A DNA stretch of 63,889 nucleotides, filler included, from an uncultured bacterium (lineage in GTDB: Bacteria > CAZSTA01), in assembly GCA_964609495.1 (NCBI GenBank). It is 10 parts of 10 records of this genome, joined end to end, with 100 filler letters (N's around TTAATTAATTAA, not from the genome) between each part and the next. Parts side by side here need not be neighbours in the genome. Positions count along the whole stretch, not along the records: positions 13,205 to 19,558 come from CAZSTA010000204.1; 9 more parts are not named here. One strand, written 5' to 3'. A program made the translations under genes and the position numbers. Positions 1 to 63,889 of this stretch are shown here, in pieces. The notes under the pieces were generated by a model. That model ran no database searches and was not told the DNA's origin. It saw only the letters and a list, made by a program, of their open reading frames with translations. How positions within the stretch are numbered: the first letter of the stretch is position 1; each line of letters starts with the position of its first letter.

Positions 1-939
1 TTCCTTCGTTCCGCTATAGACGGTCAAGCCATGATAAGGGGTGCAAAACTCCTCCTCGGGAGAGTAAGCGGTATTAAAGTAGTCCTCAGTGCCAGTGCCA
101 TAGATGGTTAGGGAATCATCTCCATCTATGAAGATCATATCATCTCCTTCCCCATACCAATCGTTCTTCTGCCTCTCGAAGCAATCGATGTTAAGGTTAC
201 AACCGACATAGTGACCTTTGCCCTCGGCCTCCAGGATTACATAGTTATCCTTTCCATCCAAATTGGGGGTCGTCCAGATTTTCATACCCGACTCAGTAAG
301 TCTCAACTCTGGCTCCAACTCAATTAATGGTCCGGGAAGATCATCTCCCCATCCCTTAGTGGGATTCTCCCTCCGCCATTGGGAATGGAATCTCCCAAAT
401 TCCCCTTCTAATTTATCATACTCCTCATAATCGACATAGAAGTACACCACCCCCTCAGTTTCACACTCACTTGTTAGCTCTATCCTTGCTCCCTCGGAGA
501 AAGGCATCGGGAAGAAGCAATTGAAAGCCATCCCATTGCGAGGACTCATAGAAAGCGGCAAGGAGGTGAAATTCTTCACTATCCCATGTCCGATCCCGAA
601 GAAATCACCTATAGGAACCTCTACGCTGGGATTCTCCTCGCCATCCCAATACATCCTCAACAACAGTTTTCGGACATAGAGGACGGGTTTTTTACCTCCA
701 AATACCTGCTCGAAAGATGCTTTCTCTCCAGGAGGAAGATCCTCTCTATAGAATCCAAGCGTCATCCAGATGTGCTTGATACATCCAGCTCCTTTAATAT
801 CGGCTAACACTTTCGTATCTCCCGGATTAAATTGCCACCTATCCATATTTCCTCCAGTCTTATCGTAACTGGATATCCTCTTCCTCCTATAATTCCTCAG
901 TAATGGTAGATCTGCAAGTGATCCTGTTCCGAGTTTCAT
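1..939 (-). CDS. DUF2961 / GH172-family glycoside hydrolase (3' end runs off the window; absent from the ORF track)
   Basis: Manual translation from ATG at 939 (RBS AAAGGAGGT upstream): MKLGTGSLADLPLLRNYRRKRISSYDKTGGNMD...GAGCIKHIWMT...LRMYWDGEENPSVEVPIGDFFG. These are typical DUF2961 motifs. Confidence 0.85.
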   Translation of the reverse strand, partial: MKLGTGSLADLPLLRNYRRKRISSYDKTGGNMDRWQFNPGDTKVLADIKGAGCIKHIWMTLGFYREDLPPGEKASFEQVFGGKKPVLYVRKLLLRMYWDGEENPSVEVPIGDFFGIGHGIVKNFTSLPLSMSPRNGMAFNCFFPMPFSEGARIELTSECETEGVVYFYVDYEEYDKLEGEFGRFHSQWRRENPTKGWGDDLPGPLIELEPELRLTESGMKIWTTPNLDGKDNYVILEAEGKGHYVGCNLNIDCFERQKNDWYGEGDDMIFIDGDDSLTIYGTGTEDYFNTAYSPEEEFCTPYHGLTVYSGTKE

Positions 940-1130
940 AAGATTTTATACCTCCTTTAAGATTTTGATTTATTAGCTAGCTCTAATCTTTTCAACTTGA
1001 GAAGAGCTAAACTCCCCCTATCAGCGACTCAACTTTTTTTATTTCTATCATAATCTATATCTTAGTTATAGCCATTATAATAAAGAATCATAGATATGTC
1101 AATAATATCAGAGGGAAAAAACTATTTCTC

Positions 1131-1160
1131 TTGACATAATACCTGACTCTATGCTATAAT
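1131..1160 (+). promoter_or_regulatory. sigma70-type promoter for tig-clpP-clpX
   Basis: TTGACA-18nt-TATAAT with extended -10 TG. Confidence 0.7.
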
Positions 1161-1320
1161 ACAATGGGGAATCTATAAGATATTAGATATTTATGAGGTA
1201 AGAGGGGCTGAGTTACTTCAAAATCGGGAAAAGTTCGTCGATAATTGAAAACTAGCTCCGGTACCAGGATAACGCGAGGAGCGATTCTAATAATAAATTT
1301 GTCTATATGGAGGACGATAA

Positions 1321-2682
1321 ATGTCAGTAACTGTAAAGAAGCTGGGAAATTGCCAAGTTGAGCTGGAGATAACCATTCCTGCCGAGGAGGTAGATAGCGA
1401 ATTTAAGAAGGTTTATAGAGATTATAGCGTCAAGGCAAAGGTCCCTGGCTTTAGACCAGGCAAGGTCCCTATAAGAGTGCTAAAGCGTCGCTTTGGCGAG
1501 GAGGTCTTTTCTCAAGAAGTGGCTAGTGAGCTTCTTCCCACGGCTTTTGAAGATGCTTTGAATGAGACAGATATAGAGCCATTCGGAGAGTACCCCGAAC
1601 AACTCGAGGTGCTTCAGATCGAGGAGGGTAAACCCCTTATAGCTAAGGCTACCTTATCTGTTATGCCTATTGTAGTTTTAGGTGAATATAAGGGAGTCAG
1701 GGTCGAACCAGAGGAAGAATCTCCAGTGAGTGAAAATGATATAGAGCAGGTCTTATATATGTATCGAAAAGCGAATGCTCGATACGAGGTGGTAACGAAA
1801 CGCCCAGTAGCAGTTGGAGATCGAGTTGTCATCGATTACAGCCTTATAGTGGATGATAGAGAACTCCCCCCGATCGAGGGCTATACCGTGGAGATCGGCT
1901 CTGGAAATTTCCTACCCGAGATCGAACATGCTCTCGTTGACGTCTCCTTAGGGGAGGAGAGGAAGATCTCGGTAAAGCTTCCTAAAAGCTATATTCAAGA
2001 GGAATTAGCTGGTAAGGAAGTCACCTTCAAGATCAAATTAAACGAGATCAAAGAAGCCTTCCTTCCCAGTTTAGATGACGAATTCGCGAAAGAAGTGGGA
2101 GATTTCGAGACTCTGGAGGATCTGCGAAAAGATACTAGAGATAGATTGGAAGAGCAAGCCAAACGGTCAGCAGATGGAAGATTAAAGAACAATATCTTGG
2201 ATAAGATAAAATCTCTCTCTTCCGTTGAGATTCCTAAAGCGATGATAGATCATATATTAGAGACTAAGGAAGAAAGAACTAAGAAGGAATTGGCTATGGG
2301 GGGTACAGATTTCGACGATTACTTAACCGACCAAGGAGAGAGCCTCAGCACTTGGAGGACGAAACAGAGGAAGATTATAGAGGAAGATGTCAAGAGAGAG
2401 TTTATCTTAGAGGCTATCGCTGATGCCGAGGGGATAGAGGTATCAAATGAGGAGCTCGAGGAGCAAGTCAATCTCATCGCCGCTCAGAGTGGTCAAAATC
2501 CGCTACGGCTCAAAAATAGGATGGCGGTGAGCGGAGAGTTAAAATCATTGCAACAAAGCATGAGATACGGGAAGGTTTTAGATTTCCTCAAGGAGAACGC
2601 GAAGATCGGAAGCTCTCTTATAATAACCCCTGATCAGGATTTGGTGAATCCTTCATCCGATTCTAATATAATCATACCTTAA
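1321..2682 (+). CDS. tig: trigger factor
   Basis: Ribosome-binding signature PGFRPGKVP, FKBP-like middle domain, lies upstream of clpP-clpX. Confidence 0.97.
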   Translation: MSVTVKKLGNCQVELEITIPAEEVDSEFKKVYRDYSVKAKVPGFRPGKVPIRVLKRRFGEEVFSQEVASELLPTAFEDALNETDIEPFGEYPEQLEVLQIEEGKPLIAKATLSVMPIVVLGEYKGVRVEPEEESPVSENDIEQVLYMYRKANARYEVVTKRPVAVGDRVVIDYSLIVDDRELPPIEGYTVEIGSGNFLPEIEHALVDVSLGEERKISVKLPKSYIQEELAGKEVTFKIKLNEIKEAFLPSLDDEFAKEVGDFETLEDLRKDTRDRLEEQAKRSADGRLKNNILDKIKSLSSVEIPKAMIDHILETKEERTKKELAMGGTDFDDYLTDQGESLSTWRTKQRKIIEEDVKREFILEAIADAEGIEVSNEELEEQVNLIAAQSGQNPLRLKNRMAVSGELKSLQQSMRYGKVLDFLKENAKIGSSLIITPDQDLVNPSSDSNIIIP

Positions 2683-2721
2683 CCATAAAAGGTAACTACT
2701 TTATTAAGGAGGATTTAGTTT

Positions 2722-3345
2722 ATGAGATGGGATCCTATTCACAATTCAAGTTATCAAGGGCCTATCCTAGTGCCCAATGTGATCGAACAGACACCTCGAG
2801 GAGAGAGGTTTTACGATATCTACTCCAGATTGCTTAGAGAGAGGATCATCTTCTTAGGAGACGAGATTAGCGATCCAATGGCGAATACGGTCATCGCTCA
2901 GTTGCTTTTCCTAGAGGTTAGCGATCCCGACCGGGATATATACCTCTATATTAATAGCCCCGGAGGATTAGTATCTTCTACCTTAGCAGTTTATGATACT
3001 ATGCAGTATATCAAATCCGATGTGGCTACTGTATGCATAGGACAGGCGGCAAGTGGGGCGGCGGTACTTCTTGCCGCCGGAGCAGAGGGGAAGAGGTTCG
3101 CCTTACCCAACTCCCGGCTGATGATCCACCAGCCTCTAGGAGGAACGCGAGGGCAAGCTACGGATGTTGAGATCCTTACTAAGGAACTACTCCGAGCGAA
3201 GAATAAGCTGAATGAGATTCTAACGTTGCATACTGGTCAGCCTTTAGAGAGAATAGAGAGGGATACCGATAGGGATTTCTTTATGTCGGCTGAGGAGGCT
3301 AGGGATTACGGTATCATAGATGAGATCTATACGAAGAGGGAATAA
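2722..3345 (+). CDS. clpP: ATP-dependent Clp protease proteolytic subunit
   Basis: [27 protein letters not shown] (Ser), MIHQP (His), DRD motifs. Confidence 0.98.
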
Positions 3346-3487
3346 GACCGATTTGAATAGGTTTCGGAAGTAGATGAGTAACTATCGCGACTAGTGAAGC
3401 GAGGTCATTTTTTCTCTCGGCTAGCATTTGAGATTTAAGTCTGGGAATATTTCGTTCATCGGTAATATCAAACCAAAGAGGTGACGT

Positions 3488-4744
3488 ATGTTCAAATTTG
3501 GAGATTATCAAGACCAGATTCACTGCTCGTTCTGTGGAAAAAAGCAGGGGCAAGTAAGGAAGCTCATAGCTGGTCCTGGAGTATATATATGCGATGAGTG
3601 TATCGCCTTGTGCAATGAGATAATCAATGAGGAATTAGAAGAGCCAGAAGATTTCTCTCTAAAGGATTTACCTATCCCGGAGAAGATCAAGAAGATATTG
3701 GACGAACATGTTATCGGACAGGAGAAGGCGAAGAAGATACTCTCTGTCGCTATATACAATCACTATAAGCGGATAAAGAGGGGGTATAAGAATAGCGATG
3801 TGGAGATCGAGAAGAGCAATGTGGTTATGATTGGTCCTACCGGCTGCGGTAAAACCCTTCTTGCCCAAACTCTGGCTAAGATCTTGAAGGTCCCTTTTGC
3901 TATCGCGGATGCCACTACCTTGACCGAGGCTGGCTATGTAGGCGATGATGTGGAGAACATACTTTTGAGGCTACTTCAAGCCGCTGATTATGATTTAGCC
4001 CAAGCGGAAAGGGGCATTGTTTATATAGATGAGATGGATAAGATTGCTCGTAAGAGTGAAAGCCCATCTATAACCCGCGATGTATCAGGAGAGGGAGTTC
4101 AACAAGCCTTGCTCAAGATATTAGAGGGAACAAATGCGGCTATTCCTCCTCAGGGAGGAAGGAAACATCCTCAGCAGGAATTTATTATGATGGATACCTC
4201 GCGAATTCTCTTCATCTGCGGTGGTTCATTTGAGGGACTGGAGGATATCATAAAATCCCGCCTTGATAGGAAGACAATGGGCTTCGGAGCAGATATCAGG
4301 GGGGGAAATGGTGAAGAACAAAACGAGATAATATCCAAAGTTATGCCGGAAGATCTCCTTAAATTTGGCCTAATACCTGAATTAGTGGGAAGATTACCGG
4401 TTATTGCCACCTTAGATTACCTAGATGAAGAGGCGATGATTAACATCTTAACCGAACCTAAGAACGCTTTAGCAAAGCAATATAAGTGGTTGTTTGCTCT
4501 GGAGGGAATCGATCTTAAGTTCGAGGATGAGGCTCTGATAGCTATCGCCAGGGAGGCTATGAAGAGGAAAACAGGAGCTAGAGGATTGAGAGCGGTGATC
4601 GAAGATGTGATGTTGGACATTATGTATGAAGTTCCCTCTATGATTGGGATTCAAGAATTCACCATTACTGAGGATATAGTTCTACGTAAGATTAGTCCTA
4701 CTATGGCTCTTAAGAGTGCCCAAAATTTAGCTAAATCGGCTTAG
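3488..4744 (+). CDS. clpX: ATP-dependent Clp protease ATP-binding subunit
   Basis: C4 Zn finger CSFCGK...ICDEC, Walker [29 protein letters not shown]. Confidence 0.98.
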
Positions 4745-4777
4745 ATATAGCTAGGCATTTGGGTTGTAAGATTAGGA

Positions 4778-6529
4778 GTGATCGCTTTGGCCAACCAAGA
4801 TGGGGATCTCACTAAAACTGTAGAGCGGCTTAGAGGAAGGATATTGAGGCTCAATCAGACCTTCCAGAGGCAAGTCCAGTTGGATAGTCAGCTTGAGGTG
4901 AAGAATGAGGAGCTTAAAGCCACCCTTGAGAGACAAGAACAGAGAATTAGAGAGCTTGAGGAGACGCTACAGAGTCAAGTGGAGGAGATAGCCAACCAGA
5001 CTATATTGCAGGATACAGAATCTCTAGCTGTAACTCATCAGGAACTTATGGAGAAGAATTGGGAGCTAGCTAAGGAGATCGAGAAATTAAAGGCTAAGCT
5101 TGAAAGAGCCGAAGCTTTTCCGGTTCAAACCGAGGGGACAACGGAGCTTGAAGAGGAGATATCGAGGCTTAAGTTTGAGATAAGGGAGATGAAGGATGCG
5201 GCAGCCTCTTTTAAAGATACCATAGCGACGTTGGACCGGGATAAACGGGAAGTGGAGGAGGAAGTTGAGAGATTAAGGAAGGAACAATTAGCTCCCGGTG
5301 AGGATCTGGAAGAGCTCATCAAACGTAACGGAGAGTTGACTGAAGAGATAACACATCTGAGAGAAGCCCTATCTGAACAGGGTACTGCGGCAACAAACGT
5401 CGATTATGACGAGTTATTAGAGACTAAAAATGGGCTTTTAGAGAAGAATTGGGAATTAGATCAAACTAACCGTCAATTACAAAGCGCTAAAGTAGAACTG
5501 GAAGCCAAAGTTCAACTGCTCCAAACTCAGTTGGAGAGAGGTTCTACTATCTCCTCTGAGGAGGAGATAACGAGTAAAGAGCAGTTGGATAAAGCCAATC
5601 GAGAGCTCACCGCTATCAATCAAACCCTTACCCGAAAGACTCTAAAATTGTATGCGATAAATCAAAATGCCAAGGTGATATTTTCCTCCTTAGAGCTCGA
5701 TGATAATATAGGGCGTCTAATAGAGATGTCTAAGCGCGCTATAAACTTAAGAACTTGCGCGATATTTCTCTGGGATGGGATAGTAAACAAATTCGTTCTG
5801 AAAGCCGCTGATGGCATTTTAGAGGGAGAGGAGGAGCTAGCTTTTAGCAGGGATGTTTGGTGGATAGAGCAAGCTTTCAATACAAAGAGGCCTGTCTATA
5901 TTTCTGATACCTGGCAAGAGCCCAATTTTAAGCCGACCTGGATGGAGGATACAACCCGCTCCTTCCTCTGCCTACCCTTAGAGGCAGAAGAGCGGACTAT
6001 AGGGATTATGATCCTAGAGCATAATATCCCTGAAGCTTTTACCAAAGATAATGTCGAGTTCTTGGCTGATATGCTCTCCCTGGTCTCCATCGCGATTGAG
6101 AATTCTATCTTCTTCAGCAAAGTGAATCGGAGAGTTAAGGATCTCTTCGCCCTCTATGACGCGGGAAAATCATTCCTTTCCACTTTAGATGTAGAGATAA
6201 CATGTCGCTATCTGCTGTCATCAAGCGTAAAGGCAGTGAGTGCGAAAACAGCCGCTATTTATCTGATAGCTGGAGATTCTCCAGACAATCTACTGTTATA
6301 TATGGCAATTGGAGAGAAACAAGATAATATCAGCAACGATGAGATCACCTTAGGAGAAGGCATAATTGGTTCAGCCGCTTTAGAGGGGCATCCCAGTCTC
6401 CTTCTAGCTGAGCAAGCAGACGGATTAATAGAGGAGACAGGTTTCGAGTTAAAGTCCTGCTTAGTAGTTCCCCTCCTAACCGAAAAAGCTATTCTAGGAG
6501 TCTTACAGGTTGTGGATAGGACAGATGCG
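4778..6529 (+). CDS. coiled-coil plus tandem GAF-domain signalling protein (3' truncated by scaffold end)
   Basis: About 290 aa of heptad-rich N-terminus, then two GAF-like domains (RSFLCLPL...IGIMIL...AFTKDNVEFL; GEGIIG...KSCLVVPL...LGVLQV). Confidence 0.75.
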
Positions 6530-6629
6530 NNNNNNNNNNNNNNNNNNNNNNNNNNNNNNNNNNNNNNNNNNNNTTAATTAATTAANNNNNNNNNNNNNNN
6601 NNNNNNNNNNNNNNNNNNNNNNNNNNNNN
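6530..6629. other. artificial scaffold linker; also at 13105-13204, 19559-19658, 26010-26109, 32403-32502, 38792-38891, 45178-45277, 51498-51597, 57817-57916
   Basis: N-run + TTAATTAATTAA (stops in all six frames) + N-run, 100 nt each. Plain 100-N intra-scaffold gaps occur at 37013-37112, 41413-41512 and 52740-52839. Confidence 0.97.
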
Positions 6630-7016
6630 GATCAGGCGCTTTATCAACTCGACCATCTCATTTATATGCTCGGTAGCTCTAGGATATAACTCCGCTCGCT
6701 CTATGTTAAGGGTATCAATATCCTCAAAAAAGGCATTGATATAAGTCTCGGTATATTCATTGATAGGTATTCCCTTCTCCCTCGCTCCCTTGATAGTCTT
6801 ATCATCAATATCGGTGAGGTTCATCACCTGTGTAATTTGATAGCCCTTGTATTTGAGATATCGCCTGAGTATATCTTCAAACATATAAGCTCGGAAGTTT
6901 CCGATATGGGCATAATCATAAACCGTAGGTCCGCAAGTATACATCTTAACCTTGCCTTCCTCTAAAGGCGCGAATTTCTCCTTCTCTCTAGTCATCGTAT
7001 TGTAGAAATACAGCAT
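6630..7016 (-). CDS. cysS: cysteine--tRNA ligase, N-terminal part (truncated by scaffold end)
   Basis: MYTCGPTVYDYAHIGNFR (HIGH-type motif), NLTDIDDK, YPRATEHI. Confidence 0.95.
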
Positions 7017-7029
7017 AACCTTTCCCCCT

Positions 7030-8874
7030 CTAAGTTAATTTTACCGGTTCTCTAGCCTCCAACTCCATCTTTCCTTCTTCCTTCTTTATAACTATATATC
7101 TCCTCCAATTCTCATCATCCCTCCTCAGAGGGATATTATCCCTATCACTAGCGAACATAAGATGCGCCCCTCGACTCTCATTGCGCATCTTAGCTGCTCT
7201 CATTATCATCTTTCCCACCTCGAGGAGATTGATCGTCTCCAGAGCATAATTTAAACCTTTATCATCAACGCTCAAGCCTTTTGTCTTCAGATGCTCAAGG
7301 GCTTCTAACCCCTCGGCTAATCCCTCTTGAGTCCTAACTATACTTGCCGTGCGATAGAGTATCTCCCGAAGCTTTTCTCTAACTTCGGTAGCTTCCTCTC
7401 CCTCACTCGCCTCCAAAAGAGATTTAACTCTGTTATATATCATCTCTATCTGCTCTTGAGGAAGAGGTTCGAACTCCTTTAAGCTCTTCGCCTCTAAGGC
7501 TGATTCTCGTCCGGCTATCTTGCCAAAGACTTGACAATCCAGGAGAGAATTACCTCCGGGGCGATTAGCTCCATGCTGGCCTCCCGCGCATTCTCCAGCC
7601 GCATATAATCCCCTCAGAGTGGTATTGGCTCGTTCTCTGATCTTCACTCCCCCCAGGAAATGTTGAATAGCAGGAACAACCTCTAAATTTCCGATTATTG
7701 AGAGATCTATACCTCTTCCTTTAAGCCATTCCACTAAAGTGGGATTTATCTCCATCAGTCTGAATAAGGGATTTCGCTCCCTAAACTCGAGCCCGATCTC
7801 CAATACTATCTCCTCCATATATCTCTTATAAAGATCATCATCGAGAAGCCCAAGGCGAAAACCTCTCGGATTATCGCTATAGTCGAAATAGACCCTCCTG
7901 CCAGCCATTATCTCCTTATAAATAGCGATGTCTATAGTTTTAGTTGGCTGTTCATAAGAGACTGGCCAGCTCGACCCTTTGGCAAAGATGAGATTGAATA
8001 TCTCTACTCGACTCACATCAGGAGGGAGATAATCCCTCAAAAATTCCCTTCCCTCATCGTTGAGGATACGGGGGACAGCCCTAAGCATACTTCCCGAACA
8101 GGCAAGCTCGGTCTCAAGGGAGGATAATCCGATCTGGATAAGCTCCATATTCACTAATTCCGCTCCAGCGCGGTAAGCCATCGCATAGCCGTCTCCAGTC
8201 ATCCCTTGAGGAAAGACGTTGAATTTATATGCCCCTCCTGCTCCACCGGTAGCTAGGATGACAGCCTTAGCTCGAAATAGAGCGATATTATCATCGAGCC
8301 ACTTCTCATTATCGACCTCTCTTAATCCCCAAGCCCCGATCACTCTATCCCCTGAGGTTATAAGATCGACGATCATAAAGTTATCAACTATCTCTATTCT
8401 ATCATATCTCATAACAACTTCTTCAATAAGTGCTATTTCTATATCACTAGCAGTATAAGGTCCAGTATAACAAGCTCTAGCATAATCAGAACCATCGGTG
8501 CGAAATTGATCAGCTTTTCCCTCTTCAGATTTCGCAAAGGGAACACCGAGCTTATCAAGATATTCAAAGGCTTCACCAGAATTTCGGGCTAATATCTGAG
8601 CTAGATCCTCATCGGATACATAGCCTCCAAGACGATAGATATCATCGGAATGATATCTCCAATTATCCTCTCCGCCAGGTTCAGTATAGGGAAGAGTAGT
8701 ATGGAAAGCCATTCTATCAGAGCAGGCTAGGGCTGTGACTCCGCTCCTGCCTAATCCTCCCTTCGTTACTATTATAACCTTGAGCTGATCGTCAGTATCA
8801 ACCACTTCTAAAGCGGAGCGAAGGGCTGCTCCTCCGCCACCTATTATTAATACATCACAATAATATCTATTCAA
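7030..8874 (-). CDS. FAD-dependent oxidoreductase, SdhA/FrdA/NadB flavoprotein family
   Basis: DVLIIGGGGA, ILATGGAG, TGDGYAMA, QHFLGG, GLYAAGECAGGQHGANRPGGNSL, ESRGAH. Confidence 0.85.
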   Translation of the reverse strand: MNRYYCDVLIIGGGGAALRSALEVVDTDDQLKVIIVTKGGLGRSGVTALACSDRMAFHTTLPYTEPGGEDNWRYHSDDIYRLGGYVSDEDLAQILARNSGEAFEYLDKLGVPFAKSEEGKADQFRTDGSDYARACYTGPYTASDIEIALIEEVVMRYDRIEIVDNFMIVDLITSGDRVIGAWGLREVDNEKWLDDNIALFRAKAVILATGGAGGAYKFNVFPQGMTGDGYAMAYRAGAELVNMELIQIGLSSLETELACSGSMLRAVPRILNDEGREFLRDYLPPDVSRVEIFNLIFAKGSSWPVSYEQPTKTIDIAIYKEIMAGRRVYFDYSDNPRGFRLGLLDDDLYKRYMEEIVLEIGLEFRERNPLFRLMEINPTLVEWLKGRGIDLSIIGNLEVVPAIQHFLGGVKIRERANTTLRGLYAAGECAGGQHGANRPGGNSLLDCQVFGKIAGRESALEAKSLKEFEPLPQEQIEMIYNRVKSLLEASEGEEATEVREKLREILYRTASIVRTQEGLAEGLEALEHLKTKGLSVDDKGLNYALETINLLEVGKMIMRAAKMRNESRGAHLMFASDRDNIPLRRDDENWRRYIVIKKEEGKMELEAREPVKLT

Positions 8875-8884
8875 TTCGATGACC

Positions 8885-9280
8885 TCATAAATGACCCAGA
8901 ATTTGATGACCCTCTTGAGACAAAACCAGGATTGCTCTTTTCACATCCTTCTCTTTAACCAGCAAGTAGTCGGTATCGTAGCTTGATACCGCAAATATAC
9001 TGATACTCGCACGCGCCAACGGCATAGCAAGTGAGGCGAGGATCCCAGTCAAAGTGAAATCTAAGGGACCTTCGACCTTTAGACATCGCCATCCCTTATC
9101 ACACTCCATCCCTTCTGGAACGTTAGTTTGAGGACACACAACCGAAAGTTCATCAGGAGTTCGTGTAATTGAGAAAAAGCTACCGGTGAGTGCCCAATCA
9201 GGAATCCGAGCATCCTTATCCAGTCTGCAAATCGCGAATTTATCCTGCAAAATTGAAAGTGTGAGTTTTAAATCAGTCAT
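8885..9280 (-). CDS. ACT-domain protein (ACT_7/CASTOR-like)
   Basis: FFSITRTPDELSVVC; GPLDFTLTGILA...ISIFAVSSYDTDYLLVK. Confidence 0.9.
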   Translation of the reverse strand: MTDLKLTLSILQDKFAICRLDKDARIPDWALTGSFFSITRTPDELSVVCPQTNVPEGMECDKGWRCLKVEGPLDFTLTGILASLAMPLARASISIFAVSSYDTDYLLVKEKDVKRAILVLSQEGHQILGHL

Positions 9281-9286
9281 ATCCTC

Positions 9287-11383
9287 TCAGAATATCTTGC
9301 GCCAAGCCAGATGGTCCTCGATTTCCTTGCGCGTCCGCCAGGCTAGTCGCAACTCCTTGCGAGCGAACAGCTCCAGTTGGTCGGAGAAGTGAGGACTTCC
9401 TGGCTGAGACGCATTGCCGTAGGCAGTGAGCACCATAGCCCTTACTGGGTCAGAGAACTCAACCACGGCAATGAAGGAATCACCTCCTATAGCTTGAAAG
9501 CAATCAGACGCTTCCTCGAAGCCGATTGCCCGGAAGATGCCCAGGGGATCAGAGCCACCGCTGGCGGGTAGATCTATCTCGCCGCGATGCAGTCGGTGAA
9601 TCTCACCCCAAGCCACGTCCAGAGTCCCATAGTCAGCCTCAACCTCGGCCGCCGCGGCTTCAAGAGCCGCAACCGCGATGGCTGGATCAGATAGACCACT
9701 GGGCGCGGTAAGAGGAGAATCCTCACTCCAGGGGGTAGCAAATATGTCCCAGGGGTTATAAATGGAAAATGTGCCCCAGGGGTTAATCTCTTCTGATGTT
9801 CTCTTCCGTTTGGAATCTTCCCAGCGGTATATCATCTCGTTGATAAAAGCTTCAAAGAGCACCGCGCCACAGCTATCCGCATCGACATTGCGATCCCAGG
9901 CGGAAAGCACCTCGGCAGATCGATGGGCTATCTCGCCGCCATGATGTCGCGCGGCGGTTATCAAGTCATCGAGAAGATGGTCAGCTATCTCCATACGTGT
10001 CGAGTGTTTGTATTCGACTAGTTTCTCGAAGGAAATACGTTTGTCCTCAATAAGCATTTTTGCCGAGCGCTGTGCCCGAAAGTGCATGAAACGTGGCGCC
10101 ATATAGGGCGGGAAATCGTCCGGAGAAAGCACAGAGGGAAAGGTCGTCGTCCAAGGTGGATCGTTCGCATTCTGTAACCAGCCGCTCGGTGGATCGATCA
10201 CGCGTGGCAACTCCTCGTAGGCGTGGGTTTTGGTCCACAGCGTGGCAGACGTGTCACCCGGAACGATGTCCCACCAGTCCCACTCGCCTTTGGGTCTGAC
10301 CGGGGTTCGACCGCCGAAGAGATGCATAATGTGTCCGTCGCGATCAGCGTATATCACTGTGAATATCGGGATTTGCAAGCGCTTTAGCGCAGCCTCGAAC
10401 TCGGTCAGGTTTGTCGCCCGTGCCATATCCCACCACTGCTCCAACATGCCAGGCTGGTCAAGACCAGCGATCCGCAGAGCGATCATCTTATCATCTTTTT
10501 CCGCAACTACAGGTCCATGGATCGATCGTCGCACTATGAGTTGCTCCTCGCGCAGGGTGCCGTCATCCTGCTTCACCTTCAAGGTATGTTCCTCTGTCTC
10601 AAAGGCTCGGACCTCGCCGTCCCAGCGATAGCCGCCGTCAGCCAGAGTGAGTTCGTAGGCATCCCACCCCTTGATTGTGTTCACTGTGTGAGTCCAGCCC
10701 AGGTAGTCGTTGAACACAACGCCCAGGCCGGCGAAGCCGACGAGGGTTGCCCCATAAGCATTGACCTCTGGAGCGGTAAGCTGAGCCTCATAGAAGAGGA
10801 ATAGATCCGACCAAGGGAGGTGTGGGTTCGCAAGGAGCATCGCCTTCCCACCGGCGGAACGTGCTGGCGCGATAGCCCAGCCGTTAGAGCCTGCCGAGCG
10901 CCAGGCATCATTTATATTCGCAACCCTCCGCGCATCAACTACAAAGGTGAAATGGATTACGCGCTGAGTATGGGCAAGCACGTCCACGGCATCAACTGGC
11001 AGAATAACCTTGACCTCGTCATCGATCTGATCGGGATGCTCCCGAACATAGGCATTTATCCCATCAGCGAAGGCCTTGAGATAGCTACGAAAGGTCGGGC
11101 TCTGCGCCTCATACCACTTGCGGGCGCGAGCGGGGATCCCCATAGTCCGCACCCACCGATCCGATTCCAGATACTCCTCTCCCCAGTATTCGCCTGCTCG
11201 TCCCCGCGCTTGACCGTAGAGACGCAAGATCAGATCACCGTGACTCTGCATCTGCGCCCAGCCAAAGGCGTGAAAGAGGCTCTCGATGTCCTTCGCAAAG
11301 ATATGTGGCACGCCCCAGGTATCCCAGAGGATCTCGGTGCGCTCCGTCTCAGTAGGTTGGTGTAAATTCGAATCTTCTGACAT
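9287..11383 (-). CDS. penicillin acylase-family Ntn-hydrolase (AHL/aculeacin acylase-like)
   Basis: WDTWGVPHI, beta-subunit nucleophile GSNGWAIA, LLANPHLPW. Likely start MSEDS at 11383 after GAAGGGAG; no signal peptide from this start. Confidence 0.9.
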   Translation of the reverse strand: MSEDSNLHQPTETERTEILWDTWGVPHIFAKDIESLFHAFGWAQMQSHGDLILRLYGQARGRAGEYWGEEYLESDRWVRTMGIPARARKWYEAQSPTFRSYLKAFADGINAYVREHPDQIDDEVKVILPVDAVDVLAHTQRVIHFTFVVDARRVANINDAWRSAGSNGWAIAPARSAGGKAMLLANPHLPWSDLFLFYEAQLTAPEVNAYGATLVGFAGLGVVFNDYLGWTHTVNTIKGWDAYELTLADGGYRWDGEVRAFETEEHTLKVKQDDGTLREEQLIVRRSIHGPVVAEKDDKMIALRIAGLDQPGMLEQWWDMARATNLTEFEAALKRLQIPIFTVIYADRDGHIMHLFGGRTPVRPKGEWDWWDIVPGDTSATLWTKTHAYEELPRVIDPPSGWLQNANDPPWTTTFPSVLSPDDFPPYMAPRFMHFRAQRSAKMLIEDKRISFEKLVEYKHSTRMEIADHLLDDLITAARHHGGEIAHRSAEVLSAWDRNVDADSCGAVLFEAFINEMIYRWEDSKRKRTSEEINPWGTFSIYNPWDIFATPWSEDSPLTAPSGLSDPAIAVAALEAAAAEVEADYGTLDVAWGEIHRLHRGEIDLPASGGSDPLGIFRAIGFEEASDCFQAIGGDSFIAVVEFSDPVRAMVLTAYGNASQPGSPHFSDQLELFARKELRLAWRTRKEIEDHLAWRKIF

Positions 11384-11430
11384 ATTCCATACTCCCTTCA
11401 ATAGAGATATTATGAAGCAACACATTACAA

Positions 11431-12048
11431 CTAATCGAAGTCCGTCAACCAATCTGGATGACGATAATGCTCAAAGAGTCGGGCTACTTGAGCAGGTGTA
11501 ACCCGAGAGATAGATAGTTCGGGAAGCTCATCCTCGGGGAAGAATGCCACGTCATCCGTCTCCAAACTCCGCGATGGGGATCCGCCTATAAGCTCGCATT
11601 GAAAGAAAAGTTTGTAGATATAAAACGGATGAGGCGTATGCGCATGTCTGCTCCTGTCATAGAGGGCTAGCAGTTTGACCGCTCGGGTGCGGTAACCAGA
11701 CTCTTCATACACTTCTCGAACTACAGCCTCGCTGGGAGATTCGTTGACATCGGCCCATCCGCCCGGCAACGTCCAGAGGCCATCTTCTTTTTCCTTGACC
11801 AATAAGATGGTATCGCCACGAAACACTGCTCCTCGCACGTCAACTTTGGGAGTCGCGTAGCCTACCTCACTGGCGAAGAGATCACGGACGTAGTTCAGCT
11901 CCACATCGGAATGAGCGACCATAATCTCAGTGGCAATATCGCGCACTGACTCGTATCGCTCAATGTCAAAAGGATTTTGGGTGTAGGTAAGACCGTTTTG
12001 GGCAATCGCTTGTAACTTTTTTGCCCATTTAAGCCACTTAGGATCCAT
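11431..12048 (-). CDS. Nudix hydrolase with Nudix_N domain (ADP-ribose pyrophosphatase YjhB-like)
   Basis: LQAIAQNGLTY, GYATPKVDVR, Nudix box GGWADVNESPSEAVVREVYEESG. Confidence 0.92.
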   Translation of the reverse strand: MDPKWLKWAKKLQAIAQNGLTYTQNPFDIERYESVRDIATEIMVAHSDVELNYVRDLFASEVGYATPKVDVRGAVFRGDTILLVKEKEDGLWTLPGGWADVNESPSEAVVREVYEESGYRTRAVKLLALYDRSRHAHTPHPFYIYKLFFQCELIGGSPSRSLETDDVAFFPEDELPELSISRVTPAQVARLFEHYRHPDWLTDFD

Positions 12049-12138
12049 AAATCCCTCCTAATCGGATAACATTTAGGTATATCTAAAGTCCTGCTATTAT
12101 GTTCTCTCACAAAAAGTGCCCTTGTTTCTCTTCCTAGA

Positions 12139-12945
12139 CTATCTCACCACAGGTGCCAGAAAATGCAGAGCATTAAACCGTTCAAAAGCCTTGAGAAAAT
12201 CCTCGGCTTCCAAGCTGATGGTCCTTCCATCAACACGTGTCACAAAGTCTAAGTATTCGAGCGCATCCGCGTATGATGGATCAATGAACACAACCTGAAC
12301 TGTAACAGGGCTATTAAAAACGAAGGGCTTGAAATCTGAGGCGCGCTTTACTGCCTCAGTAGCCGCCTTCTCGATCATCTCACGGGCTCTCTTCACCGGC
12401 ACACAGCGAGCGGAAGAACGGCTCACTCCCTCCTTTACCGCCACAGTTTCGATCTCACCTAAAAGCGATCGAGCCTCTTCGCATGCCGCCCGGTCGCCGG
12501 CGACAAGGCCGACTGGCACTCCGTAGAATCCACACAGGGCAGCATCGGTGCCAATCTCTCCCACCTCGATGCCATTGAAAGAGAGGGAGAAGATATTCCC
12601 AGCAAAGGTGTGCGCCATAACGCCGTGTAGGGTCCCAGCTTTGGAATGATAACCCACAAACATCGCAAGATCGAACGAATCGTCAATGCCACCCATATGA
12701 TTCATTGGTTTCGGTTGACCAGAAAGATAGCTTACCCTGGAGTCAAGTTGCCCAGGTAACAGATTGCGCATATTGCCATGACTTTCTCCGGCAAACACCT
12801 CGGTCGCACCTCCGGCAAACGCGCCCCGTGCGGCCGCGTTTACTTCCTCGGTCATCAATCGCCGTTCGAGTTCTCGTTGAGAATCATCCCACTGGACGAG
12901 TCCTGCGATTCCTTCCATATCAACTGCTACAAACACTTTCATCAT
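12139..12945 (-). CDS. M55-family D-aminopeptidase (DppA-like)
   Basis: VAVDMEG, ESHG, FVGYHSKAG, MAHT, GEIG, GD, VKEG motifs. Confidence 0.9.
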   Translation of the reverse strand: MMKVFVAVDMEGIAGLVQWDDSQRELERRLMTEEVNAAARGAFAGGATEVFAGESHGNMRNLLPGQLDSRVSYLSGQPKPMNHMGGIDDSFDLAMFVGYHSKAGTLHGVMAHTFAGNIFSLSFNGIEVGEIGTDAALCGFYGVPVGLVAGDRAACEEARSLLGEIETVAVKEGVSRSSARCVPVKRAREMIEKAATEAVKRASDFKPFVFNSPVTVQVVFIDPSYADALEYLDFVTRVDGRTISLEAEDFLKAFERFNALHFLAPVVR

Positions 12946-13018
12946 TCGTCCTCCTTCATCTAATTTCTGATAACTTAAGTAGCTTCAAAAAAGTTTTGGG
13001 CTGTTTTGTCTGATAGGT

Positions 13019-13060
13019 CTTGAACTCACCTTAAATCACCTTCCCCTAACCCCTCCCGTC
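13019..13060 (+). repeat. partial REP/MITE copy (left hairpin half)
   Basis: TAAATCACCTTCCCCTAACCCCTCCCGTC matches the copy at ~19699-19727. Confidence 0.7.
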
Positions 13061-13104
13061 TTGGTTTTTGCTGAATTAATAAGGCTATCAAGGAATCTTG
13101 TTAA
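13061..13104 (+). repeat. 44-bp dispersed repeat; inverted copy at 57928-57971
   Basis: TTGGTTTTTGCTGAATTAATAAGGCTATCAAGGAATCTTGTTAA versus reverse complement of 57928-57971: 1 mismatch. Confidence 0.85.
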
Positions 13105-13204
13105 NNNNNNNNNNNNNNNNNNNNNNNNNNNNNNNNNNNNNNNNNNNNTTAATTAATTAANNNNNNNNNNNNNNNNNNNNNNNNNNNNNNNNNNNNNNNN
13201 NNNN

Positions 13205-13510
13205 GAGTAGCATTGGGATGTGGACTCCCTTAACAATAAGAATCCTCCCCTCTTCAAGAGCAAGCTCCCCTAATCCTAAAGCCTTAGCTTCATCTTGGAA
13301 ATCTTCCATTACTCTCTTAACACTAGTTCCCAGAGCGATGAAATCGGAGGGTTTAGCTTCGCTTAGAGCTCTCACTTCTATTATATCTCCCTCTTTAGCT
13401 TCGGCCTCAGGGACTACTAGTTCTCTCAGCTCTTCCTCTTGGGCTAGAGCTACTCCTACTATCAAACTCAGGCTAAGGATGAGAACTGCAATTAGCAATA
13501 ATTTCTTCAT
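13205..13510 (-). CDS. secreted protein, paralog of 13535-14206 (3' truncated by scaffold end)
   Basis: Same RBS (GAAAGGAGAAAGT-ATG), signal peptide ending ALA, near-identical VVPEAEAKEGDIIEVRALSEAKPSDFIALGTSxKRVMEDFQDEA. Confidence 0.85.
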
Positions 13511-13534
13511 ACTTTCTCCTTTCTTTATTTTTAC

Positions 13535-14206
13535 TTAAAAAAAACACCTAACTGAGCAGTAAGTGTTAGCAACAGTTCCACATGCAGCACATGCAAAGCA
13601 AGTGCCAATGCTGGGAGCAGCGATACATGCGGCACAATCACTAGCACACCAGGGACATGCATTGACGATACATTTTCCATAGCATTTCCAATACCCCGAC
13701 CCTCTCTGTATCTGCCCCTCAGCCATCTTAACCTTTCCAGTCTCCAAATCCATCTCATATTGTCCACCCTCGAGGGTAACCATCATCACAGCCTTTCCTG
13801 CTTTCTCAGTAATCTCGAGGATAATTCCCATAGCTTCTCGACCATAGGATAGCATATTCTCAGGAAGATAGCCGAAGAACTGGATCTTGTCCCCCTTCAC
13901 GGGAGCGAGGAGGATTGGACTATGGACTCCTTTGGCAACGATAATCTTCCCCTGCTCAAGATCAAGCTCCCCTACTCCGAAACTTGTAGCTTCATCTTGG
14001 AAATCTTCCATTACTCTCTTAGCACTAGTCCCCAGAGCGATGAAATCGGAGGGTTTAGCTTCGCTTAGAGCTCTCACTTCTATTATATCTCCCTCTTTAG
14101 CTTCGGCCTCAGGAACTACTTCTATCTCTCCCTCTTGGGCTAGAGCTACTCCTACTATCAAACTCAGACCGAGGGTGAGAACTGCAATTAGCAGTAATTT
14201 CTTCAT
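13535..14206 (-). CDS. secreted protein with C-terminal 11-Cys domain (halocin C8-like / bacteriocin-precursor-like architecture)
   Basis: Sec-type signal MKKLLLIAVL...VALA, acidic pro-region, C-terminus YWKCYGKCIVNACPWCASDCAACIAAPSIGTCFACAACGTVANTYCSVRCFF. The ORF is well supported; the function is inferred. Confidence 0.6.
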   Translation of the reverse strand: MKKLLLIAVLTLGLSLIVGVALAQEGEIEVVPEAEAKEGDIIEVRALSEAKPSDFIALGTSAKRVMEDFQDEATSFGVGELDLEQGKIIVAKGVHSPILLAPVKGDKIQFFGYLPENMLSYGREAMGIILEITEKAGKAVMMVTLEGGQYEMDLETGKVKMAEGQIQRGSGYWKCYGKCIVNACPWCASDCAACIAAPSIGTCFACAACGTVANTYCSVRCFF

Positions 14207-14280
14207 ACTTTCTCCTTTCTGTATCTTAGCTCAGCGGACTGAATCATCAGCAAATAGGATATAAATAAATTACCTTTTAC

Positions 14281-14308
14281 ATTATAACAAATTGTGAAAA
14301 AAAAGCAA
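14281..14308 (-). promoter_or_regulatory. putative promoter of the tandem secreted-protein genes
   Basis: TTGCTT-16nt-TATAAT with extended -10 TG on the minus strand. Confidence 0.5.
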
Positions 14309-14450
14309 GGATTTTTTAGCTTGTTGGAAAGAAATACCTTCAAGTTCGCTTTGTATCGCCCAGTTCAGTAATCCAAATTGTAAGGAGGTGAATCGCTGCT
14401 TTGCTGGCTATAAGCTAATCATAGACCTATCATTTTCAAGATAACTATTC

Positions 14451-15263
14451 TCAAAATTTCCAGCTCATAGCAAGCATCAATACTTCTCGGAGCTGCACCT
14501 TCTCCGAGGTCTTCTTATCATAACGAACATCAAGATCTAAATTGAGGACAAGATTCTTCGTTATTTCGGAAGCTAATTCACTCTCCCATTCGCCTACCAA
14601 AGGTCTTGCGAAGGAGATGAACACCTCCAAGTCAGAATCCAGCTTCAAGGTGGGACTGAGCTGTTTCCTGTATCTCAGATCGGCTTTTATCCCCCACTGG
14701 AAGTTAGTTGCAGGGGGATCATCAGAGAAAATCATAATTTCTCTGGCGAGAAGGCTCAGCCGAGCTCTTCTTAATCCAGGGGCTGAAATTAGCCTTCTGG
14801 AAGTTAATCCCGCTTGGAGGGTTGAATATAAGGGATTGGGGAATTCGGTGAACTGGGTTTCGATCAACAAAGTAGCTATAGGATCAAAATCTCCAGCAGC
14901 ATCGTATATATACTCGCCGTCAAACTCAATATCGTCATATATAATCTTATCAGTTAAATCCTCCAACTGAGACTTGCCGTAATTCATTTCAAGTTCGAAG
15001 ACCCAGGTGTCCTTATCCGTCTCTCTCTGTATTGTTCCATCGAGGTCTAAGACATAGGTAAGGACAGGTTTTTCAGTTTCAAACTTATCGGTCCATTGGC
15101 TATAGGAAGCATGATTTAAACCTGCCATAAAGGTCCACTCTTGATCCCAACCGCTATCATCCTCCTCATCTTCTCCCCAAGCTTGGGAGGGACTGAATAT
15201 TAGTAGAAGAGCTATTAATCCTAGAGGTAATATAATTCTCATAGTGAATCTCCTTTTAATCAT
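14451..15263 (-). CDS. outer-membrane beta-barrel protein (DUF3078/DUF481-like)
   Basis: Signal peptide (likely start MRIIL), alternating amphipathic beta-strands, C-terminal ...LAMSWKF. Confidence 0.65.
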   Translation of the reverse strand: MIKRRFTMRIILPLGLIALLLIFSPSQAWGEDEEDDSGWDQEWTFMAGLNHASYSQWTDKFETEKPVLTYVLDLDGTIQRETDKDTWVFELEMNYGKSQLEDLTDKIIYDDIEFDGEYIYDAAGDFDPIATLLIETQFTEFPNPLYSTLQAGLTSRRLISAPGLRRARLSLLAREIMIFSDDPPATNFQWGIKADLRYRKQLSPTLKLDSDLEVFISFARPLVGEWESELASEITKNLVLNLDLDVRYDKKTSEKVQLREVLMLAMSWKF

Positions 15264-15409
15264 AGCTTAAGAGCTCAAAACCTACTATCTTCCCGATTAA
15301 AGCCAACTTCTTCAAACTCCTTGCCTCATAAACCTCGTTAATAAATAAAAAGGAAGCAAGATAGTTACTAACTATACACAAGCTTCCAGCAGGAATTAAA
15401 GGTCAGGTA

Positions 15410-15495
15410 TGGTGCGAGGAGCGGGACTCGAACCCGCATGGCTATTAACCACTGGATCCTAAGTCCAGCGCGTCTGCCAATTCCGCCATCCTCGC
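15410..15495 (-). tRNA. tRNA-Leu(TAG) with encoded CCA
   Basis: GCGAGGA acceptor stem, D-arm TGGCGGAATTGGCAGACGC, anticodon arm CTGGA-CTTAGGA-TCCAG, long variable arm, GGTTCGAGTCC, TCCTCGC-ACCA. Confidence 0.97.
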
Positions 15496-15515
15496 TTATT
15501 AATTTTTTCTGATAT

Positions 15516-15544
15516 ATTATACTATACTTAGACCTAGAAGTCAA
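15516..15544 (-). promoter_or_regulatory. promoter of tRNA-Leu
   Basis: TTGACT-17nt-TATAAT ending ~20 nt upstream of the tRNA 5' end. Confidence 0.75.
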
Positions 15545-15589
15545 GGGGTATTTCAACTAAGCATTAGAATATCGTGTTAGCAGATTTGG

Positions 15590-15710
15590 ATTTGAATTTC
15601 CTTAAATCACCCTCCCCTCAAGGGGGAATAAAGAGAGCAATCTTATCTCAACGTTCCCTCTCCCCTTGTGGGAGAGGGATAGGGTGAGGGGGAATTCTAT
15701 TATAAATTCC
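15590..15710 (+). repeat. REP/MITE copy
   Basis: TAAATCACCCTCCCC...ATAAAGAGAGCAATCTTATCT...GTGGGAGAGGGATAGGGTGAGGGGGAATT, shared with 19660-19843. Confidence 0.8.
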
Positions 15711-15771
15711 CCTATCAGTTCAGCACAGCAGTTCCACCCTTCTGATCTTGAATAGAGAGATAAGAAGCGAA

Positions 15772-16245
15772 TTATTCACGATAACTAACCTTCAATATCT
15801 TATACCTCACCTCTCCTATCGGGATCTCTATAGTGACTATCTCTCCTTCCCTCTTTCCTAATAATCCACTGCCTATCGGAGAATTGCTAGTGATATAACC
15901 TTGGCTGATATCCATAAATTCTTGATCACCAACGATGGTATACTCAAACTCATCCATAGAACTCTCATCTTGGATAGTTACGGTGCTTCCAATACTCACC
16001 ACTCCCTCTTCAGCTTGTTCTATGATCACACAATTTTCGAGCTTTTGCCTTATCTCCCTTATCCAAGTTTCATTCAGAGCTTTTTCCTCTCTAGCCGCAT
16101 CCAAAGGGGAATTCTCAGCCACATCCTTATCACTAAGAGCCCGAGCGATATCCTGAGAGATCCTCCTGGATTTTCTCTCCAACTCCACAAGCTTTTCTTT
16201 AAGCTTCCCCTTTTCCTCCAAGGTAAGATATACCGGTTCCTCCAA
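15772..16245 (-). CDS. greA: transcription elongation factor GreA/GreB family
   Basis: YLTLE...L; DVAEN (acidic D/E tip retained); VSIGSTV; SNSPIGSGLLGKREGE. Confidence 0.88.
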   Translation of the reverse strand: MEEPVYLTLEEKGKLKEKLVELERKSRRISQDIARALSDKDVAENSPLDAAREEKALNETWIREIRQKLENCVIIEQAEEGVVSIGSTVTIQDESSMDEFEYTIVGDQEFMDISQGYITSNSPIGSGLLGKREGEIVTIEIPIGEVRYKILKVSYRE

Positions 16246-16325
16246 TTTAATCCCTCCATATTAACTAACTTGATGAACTATGCTCAAGAAGTCGTCTTCT
16301 CCACTTATGATCGCTTTCTGAATAA

Positions 16326-17555
16326 TTAATCTATCTCAATGGGATAATCTCGATATTCCTTCACCGTCTCGAACATCGCCACTATATTCTCCGGTGGGAC
16401 CTCCAACAGGATGTTATGCACCTGATTGAATACGAACCCTCCCCCAGGGGCGAATATCTTCAACCTTCTCTTAACATGCTCTCTGACTTCCTCGGGAGTT
16501 TCCATAAGAAGCACTTGTTGAGTATCACAACCTCCCCCCCAGAAGGTTATCTTATCCCCAAACTCGCTTTTTAATCTCTCAGGCTCCATATTAACCGCTG
16601 AAGTCTGCACAGGATTCAATATATCGACTCCAATATCGATCAGATCAGGGATAAGATCATAGACAGAACCACAGGAGTGGAGAAAGACGTAGATATCGGA
16701 ATTATCTTTGACATAATCATATATCTTCTTATGGCGAGGCTTAAACAATCCTCGATACATAGCAGGAGATATCTGAAGAGCTAACTGCGTTCCCAGGTCA
16801 TCACCCATCTGAATGATCTGAATATAGTCTCCCACAGCTTCCAAATATCTTCTCAGATTTTCGAGATGCATCTCCACCATTCTATCGAGCATATACTCTA
16901 TAAACTTTTGATCTGCCGCTAAGTCGAACATGAACTTCTCATATCCACATAAGAAGTGACCGCCTTCCAGCAAGTTACCCCCAAATCCGCCCATAATAGC
17001 TCGATCTGTGCTTCCATAAAGTTCCCTTGCGTTCTTACCCAGAAGTTCAAATTCATCCTCTCCCCACAACTGACTTTCCCAATTGAACTTTTTGAGATCA
17101 TCTATAGTGGTAGCAGAAGCTAAAGGGAAGTGAATCGCATCAAACCAATAGCCCCCAGCAGGCATCTTAGCCATAGGGGTACCATCCATATCACGTATAA
17201 TAGTGCTTCCATCCTCAGCGATGACTGGATCGAACTCGGAAGAGATCAGAGCGGGAGTTCTATCGCTTAAGGTGTAAGGTTTCCACTCCTCGTTACCCAA
17301 ATCAAAGGTGGCTTTCACCCTATCCAGAGGAACAACATCAACTTCAAATAGGTCCAAAATAGGCTCCTCCACAATAGCCAATTGTTGCATAATATCATAA
17401 ACCTTTATCTCTCCCTCCTCGATCCCCAGATACTTCTTCAGCTTGCTATAAGCAGGAGCCATAATTCCAGTGGATCTCATTCCCCCAAAGTCGATGGGAA
17501 CTTTATCCGGTTCCTCGTGCTTGATAGCCTTTAATACTCGCTCTCTCGAATTCAT
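16326..17555 (-). CDS. uroporphyrinogen decarboxylase-family protein (MtaA/CmuA-like corrinoid methyltransferase)
   Basis: MNSRERVLKAIKHEEPDKVP, GDDLGTQ, LHSCG, FWGGGCDTQ, GGGFVFNQVHNI. Confidence 0.88.
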   Translation of the reverse strand: MNSRERVLKAIKHEEPDKVPIDFGGMRSTGIMAPAYSKLKKYLGIEEGEIKVYDIMQQLAIVEEPILDLFEVDVVPLDRVKATFDLGNEEWKPYTLSDRTPALISSEFDPVIAEDGSTIIRDMDGTPMAKMPAGGYWFDAIHFPLASATTIDDLKKFNWESQLWGEDEFELLGKNARELYGSTDRAIMGGFGGNLLEGGHFLCGYEKFMFDLAADQKFIEYMLDRMVEMHLENLRRYLEAVGDYIQIIQMGDDLGTQLALQISPAMYRGLFKPRHKKIYDYVKDNSDIYVFLHSCGSVYDLIPDLIDIGVDILNPVQTSAVNMEPERLKSEFGDKITFWGGGCDTQQVLLMETPEEVREHVKRRLKIFAPGGGFVFNQVHNILLEVPPENIVAMFETVKEYRDYPIEID

Positions 17556-17602
17556 AACTTATTCCTCCTTCTGAATTTGGAAATTAGATCAATAACTACT
17601 GC

Positions 17603-18610
17603 TCAATTACGATACTCCCTCACCGCCTCTAGATGCTCACTATAGGTGCTAGAGAAGTGATGAGAGCCATCTCCCTTAGCTACAAAGTAGAGGTAATCCA
17701 CCTCAGCAGGCTCGAGAGCCGCCCTTATAGAATCGAGACCGGGATTGGATATGGGGTGAGGAGGTAAGCCATATCTAATATAGGTATTGAAAAGGGAATC
17801 AACTTGAAGATCATCATAAGTGAGCGGTCTGATGTTTTCCCTGATAGCATACCTAACCGTAGGACATGCTTGAAGCTTCATCCCCCGCTTTAAACGGTTG
17901 TGAAATACCGCTGATATCAGAGGACGTTCGTCCTTATTCTTAGCCTCCTTCTCTATTATCGAGGCTAAGGTGGTGATCTGAGATAGCGATAAATTGGTTT
18001 CGCTCTTCCGATATATGGGGATCACCTTTTCTTTAAACTCCTCGAACATAATCATCGCTATCTGCTCCTCAGATATCCTTCGGGAGAAATTATAGGTATC
18101 TGGATATAAATATCCCTCTAGGTTAGTCAAAGAAGCCAGCTTCTCTATTTTATAACTTCTATTCACCACCTGAAGAAACTTCTCTTTATCCACAAATCCC
18201 TTAGCGCTTAGAAGATCAGCGATCTGTTCACTTGTATATCCTTCAGGGATAGTCACTGGATGTAGAACTACTTCTCCTTTCACCAGCTTGTCCAAGATCT
18301 CTCCTGCGTTAAGATGAGGAGATAATCTATATTCACCAGCCTTAATTCTCCTATCATATCCGCCAAGTCTAGCTATTTGGCTGAACCAAAACTCACTTCT
18401 AATGAGATTATTTTCCTTCAACATAAGAGCGATCTCTTCAGTTCCACTTCCAGGAGTGATAATTACCGTCTTATAATCAGGTTTATCCGTTACTGGATTA
18501 AAAGCTTGCGAGGCTGATATAAGAGCTAGAAGAACGAGAATCACTATGATCTGAACTATCACTATAAAAGTGACGGAGATACTCCTAAATGCTTTTGAAG
18601 ACATCTTCAT
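17603..18610 (-). CDS. mltG: endolytic transglycosylase MltG
   Basis: N-terminal TM, VTIPEG, LEGYLYPDTY, LASIIEKEA, NTY...GLPPHPISNPG. Confidence 0.95.
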   Translation of the reverse strand: MKMSSKAFRSISVTFIVIVQIIVILVLLALISASQAFNPVTDKPDYKTVIITPGSGTEEIALMLKENNLIRSEFWFSQIARLGGYDRRIKAGEYRLSPHLNAGEILDKLVKGEVVLHPVTIPEGYTSEQIADLLSAKGFVDKEKFLQVVNRSYKIEKLASLTNLEGYLYPDTYNFSRRISEEQIAMIMFEEFKEKVIPIYRKSETNLSLSQITTLASIIEKEAKNKDERPLISAVFHNRLKRGMKLQACPTVRYAIRENIRPLTYDDLQVDSLFNTYIRYGLPPHPISNPGLDSIRAALEPAEVDYLYFVAKGDGSHHFSSTYSEHLEAVREYRN

Positions 18611-18693
18611 ATTAACTATCCCTAACTTGGGACTTCATCCCATAATCTCCAATTTCTATCTTCTGTCTGAAGGGCAGAGAGGTGCTAGCTATC

Positions 18694-19188
18694 TCACCTA
18701 AATTTTATATCCCAATCGTATGGTATCTGATCGGTGTCATAAGGCAGGCGATATTCATCGGGTTCATCCCGACTGTAAACTCTGGTGGGGAAGTTTAACA
18801 ACAAGGATGGCACAACCCCTATAGTCTTATATCCATGCATTACTCCAATCGGTATTCTAAGCAAGATACTATTTTGCTCGCCTAAGAAGAACTCGTTCAC
18901 CTCACCCTTAGTGGGGGAATCCCCCCTAGCATCATAGAGAACTGCCTTGATCATACCTCTTACCACCACAAAAAAGTCGTTTTGTAACTTATGGTAATGC
19001 CAAGCCCTTATCACCCCTGGGTAATTAAGGGATACATAAACCTGTCCAAACCTCTCGAATATCTCATCATCCTCCCTCAGGATCTCCATTAACATTCCTC
19101 TTTCATCAGCATTCATCTTCAATTGTTTAATCCTGACTCCTTCTATAAGGGAGGAAGGATTTCCCCCTGTTCCTCTGTTTTTATTCAT
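18694..19188 (-). CDS. dTDP-4-dehydrorhamnose 3,5-epimerase family (RmlC-like cupin)
   Basis: DERG, GVIRAWHYH, YDARGDSPT, IPIGVMHGY. Confidence 0.85.
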   Translation of the reverse strand: MNKNRGTGGNPSSLIEGVRIKQLKMNADERGMLMEILREDDEIFERFGQVYVSLNYPGVIRAWHYHKLQNDFFVVVRGMIKAVLYDARGDSPTKGEVNEFFLGEQNSILLRIPIGVMHGYKTIGVVPSLLLNFPTRVYSRDEPDEYRLPYDTDQIPYDWDIKFR

Positions 19189-19199
19189 AATTCATCCCC

Positions 19200-19558
19200 T
19201 TATCTATCGGATAAAATATCAGAGACATAGACGAAACAGACACCTTTACCCTCCACCTCTGGGATCATCTCTTGGAGAGCCAAAAAGGTGTTAAATCTTA
19301 CATGACCTATTCCAATCGCCTCTCCATCCTTCAAGGCGATCTCAATCAAAAGACGAATGCGTCCTTTTATATACTCGATATCGCTCTGATTATCCAAGTT
19401 TACCCTATTTCTAGCCGAGGGAATCCCCATCTCCCTCGCTACTGTCAAAGCTACTGATTTTTTAGACGTCCTGCTATCTATAAAATATAGGTTCCTGGCT
19501 TTGATCTCGCTCAGCACGGCTCGCATAGTTCTCTCATCCTCAGTAGCTTTAGAGCCCA
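19200..19558 (-). CDS. divergent polysaccharide deacetylase family protein, C-terminal part (5' lost at scaffold end)
   Basis: GSKATEDERTMRAVL...LYFIDSRTS...LDN...AIGIGH. Confidence 0.85.
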
Positions 19559-19659
19559 NNNNNNNNNNNNNNNNNNNNNNNNNNNNNNNNNNNNNNNNNN
19601 NNTTAATTAATTAANNNNNNNNNNNNNNNNNNNNNNNNNNNNNNNNNNNNNNNNNNNNT

Positions 19660-19843
19660 GTAAGCATGTAGAATATTGTGCTAGCGGTTTGAACCCCCTA
19701 AATCACCCTCTCCTAACCCCTCCCGTCGAGGGCGGGGGAAATAAAGAGAGCAGTCTTATCTGGATGTTCCCCCTCGTGGGAGAGGGATAGGGTGAGGGGG
19801 GTTATATCTTGAACTCACTAGCGCAAACTTTTACATTGCTTAC
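19660..19843. mobile_element. MITE-like element: ~35-bp imperfect terminal inverted repeats enclosing two REP-like hairpins
   Basis: Left GTAAGCATGTAGAATATTGTGCTAGCGGTTTGAA versus reverse complement of right end GTAAGCAATGTAAAAGTTTGCGCTAGTGAGTTCAA; the interior is shared with 5 other loci. Confidence 0.65.
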
Positions 19844-20045
19844 CAAAAGGCTTGACATTTTTGAGAATGTGTGATATAGTATAATTTGGAGATAATATCA
19901 ATAAGAGTTCTTCAACAAACCTAGGGTTGCTTTATGATCATAGTTTGAAGGAGGTGATTTTTCCGTATTAACTCAGAAGAGATGTAGAGATGAGCAAAAG
20001 ATGAGATTACCCAAAAAAATTCATTTTACAAAGGAGGAAAGAGAA

Positions 20046-22004
20046 ATGAAGAGAAGTTTATTATTTATTAGTTGCTTGGCAGTCATCCTGATTGTATCCT
20101 CGGTAGTATTAGCGAAGGAGGGTCCTATAGTTACCTTTACTGGAGCGGAAACTGGTCCTCTGCCAGAGAAGTTCAATGAAGCACCGATGTTAGCTGAACT
20201 AGTAGAGGCAGGAGTGCTTCCTCCTGTGGAGGAGAGATTGCCAGAAGAACCACTAGTAATTAAACCAATAGAGGGGATTGGACAGTATGGAGGGATATTA
20301 CATTCAGCATCTTTGGGACCACGGCAATTTTGGGGATTGGCGCATGGAACGGTTGAGATGTATATGTTCCAAGTGGATAACACCGCCTCAAAGATAGTTC
20401 CCGATATAGCTAGAGCTTATGACCTTTCCGAGGATAAAAAGACTTTAACTATATACCTAAGAAAGGGAATGAAGTGGTCGGATGGTCATCCCTTTACCAC
20501 TGAGGATATAATTTACTGTTGGGAAGATGAAGCTAACAATGAAGAACTTTCTCCCGCGGGTCCTTCTAGTCGGTGGAAGGTAGCAGGGGAGTTCCCGGAA
20601 TTTGAGAAGGTGGATGACTATACTTTGCGTATCCATTTCCCCAAACCATTCCCATCTGTCCTCGGTTTGATTAGTAATTATCCAACTAAACAGACAGATT
20701 TATTCGATCCCAAGCATTACCTAAAGAAGTGGCATATAAAGTATAACCCCGATGCCGATAAGCTGGCAAAAGAAGAGGGTTATGATCATTGGTGGCAAGC
20801 ATACGCGTATCATAGAACAGCCATGACAGGACAGCAGGATCTTGATCTCCCAGTTGTTGGTCCTTGGATGCTAAAGGAAGCTACCCTAACTGCGAGAGTA
20901 TATGAGCGAAATCCTTACTTCTATGCGGTAGATACCGCGGGAAATCAGCTCCCCTATATCGATCAGGAGGTTATTCATACCGTAGCGAATGAGGAAGCAG
21001 TTAATATGAAGACGATAGCCGGGGAGATGAGCTTCAGTGGGTTTATGTTAAAGATGGAGAACTACACTCTCTATAAGGAGAATGAGGAGATCGGTGACTA
21101 CCATGTTCGGACGTGGCAGAGTCCTGTAGCTTCCGAGATCCAGTATGCCTTCAACCTAAATCACAAGGATTCTGTTCTGAGGGGGATCTTCCAGGATGTT
21201 AGATTCCGTCAGGCGATGTCCTTAGCGATCAATCGGGATGAGATTAATGAGGTTACCTATTTAGGAATGGCTACACCTTGTCAATCCACAGTTACTCCTA
21301 CTTGTAGTTTCTACAAGGAGGAGTGGGGAGAATACTATGCTCAATACGATCCTGATAAAGCTAATGAGCTCTTAGATGAGGTGGGACTTAAGTGGGATGC
21401 CGAGCATAAGTATCGTCTAAGACCCGATGGCAAACCCTTAAGCGTAATCATTGAGATGGTTGAGGGAGCAGGACTAAAAGGGATGTTGAAGAATTGTGAG
21501 TTAACGAAAGAATATTGGGAGGATGTCGGAGTTAAGACAGATCTTAAGACAGTGGAGCGTTCGCTACATTTTACACGAAAAAATGCGGGTGAACTTGATG
21601 TAGGTATGTGGTGCTCAGACCGTATGGAGGAACTTCGTTGTTATATACCTCGTTTTACAAAGTTTAACCCTTCTGGTGATATGGGCTATGCAATCCAGTG
21701 GGCTAAGTGGCGTGATACTGAGGGAGAGGAAGGAGAAGAGCCACCCGCGGAATGGATAGAGCAATGGGAGAGGATGGATGAGTGGTATACTGCGGCGACT
21801 GATGAAGAATATCAACGATTAGCTGGGGAGGTATGGGGTTTCTTCTCCAAGCAATTGGTTTTTATCGGGACCGTAGGTTACACGGCAGTGCCTGTGGTGG
21901 TAAAGAATGACTTAAAGAACGTTCCAGAAGTAGCGAATTTCGGTGATGGTCCGAATTGGTCAAAGTCTATCCTGCCAATGCAGTGGTATTTCGAGCAGGA
22001 ATAA
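20046..22004 (+). CDS. ABC transporter solute-binding protein, family 5 (copy 1)
   Basis: Start MKRSLL after AAAGGAGG; signal peptide; EAPMLAELV...LPPVEERLP, GQYGG, LRKGMKWSDG, RFRQAMSLAINRDEI. Confidence 0.92.
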   Translation: MKRSLLFISCLAVILIVSSVVLAKEGPIVTFTGAETGPLPEKFNEAPMLAELVEAGVLPPVEERLPEEPLVIKPIEGIGQYGGILHSASLGPRQFWGLAHGTVEMYMFQVDNTASKIVPDIARAYDLSEDKKTLTIYLRKGMKWSDGHPFTTEDIIYCWEDEANNEELSPAGPSSRWKVAGEFPEFEKVDDYTLRIHFPKPFPSVLGLISNYPTKQTDLFDPKHYLKKWHIKYNPDADKLAKEEGYDHWWQAYAYHRTAMTGQQDLDLPVVGPWMLKEATLTARVYERNPYFYAVDTAGNQLPYIDQEVIHTVANEEAVNMKTIAGEMSFSGFMLKMENYTLYKENEEIGDYHVRTWQSPVASEIQYAFNLNHKDSVLRGIFQDVRFRQAMSLAINRDEINEVTYLGMATPCQSTVTPTCSFYKEEWGEYYAQYDPDKANELLDEVGLKWDAEHKYRLRPDGKPLSVIIEMVEGAGLKGMLKNCELTKEYWEDVGVKTDLKTVERSLHFTRKNAGELDVGMWCSDRMEELRCYIPRFTKFNPSGDMGYAIQWAKWRDTEGEEGEEPPAEWIEQWERMDEWYTAATDEEYQRLAGEVWGFFSKQLVFIGTVGYTAVPVVVKNDLKNVPEVANFGDGPNWSKSILPMQWYFEQE

Positions 22005-22013
22005 TAGAACGAT

Positions 22014-22058
22014 AGGGGTTTTGCCTGTCTTTCAGGTAAAACCCCTTACTCCTTTATT
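22014..22058 (+). terminator. stem-loop after SBP copy 1; duplicated at ~25987-26009
   Basis: AGGGGTTTTGCCTG-TCTTT-CAGGTAAAACCCCT followed by a weak T-rich tail. Confidence 0.6.
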
Positions 22059-22103
22059 ATAAGAACTATAGTTTCGCATTTTTGGGGATATGAAAGGGGA
22101 AAA

Positions 22104-23840
22104 ATGTATCTTGTAAAAGATGAGAGGCCACAAAGTGTGATAATTTTGAGTCGAGATTATGAGGATTCGGAGTATAGAGCGGCTGTGATACTACAAAACA
22201 GGTTAGCTAAAAGGGCAAAGGTAGAGATAGAGATCGGGAAAGAAGATGAAATAGAAGGGAATAGGCCTGAAATAAAGATATTACTAGGTAAAGCTAAAGA
22301 GGGCATATTCAGTGATATACTTAGAGAACCAGTGGGAATTTCTGGACAAGAAGGGTTTATTCTCAGAACCATATATAGAGATGGCTATCCTTATATCCTC
22401 TTGTTAGGAGCTGATGATAAAGGAGTATTATATGGGGTGGGTAAATTCTTAAGAAATATCGAATTTTCTGAGGGAAATATCTCCATCTCAGAGCTCAACA
22501 TTAATACTGTGCCATTTCATGAGTTACGAGGAGAATTTTTAGCTAACCATAATCAAGATGTAGCCTATAAGAATTGGCCAGTTGATCTCTGGAAAGATTA
22601 TATTGAGGAGCTTGCCCTTTGGGGTGTAAATACGATCTTTTATCTTCCCATCCAGTTTGGACAACGTAACAGTTCCATCTGGTATGGAACAGACGAGGAG
22701 AAGGCTCAGTGGGAAGTATGCGCTCAGATACCAACCATAGTCAAATCCCTGGGATTAGACGTAGGGATATATCTGGGTGCTAATGATGTGTTTGCTGATC
22801 AACTGGATGGTTTGAAAGCGGCTTTGAGAGGGCGTACAGAATCTATTTCTGTGGGTACAGAGCAAGCTCATGTCTGCCCCTCGGGAAAGAAGGAGAGAGA
22901 ATTAATATTAAAGCTTAGGGAAGAGCTATTCCAAAAGTTACCTTACATCGACTATTTATTTATTCCAAGCACGGACTATGGTGGCTGTGCTTGCGGAGAT
23001 TGTGATCCTTACGTAATTACTTACCTGAAGCTAGTTTCTGAAACAGCAGAACTTTTGTGGAAATATCATGAAAATGCCAAAGTTATCATATCTAATCAGT
23101 TTCTTACCGCCAAAGGGCAAAAGATGTTATGTGAATATTTACAAAGAGAGAGGCCAACCTGGCTTCATTATATTGCTTATGGACATGGTGCTAATGCTAT
23201 AAACTTGAAGGAGATGTTAGAGCGAGTTCCGTCTTCTTATAAGATAATATTATATCAAGATATTACAATGAGAGGCGGATGGGGAAAGAATGGTGCTACT
23301 CCATGGGTTATGGACTTCAACTATGATGTAGGAGGAGGCTCTACACTAGATTCTTGGGTTCAGGAAAGTGCTGATGGGCATCCCGAGGTTTGGAAGTTCG
23401 AGGAAGTAAAAGATAGGATATATGGTTCATTCCCCTATTCTGAAGGTATCCACGATGACATCAACAAGGTGTTGTGGTGTCAGGTGCATTGGGATCCAGG
23501 CAGAGATAGAGGGGATATCTTGAAAGAATACTGCGATTTTTATTATGGTAAAGATGTAAGTGGATCGATCATTAAAGCCGTCCTTTTGATGGAGAAAGTC
23601 TCCGACTTAGAGACTGCTCAAGAGATATTAAGTTTACTTTTGCTCGCTGAGCAAAAGATGTTTGATCTTGTTAAAGAGAGTTGGAGATGGAAGATTTTGA
23701 AGATTAGAGGGGAGAAGGATGTCCTCAATTATGGAGAGGGGATATTACCACCAGAGGAGATAAGCCAATTAAAGGGAGATGTTCAGAGCTTGGCTCAAGA
23801 AATATACCAGCTCTGTCGGCAAACGGCTCTTTGGCCGTAA
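22104..23840 (+). CDS. putative glycoside hydrolase (GH20/GH67-type zincin-like N-domain plus TIM-barrel-like domain)
   Basis: EGFILR...LLGADDKGVLYGVGKFLR N-domain motif; YIEELALWGVN; DYGGCACGDC. Confidence 0.55.
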   Translation: MYLVKDERPQSVIILSRDYEDSEYRAAVILQNRLAKRAKVEIEIGKEDEIEGNRPEIKILLGKAKEGIFSDILREPVGISGQEGFILRTIYRDGYPYILLLGADDKGVLYGVGKFLRNIEFSEGNISISELNINTVPFHELRGEFLANHNQDVAYKNWPVDLWKDYIEELALWGVNTIFYLPIQFGQRNSSIWYGTDEEKAQWEVCAQIPTIVKSLGLDVGIYLGANDVFADQLDGLKAALRGRTESISVGTEQAHVCPSGKKERELILKLREELFQKLPYIDYLFIPSTDYGGCACGDCDPYVITYLKLVSETAELLWKYHENAKVIISNQFLTAKGQKMLCEYLQRERPTWLHYIAYGHGANAINLKEMLERVPSSYKIILYQDITMRGGWGKNGATPWVMDFNYDVGGGSTLDSWVQESADGHPEVWKFEEVKDRIYGSFPYSEGIHDDINKVLWCQVHWDPGRDRGDILKEYCDFYYGKDVSGSIIKAVLLMEKVSDLETAQEILSLLLLAEQKMFDLVKESWRWKILKIRGEKDVLNYGEGILPPEEISQLKGDVQSLAQEIYQLCRQTALWP

Positions 23841-24018
23841 TAGTTTTTGCTTATGTAGGATGCTAAATAGCAGATTTTTTGGAAAATCTGCGAAAGTATA
23901 GATAAGAAGACTGCTGTATAATCATAGAGTGAAGGAGGTGATTTTTTCTGCATTAATTCAGAAGAGACGAGCAAAGATGAGATTCTCAAAAATTTATTTC
24001 ACAAAGGAGGAAAAAGGA

Positions 24019-25977
24019 GTGAAGAGAAGTTTATTACTTGTTAGTTGCTTGGCGCTCATCCTGGTTGCATCCTCAGTAGTATCAGCAGAGGAAGGTCCTA
24101 TAGTTACCTTTACGGGGATAGAGACTGGTCCGTTACCAGAGAAGTTCAATGAAGCCCCGATGCTGGCAGAAATGGTGAAAGCAGGAGTGCTTCCCCCTGT
24201 AGAGGAGAGGGTACCAGAGGAACCACTGGTAATCAAACCGGTAGAGGGGATTGGACAATATGGAGGAACGTTGCATGAATCTGCCTTAGGGCCTCGGCAA
24301 TATTGGGACCTCACACATGGTACGTGCGAGATGTATATGTGTCAAGTAGATAATACGGCTTCAATGGTGTATCCCGATATAGCAAAGGGATATGAGCTTT
24401 CTGAGGACAAAAAGACTTTGACGATCTACTTGAGAAAAGGGATGAAGTGGTCGGATGGTCAGCCCTTTACCGCCGATGATATAATGTTCTGGTGGGAAGA
24501 TGAAGCTAACAATGCGGAACTTTCCCCAGCGGGTCCTTCTAGTTGGTGGAAGATAGGGGGGGAGTTCCCGAAGTTTGAGAAGGTGGACGACTGGACCTTG
24601 CGTATATATTTTGCCGCGCCATTTCCACCTATTGCTGGGCTGATGACCAACTGGAATACTATCCAAACTCTCTTCTACGATCCCAAGCATTATCTAAAGA
24701 AGTGGCACATAAAGTATAACCCCGATGCGGATAAGCTAGCTAAAGAGGAAGGTTATGATCACTGGTGGCAAGCATACGCGTATCATAAAGGAGTTGCAGC
24801 AGGACAGCAGGATCCTAATCTTCCTGTGGTTGGTCCTTGGAGGCTGAAGGAGGTTACCCTAACTGCGAGGGTATATGAGCGAAATCCCTATTTCTATGCG
24901 GTAGATACTGCTGGAAATCAGCTCCCCTATATCGATCAACAGATCGTCCATACCGTAGCGAATGAAGAAGCGGTTAATATGAAGACGATAGCCGGGGAGA
25001 TGAGCTTCAGCGGGCAGATGTTAAAGATGGAGAATTATACTCTCTATAAGGAGAATGAGGAGAAAGGTGATTACCGTGTTCTGATGTGGAATAGCCCTGT
25101 AGCCTCCGAGATACAGTATGCCTTCAACCTGAATCACAAGGATCCAGTTCTGAGGGAGATCTTCCAGGATATCAGATTCCGCCAAGCGATGTCCCTAGCG
25201 ATCAATCGGGATGAGATTAATGAGATCGCTTATATGGGCTTAGCTACCCCTTGTCAATCCATAGTTACTCCTGATTGTAGTTTCTACAAGAAGGAATGGG
25301 GAGAATACTATGCTCAGTATGATCCCGATAAGGCTAATGGACTCTTAGATGAGATGGGTCTCAAGTGGGATGCAGAGCATAAATATCGTCTGAGACCCGA
25401 TGGCCAGCCTTTAAGCGTGATAATTGAGATGGTTGAAGGGGCAGGGCTGAGAGGAATGATACGGAACTGCGAGTTAGTGAAGGAATACTGGGAGAATGTC
25501 GGAGTTAGAACGGATCTTAAGACCATGGAGCGTTCATTGCATGGGACCCGAATAAATGCGGGTGAACTTGATGTAGGTATGTGGTGCTCAGACCGGATGG
25601 AGGAGATGCGCTGTTACATACCTGGGGCTACCAAGTTTAATCCCAGAAGTGAGATGTCTTATGCAGTCCAGTGGGGTATGTGGTTTGACACTGAAGGGGA
25701 GCAAGGAGAAGAGCCACCCGCAGAATGGAAAGCTCAGTATAAGACGATGGATAAGTGGTACACTGCTGCAACTGATGAGGAATACCAACGATTAGCTGAG
25801 GAGGTATGGGACTTCTTCTCCGAGCAACTGGTTATCATCGGAACTGTGGGTTATGCTCCCGTGCCTGTGGTGGTAAGGAATGACTTAAAGAACGTTCCAG
25901 AAGTAGCGAATTTTGGTGATGGTCCGAACTGGTCAAAGACTATCCTGCCAATGCAGTGGTATTTCGAGCAGAAATAG
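24019..25977 (+). CDS. ABC transporter solute-binding protein, family 5 (copy 2)
   Basis: GTG start (VKRSLL) after GGAGG; highly similar to 20046-22004 along the full length. Confidence 0.92.
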   Translation: MKRSLLLVSCLALILVASSVVSAEEGPIVTFTGIETGPLPEKFNEAPMLAEMVKAGVLPPVEERVPEEPLVIKPVEGIGQYGGTLHESALGPRQYWDLTHGTCEMYMCQVDNTASMVYPDIAKGYELSEDKKTLTIYLRKGMKWSDGQPFTADDIMFWWEDEANNAELSPAGPSSWWKIGGEFPKFEKVDDWTLRIYFAAPFPPIAGLMTNWNTIQTLFYDPKHYLKKWHIKYNPDADKLAKEEGYDHWWQAYAYHKGVAAGQQDPNLPVVGPWRLKEVTLTARVYERNPYFYAVDTAGNQLPYIDQQIVHTVANEEAVNMKTIAGEMSFSGQMLKMENYTLYKENEEKGDYRVLMWNSPVASEIQYAFNLNHKDPVLREIFQDIRFRQAMSLAINRDEINEIAYMGLATPCQSIVTPDCSFYKKEWGEYYAQYDPDKANGLLDEMGLKWDAEHKYRLRPDGQPLSVIIEMVEGAGLRGMIRNCELVKEYWENVGVRTDLKTMERSLHGTRINAGELDVGMWCSDRMEEMRCYIPGATKFNPRSEMSYAVQWGMWFDTEGEQGEEPPAEWKAQYKTMDKWYTAATDEEYQRLAEEVWDFFSEQLVIIGTVGYAPVPVVVRNDLKNVPEVANFGDGPNWSKTILPMQWYFEQK

Positions 25978-26202
25978 TAGAGCGATAGGGGTTTTGCCTG
26001 TCTTTCAGGNNNNNNNNNNNNNNNNNNNNNNNNNNNNNNNNNNNNNNNNNNNNTTAATTAATTAANNNNNNNNNNNNNNNNNNNNNNNNNNNNNNNNNNN
26101 NNNNNNNNNAACTTGTGATGAGTCTCATTCACCTCGACTAGGCCACAGCTCTCGCTACGAATACTCTCCTCCCTACCGCGGGGGAGGCTCCGCAATAAAT
26201 TC

Positions 26203-26544
26203 TTATCCGATAGCTTCACCCCCTGTCTCCTCCGTTCTTATCCTGATACACTCTTCTAAAGGAACTATGAATATCTTACCGTCTCCTATCTTCCCACTCT
26301 TAGCTCCCTCTATGATGGCCTCCACTGTAGGTTGAACGAAGTTATCGTTGACTGCGATCTCCAACCTGACCTTCTTCAGCAGATTTACCTCGGTCTGAAC
26401 GCCTCGATAGACCTCCACAAATCCCTTTTGCTGACCACAACCTAGGGCATTTGTAACCGACATCTTATAGACCTCTGCCGCATATAAGGCCTTCTTTACA
26501 TCATTCAACTTATGTGGCTGAATATAGGCTATAACGAGCTTCAT
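26203..26544 (-). CDS. glnK: PII nitrogen regulatory protein
   Basis: GCGQQKG..EVYRG T-loop, [16 protein letters not shown]; directly downstream of amtB. Confidence 0.93.
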
Positions 26545-26556
26545 TGCGATCCTCCT

Positions 26557-27900
26557 CTACTCCGTAATGAATATCTGGAAACCACTATAGGATTCCATCC
26601 CATGTTCCTCGATATCGAGTCCCATCAATTCCTCCTGCCGGCTCACTCTCAACCCCACGGTATATTTGATCGCTAAGAATAAGATCATCGCGGTAGCGAA
26701 GGTCCAGGCAAAGACCGAAAGCATTCCTATTAACTGATTGAGGAAGAGCGATATACCTCCACCGAAAAAGAGTCCATTTACCGCACCTGCACCGCTAGCC
26801 GCTCCATACCTCGCCTGAGCGAAGAGCCCGACCATCAACGTTCCGAAGGCACCGCAGACTCCATGAACAGAGACCGCCCCCACTGGATCGTCGATCTTCA
26901 AAATCTTGTCGATGAATTCCACGGATAATACCACCAGTATTCCCGCCAAGAAACCGATGATAATAGCACTTAGGGGGGAGACACTCGCACAGCCAGCGGT
27001 TATGGCCACTAGTCCAGCCAAAGCACCATTGAGTGTCATGCTGGTATCTGGCTTCTTGAAGTGGAACCAGGCGGTTATCATCGCCCCGATCGCTCCAGCG
27101 GAGGCGGACAAATTCGTAGTAACTGCGATGATAGCGATGCTTAAATTAGTCCCAGCAGTCGTGCTTCCGGGGTTAAACCCGAACCAACCGAACCAGAGGA
27201 TAAATACTCCTAAAGCGGCTAGAGGAATATTATGTCCGGGGATCGCCCTAGGGATCCCATCTGAACCATATTTGCCATAACGAGGCCCTAGAACTATAGC
27301 TCCAGCTAGAGCCGCCCATCCTCCTACGGAGTGCACAACAGTTGAACCAGCAAAATCTATCATCCCCCTATTTCCTAACCATCCTCCACCCCAGATCCAG
27401 TGCCCTACCACTGGATAGATGAGGGCAGAGATGAAGATGCTATATATCAGATATCCTATGAACTTGGTTCGCTCAGCCATAGCTCCGGAGACGATAGTAG
27501 CGGCTGTCGCGGCGAAGACCACTTGAAACATCCAGTAGGCAAATTGCCATAATCCCTCTGCGGTAGTGGGATCTCCTGCACCTAAAAAGAAGCCTCCAGT
27601 CCCGAATAATCCAAGTTTATCCGCTCCGAACATCAACCCAAAACCTATCGCCCAGAAGGCGATCGAGCCTGCTGAGAAATCCATCAAATTCTTCATCATA
27701 ATATTACAGGCGTTCTTAGCTCTAGTGAATCCGGTCTCCACCATCGCGAATCCTGCTTGCATAAAGAAGACCAGGAAGGCGGCGATAAGCGTCCAAACGG
27801 TATCGATAGCTATCGTATTAGGATCAGCTTCCTGAGCGCTCGCTAACGTAGGGAGACAGATGAGTAAAGCGATTACAAGTAACGATACTCTCTTTAACAT
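26557..27900 (-). CDS. amtB: ammonium transporter
   Basis: MQAGFAMVETG, DFAGSTVVHSVGG, LWFGWFGFNPGS, IDDPVGAVSVHG. Confidence 0.97.
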   Translation of the reverse strand: MLKRVSLLVIALLICLPTLASAQEADPNTIAIDTVWTLIAAFLVFFMQAGFAMVETGFTRAKNACNIMMKNLMDFSAGSIAFWAIGFGLMFGADKLGLFGTGGFFLGAGDPTTAEGLWQFAYWMFQVVFAATAATIVSGAMAERTKFIGYLIYSIFISALIYPVVGHWIWGGGWLGNRGMIDFAGSTVVHSVGGWAALAGAIVLGPRYGKYGSDGIPRAIPGHNIPLAALGVFILWFGWFGFNPGSTTAGTNLSIAIIAVTTNLSASAGAIGAMITAWFHFKKPDTSMTLNGALAGLVAITAGCASVSPLSAIIIGFLAGILVVLSVEFIDKILKIDDPVGAVSVHGVCGAFGTLMVGLFAQARYGAASGAGAVNGLFFGGGISLFLNQLIGMLSVFAWTFATAMILFLAIKYTVGLRVSRQEELMGLDIEEHGMESYSGFQIFITE

Positions 27901-28331
27901 CCTTTCTCCTCCTTGTTCAGTTATTTACTACCGAACTTTTTTAACTTCCCTCGATCTTTGAAAAATTAATCGGATTTTGTTATCCTCAAATTCCGAGAGG
28001 GTATTAACTTTGCCCGAAGTATATCATAGTAATGTTTCAAGAATATTTCTCAAATGTTAATTGTTTGTAAACTCAAGCAAAAATCACTTGAATTTTGGCT
28101 TTAAATGTGCTATTATAAAGTTGTATTCTGAGGATATATAGAATTTCCTCCAACTTATTATTATCTTTTGAACTTAAGAATATAGCTAAATTCTATAATC
28201 AACGTCGGGTGTTTCAGAATATAAGTGCTTACGTAGAAGAGGGAAGATATCGATCGATTATTTCTGATCTTTATCTTCGTAAGCAGTGATGATGAGCAAG
28301 TATAATATAGCATTAGGGGAGAATAATCATT

Positions 28332-29333
28332 ATGAAAACTGCATTATTCTATGAGGTTTCAGATGGGAAGATAAGATGCCAGCTCTGTCCTCATAGATGT
28401 CTTATCGATCAAGATAAAGCAGGTATCTGTCGAGCGAGAAAGAATATCGATGGCAAATTATATTCCATAGCTTATGGAAGAGCCACCTCGCTAGCCTTTG
28501 ATCCGATCGAGAAGAAACCATTGTATCATTTCTACCCGGGCTCTGTAATCCTATCCTTTGGCTCTTTAGGATGTAACTTCGATTGTCAATTCTGTCAGAA
28601 TTGGCAGATCGTTCATCTCGATATCCCCACTCGCCAGATTTCTCCAGAGCAGATAGTTGAGATGGCCGAGTCGAGGATGAACAGTTCCCCAGCGAATATA
28701 GGAATAGCCTATACTTATAATGAACCCATTATAAACTATGAATATATACTGGATGCTGGGAAATTAGCCCACGAGAAGGGATTGAAGAACGTTCTAGTTA
28801 CCAATGGGTTCATAAATCCAGAACCCCTGGAGAAATTATTTGATGTAGTAGATGCTATGAATGTGGATGTGAAATCCTTCAGGGATGATTTCTACCGTAG
28901 ATGGTGCAAAGGGAGACTAGATCCAGTTTTGAAGACTTGTGAGATGGCAGTTGAGGCTGGATGTCACGTTGAGGTCACTAACCTCATCATCCCTACGCTC
29001 AACGATTCCTCGGAGGAGATAGAGATGCTGGTCGATTGGGTTGCGGAATCCTTGGGGGATAGGACTCCACTTCATTTCTCGCGCTATTATCCTCACTATA
29101 AGATGGATATTCCACCGACTAGCGCTGAAACTTTGCAGAGAGCTAGGGATATCGCCCTAAAAAAGCTTAAATATGTCTATATCGGGAATATTAGAATAGC
29201 AGGAGCGGATGACACCTATTGTCCTAACTGTGGTGCGGCAGTAATAGAAAGGCAGGGTTTCTATATCCTTCGCTATGAGTTAACGGATGGGAAGTGCAAT
29301 TATTGCGGATCTAAGATAGATATTGTATCTTAA
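28332..29333 (+). CDS. amrS: AmmeMemoRadiSam system radical SAM enzyme
   Basis: CQLCPHRC, DPIEKKPLYHFYPG, GCNFDCQFCQNW, AYTYNEP, C-terminal CPNC/CNYC. Confidence 0.92.
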   Translation: MKTALFYEVSDGKIRCQLCPHRCLIDQDKAGICRARKNIDGKLYSIAYGRATSLAFDPIEKKPLYHFYPGSVILSFGSLGCNFDCQFCQNWQIVHLDIPTRQISPEQIVEMAESRMNSSPANIGIAYTYNEPIINYEYILDAGKLAHEKGLKNVLVTNGFINPEPLEKLFDVVDAMNVDVKSFRDDFYRRWCKGRLDPVLKTCEMAVEAGCHVEVTNLIIPTLNDSSEEIEMLVDWVAESLGDRTPLHFSRYYPHYKMDIPPTSAETLQRARDIALKKLKYVYIGNIRIAGADDTYCPNCGAAVIERQGFYILRYELTDGKCNYCGSKIDIVS

Positions 29334-29346
29334 CTCTTAGTTTGAG

Positions 29347-29769
29347 ATGATTAAAACTATAAATAACTTGCTAACACAAGGGGATAAGATCCTTATAATC
29401 TCCCTGTTAATCTTAAGCTTCAGCGGAATCCTTCTAGCTCGAGTAAGGGGAGAGGAGGAGGGGGATTATGTGCTGATCGAGGCAAGGGGAGAGATAGTCA
29501 GGAGAGTGGGATTAAATGAACACCTTCGCTATGTGTTCAAGGTGGAGGGACCTCTAGGTTTCACTACTATTGAGATATATAGAGGTAAGGTTAGAGTTTT
29601 AGATTCTCCTTGTCCCTATAAGATCTGCAAGAAGATGGGTTGGATCAAGACTCCCGGACAGATGATAGTCTGTCTGCCCAATGAGGTTGTTATCACTGTT
29701 GAGAGCGAGGATATAGAGAAGTCGAGGGGAGATCACTCTTTCACTGATCTGGATGCGGTAAGTAGATGA
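29347..29769 (+). CDS. NusG domain II-containing protein (DUF1312)
   Basis: GDKILI N-terminal TM, SPCPYKIC..MGWI...GQMIVCLPN. Confidence 0.88.
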   Translation: MIKTINNLLTQGDKILIISLLILSFSGILLARVRGEEEGDYVLIEARGEIVRRVGLNEHLRYVFKVEGPLGFTTIEIYRGKVRVLDSPCPYKICKKMGWIKTPGQMIVCLPNEVVITVESEDIEKSRGDHSFTDLDAVSR

Positions 29770-30329
29770 AATCGCTCTACAAAAATAGGAGGGGTAGAGG
29801 GGAGGATTCCTCCCCCTACATAGGGAAATTAGTCGATCTATCTCTTCTAGTTACCGCGGGGCTAGCTCTATATTTAGTGGAGGCGAACATTCCTAACCCG
29901 ATCCCCTTGCCCGGAGCAAAATTGGGCCTAGCTAATCTAGTTACTCTTTTAGCTATATCTCTATTTGGATTTCAGGAGGGGATCCTCGTCGCTCTTCTAA
30001 GAGTCATCTTAAGCTCGCTCGTAACTGGAACTTTTCTCACTATCGCTTTCTTCTTAAGTCTTGCTGGGGCGATAAATAGCGCTTGCTTTATGGGCTTTCT
30101 CTACAGATATCAGCCTCGTTATTTCAGCCTAATCGGGGTAAGTGTTGCCGGGGCAGTGGCTCATAATCTAGGTCAATTTGTAGTGGCTTATCTAATCATT
30201 GGGCATCGTGGTTTATTTCTTTATTTGCCATATCTAACTTTATTTGCTCTTCCCACTGGATTCTTTAATGGATTAATAGTAACATATTTACGACAGGGAC
30301 TTATAAAAGCGGGTCTAAGCAAGCTGTGA
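29766..30329 (+). CDS. Gx transporter family protein (heptaprenyl diphosphate synthase component I-like)
   Basis: PGAKLGLAN, SLIGVSVAGAVAHNLGQ; usual partner of the NusG-II gene. Confidence 0.9.
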   Translation: MKSLYKNRRGRGEDSSPYIGKLVDLSLLVTAGLALYLVEANIPNPIPLPGAKLGLANLVTLLAISLFGFQEGILVALLRVILSSLVTGTFLTIAFFLSLAGAINSACFMGFLYRYQPRYFSLIGVSVAGAVAHNLGQFVVAYLIIGHRGLFLYLPYLTLFALPTGFFNGLIVTYLRQGLIKAGLSKL

Positions 30330-30349
30330 ATTTCTAAGGGGAAATAGAT

Positions 30350-31423
30350 ATGCGAGAGATCACAACCTATCAATATGAGCTTTTTCCAAGCCTGACCGCG
30401 AGGTTTCCTTCCACTCGTTATCAGGGTAGCAAAGCGAAACTCGTTCAGTGGATTTGGGAACAAATAGCGGACTTGGATTTCAAGACCTGTTTAGATGCTT
30501 TTGGTGGCACAGCTACTGTCTCTTATCGTCTGAAGCAGGCGGGCAAGCAAGTCGCCTATAACGATCTGCTCCGCTTCAATTACTATATTGGACTGGCGCT
30601 CATCGAGAACAATCAGGTCCGTCTGAGTTCCGAAGAGGTGGACTGGCTCCTCCAGAGGCATCCAGATATCACATATCCAAGTTTTGTCCAAGATAATTTC
30701 TCCGATATCTACTTTACTGACGAGGAGAATGCCTGGATTGACCAAACGATTACCAATATCCGTCAACTCACTGATCCATACAAGTTCGCTCTCGCATTTT
30801 TCGCTCTGTGTCAAGCTTGCCTCATCAAGCGACCTTATAATCTGTTCCATCGAAAAAATCTCTATATTCGCCTCGCGGAAGTTGAGCGTTCATTTGGAAA
30901 CAAGACCACCTGGGACAGACCCTTTGACGAGTGGTTTCGTTCTTTCGTGGAGGAAGCAAATCAAGCTGTCTTTGACAACGGTCGGAGGAATCGCGCCCTG
31001 AACCTTGATGCTGTTGATGTGCCTGGTGAGTATGACTTGGTGTATATAGATACTCCTTACATCTCCAAACGTGGTGTAGCCGTTGACTACCTGGGGTTTT
31101 ACCACTTCTTGGAAGGATTAACGATGTCCGATCAGTGGGGCAAACATATAGATCGCAGATCAAAGCATCGCCGTTTCCTGCCACGACCGAATGAATGGAC
31201 TGACAAAAACCGGATCCATTCTGCTTTTGATCGTTTATTCAAGCGATATCAGGAAAGCGTAATTGTGATCTCTTATCGAAGCGACGGTATCCCTTCTGAA
31301 TCGGAGCTTGTATCCCTGCTCAGGCAATACAAGAGCGATGTCCGCGTAGAACATTTTGGTCATTATAAATATGTGTTATCTCCCAATTCCAAGTCTGGGG
31401 AAATTCTCTTGATCGGGACATAG
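30350..31423 (+). CDS. D12-class DNA adenine methyltransferase (orphan here)
   Basis: RYQGSK, motif I DAFGG, catalytic motif YIDTPY. Confidence 0.85.
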   Translation: MREITTYQYELFPSLTARFPSTRYQGSKAKLVQWIWEQIADLDFKTCLDAFGGTATVSYRLKQAGKQVAYNDLLRFNYYIGLALIENNQVRLSSEEVDWLLQRHPDITYPSFVQDNFSDIYFTDEENAWIDQTITNIRQLTDPYKFALAFFALCQACLIKRPYNLFHRKNLYIRLAEVERSFGNKTTWDRPFDEWFRSFVEEANQAVFDNGRRNRALNLDAVDVPGEYDLVYIDTPYISKRGVAVDYLGFYHFLEGLTMSDQWGKHIDRRSKHRRFLPRPNEWTDKNRIHSAFDRLFKRYQESVIVISYRSDGIPSESELVSLLRQYKSDVRVEHFGHYKYVLSPNSKSGEILLIGT

Positions 31424-31506
31424 ATTCTGCTGTTAAGTTTCAAATCTTTTATCACCTCATCAGAAGCTAAGACTCTCACAGAGAGAAAAGCTTTGCGTAA
31501 TTCAAG

Positions 31507-32154
31507 ATGAGTTATCAAAACTTAGGAGTTACTCGAATGAAAAGAATAATTTTAGCTTCGGCTTCACCTAGAAGAAAACAATTATTGGAAAAGATAGGGC
31601 TTTCTTTCACTATCGAATCTAGTGATCTTAATGAAGATAATGCCACTTTATCCTTAGATAAGGATCCGATTGAGTTAGCTAAGGAATTGGCTCTAAGAAA
31701 GGCTACTTTCATAGCTAGTAGAAATAAAGAGGGAACCCTGGTAATCGGAGCGGATACGATCGTCATCTTAAACGGTGATATCCTGGGCAAACCTCATACT
31801 CCAGAGGCTGCCGAGGAGATGTTATCCCAACTCAGCGGGATATGGCACAAGGTTATAACAGGAGTAGCCTTAGTGGAAGCTCAAAATGGTAAGTGGATAG
31901 TAGATGCTGTATCAACTGAGGTCAAGATGAGAGAGTTATCGGAGGATATAATCAAAGCCTATATCTCCACCGATGAGCCGCTCGATAAAGCAGGAGCTTA
32001 TGGGATTCAGGAACTAGGAGCGGTCTTAGTGGAGGAGATAAGGGGCTGTTACTATAATGTAGTAGGATTGCCTTTAGCTAAATTAACCGAGATGCTGGAA
32101 TATTTTGGAGTTGAGGTTTACAGAAGATGGAAATCAAATTCGTGTCTCCAATAG
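31507..32154 (+). CDS. maf: Maf-family nucleoside triphosphate pyrophosphatase
   Basis: ILASASPRR, IGADTIV, DKAGAYGIQ, NVVGLP (likely start MKRII). Confidence 0.95.
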   Translation: MSYQNLGVTRMKRIILASASPRRKQLLEKIGLSFTIESSDLNEDNATLSLDKDPIELAKELALRKATFIASRNKEGTLVIGADTIVILNGDILGKPHTPEAAEEMLSQLSGIWHKVITGVALVEAQNGKWIVDAVSTEVKMRELSEDIIKAYISTDEPLDKAGAYGIQELGAVLVEEIRGCYYNVVGLPLAKLTEMLEYFGVEVYRRWKSNSCLQ

Positions 32155-32402
32155 TCGAAAAGGAATTAGGGTTATTCGTTAGAGCTTTAGAGGAGAAGTT
32201 CGTCTCTCACCTCGAAAAGGTGATATTATATGGTTCTCAAGTGAAGGGAACAGCCTCTGAAAGCTCTGATATAGAGATTCTGGTGGTCATAGATGAGAGA
32301 GATGCAGAGCTAGAGGATGATATCATAGGAGAGGCATTCGAGATAACATTGCGGTATAGAATCTATCTCTCTCTCAAGATCATAAGTTATTCGGAGTATC
32401 AG
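32127..32402 (+). CDS. minimal nucleotidyltransferase (MNT) domain protein, truncated
   Basis: VILYGSQVKG....SDIEILVV. Confidence 0.75.
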
Positions 32403-32502
32403 NNNNNNNNNNNNNNNNNNNNNNNNNNNNNNNNNNNNNNNNNNNNTTAATTAATTAANNNNNNNNNNNNNNNNNNNNNNNNNNNNNNNNNNNNNNNNNN
32501 NN

Positions 32503-32546
32503 GAGGTTTAGGGTGAGGGGGAAATTATATCTTGAACTCCCTAGCG
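32503..32546 (+). repeat. right end of a REP/MITE copy at the scaffold start
   Basis: AGGGTGAGGGGGAAATTATATCTTGAACTCCCTAGCG. Confidence 0.75.
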
Positions 32547-32645
32547 AAAAAACTAAGAATAACAATTCATTTGAGATTATTTAATGCCGCTATAGATGGC
32601 AGATTCAAAATCCAACCTGCTTTTAAGAGAAGGAGTGTATTCGAT

Positions 32646-33911
32646 ATGAGTTATCCTAAAATGATGAAGATACGTCAGAAGCTCTATAGCTCTCCAATAC
32701 CTGATATAACAGGTCATATCAAGCAAGAGATGCTAAAAATTAGGTTGAGCGAGATCATCCTTCCGGGAGAGCGAATCGCTATAACCGCAGGAAGCAGAGG
32801 AGTCGCCAACATCGCTCAGATATTAGCTTGCCTAGTCAAGGAGGTTAAAGCGATAGGTGCAGAACCATTTCTTATCCCAACCATGGGAAGTCATGGAGGA
32901 GGAATTGCGGAGGGACAGATCGATGTCCTAGAGGGATTAGGGGTAACTGAGAGGAGTGTTGGTGCTCCGATTTTATCCTCTATGGAGGTGGTGCAGATCG
33001 GCGAGACTCCGGGTGGGCTCCCAGTTTATATTGATAAGAATGGAGCCGAGGCAGATGGCATAATCGTTGTCGGTAGGGTCAAACAGCATACCGATTTCTC
33101 AGGCACCTGGGAGAGCGGTCTTTTGAAGATGATGGTTATCGGTTTGGGAAAGAAGAAGCAGGCGGAGGTGATTCACGCTCTAGGAGTGCCGGGGCTGAGA
33201 TTTCATATCCCCGAGGTGGCTAAGGTTGTCCTCGATAAGGCAGACATTCGCTTCGGAGTGGCTATATTGGAGGATGGCTATGATAGGACCTCGGAGATCA
33301 TAGCCTCTCTGCCCGAGGAGATCATAGATAGGGAAAGAAAGCTATTGCAGAGGGTAAAGAGAAATGCGGCTCGCTTGCCCTTCAAGGATATCGATATCCT
33401 CATAGTCGATCGCCTAGGGAAAGATATCAGCGGTGCTGGGATGGATACTAATGTCATCGGTCGCCTCCGAATACCTGGCGAAAGGGAGTTCAGACAGCCT
33501 CGAATTAAGATTATAGTGACGCTCGATCTAACCGAGGGAACTCATGGAAATGCGGCCGGGATCGGTTTAGCAGATTTCACCACGAAGAGGCTTGCCGATA
33601 AGATCGATTGGGACATAACGAATATTAATACCATAACTAGCGGTTTTTTGGAGAGGGGAAAGATGCCCATAACTTTTCCCAGCGATAAGGAAACTATAGA
33701 TAACGCTCTCTTTATGATTCGCAGTAAGCCTGTGGAAGAGGTTCGCTTAGTCCGTATTCTTGATACGCTTTATCTGAAGAAGATGCATATCTCCGAAGGA
33801 TTATTGGAGACCGCTCGGAATAATAAGAGGATCGTATATATCGGGGAGCCTAAGCCTATGCAATTCGATGAAGAGGGAAATCTTCTGGGGGGTATCAGGC
33901 ATATCGATTGA
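32646..33911 (+). CDS. LarA/DUF2088-like (lactate racemase N-domain) protein
   Basis: IAITAGSRG, PTMGSHGG, RVKQHTDF, GKDISGAGMDTNVIGR; start MSYPK after AGGAG. Confidence 0.8.
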   Translation: MSYPKMMKIRQKLYSSPIPDITGHIKQEMLKIRLSEIILPGERIAITAGSRGVANIAQILACLVKEVKAIGAEPFLIPTMGSHGGGIAEGQIDVLEGLGVTERSVGAPILSSMEVVQIGETPGGLPVYIDKNGAEADGIIVVGRVKQHTDFSGTWESGLLKMMVIGLGKKKQAEVIHALGVPGLRFHIPEVAKVVLDKADIRFGVAILEDGYDRTSEIIASLPEEIIDRERKLLQRVKRNAARLPFKDIDILIVDRLGKDISGAGMDTNVIGRLRIPGEREFRQPRIKIIVTLDLTEGTHGNAAGIGLADFTTKRLADKIDWDITNINTITSGFLERGKMPITFPSDKETIDNALFMIRSKPVEEVRLVRILDTLYLKKMHISEGLLETARNNKRIVYIGEPKPMQFDEEGNLLGGIRHID

Positions 33912-34063
33912 GAATGGTTTTATGTGGCTCTATATCCAATCAATAATTCAAAGACTATGAAGGAGAGCGTAAGGGTGAGGTCTAATTTTCCAAACAATTA
34001 AGGAAACTTTTTTACCTTGAGTTTTGTTACCTGCAAAAGTTTTCTTAAAAGGAGGTATATTAA

Positions 34064-35164
34064 ATGCCATATCTTTATGGGAAGAACTATACTAAAGAGG
34101 AGTTGTTGAGGAGAGTCGGTGATATATCACAGATAGGTGGCGCTCAACTTTATGAATTAGTGGAAGGTAACACCAAGGGAGTGCAAGCGGTAGATTTTCG
34201 TACTGGGACTGGATTCAACTTTACTGCATTGCCCGGAAGAGGTATGGATATCTCTTATGCTGAGTATCAGGGGCAACCCCTCTGCTGGAGGTCCTCGATT
34301 GGAGATGTCGAGGCTTCCTACTTCGAGCCAGAGGGACTGGGCTGGCTACGTTCCTTCTATGGCGGATTAGTAGTAACCTGCGGTTTAACCTACGCTGGTG
34401 CTCCTTGTAGCGATGAGGGCGAGGAATTGGGGATACACGGAAGGATATCCCACCTCCCTGCTAAAAACGTATGGGTGGAGGGAAAGTGGGAAAGCGATGA
34501 TTACTGGATGTGGGCTCAGGGCAAAATGCGGGAGACAGTTGTCTTTGGTGATAATATATCCTTGACTAGAAGGATCTCTGCTAAACTGGGAGAGACCAGA
34601 TTTTTTATCAAAGATGTAGTAGAGAATATGGGCTATGAACCTTCACCCTTTATGATCCTCTATCACATCAATGGCGGCTTTCCCGCGATAGATGAGAATG
34701 CGGTTCTCGTTTCTCCCACGAAGGATGTTACTCCTCGGGATAAGGAGGCCGAGATAGAAGCAGATAAATATTACTGGTTCCAAGCGCCTACTCGCGGATT
34801 TAAAGAGAGAGTTTACTATCATGATATGGCTTGTGATGAGAAGGGCTTCGTTTATACAGCTTTGGTGAATAAAGGATTTAGGGATGGGCAGGGCTTCGGC
34901 TTCTACGTCAAATACAAGAAGGATCAGCTTCCGAGATTCATCCAGTGGAAGATGAACTGCACCGGGACCTACGTAGTGGGGATGGAGCCTTCTAACTGCT
35001 TAGTCGGAGGACGGGATAAGGAGAGAGCTAAAGGGACTCTCCAATTCCTCGAGCCTGGCGAGGTAAGGGAGATCAACTTGGAGATCGGGGTTCTATGTTG
35101 CCTAAGCGAAATAGAGGAGCTTGAGGCTAAGGTCGAGAAGATAAAGGCTGGTTATGATAAATAG
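34064..35164 (+). CDS. aldose 1-epimerase family protein (DUF4432)
   Basis: RGMDI, GGLVVTCGL, GIHGRI, ILYHIN, GMEP. Confidence 0.88.
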   Translation: MPYLYGKNYTKEELLRRVGDISQIGGAQLYELVEGNTKGVQAVDFRTGTGFNFTALPGRGMDISYAEYQGQPLCWRSSIGDVEASYFEPEGLGWLRSFYGGLVVTCGLTYAGAPCSDEGEELGIHGRISHLPAKNVWVEGKWESDDYWMWAQGKMRETVVFGDNISLTRRISAKLGETRFFIKDVVENMGYEPSPFMILYHINGGFPAIDENAVLVSPTKDVTPRDKEAEIEADKYYWFQAPTRGFKERVYYHDMACDEKGFVYTALVNKGFRDGQGFGFYVKYKKDQLPRFIQWKMNCTGTYVVGMEPSNCLVGGRDKERAKGTLQFLEPGEVREINLEIGVLCCLSEIEELEAKVEKIKAGYDK

Positions 35165-35282
35165 GAGGGGTAGAAAAGGTAACTTTTGAGGGAGGATTCC
35201 TCCCCCTTCAGGAGTGGGTCAGGTAGGGAATATCTGATCCACTTCACTTAGATTATAACAGCTAGTTTCGGGAGGCCATCAT

Positions 35283-36215
35283 TTGTTAAAGGCATTTTTA
35301 GCGGTCAGTATATGGGCTGTATCTTTTGTAGCGACTAAGAGCCTTCTTCAGGAACTCTCACCGGTTAATTTGTTACTTCTAAGATCCACTGTTGGAGCAA
35401 TATTTTTACTAATAATAACTTTCGCCCAAAAAGGTTTTGTTCCCATAGAGAAAGCAGATCGCCTGAAGATTATAATTCTGGCGTTAGTAGGTTTCTCTGT
35501 TCCTATGCTTCAGGCTAAAGGATTGGTATATACTACAGCCACTAATACTGTCTGGTTGATAATGGCATCTCCAATTTTTACCTTGATCTTAGCCGCTCTC
35601 TTTCTAAAAGAGAGATTTGATATTCTAAAGCTCTCGGGTTTTTTCATCTCTCTGGCAGGAGTAGCCTTAGTTATCGGTAAAGGGGAATTTTCCCTAGCTC
35701 TATTCGATAAATCAAGCACCTGGGGCGATCTTCTTATTCTAGGCAGTGCTTTTACTTGGGCGTTATATTCGGTTATGGGCAAAGGAATCCTAAAGAAATA
35801 CCCTGCCCTGATGATCGTTGTCTGGACGATGGTTGTAAGCTCTATACTATTAACTCTTGTTACTTTCTCCACCTCTGCTTGGATTGAGATACCTCATCTC
35901 AGCTTACTAGGATGGGGAAAGATAGTTTTTCTGGGTGTATTCGCCTCGGGATTAGGCTACCTATTCTGGTATAATGCTTTAGAGGTGATGGATGCTTCCC
36001 AGGTAGCAGTATTTCTATATATAGAGCCGTTGATCACTACTATTACCGCTAGCCTCTTGCTTGAAGAGAGGATAACTCTCATAACTATAATCGGGGGAGT
36101 TATAATAATTGGCGGAGTGATCTTAGTCAATATGCGGAGACGAACTAATGCTATGAGGTCGGCTGATAAGAAAAGTGAGGATAAGGAGATAAGCTATGAA
36201 GAGATCCAAAGATAA
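35283..36215 (+). CDS. DMT/EamA family transporter
   Basis: About 10 TM segments in two EamA repeats; GDLLIL, YIEPL. Confidence 0.9.
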   Translation: MLKAFLAVSIWAVSFVATKSLLQELSPVNLLLLRSTVGAIFLLIITFAQKGFVPIEKADRLKIIILALVGFSVPMLQAKGLVYTTATNTVWLIMASPIFTLILAALFLKERFDILKLSGFFISLAGVALVIGKGEFSLALFDKSSTWGDLLILGSAFTWALYSVMGKGILKKYPALMIVVWTMVVSSILLTLVTFSTSAWIEIPHLSLLGWGKIVFLGVFASGLGYLFWYNALEVMDASQVAVFLYIEPLITTITASLLLEERITLITIIGGVIIIGGVILVNMRRRTNAMRSADKKSEDKEISYEEIQR

Positions 36216-37002
36216 TATAGCGGAGATATTCGCTATAGGCGATGAATTGCTTTTCGGGAGGATATATGATACCAATTCCTTCTGGATGGCAGAGCAAGTT
36301 ACTCGCTTAGGTGCTGAGGTGCGAAGGATCACTTGTCTGCCAGATGATAAAGATGAGATAATCAAAGGGGTTCAAGAGGCTATCGGGCGATCTGCTAAGT
36401 TTATCTTCATCAGCGGAGGCTTAGGTCCAACTCCTGATGATGTCACAGTAGAAGCGATGGCTGATCTCCTAGGATGTTCTATCGATATCGATCAAAGTTT
36501 AATAGAGAGATACATGCGTTGGCGAAATATAAGTCGTGATCAGCTCACTCCTCCTATGATCAAGATGGCGAGCGTTCCTGCCTCTGCGGAAATATTGCCA
36601 AATCCAGTGGGATGGGCTCCGGGTTTAGCTATGGATAAAGAGGGAATTAAGATATTTGTTACCCCTGGGCCTCCTAAGGAGATGAAGGGGATATTTGAGG
36701 AGCATATAGCAGATAGAGTATCATCGCTTCTAGGGAGGAAAAGCACCATCCTCAGATTGTTTATCAAGATGCATGAATCACAGATGTCGCCTCTAATGGA
36801 GGAGGTGATGAAGCAATTTCCTCAGACCTATGTCAAGGCTTACGTGAGTATGAGCACCGATAAAGGGTTACCAGTTGATATCATCTCCTACGGGATAACA
36901 TTACAGGATAGCAAGGATCGGTTGACTAGAGCCTTAGAGTTTCTGACTAAATTGGTAAAGGATCAAAATAGGGATATATACTTGTTAGAGGAGGAAAGTT
37001 GA
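36196..37002 (+). CDS. CinA N-terminal / molybdopterin-binding domain protein
   Basis: IGDELLFGRIYDTN, SGGLGPTPDDVT, NPVGWAPG, PGPPKEM; no PncC C-terminal domain. Confidence 0.85.
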   Translation: MKRSKDNIAEIFAIGDELLFGRIYDTNSFWMAEQVTRLGAEVRRITCLPDDKDEIIKGVQEAIGRSAKFIFISGGLGPTPDDVTVEAMADLLGCSIDIDQSLIERYMRWRNISRDQLTPPMIKMASVPASAEILPNPVGWAPGLAMDKEGIKIFVTPGPPKEMKGIFEEHIADRVSSLLGRKSTILRLFIKMHESQMSPLMEEVMKQFPQTYVKAYVSMSTDKGLPVDIISYGITLQDSKDRLTRALEFLTKLVKDQNRDIYLLEEES

Positions 37003-37117
37003 GCGAGGGTGTNNNNNNNNNNNNNNNNNNNNNNNNNNNNNNNNNNNNNNNNNNNNNNNNNNNNNNNNNNNNNNNNNNNNNNNNNNNNNNNNNNNNNNNN
37101 NNNNNNNNNNNNATTAT

Positions 37118-37657
37118 ATGTGGAAATATATAATCTTAGCAGTTATGTGGGGTGTTATCATCTTGGGATGGCTAATCCCAATGATACGACAACGTATTGT
37201 CTATGAAATTTATGAGGCGTGTGGATTAGGTGGCTCCTTTACCCTATTAATCCTTGGTATGGGTGGGGTATTTACCCAGTTTAATATTTTGCCACTCCGA
37301 ATTATTGGCTTTATCCTCTATATTCCCGCCGCTTTTTTTGTTATATCCGCCTTTGTTACACTTAAGCACAAAGGTAAACCAACGGATGCTTGGGAATATA
37401 CCACCACTTTGATCGACAGCAGTGTATTTCGAATTGTGCGACATCCTCTCTATTTAGGGACTGCCATTTGGACAGTTGCCTTGATGTTAATTTTCCAATC
37501 GATTCCATCAGCCCTACTGGGAATAGTAAATATCTTTTGCTTCTGGATGGCATCTAGAAAAGAGGACGCATTCAATATCGAGAAATTCGGAGATGGATAC
37601 CAGGAATATATGAGAGAAGTTCCTATGTGGAATGTTTTTAAGGGATTAAGAAAGTGA
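37118..37657 (+). CDS. isoprenylcysteine carboxyl methyltransferase / PEMT-family membrane protein
   Basis: TM helices, FRIVRHPLYLG, KEDAF..KFGDGYQEYMREVP. Confidence 0.8.
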   Translation: MWKYIILAVMWGVIILGWLIPMIRQRIVYEIYEACGLGGSFTLLILGMGGVFTQFNILPLRIIGFILYIPAAFFVISAFVTLKHKGKPTDAWEYTTTLIDSSVFRIVRHPLYLGTAIWTVALMLIFQSIPSALLGIVNIFCFWMASRKEDAFNIEKFGDGYQEYMREVPMWNVFKGLRK

Positions 37658-37782
37658 GGATTATGAGCAAAGTCATTTTCAAAATTTAAAGATATGAGTG
37701 AGCAACTTCATTTGATAACGTGTTTGCGTTTCGCCTCGCTCACTCAAACTCGCTCTACAAAATTCTTTGGGAGGGTTAAACA

Positions 37783-38727
37783 GTGAGTGAAATAATAAAT
37801 GAGCAGAAAAGTTTATTTGAGAGTGACGCTTACCAAAAGGGTGATATGAACCTCGTGATAAAAGATAGAGAAGAAAAACGAGAGTGTCTGCTCGAGGAAA
37901 TAAAAAATAGAGTTATCTTAGGCAATGCGCTCAAAGTTCTCGAAAAAATGGATGGCGAAACTGTTGATATGGTATTTATCGACCCTCCCTATTTCTTACA
38001 GATACCGAGAAAAGAGCTAAGACGATGGGGTGTTAAAACTCAAGTTGAAGGAGTAGATGATGAATGGGATAAATTTTCATCTTTCCAAGAGTATGACGAG
38101 TTTATTCGTTCGCTTCTCAGGGAAGTGAAACGAGTGATGAAACCTAATGCTACTCTATGGGTAATAAGCACCTATCATAGTATCTTTAGAATTGGCAAAA
38201 TTATGCAGGATCTGGGATTCTGGATATTGAATAATGTAATTTGGGTGAAGACCAACCCAATGCCAAACTGGTTAGGCGTGAGGTTCACCAATGCAACTGA
38301 AACTCTTATTTGGGCGGTGAGAGATAAAAATGCTAAGAAATATACTTTCAATAAGGATTACGCGAAAATCTTTGGTATCGGGAAGATAGGAGCGAATGTC
38401 TGGGTATTGCCTTTATGCGGTGGCAAGGAGAGGCTGAAGGATGAGAGGGGCAAAAAATTGCACTCCACCCAAAAACCTATTGAATTGCTTAAACGAGTTA
38501 TAATGACTTCTACAAAAGAGGGGGATTTAATATTAGATCCCCTGGCAGGAGTTGGAACAACAGGATATGTTGCTCAAGCGCTAAAACGCGATTTTATTAT
38601 GATAGAGATAGATGAGGAATATGTGGAAGGTATAGAGAATAGGTTTAAAAACCCATTAGGAATAAAAGAAACTTTAAAGAAGAAACTTAGGACAGATTTT
38701 GAATCAAGTTTAGGTATATTATTTTAA
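37783..38727 (+). CDS. beta-class DNA methyltransferase, CcrM/M.HinfI-like
   Basis: IDPPY precedes DPLAGVGTT; NPMPNWLGVRFTNATETLIWA and LCGGKERLKD...HSTQKP resemble CcrM signatures. Confidence 0.85.
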   Translation: MSEIINEQKSLFESDAYQKGDMNLVIKDREEKRECLLEEIKNRVILGNALKVLEKMDGETVDMVFIDPPYFLQIPRKELRRWGVKTQVEGVDDEWDKFSSFQEYDEFIRSLLREVKRVMKPNATLWVISTYHSIFRIGKIMQDLGFWILNNVIWVKTNPMPNWLGVRFTNATETLIWAVRDKNAKKYTFNKDYAKIFGIGKIGANVWVLPLCGGKERLKDERGKKLHSTQKPIELLKRVIMTSTKEGDLILDPLAGVGTTGYVAQALKRDFIMIEIDEEYVEGIENRFKNPLGIKETLKKKLRTDFESSLGILF

Positions 38728-38976
38728 AAAGGATATGTTTAAATCTGGAAGATATAATTCGCTATATTTATGTGTCATCAGTGTATAGAGANNNNNNNNN
38801 NNNNNNNNNNNNNNNNNNNNNNNNNNNNNNNNNNNTTAATTAATTAANNNNNNNNNNNNNNNNNNNNNNNNNNNNNNNNNNNNNNNNNNNNATTATACCA
38901 GATATGAGGCGAATGTCAAGAGCATATTGGAGAAAGGAGGCAAAGAGATATAAGTATATTAAGCATATTGCATATC

Positions 38977-39005
38977 TTGACAAAATAAAAATTTTAGGGT
39001 ATAAA
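38977..39005 (+). promoter_or_regulatory. promoter of the MerR-like HTH gene
   Basis: TTGACA-17nt-TATAAA. Confidence 0.6.
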
Positions 39006-39038
39006 TAGCAGATATAATATAATTCGGAGGGGGACTTT

Positions 39039-39230
39039 ATGGATAAGGAAGAAGAAACCTTTACCATCAGTCAAGCGAGTGAGATGACTGGAGTTAGTGA
39101 TCAGACTATTAAAATTTGGGAAAAACTAGAGAAGATAGGTCCAATCAAAAGAGATTGGAAAGGATGGAGAATATTTACCAGAAAGGATATCGAGGATATA
39201 ATAAGGGTTAGAGACTCAAATATCCTTTAG
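39039..39230 (+). CDS. stand-alone MerR-type HTH protein
   Basis: FTISQASEMTGVSDQTIKIWE...KRDWKGWRIFTRKDI; RBS GGAGGGGG. Confidence 0.85.
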   Translation: MDKEEETFTISQASEMTGVSDQTIKIWEKLEKIGPIKRDWKGWRIFTRKDIEDIIRVRDSNIL

Positions 39231-39367
39231 CAGTCAACGTTGACTGCTAAATTCTTAAAGGGCGAATTTTTTCCCTGAAGATACCCTAATTTTAATTTAC
39301 TTGTGGTAACCTTCGTTATCGCAAGTAAAAGATTAGAAGTGGGTCATTAATAGATATTAACAGCCCG

Positions 39368-40141
39368 CTAAACTTCGACTTTCCCCCTGACGATCGGCTC
39401 TTGAATACCATCCCTTACCTCCCCAGCATACTTGATCTTACCTCTGTAGAGCGAATTAGATAATATCCTCTGGACTCCCCTATGAGTCCAACCACATCCT
39501 CTCTTGGTAGTATATCCCTCCTCATTTAACCTCTTCGCTATCGCTCTAAGAGATAATCCTCTCCTCTTTAACTTTCGGATATACTTTACAATCTTGGCTT
39601 CAGCTTCATTTATCACTAGCTTAGAGTGAGAGCGTCCATTCCGCTGTGAGTCATATCCAAGAGCTAAACCACCTCCAGCATAACCACCATCTTTATACTT
39701 GCGTAGCCTTCCCGCGGTTAATCTTAATCGGATAAGCTCTTTTTCATACTCGGAAAAAGCTCCTTTTATCTGTCTAAAAAGTCGAGTGGAGGGATCGGAT
39801 TTGTTAAGGTCGGGTTCGGTTATGGAGTATAACTTGACTTCAGAGACTTCCAGTTCCTTCTCGATAAACAACTCGGCAAATAGGTCCCTAGCAAGCCGAT
39901 CCAATCTATACACAATAACTATATCGAACTCCCCTTCCTTAGCACTGTCCAGAAGGGAGAGTAAAGCGGGGCGATCTAAGGTAGCCCCACTTATACCAGC
40001 ATCTTCATATATCCCGATTAACTTATACTTCTGGTCTTTACAATACTCAGTTATCTCCTCACGCTGGATATCTAACGATAGCCCTTCCTCAGATTGGATT
40101 TCTGTGCTTACTCTGATGTAGCCGACTGCTCTAGTCTTCAT
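39368..40141 (-). CDS. serine recombinase (resolvase catalytic domain plus Recombinase domain)
   Basis: GYIRVST (catalytic Ser), DAGISG..DRP, YRLDRLARD, then LGY...EAKIV...IAKRLN...W....VQRILSNSLYRG; no zinc ribbon. Confidence 0.92.
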   Translation of the reverse strand: MKTRAVGYIRVSTEIQSEEGLSLDIQREEITEYCKDQKYKLIGIYEDAGISGATLDRPALLSLLDSAKEGEFDIVIVYRLDRLARDLFAELFIEKELEVSEVKLYSITEPDLNKSDPSTRLFRQIKGAFSEYEKELIRLRLTAGRLRKYKDGGYAGGGLALGYDSQRNGRSHSKLVINEAEAKIVKYIRKLKRRGLSLRAIAKRLNEEGYTTKRGCGWTHRGVQRILSNSLYRGKIKYAGEVRDGIQEPIVRGKVEV

Positions 40142-40427
40142 CTTCCTCAACTCCTTCAGCATCCACTCTGATCTCGATAGGTTGCATAACTGCGTCTAAA
40201 TCCTTCAATTTAAGTCTAACTGCCCTGCCAGCACTCGATTTATAGGCTTTGATCTTTCCTTTTTGAATCCAGCGCCATAGGGTAGTCCTCCCAATATTGA
40301 GATATTTGTAAGATTCGCTAAAATTCAACCATCGTTCTGGAGCTTCTACTCTGCTCTCTAAATTGGATAATCGTTTCTCTAAGGCTGATATCCTATCCTC
40401 AATCCCTTTTATATGATCCATAATCAT
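40131..40427 (-). CDS. excisionase-like HTH_17 DNA-binding protein with N-terminal coiled coil
   Basis: WLNFSESYKYLNIGRTTLWRWIQKGKIKAYK...VRLKLKDLD; stop overlaps the recombinase start. Confidence 0.8.
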   Translation of the reverse strand: MIMDHIKGIEDRISALEKRLSNLESRVEAPERWLNFSESYKYLNIGRTTLWRWIQKGKIKAYKSSAGRAVRLKLKDLDAVMQPIEIRVDAEGVEEDED

Positions 40428-40818
40428 TTTTATCCTCTCCTTTACTTTGATGTTTTCGTCTTATTCTTCCCATCTTAACCTCGATATCCTCTGCAATTGT
40501 ATCATCCTCCCAATCAGGATATACTTCCCTAGCGATCTTATTACCCTTAGCCACGCAATCCTCAAGACTACCTTTAACTATCACTTCATCTTTATTCTCA
40601 ATTATCTCGGTAAGATCAGGATTTTCGGCAAGTAGCTTTTCAGCTAGTCCACCAACCGTTATCTCTAATCTCCTTCTCGTAACTATTCTCTTGTAAAGCT
40701 CATATACATTCTCATCATCAGTTCCTCTTAGAGATAAGCAATAGGCTTCCTTTCGATCTCTCCAAGTAAAGAAGTCTATCTCACCTTTGTCTTTCAGTAG
40801 TTCTCTTCTGATCTCCAT
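40399..40818 (-). CDS. hypothetical protein, 139 aa
   Basis: ATG with RBS AAAGGAGAG; overlaps the next gene. Confidence 0.7.
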   Translation of the reverse strand: MEIRRELLKDKGEIDFFTWRDRKEAYCLSLRGTDDENVYELYKRIVTRRRLEITVGGLAEKLLAENPDLTEIIENKDEVIVKGSLEDCVAKGNKIAREVYPDWEDDTIAEDIEVKMGRIRRKHQSKGEDKNDYGSYKRD

Positions 40819-40839
40819 ATTATCACTCTCCTTTCAGAT

Positions 40840-41145
40840 TTACTTACCATTAGACTCTGATAATCTCTTCTTCTGAGCGAAATATTCTTCAAGGATAAGA
40901 AGCCCTCTCTCAGATTTCCAGCCTCTCTCCTGAAGCTGTGGGATAAGAAGATCAGTATTACAGATATTATTATCTTCAATATGCTTCAGTGCCTCTTCTA
41001 CAGTGGCAAAGTCTGGAGTTATATTAGTTACCTCATAATTCCAATCATACCACTTCCTAGTCTTCTCCGTATCTATATCTACCGAGATATACCAACCCTT
41101 TCCTCGCCACTGATCCCTGTTTTCATACTCTACGATCATATACAT
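40840..41145 (-). CDS. hypothetical protein, 101 aa, Trp/Tyr-rich
   Basis: ATG with RBS AAGGGGGT. Confidence 0.7.
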   Translation of the reverse strand: MYMIVEYENRDQWRGKGWYISVDIDTEKTRKWYDWNYEVTNITPDFATVEEALKHIEDNNICNTDLLIPQLQERGWKSERGLLILEEYFAQKKRLSESNGK

Positions 41146-41214
41146 TTTATTTTACCCCCTTAAAATAAACAGACTAGATTAGGATTAAGGGGGGTTGTTA
41201 CCCCCCCTCAACTT

Positions 41215-41647
41215 TTACTTTTTACCATTCCCACTTGCCATAGCAGGTTCCTTAGCTAATTCCTCAAGCTCGGTAAGAAAAGTTCTCAACTTAGAAATAT
41301 TAAAGAATATTCCTAAGTCAAATTTTCCTCGTAGTGGATGTTCGACATGAGCGAAAATTCTGTCCCCCCAAGCTCGAATTTCGGTCTTAACCCCTCTGGG
41401 AATTTCAAACTCNNNNNNNNNNNNNNNNNNNNNNNNNNNNNNNNNNNNNNNNNNNNNNNNNNNNNNNNNNNNNNNNNNNNNNNNNNNNNNNNNNNNNNNN
41501 NNNNNNNNNNNNATCAACGGGAAGGCTCTTATCTCTACCATTGTCAGTAGCAACCTCTACCTTCACTTCTTCCTTCACTTCAGGCTTTACCTCTACCTTA
41601 GCTTCAGGTTTTTTAGGTTTAGGTGGAGTCCTGACATTCTTACCCAT
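41215..41647 (-). CDS. hypothetical protein, probably one ORF spanning the N-gap 41413-41512
   Basis: Strong RBS AAAGGAGGTGA + ATG at 41647 (MGKNVRTPPKPKKPEAKVEVK...); after the gap EFEIPRGVKTEIRAWGD...NGKK* ends at 41215. Confidence 0.55.
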
Positions 41648-41773
41648 AATATCACCTCCTTTCCTTATCTTTTTATTTGATTTTCAAAGGTCAAATATTT
41701 ATATTATTTATTAACAGTCAACCTTGACTGGTTTAGAGCTAAGGCAAGGTTTAACCGCCTTGCCTTAGCTTAG

Positions 41774-42022
41774 TTACTTACTCTTTTTTGGATGTTCCCT
41801 TCGCTCAGTGTCCAAGTTGACCGAGGCGTCCTTCAGAAGTCGTATAACTTCCACTTCCTCTAACAGTGCAGTACTCTGTTCTAAAATAGCTGTGCAACCC
41901 TTAATAGTCTCCAGTAGCCAACCTTCCCGGTCCTGTTCCCCTTTCCGACACGCTTTATAATACTTGTCTATACAAAACTTAGCGTGCTTAAAATGTTCCT
42001 TCCTTACTTCCTCTAGATTCAC
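41774..42022 (-). CDS. hypothetical protein, 82 aa
   Basis: GTG with RBS AAGGGGGT. Confidence 0.65.
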   Translation of the reverse strand: MNLEEVRKEHFKHAKFCIDKYYKACRKGEQDREGWLLETIKGCTAILEQSTALLEEVEVIRLLKDASVNLDTERREHPKKSK

Positions 42023-42123
42023 TTCTTTTTACCCCCTTAATATAATTTATACTTAATACCTGTTAATACTTTTGGTTAGAGGGGAAGGGAGCTTCCCCTC
42101 CCCTCTAACAGTATCACAACCCC

Positions 42124-42387
42124 CTAACAAGCTAGTGTAACTTCGACTTGGAAGACCTTTTCGAGTATAGTATTTGCAAAGTCAAGCAAATTGTCAATCG
42201 GGGTATTATATAGGTCCCAAGTTTTTCTCACGCTGTCTCTCTTGTCAACCCCTTCGACAAGACCCCCAAGACACTCGTTATATCCCTTCTGCTTTCCCTT
42301 CTCTTGTAACCCCTCTACCAGTAGCTCCACCTCTTTTACACTTAGACCAGACTCAGAAGTTAGTCTTGTGCAAAAAACCTTACTCAT
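42124..42387 (-). CDS. hypothetical protein, 87 aa
   Basis: ATG with RBS AAGGGGGT; first gene after the promoter at 42579-42607. Confidence 0.7.
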   Translation of the reverse strand: MSKVFCTRLTSESGLSVKEVELLVEGLQEKGKQKGYNECLGGLVEGVDKRDSVRKTWDLYNTPIDNLLDFANTILEKVFQVEVTLAC

Positions 42388-42578
42388 TTCCTTACCCCCC
42401 TTCTTTTTCCTTGCAATCGAGAAGGGGTTATGTTAAACTTTATATGGAAGCCTTCTTAACTGCAAGGTTTTCGACTTGCCTTCTGCTAGGTTCTCTCTCA
42501 AGGTTGCCTAGCAGGAGGTTTTATTTTTACCTGCTTTTCAAGGTTCAAATCGTTCTGGTTCTACTATTACTACTCTAT

Positions 42579-42607
42579 ATTATACCACAAAGTTTCAAAA
42601 AAGTCAA
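42579..42607 (-). promoter_or_regulatory. strong promoter of the small-gene operon
   Basis: TTGACT-17nt-TATAAT with extended -10 TG and A-rich UP-like sequence upstream. Confidence 0.75.
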
Positions 42608-42940
42608 GTTTTTTTCTCTTTTTTTAATTATTTTTTTACCTTGCTAAAGTATAGACTATGACTACACTTTCAAATTCTTATGGAAACAGTCAAGTAATAA
42701 ATTTTTAATACTTTTTTCTATTGTTAGGAATTATAGTAAGTAAATATAATATCTTAACTAGGTATATTGCTATAGTATATAATAGTATCAGTTAAGTATA
42801 TTAGTAAGTAATTATGAGTTAATATATATATCATCTTGCCTTAATATATATTATCTTAAAGGGCAAGTTTTTAAGCTGGGGAACTTGAGTCCTGTATTAG
42901 TATTTGGAGAATACCAATATAATATATTTTACATATAAAC

Positions 42941-42969
42941 TAGACAAAAGAGCAGATATTCAGTATAAT
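42941..42969 (+). promoter_or_regulatory. promoter of the FxLYD gene
   Basis: TAGACA-17nt-TATAAT. Confidence 0.6.
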
Positions 42970-43007
42970 AAAGGGCAAGGATAAAGAATTAAGAAAGGAG
43001 GGTTAAA

Positions 43008-43658
43008 ATGAAGAAAGCTATTAAGGTTATCCTGGTGATGTTGATAGCTATTTTTATGGTTAGTGGGCTAGCTGAGGCAAAGGGAGCGATAAAGAAGGTA
43101 AGTTCATTCTTCTATAAGGATTTACTCGGAAATGGCTGGATTGTAGGGGAGATAAAGAATGTTGGGACTATAGCTACTGAGAATAATAAGGTAATAGCTA
43201 CTTTATATGATAGGAATGGTAAAATGATCGGAGTTGAATCATCACATACAGATTTAGATATCCTACTACCTGGGGAAAAATCACCCTTTAATATATTAGT
43301 GGAAGATAATGTGGATAAGGTAAAGAAATTTTCCATCAAGTTATCTGCTGATGCAACTACTGAGAAGCCCCTAAGATCAATTAAGGTTCTTAACAAAAAT
43401 AGCTATATTGGGGAACTTGATGACTTTGTAGTAGTAGGAGAGGTAAAAAACAGAGGGAAGAAAACAGCAAGATTTGTTATGGTTATTCTTATTCTGTATG
43501 ATAGCAGAGGAACGACTGTTGGATGTGATTCTACCTTTGTGGAAATTAGTACCCTTGCACCAGGAGAGACATCCCCATTTGAAATTTCTATAATTCATGA
43601 TGTGCCAGTCAAAAAGGGAAAGAAATATAGAGTGATTACACAAGCAATGTATGATTAA
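43008..43658 (+). CDS. secreted protein with two FxLYD-type Ig-like domains
   Basis: Signal peptide ending AEA; two repeats of (I/V)VGE(I/V)KN.G...LYD..G...G...L.PGE.SPF. Confidence 0.8.
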   Translation: MKKAIKVILVMLIAIFMVSGLAEAKGAIKKVSSFFYKDLLGNGWIVGEIKNVGTIATENNKVIATLYDRNGKMIGVESSHTDLDILLPGEKSPFNILVEDNVDKVKKFSIKLSADATTEKPLRSIKVLNKNSYIGELDDFVVVGEVKNRGKKTARFVMVILILYDSRGTTVGCDSTFVEISTLAPGETSPFEISIIHDVPVKKGKKYRVITQAMYD

Positions 43659-43684
43659 TTGAGATTTAGCTTACAAATGATCAC

Positions 43685-43725
43685 AAACACAAGCAGGTTA
43701 TTTTGTCTGCTTGTGTTTTTATTTT
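43685..43725 (+). terminator. intrinsic terminator
   Basis: Stem AAACACAAGCAG / CTGCTTGTGTTT followed by TTATTTT. Confidence 0.8.
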
Positions 43726-43727
43726 AA

Positions 43728-44078
43728 AAAGATACTATTTATCGCGCCTTAGAGACAATACTTGAGCAAGAGAAAGCAGAGCGAGAGCAGAAAGCATTAG
43801 ATTTATATCTGAGATGTTGGACACAAGAGCAGATAGCCAAGGAACTAGGTGTGGGACAACAAACAATAAGCGAAATTCTTACCAATTTTTCGCAGGTGCA
43901 AAAATCTGGTAAAAGTGATGATTTCAAACCATTTCTCTATAATATCTGGAACTTGCAAAAGCAAGATAATGTAGTAGATACTCACTTTGGGAGCTTCCCC
44001 CAAATCTTTATGGAGAATCTCTTATATTATCATACCCAGGTATTTGATATAGTAAAAGGCAAACTGCTTGTATTTTAA
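43728..44078 (+). pseudogene. relic of an HTH plus N6/N4 DNA-methyltransferase-type phage gene
   Basis: Open frame with no start before the HTH: YLRCWTQEQIAKELGVGQQTISEIL, then YNIWN...HFGSFPQIFMENLLYYHTQVFDIV, stopping just before the expected DPFxGxG motif. Confidence 0.55.
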
Positions 44079-44125
44079 ATACTGACATATACCTGACTAT
44101 AACAGACAGTTTGAGAAGATAATAG

Positions 44126-44155
44126 TTGACTAATCGAGGGGTTTTATGTTATAAT
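44126..44155 (+). promoter_or_regulatory. promoter upstream of the tape-measure-like gene
   Basis: TTGACT-18nt-TATAAT with extended -10 TG. Confidence 0.65.
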
Positions 44156-44224
44156 TAATAGTGAAAGGAGTTTCATTTTAGACTAGAGAAGATAGATTAG
44201 ATTAGCGGAGATGAGACTAGATAA

Positions 44225-45177
44225 ATGCCAGATGACTATGAACTAAGAACAAGTTTAGAAGCGATAGATAAATTCTCTAAGGTAATGGATCAATATCTCC
44301 ATCGTCTTGACGCTATCGAAAAAGCACAGGAGGATTTATATAAAAGTCAGCAGAAGCAAGTTTCCATATCTGATAGAAGTGCTAAATCACTCGATAGACT
44401 TGCTGATACTGCCAACAAATTAGAAAGAGAGCTTAAAGACGTAGATAAACAATCAGTTAGGTTCGGGGGAACGCTAACTGATTTTTCTATTAAATTCGGA
44501 TTAGTCTCTCAAGGTATCTCTCAGGTTTTATATCGAATAAATCAGCTAAAGCAAGGACTTGAAGATGCTATCGCTCCAGCCCTCAAGTATAAGATGACCT
44601 TTATGGAGCTAGAAACTATGGCTGGAGATGTAGCAGGAGAGTTTGAAGGTGTTAAAGATATCATCTCCGAGAATAGAGGAGGGTTATTCTCTGATCAAGA
44701 TATAGCAAATGCTATCGCCTGGGGCAAAAGGCTCGGTGTTACAAATGCAGAGATAAGAGAAATATTACCATCTCTAAGAGACTTAGCTTCAGTATATGGT
44801 GAAGACCTCCAGACTGCGATGTTAGCAGTAGTAAGGGCTGGTAAGCTTGGAGAAGCTGAATTAGCAGAGAGACTTGGTCTTACTTTACGAGCCAATTCGA
44901 TACAGAAGGAATCTTTGGAACTTTATGGTAAGACTGCCGATGCCCTCAGTGCCGAAGAGAAGATGCAGGTGGTCTTGCTCGCAGTTAAGAACCAATCTGC
45001 GAAGCTAAGAGGATTTGAAAATGAGTTGATGGGAACTGCCATTGGTCAGCAGAGACAATTCAATGCTGCGATGGAGAATTACCGAAAGGAATTAGGTGTA
45101 AAATTACTACCCGCATATCTGGACTTACAAGAAGCTCAGATAGAGTTTATGAGAAATATAACAACCGATTGGGCTCC
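44225..45177 (+). CDS. phage tail tape-measure-like protein, N-terminal part (truncated)
   Basis: LEAIDKFSKVM N-terminus, helical Ala/Leu-rich core (LRDLASVYGEDLQTAMLAV...ELAERLGL...KELGVKLLP). Confidence 0.7.
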
Positions 45178-45706
45178 NNNNNNNNNNNNNNNNNNNNNNN
45201 NNNNNNNNNNNNNNNNNNNNNTTAATTAATTAANNNNNNNNNNNNNNNNNNNNNNNNNNNNNNNNNNNNNNNNNNNNCCTTACCTGTAAGAATTATACTA
45301 TAGTCCCAATCTTATGTCAATACCTTTTTGGGAAAAGTAAGGCATGTAAAACCGTGCTAGAGGGTTTTGGGAAGAGGAATTTATATCTTCACCTAACAAT
45401 CTAAAAACTGATAATAGGAACTCATTTCTTTGAAACTACTTGATTGAGACGGTTATCGCCCAGTTCACGGAACGCCTTCATATTCAAGGAATGAAGGTTA
45501 GAAGGCGGTGAAAACTGCCTCAAGTAGCGGCATAAAAAATAAGGTGGAAAAGAGAGAAGAAAAGAGTTAAAATAAGAAGAGAAAATAGGAGTGGGTGAAA
45601 AATTGGAGTTTAAGTAGCTGTTGCATGATCGGCAATTAGGAAGTAATCAGGATGATTCCAAACAGGCTCTGAACATATAATTATAAAATAAAGAGGTGGT
45701 TAAAAG

Positions 45707-47035
45707 GTGCGTGGCAATTGTAAGCAATTAGTATATTCAATAGCTATTAGCATCATCTATGTTTCGTTGGTTATCAGTTGTAATACAAGTCAAGGAAACC
45801 AGATAGACACAACTCCTCCCGCACGACGCGAGTTCATTGATACTACCGATGGCATCCATATCTTCAACGACCAGTTGTTTTGCTGGGATAACGAGGCTTG
45901 GTTCCAGTTTGCCGCAACGCATTATGTTGGGACGCAGAAGCTCACACGTTCGGATGCCGATCGAATGCGCAGTTATAACTCCGATTTTATTATCTTGCAC
46001 TACCGGCTCGGTACTGGTCTGGGCTATCGTGAGATCCAAGGCGATTGCAATCCAAGCGGTGATTGGCTGGAGATCATCGAAGGCGATCAGTGGGTTCGAG
46101 AGTGGCCGGGTGAGGCCAAGATTCAAGACAGTTGGTTCTTCAAATGGAATAGCCAGCGGGTCTTGAACTGCGAGTGGGGCTGGTACCTGACGGAACTGAA
46201 TGATCCTAGCTGGCGCACTTGGTGGCTTGGTGAGGTATTGCGGCAGCTGGCGGCTAACGATAACGATGGGCTATTTGCCGATAGCTTTAGTGTGCCTAAT
46301 TATTTAGGCGGTGCCGATACCTGGGAACCCGATTTGCCAGAAGTTGATAGCAACTTCGAGCAAGCTTGGGCTGAGCGGCTCGAGAATTTCATCGCCTATC
46401 TCAGCGACCAGTTCGCTGGCAACTACTACTTAATCCCCAACATTGGCGCATGGATAACTACTCGTAATCCGACTGACTATTCAGCTGTGGACGGTGTTAT
46501 GATCGAGGGCTTCGGCGGCTGGGGTTGGGGCGATCAGTTCGAGCTAGGGGACTGGCAACTACAGATGAATCGTATGCTCAGCCTGATCAGCCAGGACAAG
46601 ATTATCATAGCCCAGAATTACGTCGATCCGAACGATATTGACGACCGCTTGTTTGTTCTTGGTTGCTATCTTCTGATTAAAGGACGTTATAGCTATATCA
46701 ATATGGACTTTGCTATGGAGCCGGAATGGTTCCCAGAATACGAGATACCCATCGGCAGTTACGTTGGCGGTATTCCCACAGATATAGATTCGCTCTACGA
46801 TGCCAACTGGGATGTTTACAAACGGCAATACACAAATGGACTTGTATTGGTCAACTCTGATACGACCGCCCAGACAGTAGATCTTGGTAGGACCTACTAT
46901 CTAGCTACACCAATCGGTGGCGGTATCATACCAGACGATGGCGATATTTCAGCTTGGACTGTAACTTACCACCCAGTAAATAGCATGACGCTATTAGCTG
47001 GACAATCAGCTATCCTGCTGAATGCAGAGCCATAG
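45707..47035 (+). CDS. secreted/lipoprotein putative glycoside hydrolase (GHL15-like)
   Basis: Lipobox-like LVISC, aromatic-rich, DGLFADS, DGVMIEGF, VYKRQYTNGLVLVN. Confidence 0.55.
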   Translation: MRGNCKQLVYSIAISIIYVSLVISCNTSQGNQIDTTPPARREFIDTTDGIHIFNDQLFCWDNEAWFQFAATHYVGTQKLTRSDADRMRSYNSDFIILHYRLGTGLGYREIQGDCNPSGDWLEIIEGDQWVREWPGEAKIQDSWFFKWNSQRVLNCEWGWYLTELNDPSWRTWWLGEVLRQLAANDNDGLFADSFSVPNYLGGADTWEPDLPEVDSNFEQAWAERLENFIAYLSDQFAGNYYLIPNIGAWITTRNPTDYSAVDGVMIEGFGGWGWGDQFELGDWQLQMNRMLSLISQDKIIIAQNYVDPNDIDDRLFVLGCYLLIKGRYSYINMDFAMEPEWFPEYEIPIGSYVGGIPTDIDSLYDANWDVYKRQYTNGLVLVNSDTTAQTVDLGRTYYLATPIGGGIIPDDGDISAWTVTYHPVNSMTLLAGQSAILLNAEP

Positions 47036-47085
47036 GAGATTTTCGCCTAGAAAGTTACGATAACGAAGTTTGTATTGAGGCTTCG

Positions 47086-48297
47086 CTATTGGTTATTCCG
47101 ATTCTCTTGTCCTATGCTTCTCAGTTTAGGGTTATTGCATTCTATATCTTTACAATCAGGGCAGTTAAGCTCAGATTTCCCTCTCACATCACTACTCGGC
47201 TCGAAGTGGATCACCACCTCTGTCCCCTTCAATTCCTTCTTTATATCATCCTCCAAATGCTCACTCAAACGGTGAGCCTGTTCTAAGTTCGTCCCGGGAA
47301 GAAGAACTAGATGGAAATGCACCTCTTGTTTATTGCCACTAAAGTGAAAATCCAAATCGTGTATCTCCAGAAAGTGCTCTCTGTGATCTGCTAATATTCC
47401 TTTTACCCTATTTTGGAAGTTCTCGATAAATTCATTCGATTCCTTCTCAGCAACGTTCAAGTCGATTCTTACATCTCCTATCTGCGGTACCTCCTGTTCG
47501 ATCTTATCTCTGACCGCCTCAGTTATATCATGTCCTTCCTTCGTAGTAGAAAAGGAATATAATCTCAAATTCATATCCACGAAATATTGAGATCCCATTC
47601 GTCTTCCTTTGATGTAATAGGCATCCTTGACCTCGGGAATTGACATAGCGATATCGTGAATCTTTTGCGTCATCTCTTCACTTAGCCCTCTATCCATCAG
47701 ATCTTGTGTGGCTTCATAGAGTAGTTCAAGGGCTATCTTGAGGATGAAGAGGGAGACAATTCCCGCGGCTATTGGGTCAAGGAAGGTATATCCAAGCTTT
47801 GCTCCGGTTATACCTATCAAGACTCCAATTGAGGAATAAGCGTCGGAGCGATGGTCCCAAGCATTGGCCATGATCGCAGGACTATTAAGCTTTATCCCTA
47901 CCCTGAGGGTATAACGGAATAATATCTCCTTTATCACAATAGAGGATATAGCCCCAAAAAAGGCTATATTGCCAGGCACCCTTTCTATCCCCTCTATTAG
48001 GTTAACAATAGCTTCTCTGAGGATATAAGCGCCAGCTATCAAAAGGACTAATCCCACAAAGGCAGCAGCTAGAGATTCGATTTTGCCATGTCCGTAAGGG
48101 TGAGATTCATCTCTAGGGCGCTTAGCGATCTTCAGGCTTATGAACACCGTGCCAGTAGCTAGAATATCAGATGAGGAATGCGCCGCATCAGCGATTAAAG
48201 CCCCACTTTTTCCCAAGATACCCGCGGTGAATTTGAAGAGGGTTAGTATAACATTAATTATAATTCCATATAGGGTTACTTTCTCTCCTTGTTCCAA
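47086..48297 (-). CDS. cation diffusion facilitator (FieF-like) with a duplicated C-terminal dimerization domain
   Basis: ADAAHSSSD, HPYGHGKIE, AWDHRSD; two ZT_dimer-like domains; CPDCKDIEC tail. Confidence 0.9.
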   Translation of the reverse strand: MEQGEKVTLYGIIINVILTLFKFTAGILGKSGALIADAAHSSSDILATGTVFISLKIAKRPRDESHPYGHGKIESLAAAFVGLVLLIAGAYILREAIVNLIEGIERVPGNIAFFGAISSIVIKEILFRYTLRVGIKLNSPAIMANAWDHRSDAYSSIGVLIGITGAKLGYTFLDPIAAGIVSLFILKIALELLYEATQDLMDRGLSEEMTQKIHDIAMSIPEVKDAYYIKGRRMGSQYFVDMNLRLYSFSTTKEGHDITEAVRDKIEQEVPQIGDVRIDLNVAEKESNEFIENFQNRVKGILADHREHFLEIHDLDFHFSGNKQEVHFHLVLLPGTNLEQAHRLSEHLEDDIKKELKGTEVVIHFEPSSDVRGKSELNCPDCKDIECNNPKLRSIGQENRNNQ

Positions 48298-48396
48298 AAT
48301 GAAGGAACCTCCCTGACATAAGATAGTCTATAAGGTGGGAAAAAACCGACTCCTTTCTGGGTCGGTTTAATAACTTCGGTATATCAATTTATTACA

Positions 48397-48425
48397 ATTA
48401 TAGCTCAAAGTCATCGAGTTGTCAA
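48397..48425 (-). promoter_or_regulatory. promoter of the CDF gene
   Basis: TTGACA-17nt-TATAAT on the minus strand. Confidence 0.75.
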
Positions 48426-48464
48426 GATCAAATTTTTGTTTATATATCTGATCTCCATTTTCAA

Positions 48465-48493
48465 TTGACATCTGAAGTTTTCTATGTTATACT
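48465..48493 (+). promoter_or_regulatory. promoter of the GH106-like gene
   Basis: TTGACA-17nt-TATACT with extended -10 TG. Confidence 0.7.
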
Positions 48494-48564
48494 TGGATTT
48501 AACAAATCGGATTTCTGAGCTTTATTTTCGGATCAGATTTATAGTGAGGAAAGGAGCTTGAATA

Positions 48565-51497
48565 ATGAGTAAGAGGAAGATCGGTAAGGGATTTCAAGAT
48601 CCAGGGGCTATCTTTCGACCAGCGCCCTTTTGGTTCTGGAATCACGAATTAACGGATAAAGAGCTAATCTGGCAGATCAGAGAGATGAGAGATAAAGGAA
48701 TGGGCGGATTCTTTATGCATGCCCGCCATGGTCTCAAGACCCCATATTTATCGAAGGAGTGGATGGATCGGACCAGAGCTTCTATAGAAGAGGCCAAAAC
48801 TTTGGGGATGAAAGCCTGGCTATACGATGAGGATAATTGGCCTAGTGGAACTGCTAGCGGTCGGGTTATAAAGGAGAATCCAGCCTATCGGATGTCCGCT
48901 CTCCACGTTGGTCAAGAATGGGAAGTTAAGGGCAATCAGAGGATAGAGAAGAAGTTAGAGGTAGAAGATGGATTATACGCAGTCCTTGCTATCCCTTTAG
49001 AAGGGGATAAATTAATTGGAGTTCCTGATGAAGTGCTTGATATCACTAAGCAAGTTAAGGACAGTATGCTCACTTGGAAAGCTCCTCGGGGGAACTGGAA
49101 GGTTATATCCCTCGTTAGAAATTATTACCGCGCATATTTCATCGGTGGTTATGTGGACACCTTGAATAAGGACGCGATCAAACGCTTTATCGAGCTTACC
49201 CACCAGGTATATGTCGAGGAGTTTCGGGATTATATGCCCGAGGTAGTCCCTGGCATATTCACCGATGAGCCATCGGGATATTATAGCGGTATTAAGGGGA
49301 GTTTAGGGATACCTTGGACCGATAGCTTGCCGGAGGAATTCTCCCTTCGTTGCGATTATGATCTTAAGAGAGCTCTTCCTGCTCTCTTCTTCGATGTTGG
49401 TCCTGAGACCGCTAAGGTAAGATGCGATTTCTACGAGACCTTCACTCAAATGTATATAGCAGCTTTCCATGAACAGATATATGGATATTGTGATCAATTC
49501 GATCTATCTTTAGTGGGTCATCCTAATTCGGAGGGAGAGCTTTTCAATCAGATCAAACAGCATGGGGATATCTTCCGCCTCTTCGAGTATATGCACTATG
49601 CAGGAGTCGATCATCTCTTCGAGGAGACTTGGCCAGCCGAGGGATTCTCGACTAATAACTTAGTTGGTCCCAAGTTCGTGAGTTCAGCCGGACATCTCTT
49701 CCAAAAGCCACATGTGATGAGCGAAGCCTTTGGAGTGGCGGGGCAGTGGAAGATCAACTTGAGAACGCTCAAGTGGTTGGGTGATTGGCAGGTCGCTTTA
49801 GGTATCAACTATTTCTGTCAGCACGCCTTCTACTACTCCCTCCAGGGCTTTCGCAAGACCGAATGTCCTCCAGGGGAGTTCTATCAATCTCCCTTCTGGC
49901 CTTACTACAAGATATTCGCTGATCACCTCTCTCGATTAAGCTATGTCTTCACCGAGGGACGCCATATAGCTCCGGTCGCGGTGCTTTATCCGAATAAGAG
50001 TATGTGGTCTTATATGAATCCCGGTCCTACCGAGGAGACCAAGAATATCGAGGAGAGTTTGAACGAGGTTAGCGCTCTTCTGCTGAAGCACCATTATGAC
50101 TATGATTATATCAGCGAGGAGTTTCTTCAGAAGGCTAGTTTTAAGGGGGGAAGAATAAAGATCGATGACGAAGGGGGAAAACTTATCGAGAGCTATGAAC
50201 TCCTCGTTATGCCGAATTGCACCACTGTATCACAAAAGACCCTCGATTTCATCGGGATGTTTAGCGATAGGGGAGGGAAAATCATCGCCTTGGAAACGCT
50301 TCCCACCCTCTCCATAGAGAAAGGCGAGGATAGCACGATCGTGGAGGGATTCAGCGATCTATTTGGCGAGGGAGTATATAAGTGGATAGAGGATAATGAG
50401 GAGGGCGTTTGGAAGAACGACAAAGGCTCTGCAATCCTAATAAAAGGGTTGGACAGTAACAAGTTAGGTGAAACCCTGTCTGACTTGTGTAAACCTGATG
50501 TGGTGATAGAAGATGAGCGAGGTCCAATAAAGGATATAGTCTATTTGCACTATCTCCGCGATGGATTGCACTTCTATCTATTCGTTAATACCTCACGGGG
50601 GAATACTCGTCAAGCGAGGATAACTTTAAGTCAGAAGGGACTTATGGATTATTGGGATACCTTTACTGGAGAGATGAAGCCCTTCTATCAGTATAATATC
50701 ACCTCTCGGGGAGTGGAGTTTGAGCTAGAATTTGAACCTACCCAGTGTTACCTCTTCTCGCTCGAGCCGAAGAGAAAGATCCCCGAAGATCGTCCCTTTA
50801 TAGTTGAGGCGAATGTCAAGGTGGATAGTTTGGAGAGAGATGGGGATAAACACGAGCTTTCCGTTTCAGTCCGCGATGTTCGGAGAGGTTATGCGGTGGT
50901 CAAAATGGGAGAGCAGAAGAGTAGATTCGAGGCAGAGATGGGGGCTGATCTCGATCCAATAATCCTTAGAGATGAATGGAGGTTCAAGACTGAGAAGCCC
51001 AATGCTCTTCCCTTACGAGAATGGGTATATAGGCACTCGATGTATTCGGTATCCCGCGGCTTTTATCAGACCGCTCATAGATATGAGACCACTATATTGG
51101 TGGAGGAAGTTCCTAACGAGGCTCGTTTGATGCTCGATGGGGAGATGGTGGATAAGGTATGGCGAGGAAGCTCCGATCCGGATATTAGGATAAGTATCAA
51201 TGGTGGAGATATTGGGCAGGTTGAGGGAGGAGATCTCTTTGGTCTTCGCGATCTCTCTGCTTTCAAGGAAGGTAAATATCTCGATCACTATACGAAAGAG
51301 GTTGATATAGGCGAGTTTATTCAACCGGGAGAGAATAAGATCGTCATTACCTCTACCAATGTCGCAGGTATGTATGAGACTTCTAACCTCACTGAGCCAC
51401 CGATATTGATCGGTCATTTCGCTCTACATCAACAAGATGGAAGATGGGTTATCGGTAAAGAGGGGCACATACTGAGAACTGGTTCTTGGGCTGACCA
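48565..51497 (+). CDS. GH106 (alpha-L-rhamnosidase-like) glycoside hydrolase, 3' truncated
   Basis: RPAPFWFWN, GGFFMHAR.GL, WLYDEDNWPSG, GIFTDEP, VMSEAFG. Confidence 0.8.
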
Positions 51498-51597
51498 NNN
51501 NNNNNNNNNNNNNNNNNNNNNNNNNNNNNNNNNNNNNNNNNTTAATTAATTAANNNNNNNNNNNNNNNNNNNNNNNNNNNNNNNNNNNNNNNNNNNN

Positions 51598-51725
51598 GTT
51601 CAAGATATAAATTCCCCCCTCACCCTAGCCCTCTCCCACGAGGGGAGAGGGAACACAATTAAGTCCCTCTTGATGATTCTTCCCCCTCCCTTGATGGGAG
51701 GGGGTTAGGGGAGGGTGATTTAAAT
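51598..51725 (-). repeat. REP/MITE copy, opposite orientation, at the scaffold start
   Basis: GTTCAAGATATAA...CCCTCACCCTAGCCCTCTCCCACGAGGGGAGAGGG...GGGGGTTAGGGGAGGGTGATTTA. Confidence 0.8.
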
Positions 51726-51747
51726 CGAATATTCGAGGGATTCTTCG

Positions 51748-52915
51748 TTATTCCAATTCATCTACGGAGACCATTCGCTTCTCCTTGATAGCCTTCTCCG
51801 CAGCCAAAGCGATAACTATGCTCTCCTTTCCGACCGATCCATCAGCGAAGGTTGGTTTGCCAGTCTTCACACACTCTAGGAACTCAACGTGTTGCCTAAA
51901 TCCACCATAATGCCCAAATCCTCTCTCCTCCGCCACTTCATAATCTATCCTATCTGGTTTATCATATCCCCAAACGGTCACCTTTCTAGCGTTGACGAGG
52001 CTCTCCAACTTACCATGATTCCCTATCGCGCCGATCTCTAGATCATTGCCATAGGGGGAGAAGAAGCATAATCCTAAAGAGACTCGGGCGCCATTCTCAT
52101 ACTCCGCTATTATCCAAGCATTATCGACGATCTCGCTATCCTCTATCACCATCCGTTCTCCGCTTATCACCAGACTTTCGAACTCCTTGCCCTTTTTAAT
52201 CACGTTCTGACCTCCGAAAGCGGATACTCTCACTGCCTTCGCTTCGATCATCCAGTTGAAGATATCGAAGTGATGGCAGTTCTTCTCCACTATCGCTCCT
52301 CCAGAAGGTGTTTGCTTGAACTTCCAGGGAGCGGAGAAGGGGACTCGGAATTCCTTGCACCACATCATTTGCAAATCGCCGATATCTCCGCGAGCTATGA
52401 TCTCCTTCATCTTGCGGAAGAAGTTCGAGTAGCGATAAACTAGACCGACTTGTAACAGCTTCCCTGCCTTCTCACCAGCCGCGATCATCTCATCGCAATC
52501 CTTGAGGGTGGTTGCTAAGGGCTTCTCGCAGAAGACATTGTTTCCGGCCTCAAAAGCCTTTATCACTATCTCCTTATGCGTCCAGTTTGGAGTGGTGACT
52601 AGCACTGCAGAAAGCTCATCCATAGCTAATAAGTCCTCGTAATTCTCGAATAGGGCTGGCTTTCCTTCGACTAGAACGGAGGCTTCGCGAAGCAATTCCG
52701 GATCTATATCACAGAGCGCGGCGATCTCTACCTCCTCTANNNNNNNNNNNNNNNNNNNNNNNNNNNNNNNNNNNNNNNNNNNNNNNNNNNNNNNNNNNNN
52801 NNNNNNNNNNNNNNNNNNNNNNNNNNNNNNNNNNNNNNNCTAGGTGATTGAGGACGGGGATATGCATGCCCCTCGATACTGCAGCCCCAGCCCCTATTAT
52901 CCCGTATTTTATCAT
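51748..52915 (-). CDS. Gfo/Idh/MocA oxidoreductase (spans N-gap 52740-52839)
   Basis: N-terminal YGIIGAG before the gap; after it IAALCD, TPNWTH, VFCEKPL, GGAIVEKNCHHFD. Confidence 0.88.
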
Positions 52916-52933
52916 TTATCTCCTCCTTGAGCT

Positions 52934-53857
52934 TTATTTAGAAATCAAGAATTTCTCTACCTCATCATAAGTGGGTAATGATGGTTGAGCGCCTAGTTTA
53001 GTCACTGAGATAGCACCGACCGCATTAGCATAACGAACTGCCTCTTCAGGAGTCCTCCCTTGAGCTAGAGCGGTAGCTAAGCTCCCGGTGAAGGCATCAC
53101 CTGCCGCGGTGGTATCTACTGCTTCAACGGAGAAGCCCTCTATCAACTCTCCCTTATCACTCTTAACCAGTAAAGCTCCCCTCTCTCCTAAAGTGATGAT
53201 CACTACCCCCACCCCGATCTTGCGTAAGCGTTGCGCGACTTCCTCCGCTTGTTCCGAAGATAGCTGAGGCTTATCCATACCAGTAAGCAGAGCCGCCTCG
53301 TTCTCGTTAGGCAGAAGAAAATCGGTCTTAGCTAGAGCTTCCTCGGAGATCGATCTAGCAGGAGCAGGATTTAGGATAACCTTGACTCCCTCATTATGAG
53401 TTACCTCAATAGTGTACTCAACTACCTCTAACGGAATCTCCAGTTGTAATAGGACAGAATCAGCTTGCTTAATTACTTCCTTAGCTCGATCTATATCCTC
53501 CTTAGTTAGCTTCAAATTGGCTCCCGAGGAGAGGACGATTGTATTTTCTCCTCTATCGTCAACGGTGATTAAAGCTATCCCGCTGGGCGCGGGATCACGA
53601 GCGACATATTGGGTCGATACACCTGATTTCTGGAGATTGTCGAGCAAAGTTGGACCAAAGACATCCTCTCCCACCCTGCCAACCATATTGACCTCTGCTC
53701 CTAATCTAGCGGCAGCTACCGCTTGATTTGCTCCCTTTCCTCCAGGTATCAATTGGAAATCTCTTCCGTGTATAGTCTCCCCGGGTGCGGGAAGATGATC
53801 CGCTTTAATAACTAAATCCATATTAATGCTTCCCACTACTACGATCTTAGGCTTCAT
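52934..53857 (-). CDS. rbsK: ribokinase
   Basis: Start MKPKIVVVGSINMDL; GGKGANQA, NPAP, PNENE, DTTAAGDAF. Confidence 0.93.
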   Translation of the reverse strand: MKPKIVVVGSINMDLVIKADHLPAPGETIHGRDFQLIPGGKGANQAVAAARLGAEVNMVGRVGEDVFGPTLLDNLQKSGVSTQYVARDPAPSGIALITVDDRGENTIVLSSGANLKLTKEDIDRAKEVIKQADSVLLQLEIPLEVVEYTIEVTHNEGVKVILNPAPARSISEEALAKTDFLLPNENEAALLTGMDKPQLSSEQAEEVAQRLRKIGVGVVIITLGERGALLVKSDKGELIEGFSVEAVDTTAAGDAFTGSLATALAQGRTPEEAVRYANAVGAISVTKLGAQPSLPTYDEVEKFLISK

Positions 53858-53882
53858 CTTTATTATCACCCCTTCTGTCTCC

Positions 53883-54917
53883 TTACAGATATTTATCGAA
53901 GAAGTCGAAGGCTTTATTTCCTCCAAACGCATGTGGCCCTGAATGAATATCAGCCTCAAGTTTATCCACCACACCTGCCGCTTCGTATATCCTTTTGAGC
54001 TTCTCATATCCCTTCAGTAGATCCTCGATCGGAAAACACTCATCATAAATTCCCATCTCTACAAGCAGAGGTCTGTCTGCGATAAGTCCAGCTATATCAG
54101 GAGCATCAAGGTATTTGAATATATCTGGAACTACTTGAGAGCCACAGAAGTTGGCGTTATTAATCCCAAATATCTCCCAACTATTTACATAGCTGATAAT
54201 ATCCGCCGCCTTTATCCGGGGTTCGACGGCAGTGGCAAAGGCGGTCATCGTTCCTCCGTAAGAGAGACCCATCATCCCAATCCTCTTCGGATCAACTTCC
54301 TCGCGCGTTTCGAGGTAATCAACACAGCATTTGATATCCCAGATATTCAGGGTCAGCGTGTATATTCCTATGATCATCCCCCGGATGAAGTGGACATTAC
54401 ATTTATCCCGTCCTGGATATGGATCTCCTCCATCATCCCGCTCTCCAAAGACGCGCAGATCAGGGCAGATAGTCAGAAATCCTCTCCTAGCCATCTGTTC
54501 TCCGTAATTATAGTTGTGCGATTGAATATTAGATCTTAGGGCTTCGTTAGCACACACTCCGGCCACTGGTTCCTTCCCAAAGGGACCGTGACCATGAGAG
54601 CAAACGATCGCGCAACCTTTCCTATCGCGAGGCATATCAGCAGAATGAAGCACGTAGCAGGGGACTGACATATCCTCCTCCGAGTCGAATATCACGCGCT
54701 CGCGAATCAATCCATTATCCTCAACTGAATAGATAACTTCAGGGGATAAATCGACTGGCTCGGGGAAATCCCCCAGTAGTTCGAGAAACTTTGCTTCTGC
54801 CTTCTCTCGCCAAGCTTTCCACTCCTCAACGGTCTTCCCTTTGAAGGCCAGCTTTGGCTCCCAATCTTTCGCGCGGCGATTGAAGTATTCTATCATCGAA
54901 AATTGTCTTTTCGCCAT
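53883..54917 (-). CDS. alpha/beta hydrolase (dienelactone hydrolase / Abhydrolase_7-like)
   Basis: HGHG, nucleophile GLSYGG, C-terminal HAF. Confidence 0.85.
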   Translation of the reverse strand: MAKRQFSMIEYFNRRAKDWEPKLAFKGKTVEEWKAWREKAEAKFLELLGDFPEPVDLSPEVIYSVEDNGLIRERVIFDSEEDMSVPCYVLHSADMPRDRKGCAIVCSHGHGPFGKEPVAGVCANEALRSNIQSHNYNYGEQMARRGFLTICPDLRVFGERDDGGDPYPGRDKCNVHFIRGMIIGIYTLTLNIWDIKCCVDYLETREEVDPKRIGMMGLSYGGTMTAFATAVEPRIKAADIISYVNSWEIFGINNANFCGSQVVPDIFKYLDAPDIAGLIADRPLLVEMGIYDECFPIEDLLKGYEKLKRIYEAAGVVDKLEADIHSGPHAFGGNKAFDFFDKYL

Positions 54918-54938
54918 ATATTCCCCCTTTCTATTATA

Positions 54939-55736
54939 TTAGTATATCCCGACCTTTCTATATACCTCCAGAAGATCATCTCCCTTATATAGAAGTGTTT
55001 GGCCATCTATCCTCACGATATCTTTACCATTATAGGACTTGGCATCGACCAGATGAGTCCCCACATAGCGAAGTTGAACAGTTATCGGCGGTTTCACCAC
55101 GAAGGGTTTGACTTGATCGATCTTCTTGATAGCGGCTTTGGCTTTCTCCTTGACCAATTCCCTCGATTTCACTGGAGGGAGGAGAAGAGCGGAATGACGA
55201 CCTATCCCCTCCTTAACGACCGCGGTCTCGATATCTCCGAGCAGTTCCCTGGACTCGGCACAGACCTTATCATCACCAGTTACCAATATCACAGGAACAT
55301 TGAAGTATCCCGCGATGCTGGCGTCTATCCCCACCTCTCCTATGATCATATCATTTAGGCGAAACTCCTGCCAAGTCGCGGAACTCATCGTATGATCTCG
55401 AACTGCCGCTTGAGTGCCGGACTTAGCGTGATAGCCTATAAGGAAGAAGCCGTCAATACTCTCATCGAAGAGGGGAAAGCGGCGGGGATGAGGTCCTCCT
55501 ATGATGAATTTGGCTTCGGGATGTAATTCCTCTATAGGAAAGTTGAAGCCGCTGGAGTGGGCATCTTGGACGATGATCTCCGTGGCTCCTCCCTCTAGCG
55601 CTCCATCAACAACCGCGTTCACCTCCCTGATGAGGAGATAACGAGCTTCCTCATACTCCTTCTTTCCGCGCGTGACCTGCTCTGGGACTACGATCCCTCC
55701 GATTCCTTCCATATCGACAGAGATATAAATTTTCAT
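54939..55736 (-). CDS. M55-family D-aminopeptidase (DppA-like)
   Basis: ISVDMEG, DAH, IGYHAKSG, DHT, GEVG, VTGDD, VKEG. Confidence 0.9.
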   Translation of the reverse strand: MKIYISVDMEGIGGIVVPEQVTRGKKEYEEARYLLIREVNAVVDGALEGGATEIIVQDAHSSGFNFPIEELHPEAKFIIGGPHPRRFPLFDESIDGFFLIGYHAKSGTQAAVRDHTMSSATWQEFRLNDMIIGEVGIDASIAGYFNVPVILVTGDDKVCAESRELLGDIETAVVKEGIGRHSALLLPPVKSRELVKEKAKAAIKKIDQVKPFVVKPPITVQLRYVGTHLVDAKSYNGKDIVRIDGQTLLYKGDDLLEVYRKVGIY

Positions 55737-55901
55737 AGGTTCGCCTCCTAATTTTATTGAATCCTGCCTTCCAAATATAGCGATTAGAATATCATCCTAT
55801 AGAATAGCTGATTTTACCCTTTTTGTCAATAGAAAAATATGGATATGATAGATGGGGTATCCTAGCGCGAAATTTTACGTATATCCGCACTTCCTAAATC
55901 C

Positions 55902-55931
55902 TTGACATCTACTATCGAGATAAGGTATAAT
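55902..55931 (+). promoter_or_regulatory. promoter of folC
   Basis: TTGACA-18nt-TATAAT. Confidence 0.7.
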
Positions 55932-55988
55932 CTAAAGAGATATAGAGCATAGCTGATTAGATGGCTTCCGAGGAAGTGATATAATGGG

Positions 55989-57341
55989 ATGGGTAACACA
56001 ACAACTTTGACCTATCAAGAGGCGATTGATTATATATATAGCTTTATCAATTATGATCGGCTCAGAGAATCTTCTTATGAAGCTAGCTTATCTAAAATGG
56101 AGAGAGCCAGTAAATTACTGAATATATTAGGGGATCCTCATCTTAAGCTCAAGTCGATTCATATAGCAGGAACTAAGGGTAAAGGATCTACTGCCTCGAT
56201 GATCACCTATATCCTAAAAGCGGCGGGGTTCAGAGCAGGTCTTTATACCTCCCCTCATCTGCATACCTTTCGAGAGAGGATAAGGATAAATGAAGATCTT
56301 ATATCTAAGGAAGAATTTGTAGATATGATCTTAAAGATAAGACCAGCTATCAACAAAGTTAATGAAGATATAGTATTAGGGGGAGTAACCTATTTTGATA
56401 CTTTAACAGCTTTGGCTTTCGCCTATTTTTTCGAGAAGAAGGTGGATTTCGCAGTATTAGAGGTGGGAAAGGGAGGAAGATTATGCCCGACTAATTTGGT
56501 GACACCTCTAGTATCGGTTATCACCTCCATAAGCTATGATCATATGGGTAGGTTGGGATATACCTTAACCGAGATATCAGGGGAAAAAGCAGGGATAATA
56601 AAGCCCGGAGGGTTCGTTGTTACCTCTCCGCAAGTTCCAGAGGCGATGGCCGTAGTGAAGAGGACTTGTGAGGAGAAACAAGCTAGATTGATCGAGGTGG
56701 GAAAAGATCTAACGTGGCGAAAGCTCGATGCCAGTTTAGAGGGGCAATATTTCGAGGTCAGAGGGATGAATGATAATTATCCCTCGCTCTTCACGACCTT
56801 ATTGGGTGGCTATCAGTTAGTAAACGCTACCGTTGCTGTTGGAATAGCAGAAGTTCTTCAAAATCAAGGGATCCCCATCACTAGCGAACACATAAGAGAA
56901 GGATTGCGTGAGGCTAAATGGCCAGGGAGGTTGGAGATAGTTCAGCGTGAGAATCCTATGATCGTCTTGGATGGAGCGCATAATGTCGATTCGGCTCAAA
57001 AGTTGGTGAAAGCATTGGCTGAGTATTTCCCCTATCGAAAATTGATAATGGTGATCGGGATTATGGCTGATAAAGATATCCCTGGGATGATGAAGGCTTT
57101 CGTCTCCCTAGCTGATAGGATCGTGGTGACAAGGGCGGATAATCCTCGCTCTGCTTATCCTGAGATGCTCGCTTCAGAACTTGAGAATTATGATGTTCCT
57201 TTTGTGATTGAGACCCCAGTATCATCTGCGATCGAGCAAGCCCGTTCCCTCGCTTCCCCTGGGGATCTAGTCTGTGTTACGGGTTCTTTGTATTTAGTGA
57301 GTGATGCTCGCGATTATATTCTATATCCCGATTTGGAATAA
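55989..57341 (+). CDS. folC: folylpolyglutamate synthase / dihydrofolate synthase
   Basis: HIAGTKGKGST, YTSPHL, ISYDH, EKAGIIK, WPGRLE, LDGAHN, TGSLYLV. Confidence 0.93.
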   Translation: MGNTTTLTYQEAIDYIYSFINYDRLRESSYEASLSKMERASKLLNILGDPHLKLKSIHIAGTKGKGSTASMITYILKAAGFRAGLYTSPHLHTFRERIRINEDLISKEEFVDMILKIRPAINKVNEDIVLGGVTYFDTLTALAFAYFFEKKVDFAVLEVGKGGRLCPTNLVTPLVSVITSISYDHMGRLGYTLTEISGEKAGIIKPGGFVVTSPQVPEAMAVVKRTCEEKQARLIEVGKDLTWRKLDASLEGQYFEVRGMNDNYPSLFTTLLGGYQLVNATVAVGIAEVLQNQGIPITSEHIREGLREAKWPGRLEIVQRENPMIVLDGAHNVDSAQKLVKALAEYFPYRKLIMVIGIMADKDIPGMMKAFVSLADRIVVTRADNPRSAYPEMLASELENYDVPFVIETPVSSAIEQARSLASPGDLVCVTGSLYLVSDARDYILYPDLE

Positions 57342-57389
57342 CTTTTAGGGAGGGGAAAATAAAAGGAGAGTGATCCTATCAAGCAACAA

Positions 57390-57452
57390 ACCCTCTCTCC
57401 TGGTGAGAGAGGGATAGGGTGAGGGGGGAATTATATCTTGAATTCATTAGCG
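57390..57452 (+). repeat. right half of a REP/MITE copy
   Basis: CCCTCTCTCCTGGTGAGAGAGGGATAGGGTGAGGGGGGAATTATATCTTGAATTCATTAGCG. Confidence 0.75.
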
Positions 57453-57489
57453 AATATTTGAAATTACTTAAAAATTGGAGAGAGCAGAT

Positions 57490-57816
57490 ATGACGGACTG
57501 GGATCATAGTAAGACCTGGTATCATGGCTCACCTTTTGAGCTTACAATCATTTGCAAAGAAAGCACAATCACCCAAGATCGCGATCTGGCAAGGGTATTC
57601 TCTCACAAACCGACGCTCGTTTCGATCTCAGATGACGGAACGATCAAACACAATGGCAAAATACCAGGCTTCCTCTATTACATCGCAGAGGATATACAAT
57701 CTGGTGATATCTATCCTCATTCACGTTCTTCTGTGAGGGAGGGGAGGGAATGGTTGACCACCCGGGAGTTACGAGTGGCGCTGATCGGTCCGACCCAGAT
57801 CTTGGAAGAGGAAAGG
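57490..57816 (+). CDS. small protein with ADP-ribosyltransferase (Arr-like) motifs, truncated
   Basis: WYHGS, TITQDRDLARVF, FLYYI, EWLTTRELRV. Confidence 0.45.
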
Positions 57817-57927
57817 NNNNNNNNNNNNNNNNNNNNNNNNNNNNNNNNNNNNNNNNNNNNTTAATTAATTAANNNNNNNNNNNNNNNNNNNNNNNNNNNN
57901 NNNNNNNNNNNNNNNNGAGGGTGATAA

Positions 57928-57971
57928 TTAACAAGATTCCTTGATTGCCTTATTAATTCAGCAAAAACCAA
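57928..57971 (-). repeat. copy of the 44-bp repeat at 13061-13104
   Basis: 43/44 identity; followed on the minus strand by TTATCACCCTC, the start of the REP hairpin. Confidence 0.85.
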
Positions 57972-57972
57972 A

Positions 57973-58713
57973 TCAAAAAGCATTTTTAGGAGGCCATAAT
58001 CCCTTGAAAGCTTCTATGACTCTATCTATATGCTCTTGACCTCCTCCCAAGCAGAAAGGAACGTGACCGGGCAATAGCCCATCAACTCCTAAGCCTGCCA
58101 ATTTGGAGATATTGAGGCGATAATCCTCCAAGGATGATCCAACGCAATTTAATAGGCTTATCGTTCCTCCACAGAAGACTGTATCTCCGCTGAATAGATA
58201 GGTCTTATCTTTCCCCTTTAGTAGATAGCAAATCGAACCCTTGCTATGACCGGGGGTAGCTATAGCCTTAACCTCTAACCTACCTATCGATATCTGCTGA
58301 TCGTCTTCCAATTCGATATCCACTTCACAGGGGTGGAGATGATAGGAGGATGGATAAACGCCATACGCCCTAGCTACATCTAATCCCAGATTCACCTCAT
58401 CTCCTCTCCTGATGAATTCTGCTTCCTCTCTCGAAATAGCAACTTCGGCAGACAATCTATCTCTCAGTTGCTTACTTCCTCCGCTGTGATCGGCGTGACC
58501 ATGCGTTAGCAGAATATATCTGATCTTAGCTGGATCGACTTCCTCAGAAGATATATTGCTGATGATCTTGTCCGTATCAAGCCCCACTCCAGCATCTATT
58601 AGAGCCATCTCTTCCCCACCGTTTAGGAGATAGACATTGCAATCATAATCATTCGATATCCCCAAGCCATTTCTACCACCGCCAACGATATATACCCCTT
58701 CAGCTAGCCTCAT
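57973..58713 (-). CDS. MBL-fold metallo-hydrolase
   Basis: LIDAG, THGHADH, TPGHS, SGD, PGH. Confidence 0.9.
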   Translation of the reverse strand: MRLAEGVYIVGGGRNGLGISNDYDCNVYLLNGGEEMALIDAGVGLDTDKIISNISSEEVDPAKIRYILLTHGHADHSGGSKQLRDRLSAEVAISREEAEFIRRGDEVNLGLDVARAYGVYPSSYHLHPCEVDIELEDDQQISIGRLEVKAIATPGHSKGSICYLLKGKDKTYLFSGDTVFCGGTISLLNCVGSSLEDYRLNISKLAGLGVDGLLPGHVPFCLGGGQEHIDRVIEAFKGLWPPKNAF

Positions 58714-58717
58714 ATCT

Positions 58718-59824
58718 TCACCCTCGCCTTTGCCTAAAATCCCTTAAAGCCGATAACAGATAATCTATATATTCTGGAGAGGCGGACTTACCGATATGAC
58801 CTATGCGGAATATCTTACCTTCAAGCCTCCCTATTCCTCCTGCTATGAGCAGACCGTATTCGTTCTTCAGGAAGTCTCTGATCTCATCAGGTGAAATACC
58901 AGGAGGGGTAATAACGCTCGTCACCACTGAGGAAGCATATTCACCATCGATCAACAATTCGAAGCCAAGTTCCCTCAATCCATCTCTCAACCTCTTAGCT
59001 ATTCGCCTGAATCTCTCCTGTCGCTCCTCTAATCCCTCGTCTAATATCCTCCTCAAGCTAGCGCGCAAGGCTAAGATTGTGTTGGTAGCCATCGTGACAG
59101 GATGGGGATGCCAATCCGCCCACTTAGTTACATAATCTCTCCAGTTCAGAAGATTGAGATACCAACCATGACCAAGATCCCCTTTCTCCTCCATAACTTG
59201 CCAAGCGTGAGGAGTTATAGCGATAGGAGATAAGCCCGGAGGAGCTTCTAAGCATTTCTGCGAAGCAGAAACACAGATATCGATTCCCCATTCATCTACA
59301 GCTAAATCGCTACCTCCCAAAGAGGAAACAGCATCGACTATCAAGGGGATGTCATATCTCTTGCATATCTCACCTATCTCCTCAACCGGATTCATAACAC
59401 CCGTGGAGGTCTCGTGGTGAACTACCGCTACTGCTTGGAAACCCTCTTTATCCCTTATTAAATCCTCGATCGAAGAGGGAGAGGCGGGCTTTCCCCATTC
59501 CGACTCCAAAGCATAGGCAGAAAGATGATAACTTCGAGCTATCTCTAATAATCTCTCTCCAAAGAAACCATTTACTATGACTAATACGCTCTCCCCACCT
59601 CCCAGCATACTTCCTATTGCCGCGTCTAATCCAGCGCTGCCAGAGCCGATGAGTATATATACATCCCCCTCGGTCCTAAATATCTGTTTAAGATATCCCA
59701 CTGTCTCTCGGTATATCTCGACCCATTCCTCGCCATAGTGGGCTATGACAGGAGCACCCATCTGCTCCAATACCTCATCCTCTACATCCACGGGACCTGG
59801 GATCATCAGTTTATATCGCTTCAT
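58718..59824 (-). CDS. class V aminotransferase (alanine/serine--glyoxylate family)
   Basis: LMIPGP, HHETSTG, VDAVSS, SASQK (PLP lysine), FRIGHIG. Confidence 0.92.
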   Translation of the reverse strand: MKRYKLMIPGPVDVEDEVLEQMGAPVIAHYGEEWVEIYRETVGYLKQIFRTEGDVYILIGSGSAGLDAAIGSMLGGGESVLVIVNGFFGERLLEIARSYHLSAYALESEWGKPASPSSIEDLIRDKEGFQAVAVVHHETSTGVMNPVEEIGEICKRYDIPLIVDAVSSLGGSDLAVDEWGIDICVSASQKCLEAPPGLSPIAITPHAWQVMEEKGDLGHGWYLNLLNWRDYVTKWADWHPHPVTMATNTILALRASLRRILDEGLEERQERFRRIAKRLRDGLRELGFELLIDGEYASSVVTSVITPPGISPDEIRDFLKNEYGLLIAGGIGRLEGKIFRIGHIGKSASPEYIDYLLSALRDFRQRRG

Positions 59825-59858
59825 ATAACCTCCTTCTCTCGATATGCTTAAGTAAAAG

Positions 59859-61127
59859 TCATCCTCTCCTTCTTTCCTCTTTCCGATTCAGACGAGCAAG
59901 GCGATGACGAAGATCCGCGAGATCTTGCTCATAACGTAATCTTCCGAAGAGCGGTCTTCTCTGATTGAGCATAAATAAAGCTTCCCTCACTATATCTATC
60001 GCTCTCCGATAATCTTTAAGTTGATGCTCGTAATATTTTGCTAACTCTACATAGGGATAAAGACTATAGGTCTGGTTATCGGAGATAAGCGATTCCCAGA
60101 TCATAACCGCCTGCTCACTCTCCCTTAGACGCTTGTACAGAAATGATAATTGATGTATCGTCTTATTTCTAGTGGCTGGAGTTAAGGAAGTGGAGAGGGC
60201 ATACTCATAACATCTTATGCTCTCTTTTGGCAACCCTAGATTTTCATACGCTTTGCCGAGGCTATAGAAATCCTCCCCTCTCTCAAGGGTGGAGAAGGGA
60301 TCGCTGTAGATATCGCATAACTTAACGGTCAGAGCTAATAGAGATAATATATCCTGCTGATTGTGATAGAAGACCTTCCTCATCTCTCGCGCATCTTTCG
60401 TCCTCATATATTGAAAATAAAGGCTGGGGATCATATAGCTTGGGACATCCTCCTCAGTTCGCTCTACTCTCAATATGTGCTGTTCCAGGGAGCTGAGGCC
60501 ACAGCTCTCAAGGCGCTCCCTCCAGAGGCGACGAGCGGAGAAGAGGAGATCAAGGTGAAGGGGATCTTCTAGGTTGAAGCGTAAACGAGAATAGGCATAT
60601 CTGCCATGGAGCATAGGTATATCGAAGCACTTACCGTTGAAGGTCACAACAGCGGAGAAGTAGGAGAGAAGATCATTTAAGGTCCAGAGGAAAGCCATCT
60701 CCTCCCCATAGTCGCGCATAAAGTATTGTTTAATATGGAACTCCCCTCCTTTGAAGTAACCGATCCCAACTAAGATCACATATGTGCCTGCTCCTCCAGC
60801 TAAACCAGTTGTCTCGATGTCCAAGAAAGCCGTCTCTTCCAGATTCAATTCGCTTAGATTCGCATCCTTGCCCATATAAGCAAAGAGGGAGGGCGAATAG
60901 GAAAAAATATCTCGAAGAACGATATCCCCATGAAGATAATCGGAGTTATATATCTGCTCGGTGACGAAGCATTCTCCGTAGGGAGTGGGTAGAAATTCTC
61001 CTTCTAGGAGATCGTGAATATCCTTACTCTCCATCGTGATAGATTCGGATTCTTGCTGGGTAGGTATAGACATTTGGGGCGAATTACTATCGCGATGCCA
61101 CTTTCTCAGCTTCTCCCTCAGATTCAT
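59859..61127 (-). CDS. YprB/MrfB-like RNase H-fold exonuclease with TPR C-terminus
   Basis: FLDIETTGL, VTFNGKCFD, HLDLL, HNQQDI, ELAKYYEH. Confidence 0.88.
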   Translation of the reverse strand: MNLREKLRKWHRDSNSPQMSIPTQQESESITMESKDIHDLLEGEFLPTPYGECFVTEQIYNSDYLHGDIVLRDIFSYSPSLFAYMGKDANLSELNLEETAFLDIETTGLAGGAGTYVILVGIGYFKGGEFHIKQYFMRDYGEEMAFLWTLNDLLSYFSAVVTFNGKCFDIPMLHGRYAYSRLRFNLEDPLHLDLLFSARRLWRERLESCGLSSLEQHILRVERTEEDVPSYMIPSLYFQYMRTKDAREMRKVFYHNQQDILSLLALTVKLCDIYSDPFSTLERGEDFYSLGKAYENLGLPKESIRCYEYALSTSLTPATRNKTIHQLSFLYKRLRESEQAVMIWESLISDNQTYSLYPYVELAKYYEHQLKDYRRAIDIVREALFMLNQRRPLFGRLRYEQDLADLRHRLARLNRKEERRRG

Positions 61128-63433
61128 CGTGGATCCCTCCTTGAGGGAAGTGATCTTATCTCTCTAGCAGACTCTCTTCTAAGCATCCTCTTTAACATAG
61201 CTACAGTGATCGATTTGCCCTTTTCCCCTACCTCTACTAGAGGTCCTACACAGGAGGGGCAGGCGGTATCGCAGCCACAGGAGAGGACTAGTTCTAAGGC
61301 GGTTTCCAATAGCAATTGGTGAATATCGTATAACTTCTGGCTGAAACCGATTCCACCCGGATAGTTATCGTAGAGGTAGATAGTAGGTTTCTGAGTGAAC
61401 GGGGAGCGAATCTGACTGACTACTCTGATATCTCTGGGATCGCACATCAGATATAGAGGAGCAACATTTACCAGGACATTTGATAACCCTAATAATGCGC
61501 CTTGTAGATCATTTCGACTGAAGCCCGCGGTTATATCTTCGGGCAAAGTTACCCAATAAGCAGTGGTATGCATCTCCTCTTCAGGGAGGTTGATCTTTCC
61601 CCAACCCACGTTTTCCATAGTGAAGAACTTTATCTTCTTGAACACAGTAGCTAGATAGCTCAACATAACCTCGCCCCAGGCTCTCTCTGAGGCTAGTTGC
61701 TTGTCACTTTGAATGATATCTAATACCTTTAGATCGACTGCCAGCTCAGCATCAGTGTAGTAATCGACATCCACCTTCTTAACGTAGGCTTTCTTCTCCT
61801 CATAGTCGAGCTCCTCTACGTGATATTGCTCTCCCCCGTGAATATAGATCGCATCCTCGTGGATCATCATCGGAGCACTGACACGATCTATCTCTCCGAT
61901 AACTTTTGGTTCTTCGGTGATGTCGATTATGACGAAGTTATCGGTGGAGGCACTCCGTAGGCCGATTTCCTCCGCGGGAAATGTTTGACCAGTCCAATGC
62001 CATTTATCCGCAACGCGATAGAGGATCTTCTCTTCCTCTAGGAATTGTAGAATCTCCTCGGTTGTTTCAACTCCGAACTTCTCTCCCGCTTCAAAAGGAA
62101 GCTCAAAGGCGGCACATTTGATATGGCTGATGAGGATGAAGAGGTTATCTGGATTGATAAGGCCATTCTCGGGAGAACTGCCGAAGAAATAATCAGGATG
62201 ATTGATGATATATTGATCTAGCGGTGAACTGGAGGCGATCAACACTACCGCGGATACTCCTGCTCTCCTCCCCGCTCTTCCCGCCTGTTGCCAGGTGCTG
62301 GAGATAGTTCCCGGATAGCCAGTCAGTAAGCATATCTCCAGTTGACCAATATCGATCCCTAATTCTAAAGCGTTGGTGCTCACCACTCCTAGGATATCTC
62401 CCTCGCGCAATCCCTTCTCTATCATCCTTCTCTCACGGGGGAGATATCCACCGCGATAACCTTGAATACATCCTTCGGGTTTATGGTAATTACGGGCTAT
62501 ATCCTTTAGGTAAGTAACAAGAACTTCTACCGTGAGACGGCTACGAGCGAATACTATCGTCTGGAGATCGTTGTATAGAAAACGAGATGACCACTTTCTG
62601 GTCTCCAACACCGCGCTCTTGCGGATTCCAAGCTCTCTATTGATCACCGAAGGGTTGTAGAAGATAAAGTGCTTCTCTCCTCGTGGGGCTCCGTTATCGT
62701 CTATAAGTTCGATCTCCTCCTCGATCATCTTGGAGGCTAACTCCTCGGGATTAGCTATAGTCGCCGAACAACATATAAACTGGGGGGATGATCCATAGAA
62801 GCGACAGATCCTCTTTAGGCGGCGCATAACGTTTGCCAGATGGCTTCCGAATACACCTCGATAATAGTGAATCTCATCCAGCACTATATACTTTAGATTC
62901 TCGAAGAGTTTGACCCACTTAGTATGATGAGGGAGGATCCCTATATGTAGCATATCGGGGTTGGTGATCACGATATGTCCCGCGGAACGGATCGCCTTTC
63001 GCGCGTTCGGAGGAGTATCGCCATCATAGGTATAGGTCTTTATATCGATCCCTAGAGCATTCACCCACTCGTATAGCTCCGCCAATTGATCTTGAGCTAA
63101 GGCTTTAGTGGGGAAGATATAGATCGCGCGGGTTGCCTCGTTCTCTAAGATGGAATTTAAAACTGGCAGATTGTAACAGAGCGTCTTTCCCGAGGCGGTG
63201 GGAGTTACTACCACCACGTTCTTTCCTCTATGGATAGTCTCTATAGCTGAGGTTTGATGAGTGTAAAGTTGGTATATTCCCCTTTCGTGCAGGATCTTAA
63301 TTAGCCTCTCATCCAACCATTGGGGAGTCTCCCCATAGCGAGCAGGTTGAGAGGAAAGATGCCTCCACTCAGTTACATTTGAGTTAAGTTCATCATCATT
63401 CCGAAGTTGTTCTATTATTTGAGCCAGGTTCAT
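61124..63433 (-). CDS. YprA/MrfA (Hrq1/SftH-like) DEAH helicase with DUF1998 Zn domain
   Basis: TPTASGKT, PTKALAQDQ, DEIH, TNALELGIDIG, QQAGRAGR, CGC..ACPSC. Confidence 0.92.
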   Translation of the reverse strand: MNLAQIIEQLRNDDELNSNVTEWRHLSSQPARYGETPQWLDERLIKILHERGIYQLYTHQTSAIETIHRGKNVVVVTPTASGKTLCYNLPVLNSILENEATRAIYIFPTKALAQDQLAELYEWVNALGIDIKTYTYDGDTPPNARKAIRSAGHIVITNPDMLHIGILPHHTKWVKLFENLKYIVLDEIHYYRGVFGSHLANVMRRLKRICRFYGSSPQFICCSATIANPEELASKMIEEEIELIDDNGAPRGEKHFIFYNPSVINRELGIRKSAVLETRKWSSRFLYNDLQTIVFARSRLTVEVLVTYLKDIARNYHKPEGCIQGYRGGYLPRERRMIEKGLREGDILGVVSTNALELGIDIGQLEICLLTGYPGTISSTWQQAGRAGRRAGVSAVVLIASSSPLDQYIINHPDYFFGSSPENGLINPDNLFILISHIKCAAFELPFEAGEKFGVETTEEILQFLEEEKILYRVADKWHWTGQTFPAEEIGLRSASTDNFVIIDITEEPKVIGEIDRVSAPMMIHEDAIYIHGGEQYHVEELDYEEKKAYVKKVDVDYYTDAELAVDLKVLDIIQSDKQLASERAWGEVMLSYLATVFKKIKFFTMENVGWGKINLPEEEMHTTAYWVTLPEDITAGFSRNDLQGALLGLSNVLVNVAPLYLMCDPRDIRVVSQIRSPFTQKPTIYLYDNYPGGIGFSQKLYDIHQLLLETALELVLSCGCDTACPSCVGPLVEVGEKGKSITVAMLKRMLRRESAREIRSLPSRRDPR

Positions 63434-63889
63434 TTTGACTCCTCGATCTACGCTCTCGGCAGAGGTGAAACCATACTGCTAATTGTCCCGCAAGACTAGA
63501 CAAGCCTATAAGCACGCTTTGAATGATCCAAAGTCTCCCTGTAGCTGCCAAGCTCCACAGAAGAAAAGCTCCACCTACAGAAGCGCTGCTCAAGATACTC
63601 ATCGTCAGAGCCATCAGAAAAGCTACTGTCCACTTCTTTCCCACAGGAGGAATACTCTCCATTGTCCACCGAAAAGCTCTTTTCAATTGAACTTCGTCGC
63701 ACATCTGAATATAGTAATCTTTAATCTGGCACATCGCGCGCACGCTATCTGTCCAAGCTAAGCGTAGTTTTGCCAGTTTCAATAAAAACATAAATCCCAG
63801 AATTGCGATTCCAACGAACAGCAGACCAAAAACCACCAGATGTGTGCTATTGTTTAAATCCAATAATACCACGCCTGCGATCAGTGTTC
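63396..63889 (-). CDS. hypothetical membrane protein (5' end outside the window)
   Basis: At least 3 hydrophobic segments; frame open to the window edge; overlaps the helicase start. Confidence 0.55.
   Translation of the reverse strand, partial: TLIAGVVLLDLNNSTHLVVFGLLFVGIAILGFMFLLKLAKLRLAWTDSVRAMCQIKDYYIQMCDEVQLKRAFRWTMESIPPVGKKWTVAFLMALTMSILSSASVGGAFLLWSLAATGRLWIIQSVLIGLSSLAGQLAVWFHLCRERRSRSQNEPGSNNRTTSE

Follow-up and report, generated by a model that had tools for sequence, protein, structure and literature searches.

The window analysed in this work is a stretch of 63,889 nucleotides, filler included, made up of MAG contigs strung together with N spacers in between, and the genes under study lie at the start of one of them, contig C204 (window positions 13205-19558). 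The source habitat of the host, an uncultured bacterium, is marsh. As listed in Table 1, a complete gene (copy 1) is followed in the same direction by a second one (copy 2) that runs off the contig. Their products are identical in 81 of 101 residues (BLASTP, E 3e-54), in such a way that a single position differs along residues 31-75 and divergence sets in after the motif EDFQDEA. Two head-to-tail paralogs with similar signal peptides and a nearly identical block of about 45 residues, as described in the original prediction, are thus borne out, and the same holds for the ribosome-binding site that both copies were said to share, the string AAAGGAGAAAGT being identical ahead of both start codons.

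Table 1. Features of the array locus on contig C204 (positions along the window)
Feature	Position	Strand	Basis
Copy 2, first 101 codons; 3' part lost off the start of contig C204	13206..13510	-	ORF call, BLASTP
Spacer between copy 1 and copy 2, 24 nt, GGAG at 13516-13519	13511..13534	-	Read from sequence
Copy 1 (P0001), complete gene, 223 aa	13535..14206	-	ORF call and translation
Cys-ladder helix-loop-helix module of copy 1, residues 172-223, 11 Cys	13538..13693	-	Sequence, alignment, AF2
Cys-free acidic N-domain and Gly-rich linker, residues 24-171	13694..14137	-	Sequence; AF2 model
Signal peptide of Sec type (residues 1-23): MKK at the start, then a hydrophobic core and ALA|Q	14138..14206	-	Read from sequence
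GGAG ribosome-binding site, copy 1	14212..14215	-	AAAGGAGAAAGT string the same before both copies
10-nt inverted repeat, upstream arm (TCCGCTGAGC when read along the genes), located after the -10 box and before the ribosome-binding site	14229..14238	.	Sequence reading
Extended -10-like box TGTTATAAT, candidate promoter of the array	14281..14289	-	Sequence reading; about 65 nt upstream of the copy 1 ribosome-binding site

The 24-nt spacer is too short for a promoter or a terminator, and a single promoter ahead of both copies is plausible, with the box TGTTATAAT as the candidate. Its TATAAT is conserved in L008, the corresponding locus of a close relative, and a sigma-70 promoter scan listed no site at 14281-14289 because the -35 element is weak. 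The second arm of the inverted repeat TCCGCTGAGC was located just past the stop codon of a third paralog, on contig C312. Chance alone would place this 10-mer 7.2 times in the genome; it occurs 7 times, with two of these sites flanking the array locus. In L008 both arms are present, lengthened to 12 nt.

The neighbours on C204 encode a DUF3078 outer-membrane protein, a tRNA-Leu, GreA, a URO-D-like protein and YceG, and the scaffold carries neither a modifying enzyme nor an exporter, as had been noted from the beginning. Genes for immunity proteins, proteases, transporters or maturases were found adjoining none of the three locus types.

The genome contains three pieces of the family: copy 1, copy 2 and the C312 paralog. 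The latter lies at the end of its contig, in an orientation that continues C204, and an alignment matches its 3' flank to the 61 nt that follow P0003, the single gene of L008. In this relative, whose upstream GreA and DUF3078 genes are 93% identical in amino acids to those of the present genome, one gene with a different module sits between the same flanks. In addition, a contig from run X1 links C312-type sequence to the shared 5' block, and a loose end at 13289, detected when read contigs were aligned with the locus, is identical to L002 1916-1945. The expectation of more copies beyond the contig break is supported by the third paralog, its matching orientation and the 3' flank shared with L008, and these data place C312 at the downstream end of the C204 locus, with at least three genes in the array. 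The search of the assembly and reads for further paralogs and for the C-terminus of copy 2 was successful in the first part, with the C312 paralog, and failed in the second. The tail of copy 2 is absent from the assembly, where a module-only HMM and a Cys regular expression match just two assembled modules, and it was not recovered from the Logan contigs of 4 runs because these contigs are short. The 13 runs listed for the locus include no RNA run. A joint from 13385 to 14127, skipping 741 bases, appears in X1 and X3, and could stem either from an allele with one copy or from collapse of the repeat during assembly.

The family is very small. Searches of 5.8 and 1.8 billion sequences yielded five full-length proteins from three metagenomic lineages, and no longer homolog (411-2000 aa) was present among 8000 candidates. 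In environmental genome contigs, profiles A1 and A3 gave 187 and 305 pattern stretches, respectively, without a relative among them, and no family member was found with either profile in viral contigs. In a six-frame search of genomes with A1, in which all the relatives listed are related at the "same domain" level, 2 of 41 matched, and the second match, at 16.5 bits, was taken as due to chance because it contains an internal stop. A six-frame search with the module alignment matched 1 of 401 genomes, that of the window itself.

The protein encoded by copy 1 begins with a signal peptide that has no twin arginine, on which Pfam LPAM_1 gives a weak match (E 0.39). Fe-S binding was considered and rejected, as a Sec-type signal without a twin arginine makes a folded cofactor protein unlikely. 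The N-domain that follows was predicted by AF2 as alpha/beta (pLDDT around 60-71) and has no match in Pfam, NCBIfam or PDB. The full-length model (pLDDT 59.5) retrieved nothing from the PDB at E<=0.001 with Foldseek, and the best Z in a wide VIA-align search was 4.7, no row reaching 5. The tied rows of this last search, all below that value, include BLIP-like, cystatin and PR10/SRPBCC folds. As the original prediction described for copy 1, a QRGSG linker leads into 11 cysteines that include two CAAC motifs, and the rest of the protein is devoid of them: residues 1-174 contain no Cys, and the 11, an odd number, are within residues 175-221.

Across the family the module has 46-57 residues and 8-11 Cys, of which 8 are invariant in the five module sequences; a further pair adjacent to the loop is present in 4 of the 5 and jointly missing in P0003. 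The spacing of the cysteines (4,8(13),4,3 / loop 9 / 3,3,8,4) is mirror-symmetric about the loop. When modelled alone the module is predicted to be a helix-loop-helix, with helices at 7-33 and 37-59 and a pLDDT of 82.4 (five models in the range 78-82; AF2 input alignments of 5 rows only). In helix 2 of each of the five members, acidic residues number 0-1 and basic ones 1-2, and the net charge of the module, counted by hand, goes from about +2 to about -5, unlike classic cationic peptides. The best 19-residue hydropathy of helix 2 is 2.33 in P0005, 2.29 in P0004, 1.79 in the C312 copy, 1.76 in copy 1 and 1.30 in P0003, so that four of the five exceed the usual threshold of 1.6 and P0003 does not; in the latter, helix 2 spans 19-23 residues with four consecutive Ala.

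P0004 and P0005 belong to another lineage and have a lipoprotein-like, unrelated N-domain. When the P0001 family was compared with them by hhalign, the module alone aligned (probability 97.8%, E 7.9e-13); judged by this alignment, the module is portable, being homologous across two unrelated N-domains. Searches for known relatives of the module returned little: Foldseek with the model listed 7 rows up to E 10, all of them above E 0.001, wide VIA-align found generic helical hairpins only (best Z 6.7), profile A4 had 0 matches at E<=10 among PDB sequences, and an ESM Atlas search with the module alone reached a best value of 0.78, with nothing usable.

Within the family the module is also the part that changes fastest. 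In a comparison that covers 47-53 module codons and three sequences, dN/dS was 0.74-1.15 for the module (1.0-2.0 for its non-Cys codons), about three times that of the N-domain (0.33-0.44), and 0.11-0.13 for the flanking genes; Fisher tests of module versus N-domain gave p values of 0.044, 0.031 and 0.27. Module ratios near 1 also fit relaxed constraint as the cause. P0003 is a homolog of copy 1 (58-63% identical); when it is compared with the C312 copy, dS amounts to 0.67 in the module versus 0.25-0.27 in the flanking genes, therefore the modules predate the split of the two genomes. Between copies 1 and 2, dS is 0.11-0.17 in the first 75 codons and 0.57 in codons 76-99. Taken with the comparison of paralogs, these rates support the view of a paralog array in which the module is the variable part. 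Neither identical or Cys-free paralog tails nor a conserved metal-binding family was found in the sequences compared.

The host is the only genome of its phylum within the collection. The presence of Omp85 and LpxC supports the proposal of a diderm, and as both indicate an LPS diderm, Sec export would end in the periplasm; only one secretin gene was seen in the genome. DsbA, DsbB, VKOR and Thioredoxin_4 had no match in this 99.45%-complete genome, and neither did haem-copper oxidase or cytochrome bd. The host resembles an anaerobe. Among 402 exported-like proteins, a set assembled crudely, Cys counts are even in 117 and odd in 197, therefore there is no sign of routine disulfide formation. The description of the module as disulfide-rich was left unsupported by the missing Dsb/VKOR matches and by this lack of an even-Cys bias.

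In order to know if the array proteins belong to the halocin C8 family, as the original prediction suggested, the corresponding models were searched. TIGR04449 (cut-off 24 bits) had no match at E<=10 in P0001, P0002, the 52-aa module, the five members or the six-frame translated genome, and matched 0 of 401 genomes; in the positive control, Haloferax volcanii, it scored over its cut-off and PF22862 was matched as well. PF22862 (Hac8_like_N) gave no match at E<=10 in the five members or the genome. Membership was thus not borne out, and by these two models the array proteins are set apart from halocin C8, with an analogous architecture. This architecture, consisting of an export signal, a Cys-free N-region and a short, Cys-rich, hydrophobic C-terminal peptide in a single precursor, was found as predicted, and it does not prove homology. 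With the whole protein as query, the ESM Atlas ranked clusters annotated as "putative immunity protein/bacteriocin domain" second and third (0.88 and 0.87), with 183 and 176 of 256 features in common with the query and PF27906 on 17% and 94% of their members. This resemblance to PF27906 (Gpos_C8-like) clusters is a lead and not a test. As a whole, the bacteriocin-like interpretation keeps its layout, its array and its diderm host; C8 membership is not supported, and the disulfides stay putative.

According to the available part of one study, ProC8 is composed of an N-terminal immunity part and a C-terminal peptide, and the bacterial C8 homolog described there, from S. epidermidis, carries a Sec signal (10.64898/2026.07.27.741052). 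The same part of the source reports no conserved neighbours or accessory genes for staphylococcal homologs, and states that bacterial C8 homologs also miss the PF22862 model and yet look similar in structure (10.64898/2026.07.27.741052). The array proteins share with ProC8 (HalI plus HalC8) and PF27906 proteins the export signal, the Cys-free N-region of about 150-200 aa and the short Cys-rich hydrophobic tail, all from one gene. They differ in that the host is an LPS diderm in which Dsb enzymes were not found, not a haloarchaeon or a monoderm, in that the ladder module, two helices in 46-57 aa, follows a Cys pattern of its own, and in that the genes are in tandem with a recombining 5' block.

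Polymorphic toxin loci of the CDI/Rhs type combine a conserved N-terminal part with replaceable C-terminal "warheads". The array resembles them in its recombining conserved 5' region, its divergent C-terminal cassettes between conserved flanks and a copy number that varies between close relatives. By contrast, no separate immunity gene follows any copy, there being just the short spacer between the two genes, what varies is a small peptide with a Cys framework and not an enzyme domain, and no dedicated secretion system accompanies it. Vicilin-buried peptides of plants are excised from their precursors. In the sections available of three sources, plant alpha-hairpinins are described as helix-loop-helix antimicrobial peptides with a CX3C on each helix, and vicilin-buried peptides as lying inside larger precursors of seed storage vicilins (PMC7191063, PMC11591084, 10.1101/2020.05.26.118075). 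By its AF2 model and Cys spacing, the array module is likewise a predicted helix-loop-helix with a CX3C on each helix placed for pairing. Plant alpha-hairpinins have 4 Cys and two rungs, whereas the module has 8-10 conserved Cys, four or five putative rungs and helices about 25 residues long; the sequences are unrelated, so the analogy is of design only and not of descent.

We tentatively propose that the array encodes Sec-exported precursors whose module tails are membrane-active and bacteriocin-like, members of a very rare, undescribed family, an explanation that we consider quite possible and still short of probable. The C204 pair would form the upstream end of an array that comprises three or more genes and varies in copy number, the relative having a single gene at this place. 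Each gene would give rise to a precursor with a cleavable signal peptide, an acidic N-domain of about 145 aa that is alpha/beta and free of Cys, a short linker rich in Gly or Asp, and a module of 46-57 aa. The mirror-image Cys spacing makes ladder cross-linking of the hairpin possible, in such a way that the 8-10 conserved Cys on the two helices would form four or five rungs; for copy 1 the predicted pairs are C175-C221, C179-C217, C187-C209, C191-C206 and C194-C203. Recombination would keep the 5' third of the paralogs nearly identical, and as this third is conserved and the module changes fast, the latter is read as the active part, which may act on competitors as a membrane-active peptide. 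If ProC8, with its HalI and halocin C8 parts, is taken as the analogue, the N-domain may serve as pro-domain, as carrier or for self-protection. We infer the cross-links and their putative disulfide nature, as well as cleavage at the linker, which in copy 1 would fall near QRGSG|YW and free a 5.6-kDa peptide, passage through the outer membrane, toxicity and self-protection; the failure to match Dsb/VKOR and the lack of an even-Cys bias call for caution on disulfide pairing.

The same cysteines could instead be metal ligands. In this alternative, modelled on metallothioneins and Csp copper-storage proteins, the module would be a periplasmic metal-thiolate unit whose facing Cys bind Cu(I), Zn, Cd or Ni, possibly as a dimeric four-helix bundle, with the N-domain as carrier or docking part. 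It agrees with an anaerobe-like host in which known disulfide-forming enzymes had no match and exported proteins show no even-Cys bias, and a Cys count that varies (8, 10, 11) is tolerable for metal clusters. Csp and DUF326 proteins are exported helical proteins with many Cys at steps of 3-4 residues. The module has such steps, which in the AF2 model line one face of each helix, as well as CxxCxxC and CxxxCxxC strings; however, it has two helices and not a four-helix bundle, a Sec and not a Tat-type signal, and hypervariable non-Cys positions, and no DUF326-type or other metal-domain model matched the five members at E<=10, a limit at which HMMER filters discard most matches above about 0.1. 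Moreover, the copy 1 module lacks His and Met, its remaining residues are apolar and do not look soluble, with helix 2 nearly uncharged, and a role in storage or buffering leaves the paralog array, the fast change of non-Cys positions and the replacement of cassettes within conserved flanks unexplained, in a family far too rare for general metal homeostasis. We thus regard metal binding as unlikely, although worth keeping in mind. Somewhat less likely still is that the last apolar helix is an envelope anchor or sorting signal that holds the N-domain at the surface, with the Cys stabilising it. Helix 2 is indeed at the extreme C-terminus, its hydropathy is above the threshold in 4 members, it follows a conserved [E/D/A]-P-[S/T] turn, K/R is found near the end in 3 of the 5, and a Sec substrate of a diderm without a further pathway remains in the envelope. 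Against this, the short, Ala-rich helix 2 of P0003 scores just 1.30, the N-terminus of P0004 and P0005 is already of lipoprotein type, a C-terminal basic cluster is absent, and NCBIfam models of the PEP-CTERM, GlyGly-CTERM and MYXO-CTERM type had no match at E<=10. This reading also puts most of the variation in the anchor and leaves the displayed domain conserved, the reverse of usual surface proteins, and it does not account for helix 1 being conserved along with helix 2 in mirror spacing.

In precursors of ribosomal natural products, a larger recognition region is typically followed by a short C-terminal core dense in Cys. The array proteins fit this description, and known disulfide machinery was not found in the genome. 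An enzyme encoded elsewhere could convert the Cys into cross-links of the thioether or another type. We consider this very improbable: a maturase adjoins none of the three locus types, the mirror spacing favours Cys-Cys pairing over Cys-to-backbone links, and we know of no natural product precursor with such a Cys core that has a Sec signal peptide or a folded domain of 145 aa, both of which the array precursors contain.

Returning to the bacteriocin-like precursor, a bolder version of it is doubtful. The module would be a new fold class of peptide weapon, a four- or five-rung Cys-ladder hairpin made as the tail of a Sec precursor, in which the N-domain shields the producer, cassettes are exchanged behind a recombining 5' block, and cross-links form in an anaerobic diderm without known Dsb machinery, perhaps by self-oxidation after release.

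The array raises the question of how ten exported Cys within 50 residues are handled without a recognisable DsbA, DsbB or VKOR. If the module binds metal, it would be a new small metal-thiolate domain. If, on the other hand, the bacteriocin-like reading is true, bacteriocins would gain a new family of Cys-framework peptides, with five full-length proteins in three metagenomic lineages, and a compact, very stable-looking two-helix scaffold, hypervariable at its surface positions and held by up to five cross-links. The logic of halocin C8, in which a single gene provides both protection and peptide, would then extend to a diderm anaerobe.

The window is made up of MAG contigs in the range C200-C216 of the source genome, with N runs and a TTAATTAATTAA linker between them, and the two array genes lie head to tail at the start of one of these contigs, C204. 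Copy 1 (protein P0001) and copy 2 are identical at 81 of 101 residues (E 3e-54), with a single difference along residues 31-75 and a divergence that starts past EDFQDEA. Just 24 nt separate them, and the AAAGGAGAAAGT string precedes both start codons. The N-terminus of copy 1 is a typical Sec signal, in which MKK and a hydrophobic core precede ALA/Q, without a twin arginine; its residues 1-174 are free of Cys, and residues 175-221, after a QRGSG linker, contain 11 Cys. All the descriptive statements of the original prediction (tandem genes, common 5′ part, signal peptide, 11-Cys tail and linker) were thus borne out. The single promoter that it proposed for the array is plausible, as the TATAAT of the TGTTATAAT box is conserved in the locus of a relative, although the promoter scan listed no site at this box.

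Coordinates of the array, of its relatives and of other genes on the same contig (G000, source genome; L002, locus on its contig C312; L008, locus of a close relative)
Feature	Location	Strand	Remarks
Contig C204	window 13205-19558
Copy 1 (P0001)	window 13535-14206	minus	223 aa
Copy 2	window 13206-13510	minus	101 codons, then contig end
TGTTATAAT box	window 14281-14289	minus
Inverted repeat bracketing the array	window 14229-14238 and G000:C312 about 1968-1977		10 nt
Inverted repeat, L008	about 1700 and 2397-2410		12 nt
TPR protein	L002 230-1327 (G000:C312)	minus	365 aa; downstream of third paralog
P0004 gene	L009 845-1681	plus	same Cys module; lipoprotein-like N-terminus, DxDxDG-like Asp-rich loops
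409-aa protein	window 16326-17555	minus	URO-D match in C-terminal half only, residues 204-401
164-aa ORF	window 18694-19188	minus	dTDP-sugar isomerase and Polysacc_synt_C models match the same stretch, an odd pairing

Further along C204, the 409-aa protein seems to be a methyltransferase-type URO-D relative and not a haem enzyme.

A six-frame search found three pieces of the family in the whole genome, two on C204 and one on contig C312. This third paralog supports the further copies with which, in the original prediction, the contig break was compatible. This C312 copy has its 5′ end cut by the contig end, continues the orientation of C204 and carries a 10-Cys tail, and next to it lies a TPR protein that combines a hydrophobic helix at its N-terminus with eight TPR_12 repeats, of which several are nearly identical to each other. 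The metagenome scan also gave a syntenic locus of a close relative, L008, where GreA and a DUF3078 outer-membrane protein are followed by a single family gene, encoding P0003 (217 aa, 8 Cys). The 61 nt 3′ of P0003 contain no further start and can be aligned with the sequence 3′ of the C312 copy; C312 therefore forms the downstream end of the array locus, and the gene number is at least three in the source genome versus one in L008.

The runs containing the locus are labelled as salt-marsh or marsh metagenomes, and contigs of four of them were compared with it. In a contig of run X1, C312-type sequence is joined directly to the shared 5′ block, with a loose end identical to L002 1916-1945, and another loose end among the run contigs shows a further continuation. 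Logan contigs of X1 and of a second run, X3, join window 13385 to 14127, skipping 741 bases, which reflects either a one-copy allele in the population or a repeated 5′ block that the assembler collapsed. One arm of the inverted repeat lies between the -10 box and the RBS of the first gene, the other directly behind the last stop, and a palindromic hairpin comes after the repeat. A dispersed repeat was ruled out as the identity of its 10-mer, with 7 genome occurrences against 7.2 expected. The inverted repeat could be regulatory or a site of recombination or inversion; no strand-switch joints were found in the run contigs compared with the locus.

Nei-Gojobori estimates of dN/dS were 0.33-0.44 for the N-domain (the Cys-free part between signal peptide and linker) and 0.74-1.15 for the C-terminal module, or 1.0-2.0 for its non-Cys codons only, with 0.11 and 0.13 for the flanking DUF3078 and GreA genes (window versus L008). 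The difference between module and N-domain (Fisher p=0.044, 0.031 and 0.27 in three pairs) is real, though modest, and does not prove positive selection. Between copies 1 and 2, dS was 0.11-0.17 in the first 75 codons and 0.57 in codons 76-99, which indicates homogenisation of the 5′ block between copies and accounts for the breaks of assemblies at the array. Module dS between P0003 and the C312 copy (0.67) exceeds that of the flanking genes (0.25-0.27), so that the cassettes predate the divergence of the two genomes.

The family is very rare. Only P0003 was found in 5.8 billion protein clusters, and among 1.84 billion representatives a profile scan gave P0003 and P0004, the latter with a match confined to the tail (E 4.3e-4). 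P0004 and its relative P0005 have a lipoprotein-like start and a different N-domain with Asp-rich loops, and the tail alone aligns with them in profile-profile comparison (probability 97.8%, E 7.9e-13); judged on these alignments, it is a distinct and portable module. The neighbours of P0004, read by eye on a GC-rich contig, are a sigma-70-type factor and a MoeB/rhodanese-like gene, and look housekeeping. All five tails share eight invariant Cys, one Tyr and one Pro; four of them also have the pair of Cys closest to the loop, P0003 having neither these nor six loop residues. Cys spacing is mirror-symmetric in four tails (4,8(13),4,3 / 9 / 3,3,8,4), with one additional Cys within the first 8-residue gap in copy 1, and is 4,8,4 / 9 / 3,8,4 in P0003. 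AlphaFold2 folded the module alone as a helix-loop-helix (mean pLDDT 82.4; five models, 78-82), the whole-protein prediction being poor (59.5). Mirror spacing on an antiparallel hairpin meets the requirement for a ladder of cross-links, which in copy 1 would pair C175-C221, C179-C217, C187-C209, C191-C206 and C194-C203, with C184 unpaired. The design resembles that of plant alpha-hairpinins, CX3C helix-loop-helix peptides.

No meaningful match at E<=10 was obtained in Pfam or NCBIfam for any of the five members, nor a sequence or fold match of note in the PDB; the array is a real feature, its module undescribed in the libraries searched. Membership of the halocin C8 family, to which the original prediction likened the locus, was not supported: TIGR04449 (halocin_C8_dom) and PF22862 (Hac8_like_N) matched neither the proteins nor the genome, with a positive Haloferax control. 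According to the accessible text of 10.64898/2026.07.27.741052, the HalI Pfam model also misses bacterial C8 homologs, the S. epidermidis homolog bears a Sec signal, and staphylococcal homologs are without conserved neighbours. With the whole protein as query, an ESM Atlas feature search placed an archaeal cluster on top (0.90) and included two "putative immunity protein/bacteriocin domain" clusters (0.88 and 0.87; 183 and 176 shared features), in which 17% and 94% of members carry PF27906, a model of Gram-positive C8-like proteins; by the calibration of the search, this likeness counts as a fair lead and does not amount to a test. Nothing came out of that search when the module alone was the query.

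The source genome (99.45% complete) is the sole member of its phylum among 199,900 species compared, and its relatives are given as "same domain" on every row among the matches listed (lists of 40 and 400). Two Omp85 proteins, LpxC and one secretin mark it as an LPS diderm, in line with the original prediction. DsbB, VKOR, Thioredoxin_4, DSBA (DsbA), haem-copper oxidase and cytochrome bd had no match in this genome, which apparently belongs to a strict anaerobe that lacks known thiol oxidases of the envelope. An even-number Cys bias is an accepted sign of envelope disulfide formation, according to the accessible part of PMC2823432. It was absent among 402 exported-like proteins (88 without Cys, 117 even, 197 odd), a rough set from a crude gene call and a signal-peptide heuristic that mis-set the copy 1 cleavage site; the 2032 cytoplasmic-like proteins used for comparison included 829 even and 967 odd. 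With neither enzymes nor bias detected, the "disulfide-rich" nature of the tails is unproven. A Sec signal by itself leaves the protein in the periplasm, where a metal-thiolate module is an unlikely alternative; that the tail is a C-terminal anchor seems rather improbable, and that it is cross-linked by enzymes encoded elsewhere, very improbable.

The best reading, held tentatively and at somewhat short of an even chance, is that the array is polymorphic and encodes exported precursors, each ending in a cysteine-ladder hairpin that serves as a bacteriocin-like peptide. The halocin C8 precursor, ProC8, consists of an N-terminal immunity protein and a 76-aa C-terminal peptide, as stated in the accessible text of 10.64898/2026.07.27.741052. 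Although not C8 family members by any test available, the array precursors would work likewise, with the N-domain acting as a pro-domain or in self-protection.

Follow-up and report, generated by a model that had tools for sequence, protein, structure and literature searches.

The leftward transcription unit on contig C208 of this draft genome is, on balance, likely to be the accessory and excision operon of an integrative element that is lineage-specific and survives as a decayed fragment. The half-length recombinase gene, the lack of a match to its C-terminal half when the whole assembly was searched, and an HTH reading frame that lacks a start codon (43728-44078) all suggest such decay.

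The window, that is, the whole stretch of 63,889 nucleotides that was analysed, consists of unrelated contigs joined by artificial linkers (N44-TTAATTAATTAA-N44), and the feature is confined to one of them, C208 (6,286 nt, 38892-45177). Since the contigs are ordered by size, genes to the left of 38792 or to the right of 45277 are not neighbours of the feature. The genome (349 contigs, 3.78 Mb) is that of an uncultured salt-marsh bacterium, the sole representative of its phylum in the collection searched, and among its gene products are Rho and RNase III, with scores of 657 and 256 bits, respectively, that exceed the family cut-offs. The parts of the unit, in the predicted order of transcription, are:

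42579-42607, minus strand: host-type sigma-70 promoter with extended -10 (TTGACT-17-TGgTATAAT)
42388-42572, minus strand: putative untranslated leader of about 185 nt with several hairpins (-46.7 kcal/mol, z -2.28)
42124-42387, minus strand: orfA, 87 aa, orphan
42075-42109, minus strand: hairpin H1, 16 contiguous pairs, 3-nt loop, no U-tract, starting 14 nt past the orfA stop
41774-42022, minus strand: orfB, 82 aa, GTG start, orphan
41737-41770, minus strand: hairpin H2, 13 pairs, 8-nt loop, no U-tract, starting 3 nt past the orfB stop
41513-41647, minus strand: orfC 5' piece, 45 aa, rich in Lys, Glu and Val, entering the gap
41413-41512, no strand: scaffold gap inside the operon, set at an arbitrary 100 N
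41215-41412, minus strand: orfC 3' piece beyond the gap, 65 aa, or a separate sixth gene
41184-41212, minus strand: hairpin H3, 11 pairs including G-U, 7-nt loop, no U-tract, starting 2 nt past the stop of 41215-41412
40840-41145, minus strand: orfE, 101 aa, orphan
40399-40818, minus strand: orfF, 139 aa, one known relative (P0002)
40131-40427, minus strand: excisionase-family HTH protein, 98 aa, with an N-terminal coiled coil
39368-40162, minus strand: large serine recombinase, C-terminally truncated, 257 aa from the ATG at 40141

The consensus promoter proposed in an earlier note is present, with 11 of 12 matches and the upstream TG. Promoter-like sites number 34 between 37500 and 46000, against 21.8 +/- 4.1 in shuffles, and five of them reach 11 or 12 of 12. 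Promoters resembling that of the operon occur on C37, C87, C205 and C227 of the genome, and a similar one lies 3' of the orfF homologue on metagenome contig L007. The transcription start of the leader is predicted from the position of the promoter; only 2 of 200 shuffles fold as well as the leader, which matches no Rfam family at threshold (the top hit, RAGATH-12, scores 21.8 bits against a gathering score of 75).

The two genes said to close the operon, an HTH gene and then a recombinase gene, are both there. The HTH protein exceeds the cut-offs of Pfam HTH_17 (41.9 bits, cut-off 27) and of TIGR01764 'excise' (38.8 bits, cut-off 28.8) and matches phrog_66 (E 2.7e-8); its gene shares 29 nt with orfF and has an overlap with the recombinase gene too. 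The recombinase has a Resolvase domain (130 bits), 64 of the 102 positions of the Recombinase domain, and a CcrB match of 178.7 bits that spans model positions 5-239 of 542. Like other large serine recombinases (CcrB, XisF, phage integrases) it has a catalytic domain with the conserved Y-x-R-x-S motif, together with the greater part of the recombinase domain; unlike them, it stops at about residue 257, right past the conserved DG-HE-II motif, and the alignment ends ahead of the zinc ribbon, so that it lacks the zinc ribbon, the coiled coil and the last part of the recombinase domain. In 31 of the 32 loci examined, a relative has an open frame of 378-622 aa, long enough to accommodate all three.

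Upstream of this pair stand the small genes. The earlier note had counted five small unknown ORFs with strong ribosome-binding sites, three of them sharing AAGGGGGT. ORFs led by Shine-Dalgarno (SD) sequences are indeed present, but their number is five or six, because the third is split into two pieces by the scaffold gap. The pieces lie in different frames if 100 N are counted, the gap length being arbitrary. Loose ends of metagenome contigs enter the gap from both sides (medians in runs X2 and X3: 37-40 letters at the 41513 side, 41-73 at the 41412 side) and none of the contigs bridges it; as read from these ends, the frame of the 5' piece would stay open into the gap. The motif AAGGGGGT is exact at orfB and orfE only, AGGGGGGT at orfA being a near match, and the remaining SDs are AAGGAGGT or GGAGAG. 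The 29 nt around SD and start are 83% identical between orfB and orfE, a near-duplication that suggests module shuffling.

In the large-database search, which covered orfA, orfB, orfE and orfF, the first three proved to be orphans: orfA matched itself alone among 5.8 billion cluster representatives, and orfE likewise retrieved only itself. A HMMER search of 1.84 billion representatives with orfB returned, besides itself, two long repeat proteins, which were judged spurious, a short repeated motif having been matched 13 times in each. The single relative of orfF, P0002 on L007, is 48% identical and shares long identical motifs. No piece has a credible family match in Pfam, PHROG, NCBIfam or PADLOC. 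AlphaFold2 models of orfE and orfF have pLDDT values of 58.7 and 62.6; the Foldseek comparison suggested earlier, run on orfF, gave a best E-value of 0.46, and a profile search of the PDB with orfF gave no match at E <= 0.5.

Given that relatives are absent for three of the four small ORFs in so large a search, that a scaffold gap interrupts the operon, that bin contamination is 4.26%, whereby C208 might derive from another organism, and that the GC content of C208 (0.381) is the fifth lowest of the 349 contigs (genome 0.439), one might ask whether the small ORFs are genes at all, or whether C208 was misassembled as a chimera or binned with the wrong genome, so that the operon would mean nothing for the host. 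This is very improbable. The annotated frame is the best of six in all six small-ORF pieces (scores 0.07-0.45, host mean 0.29), which supports the view that these unknown genes are truly coding; a well-spaced SD precedes every ORF; and orfF is conserved in P0002 at 48% identity, long identical motifs included. Moreover, independent metagenome assemblies from four runs cover the parts and differ from them at 0-25 positions per piece, variants of the promoter and SD recur on further contigs of the genome, and the promoter, SD and hairpin style of C208 agrees with the host.

The context of the operon comes from the rest of C208 and from two further contigs. The other features of C208 are:

39039-39230, plus strand: MerR-family HTH protein, 63 aa (Pfam MerR_1 38.5 bits, MerR 35.3 bits)
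39229-39248, no strand: perfect palindrome of 20 bp, AGCAGTCAACGTTGACTGCT, where the MerR-like and recombinase genes converge
41715-41730, no strand: near-perfect element palindrome (CAGTCAAC C TTGACTG), which shares bases with a weak promoter-like site (41721-41694)
43008-43658, plus strand: gene for a secreted protein with an FxLYD domain (67.1 bits)
43685-43718, plus strand: canonical hairpin and T-tract terminator, 3' of the FxLYD-domain gene
43728-44078: the HTH reading frame that lacks a start codon

On L007 the neighbours of the orfF relative include, besides the promoter, a MerR-like gene and a gene for a 469-aa FtsK/SpoIIIE-like ATPase. A full-length homologue of this ATPase (27% identity, E 1e-40) is encoded on C173, a contig whose GC content (0.376) is the third lowest and which also encodes a CHC2 primase of 974 aa and holds the palindrome's third copy in the genome. 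This rare TTGAC-containing palindrome of 16-20 bp is probably the binding site of one small HTH protein of the element. C208 and C173 may thus be parts of one element, to judge from the palindrome they have in common, their low GC and the synteny in a single metagenome contig. Actinomycete integrative and conjugative elements of the AICE type, such as pSAM2, have Xis-Int operons and move by means of an FtsK-like translocase. The operon on C208 resembles these in that an excisionase-type HTH gene lies directly upstream of, and overlaps, the recombinase gene, in its small regulatory and accessory genes, and in the membrane proteins, the primase and the FtsK/SpoIIIE-like ATPase, its C-terminal part winged-helix-like, that probably belong to the same element. 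It differs in that the recombinase is of the serine type and truncated, in that the ATPase and primase are on another contig, which makes their linkage conjectural, in that the host, as far as can be told, is not an actinomycete, in the five or six upstream genes that have no counterpart in AICEs, and in an ATPase family that has no relative in IMG/VR and only a P-loop-sized match among 185,579 species genomes.

The earlier note had instead seen a phage-like early operon. On this reading, a phage early or host-takeover unit would encode new anti-defence proteins, with an Aca-like HTH regulator, and the hairpins would serve as RNase III sites, as in T7. In favour of this reading, which we regard as improbable, the strong promoter leads into an operon of small, fast-evolving orphans that also includes an HTH gene, and CRISPR-Cas genes (Csc2, Cas1, Cas2, Cas4) and AbiE-type genes on other contigs mean that there are host defences to be countered. 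The atlas clusters nearest to orfE are viral hypothetical proteins, but their best score, 0.77, is below the meaningful level and offers a lead only. No phage hallmark is linked to C208 other than a fragmentary gene at the end of the contig with several sub-threshold matches to tape-measure models (Pfam TMP_3 23.9 bits against a cut-off of 41; phrog_31409 E 3e-6), matches that leave room for a tailed-phage origin; the genome does have an HK97-type terminase-portal-capsid cluster, on C83. Neither the tape-measure-like fragment nor orfF has a tblastn match in 50,697 phage records, and the proposed check of IMG/VR found relatives of neither orfE nor orfF there. The sole relative of any small ORF sits in an element with an FtsK-like ATPase and a MerR gene, and the absence of that ATPase family from IMG/VR also weighs against the phage-like reading. 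Acr-Aca operons and phage early 'moron' genes do share the strong promoter, the row of very small, poorly conserved genes and the HTH gene, and the gene-plus-hairpin units of the first three genes and the near-duplicate SD/start blocks of orfB and orfE are in keeping with them as well; here, however, no small ORF matches an anti-restriction or other annotated PHROG/Pfam family or any described anti-defence family in the libraries searched, and a phage context is not evident. The HTH protein, being excisionase-like and coupled to the recombinase, fits a directionality factor or recombination regulator better than an Aca protein.

That three stable hairpins without U-tracts are present is confirmed: H1 folds with -35 kcal/mol in its 66-nt context (z -5.07; hairpin alone -29.1), H2 with -22.8 (z -3.80) and H3 with -19.9 (z -3.17), and for none of them did any of 200 shuffles fold equally well. 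The highest T count in any 8-nt window at the stem end (maxT8) is 3, 4 and 4, respectively, against 7 in the terminator at 43685-43718, so these are not canonical intrinsic terminators. The absence of U-tracts is no hallmark of the operon, however. In statistics whose gene set is crude (ORFs of at least 120 aa, called greedily), 267 of 2766 gene 3' ends have a best hairpin of -15 kcal/mol or stronger, as do 28 of 2807 control positions within genes; at -18 kcal/mol the figures are 181 and 7. By maxT8, 59 (22%) of the 265 strong gene-end hairpins reach 6 T or more and 152 (57%) stay at 4 or below, compared with 6.3% and 78.6% at random positions; the values of H1-H3 place them in the majority class. 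Strong hairpins also occur in 107 of 703 co-directional gaps of 30-150 nt. Other bacteria, in a small comparison set, are not very different (T-rich tail in 12 of 28 strong hairpins, none in 12 of 28). H1-H3 are the host's ordinary gene-end hairpins. They resemble the 'I-shaped' putative terminators of mycobacteria and other lineages in being stable, GC-rich stem-loops without a T-rich tail that lie 2-14 nt past stops, of a type strongly enriched at gene ends genome-wide, and they are indistinguishable from the host's other 150 or so.

A type found genome-wide argues against processing sites peculiar to this operon. In the T7 early region, RNase III sites are hairpins between genes, and RNase III substrates usually require roughly two helical turns. 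The likeness lies in hairpins between consecutive genes of a promoter-proximal operon in a host with RNase III, and H1 with its flanks could form about 25 pairs; H2 and H3 are short, simple stems of 13 and 11 pairs, below that length and without internal-loop architecture.

A different possibility, one we hold to be rather unlikely, is that the hairpins are true terminators, U-tract-independent or factor-assisted, which would divide the region into two or three transcription units. The promoter at 42579-42607 would then serve orfA and orfB and the transcript would end at H2, and the weak promoter at 41721-41694 would drive orfC to the recombinase under control of a palindrome-binding protein. 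The near-perfect palindrome lies 7 nt past H2 and contains TTGACT, the -35 of the weak site, followed after 16 nt by AATATT. Palindrome copies are restricted to the element contigs: there are three in the 3.78 Mb, two on C208 and one on C173, and shuffles of the window lead one to expect 0.08. In addition, metagenome contigs of runs X1 and X5 diverge at 41702, beside the palindrome, which suggests a module boundary, and strong hairpins are commoner after convergent genes (27/110) than in co-directional gaps, as expected if transcripts end there. Against separate units, the -10 of the weak site is poor, and sites of its grade, 9 of 12, outnumber those in shuffles by only a modest margin, the DNA being AT-rich; no promoter-like site past H3 could serve orfE, and a site past H1 would start transcription within the SD of orfB. 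In the work of Czyz et al. (PMC3993855), mycobacterial RNA polymerase was not terminated in vitro by U-tract-less hairpins on their own, and to that extent stabilising or factor-assisted roles are favoured over autonomous termination.

As the excision operon of an integrative element, the unit would be expressed as follows. The strong host-type extended -10 promoter would start a transcript with the long leader, followed by three 'insulated' orphan genes that have strong SDs and, 2-14 nt past their stops, one hairpin each, and then by a packed block of orfE, orfF, the excisionase-type HTH gene and the recombinase gene, in which gaps of 21 nt or overlaps point to translational coupling. None of the listed sequencing runs that contain the stretch is catalogued as RNA. 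Extrapolating from sequence to RNA, the hairpins would shield the upstream mRNA segments from 3'-5' decay, and they may also act as weak, factor-assisted attenuators, with Rho and NusG as candidates, that lower expression stepwise along the operon. The orphan genes would thereby be produced in excess over the excision and recombination genes of the element.

The 63,889 bases of the window are ten size-sorted consecutive contigs joined by nine 100-nt artificial linkers (N44-TTAATTAATTAA-N44), and neighbourhood arguments across those points are therefore void. The operon lies entirely on one contig, C208 (window 38892-45177, 6,286 nt). Because linkers bound this contig, the genes for a DNA methyltransferase (37783-38727) and a glycosyl-hydrolase-like protein (45707-47035) belong to other contigs and are no neighbours of the operon. 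C208 also contains a scaffold gap, a plain run of 100 N at 41413-41512, for which no bridging contig was found among the metagenome contigs carrying the stretch. The draft genome comprises 349 contigs and 3,781,453 bases (completeness 99.45%, contamination 4.26%). It was the only genome of its phylum returned from the searched collection, and the 40 "relatives" offered for it are kin at the level of domain only. The left 2.5 kb of C208 gave just one match against 40 other genomes, 26 nt long and at chance level, and the DNA runs that contain the stretch are marsh, salt-marsh and marine-sediment metagenomes, kept as contigs. Among the runs recorded as containing it, none is listed as RNA.

Features referred to in the text (window positions unless another contig is named)
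6530-6629, 13105-13204, 19559-19658, 26010-26109 and 32403-32502: artificial linkers, N44-TTAATTAATTAA-N44
38792-38891, 45178-45277, 51498-51597 and 57817-57916: artificial linkers, N44-TTAATTAATTAA-N44
42579-42607, minus strand: operon promoter
42124-42387, minus strand: orfA
42109-42075, minus strand: hairpin H1, after orfA
41774-42022, minus strand: orfB
41770-41737, minus strand: hairpin H2, after orfB
41513-41647 and 41215-41412, minus strand: orfC, in two pieces
41212-41184, minus strand: hairpin H3, after orfC
40840-41145, minus strand: orfE
40399-40818, minus strand: orfF
40131-40427, minus strand: excisionase-like HTH gene
39368-40162, minus strand: recombinase gene
39039-39230, plus strand: MerR-like gene
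43728-44078, plus strand: HTH frame of 116 codons matching Pfam HTH_3 and Sigma70_r4, its first start codon being the GTG at 43851
39296-39332: imperfect dyad, shortly past the truncated recombinase gene, with a copy on contig C218 at 5254-5290 (L049)
39229-39248: palindrome copy, perfect, right after the MerR-like gene
41715-41730: palindrome copy, 7 nt past H2, one central mismatch
Contig C173, 106-123 (L047): palindrome copy

The overall arrangement described in the earlier note, in which a promoter precedes small ORFs, hairpins without U-tracts, an HTH gene and a recombinase gene, is borne out by the sequence. The promoter called a consensus one is real as a consensus match, with 11 of 12 positions (TTGACT, 17 nt, TATAAT) and a TG ahead of the -10 element. 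It is followed on the minus strand by a leader of ~185 nt, orfA (87 aa), H1, orfB (82 aa), H2, the two pieces of orfC around the gap, H3, orfE (101 aa) and orfF (139 aa); the last two genes encode an excisionase-family HTH protein (98 aa) and then a serine recombinase. No Rfam match reaches its gathering score. The orfC pieces are in differing frames if the gap is 100 nt, a length that is conventional. Metagenome contigs of two runs enter the gap from either side and, read from these loose ends, the frames are open there, so that a single gene of ~130 aa or more, or two genes, is possible. The Shine-Dalgarno sequence that three ORFs were said to share is exact ahead of orfB and orfE (AAGGGGGT), but reads AGGGGGGT ahead of orfA; with 145 genomic occurrences, compared with 489 for AAGGAGGT, the variant is a host-type signal. 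Between the operon promoter and the FxLYD-domain gene lies an AT-rich divergent region of 400 nt (42608-43007), with direct repeats (e.g. 42723-42747/42791-42815 and 42844-42867/42956-42979) and another consensus promoter (42941-42969, plus strand). This region may be regulatory or replication-related.

The small ORFs look like genes, and like foreign ones. Under a codon model trained on 1,573 long host ORFs, the annotated frame ranks first of six for all six small-ORF pieces, and their scores (0.07-0.45) fall mostly under the host's 5th percentile (0.18 for 90-codon pieces), as expected for foreign genes. For the four that were searched in large databases, relatives are nearly absent. None was found for orfA or orfE among 5.8 billion cluster representatives, and HMMER found none for orfB in 1.84 billion representatives, setting aside two large repeat proteins (P0006 and P0007) that were rejected as homologues, a short motif being matched 13 times in each. 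For orfF there is one relative, 48% identical and with long identical motifs. Neither orfE nor orfF has a homologue in IMG/VR, tblastn with all C208 proteins revealed no paralogues of the small ORFs in the host genome, and none of the pieces has a credible family match in Pfam, PHROG, NCBIfam or PADLOC. Structure prediction adds little: the AlphaFold2 models of orfF (pLDDT 62.6, from a two-row alignment, with five models that disagree) and of orfE (pLDDT 58.7, from a single sequence) are too poor for use. Foldseek had been proposed as a check on every ORF; the sole fold search was run with the poor orfF model and gave no match in the PDB (best E-value 0.46). A sequence-profile search of the PDB returned nothing at E <= 0.5, and in an atlas search orfE scored 0.77 at best while orfF had no usable match. 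The set comprises new orphan genes, three with no relatives in the large-database searches (orfA, orfB and orfE) and one, orfF, with a single relative.

The three hairpins reported to lack poly-U tails are equally real. Their folding energies are -35 kcal/mol for H1 (z -5.07), -22.8 kcal/mol for H2 (z -3.80) and -19.9 kcal/mol for H3 (z -3.17), and in each case none of 200 shuffles folds as well. Each is a GC-rich stem-loop directly downstream of a gene, as in a canonical intrinsic terminator, but the 7-9-nt U-rich tract that should come right after the stem is missing: the T-richest 8-nt window at the stem end has three, four and four T for H1, H2 and H3, respectively, and a terminator scan reports none of them. 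The terminator of the FxLYD-domain gene on C208 has seven T in the corresponding window. That H3 might terminate transcripts of the opposite strand, on which T-rich letters follow, was considered and rejected, since a 5-nt spacer separates these from the GC core and the scan does not list it.

Such hairpins are common at gene ends in this genome. Among 2,807 crude gene calls (greedy ORFs of at least 120 aa, with 75 nt folded past each stop), hairpins of -15 kcal/mol or better occur at 267 of 2,766 gene ends and at 28 of 2,807 mid-gene control positions, and a threshold of -18 kcal/mol leaves 181 and 7; enrichment just past stop codons is thus ~10-fold at the first threshold and 26-fold at the second. 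At least six T in some 8-nt stem-end window are found for 59 of 265 strong gene-end hairpins (22%, against 6.3% of random positions), whereas 152 of the 265 (57%, against 78.6%) have at most four. Among gaps of 30-150 nt, a strong hairpin is present in 107 of 703 between co-directional genes and in 27 of 110 between convergent ones. In a small, mixed control of loci from other bacteria, a T-rich window was present in 12 of 28 cases and absent in 12 of 28, so that the contrast with other bacteria is modest and the host is not claimed to be exceptional. GC-rich intergenic hairpins without U-tracts are therefore normal here and do not single out a phage early operon. A run of three exceeds what the base rate of 15% predicts, though not dramatically.

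RNase III sites of the T7 early type are double-stranded stems that span roughly two turns of the helix and frequently contain an internal loop. The host encodes both Rho and RNase III (TIGR02191, 256.1 bits, above cut-off), and the contiguous pairing amounts to 16 pairs in H1 (~25 with flanks), 13 in H2 and 11 in H3; against such a length, cutting by RNase III is conceivable at H1 and unlikely at H2 and H3. As for termination, the abstract of Czyz et al. 2014 (PMC3993855) describes mycobacterial RNA polymerase as not terminating in vitro at hairpins without U-tracts, NusA and NusG included, and that of a 2025 Synechococcus preprint (10.1101/2025.11.10.687660) gives canonical-looking ends for only 22% of transcription units. 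On this basis, autonomous termination at H1-H3 seems less likely than a protective role. The hairpins would more likely shield the upstream message from 3'-5' exonucleases after read-through or factor-dependent termination, and each might also cause a partial drop in transcription. The first three genes, each with a strong Shine-Dalgarno sequence and a hairpin, would then be expressed above the packed block of orfE, orfF, the excisionase gene and the recombinase gene.

The end of the operon suggests a mobile element that has decayed. The HTH protein belongs to the excisionase family (PF12728, 41.9 bits against a cut-off of 27; TIGR01764, 38.8 bits against 28.8). The recombinase has the N-terminal resolvase-type catalytic domain (PF00239, 130.1 bits), its nucleophile S12 being invariant in the alignment. 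Compared with large serine recombinases, it keeps this domain and the larger part of the "recombinase" domain (PF07508, with 64 of 102 positions matched), but ends seven residues past the conserved DG-HE-II motif and does not reach the zinc ribbon or coiled coil; the alignment stops short of the Cys-rich block. Among 32 of 38 related loci that were examined (L036, L037 and L042 were left out as partial matches, and L032, L034 and L035 for brevity), the open frame runs to 378-622 aa in 31 and to 295 aa in one. The C-terminal half was not found elsewhere in the genome, where tblastn with four full-length relatives detects only residues 1 to ~260, on C208. Contig C321 (L048) has a 46-aa stub of a related recombinase at 1650-1790, 79% identical over 33 residues, and on its other strand, at 1972-2259, an open frame that by eye resembles the tail end of a large serine recombinase (C-terminal part); both belong to the debris of recombinase genes.

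The HTH frame at 43728-44078, whose first start codon is a GTG two-thirds along, is probably a gene remnant. By eye its C-terminal part resembles a DNA-methylase motif, one that Pfam did not report. Given the truncated recombinase and the startless HTH frame, the element is probably no longer able to move by itself, although the recombinase might be a short functional form rather than a dead remnant. The copy on C218 of the dyad that follows the recombinase gene has identical arms and a differing centre, and is flanked by two ORFs, one aminotransferase-like and one TPR-like; the dyad might serve in recombination or simply be a hairpin common to both places.

The kind of element is suggested by the one relative of orfF. 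This lies on a 4,025-nt metagenome contig (L007), where it is followed by a promoter much like that of C208, a MerR-family gene and, downstream, a gene for a 469-aa FtsK/SpoIIIE-like ATPase with a winged-helix-like tail, and membrane-protein genes. In the host genome, contig C173 encodes a full-length homologue of this ATPase (27% identity, E 1e-40), together with a primase of 974 aa that has a CHC2 zinc finger, and a membrane protein. The GC contents of C173 (0.376) and C208 (0.381) are the third and fifth lowest of the 349 contigs. A palindrome of 18-20 bp, GCAGTCAACGTTGACTGC, which contains TTGAC, has three copies in 3.78 Mb, where ~0.1 would be expected by chance; it is confined to these two low-GC element contigs, the sole copy outside C208 being on C173. 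It is probably an operator or other protein-binding site of the element. The common palindrome, the low GC and the synteny of orfF with the ATPase gene in L007 suggest a link between C208 and C173, and although no contig joins them, the integrase and excisionase genes of the one and the primase and FtsK-like genes of the other would together form an architecture reminiscent of actinomycete integrative conjugative elements, in which FtsK-type translocases serve. Paralogous FtsK-like genes occur on the low-GC contigs C318 and C331 besides C173 (L047, L054 and L055; ~452-455 aa), at least three copies of the module in all. No relatives of the family turned up in IMG/VR, and the species-genome collection yielded only a P-loop-sized match, which points to an undescribed family of integrative elements. 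The most probable view of C208 is thus that it is part of an integrative element, specific to this lineage, with an FtsK-like ATPase and a primase, and this element family appears to be new, in a phylum with one genome.

The palindrome also bears on whether the operon is one unit. The copy past H2 overlaps the TTGACT -35 element of a weak promoter-like site (9 of 12), and metagenome contigs from two runs (X1 and X5) match C208 to the right of 41702 and diverge to its left, so that related elements in marsh populations are mosaic there, beside the palindrome. That the region is split at H2, as a module boundary with its own operator just past the hairpin, is accordingly worth entertaining, if somewhat unlikely.

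A tailed phage is a poorer fit than the integrative element. The earlier note took the operon for a phage-like early one; no terminase, portal, capsid or tail gene is linked to it on C208. A gene at the contig's end matches several tape-measure models, which would speak for a phage, yet all matches are below cut-offs, and neither this fragment nor orfF found a match by tblastn in 50,697 phage records. The genome's sole terminase-portal-capsid cluster, on C83 (~5946-12573, minus strand), has a host-like GC of 0.457, and nothing was found that ties it to C208. Just two small ORFs follow the cluster ahead of a switch to the other strand, and the cluster may represent a remnant or an island with the capsid module alone. 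C208 does not look like a piece of a tailed phage.

The anti-defence function proposed for the small genes can be weighed against known Acr-Aca operons. The layout is compatible, in that a strong promoter precedes very small orphan genes and a gene for an HTH protein; the recombinase and excisionase genes provide the mobile-element setting, and CRISPR-Cas and AbiE-type genes on further contigs are host defences that such proteins could act against. However, the searches of the phage records and IMG/VR do not mark the element as a phage, no small ORF resembles a known anti-defence protein in Pfam, PHROG, NCBIfam or PADLOC, and the orfE and orfF models yield no usable fold. The HTH protein, moreover, is excisionase-like, and its gene is coupled to that of the recombinase. 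In an Acr-Aca operon an HTH regulator represses the operon's promoter by way of inverted repeats within it; the palindrome of this element is found at 41715-41730 and 39229-39248, away from the main promoter. The two complete spacers of the only assembled CRISPR array (C326), like the flanks of six isolated repeat-like matches, match nothing on C208 or C173, which is uninformative either way. A phage early operon with anti-defence genes is, on balance, quite improbable. It seems a similarly long shot that the orphans form a new host-modulating or anti-defence set of an undescribed FtsK-translocase element family, with the U-tract-less hairpins, shared by more than 150 other host genes, forming or protecting RNA 3' ends in a non-canonical way. 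PADLOC matches of two HTH proteins to "mad1" were rejected as defence evidence, being generic HTH similarity (NCBIfam MAD1, 27.4 bits against a cut-off of 80). Genes for Csc2, Cas4, Cas1, Cas2 and a WYL regulator are found on the low-GC contigs C172 and C326 (L058 and L059). The array, with its 37-nt repeat, begins on C326, and the contig end cuts it off after two spacers.

In kind, then, the operon is a known thing, the accessory and excision operon of an integrative element, with its host's usual gene-end hairpins; on a decayed fragment, as it stands, it matters little. Two things could repay work. One is the cargo of the putative FtsK-like element family, these orphans included. The other is the host itself: as the lone genome of its phylum in the searched collection, and one in which more than half of the strong gene-end hairpins lack a U-tract despite the presence of Rho, it would be a helpful additional lineage in which to study the formation of RNA 3' ends without U-tracts.
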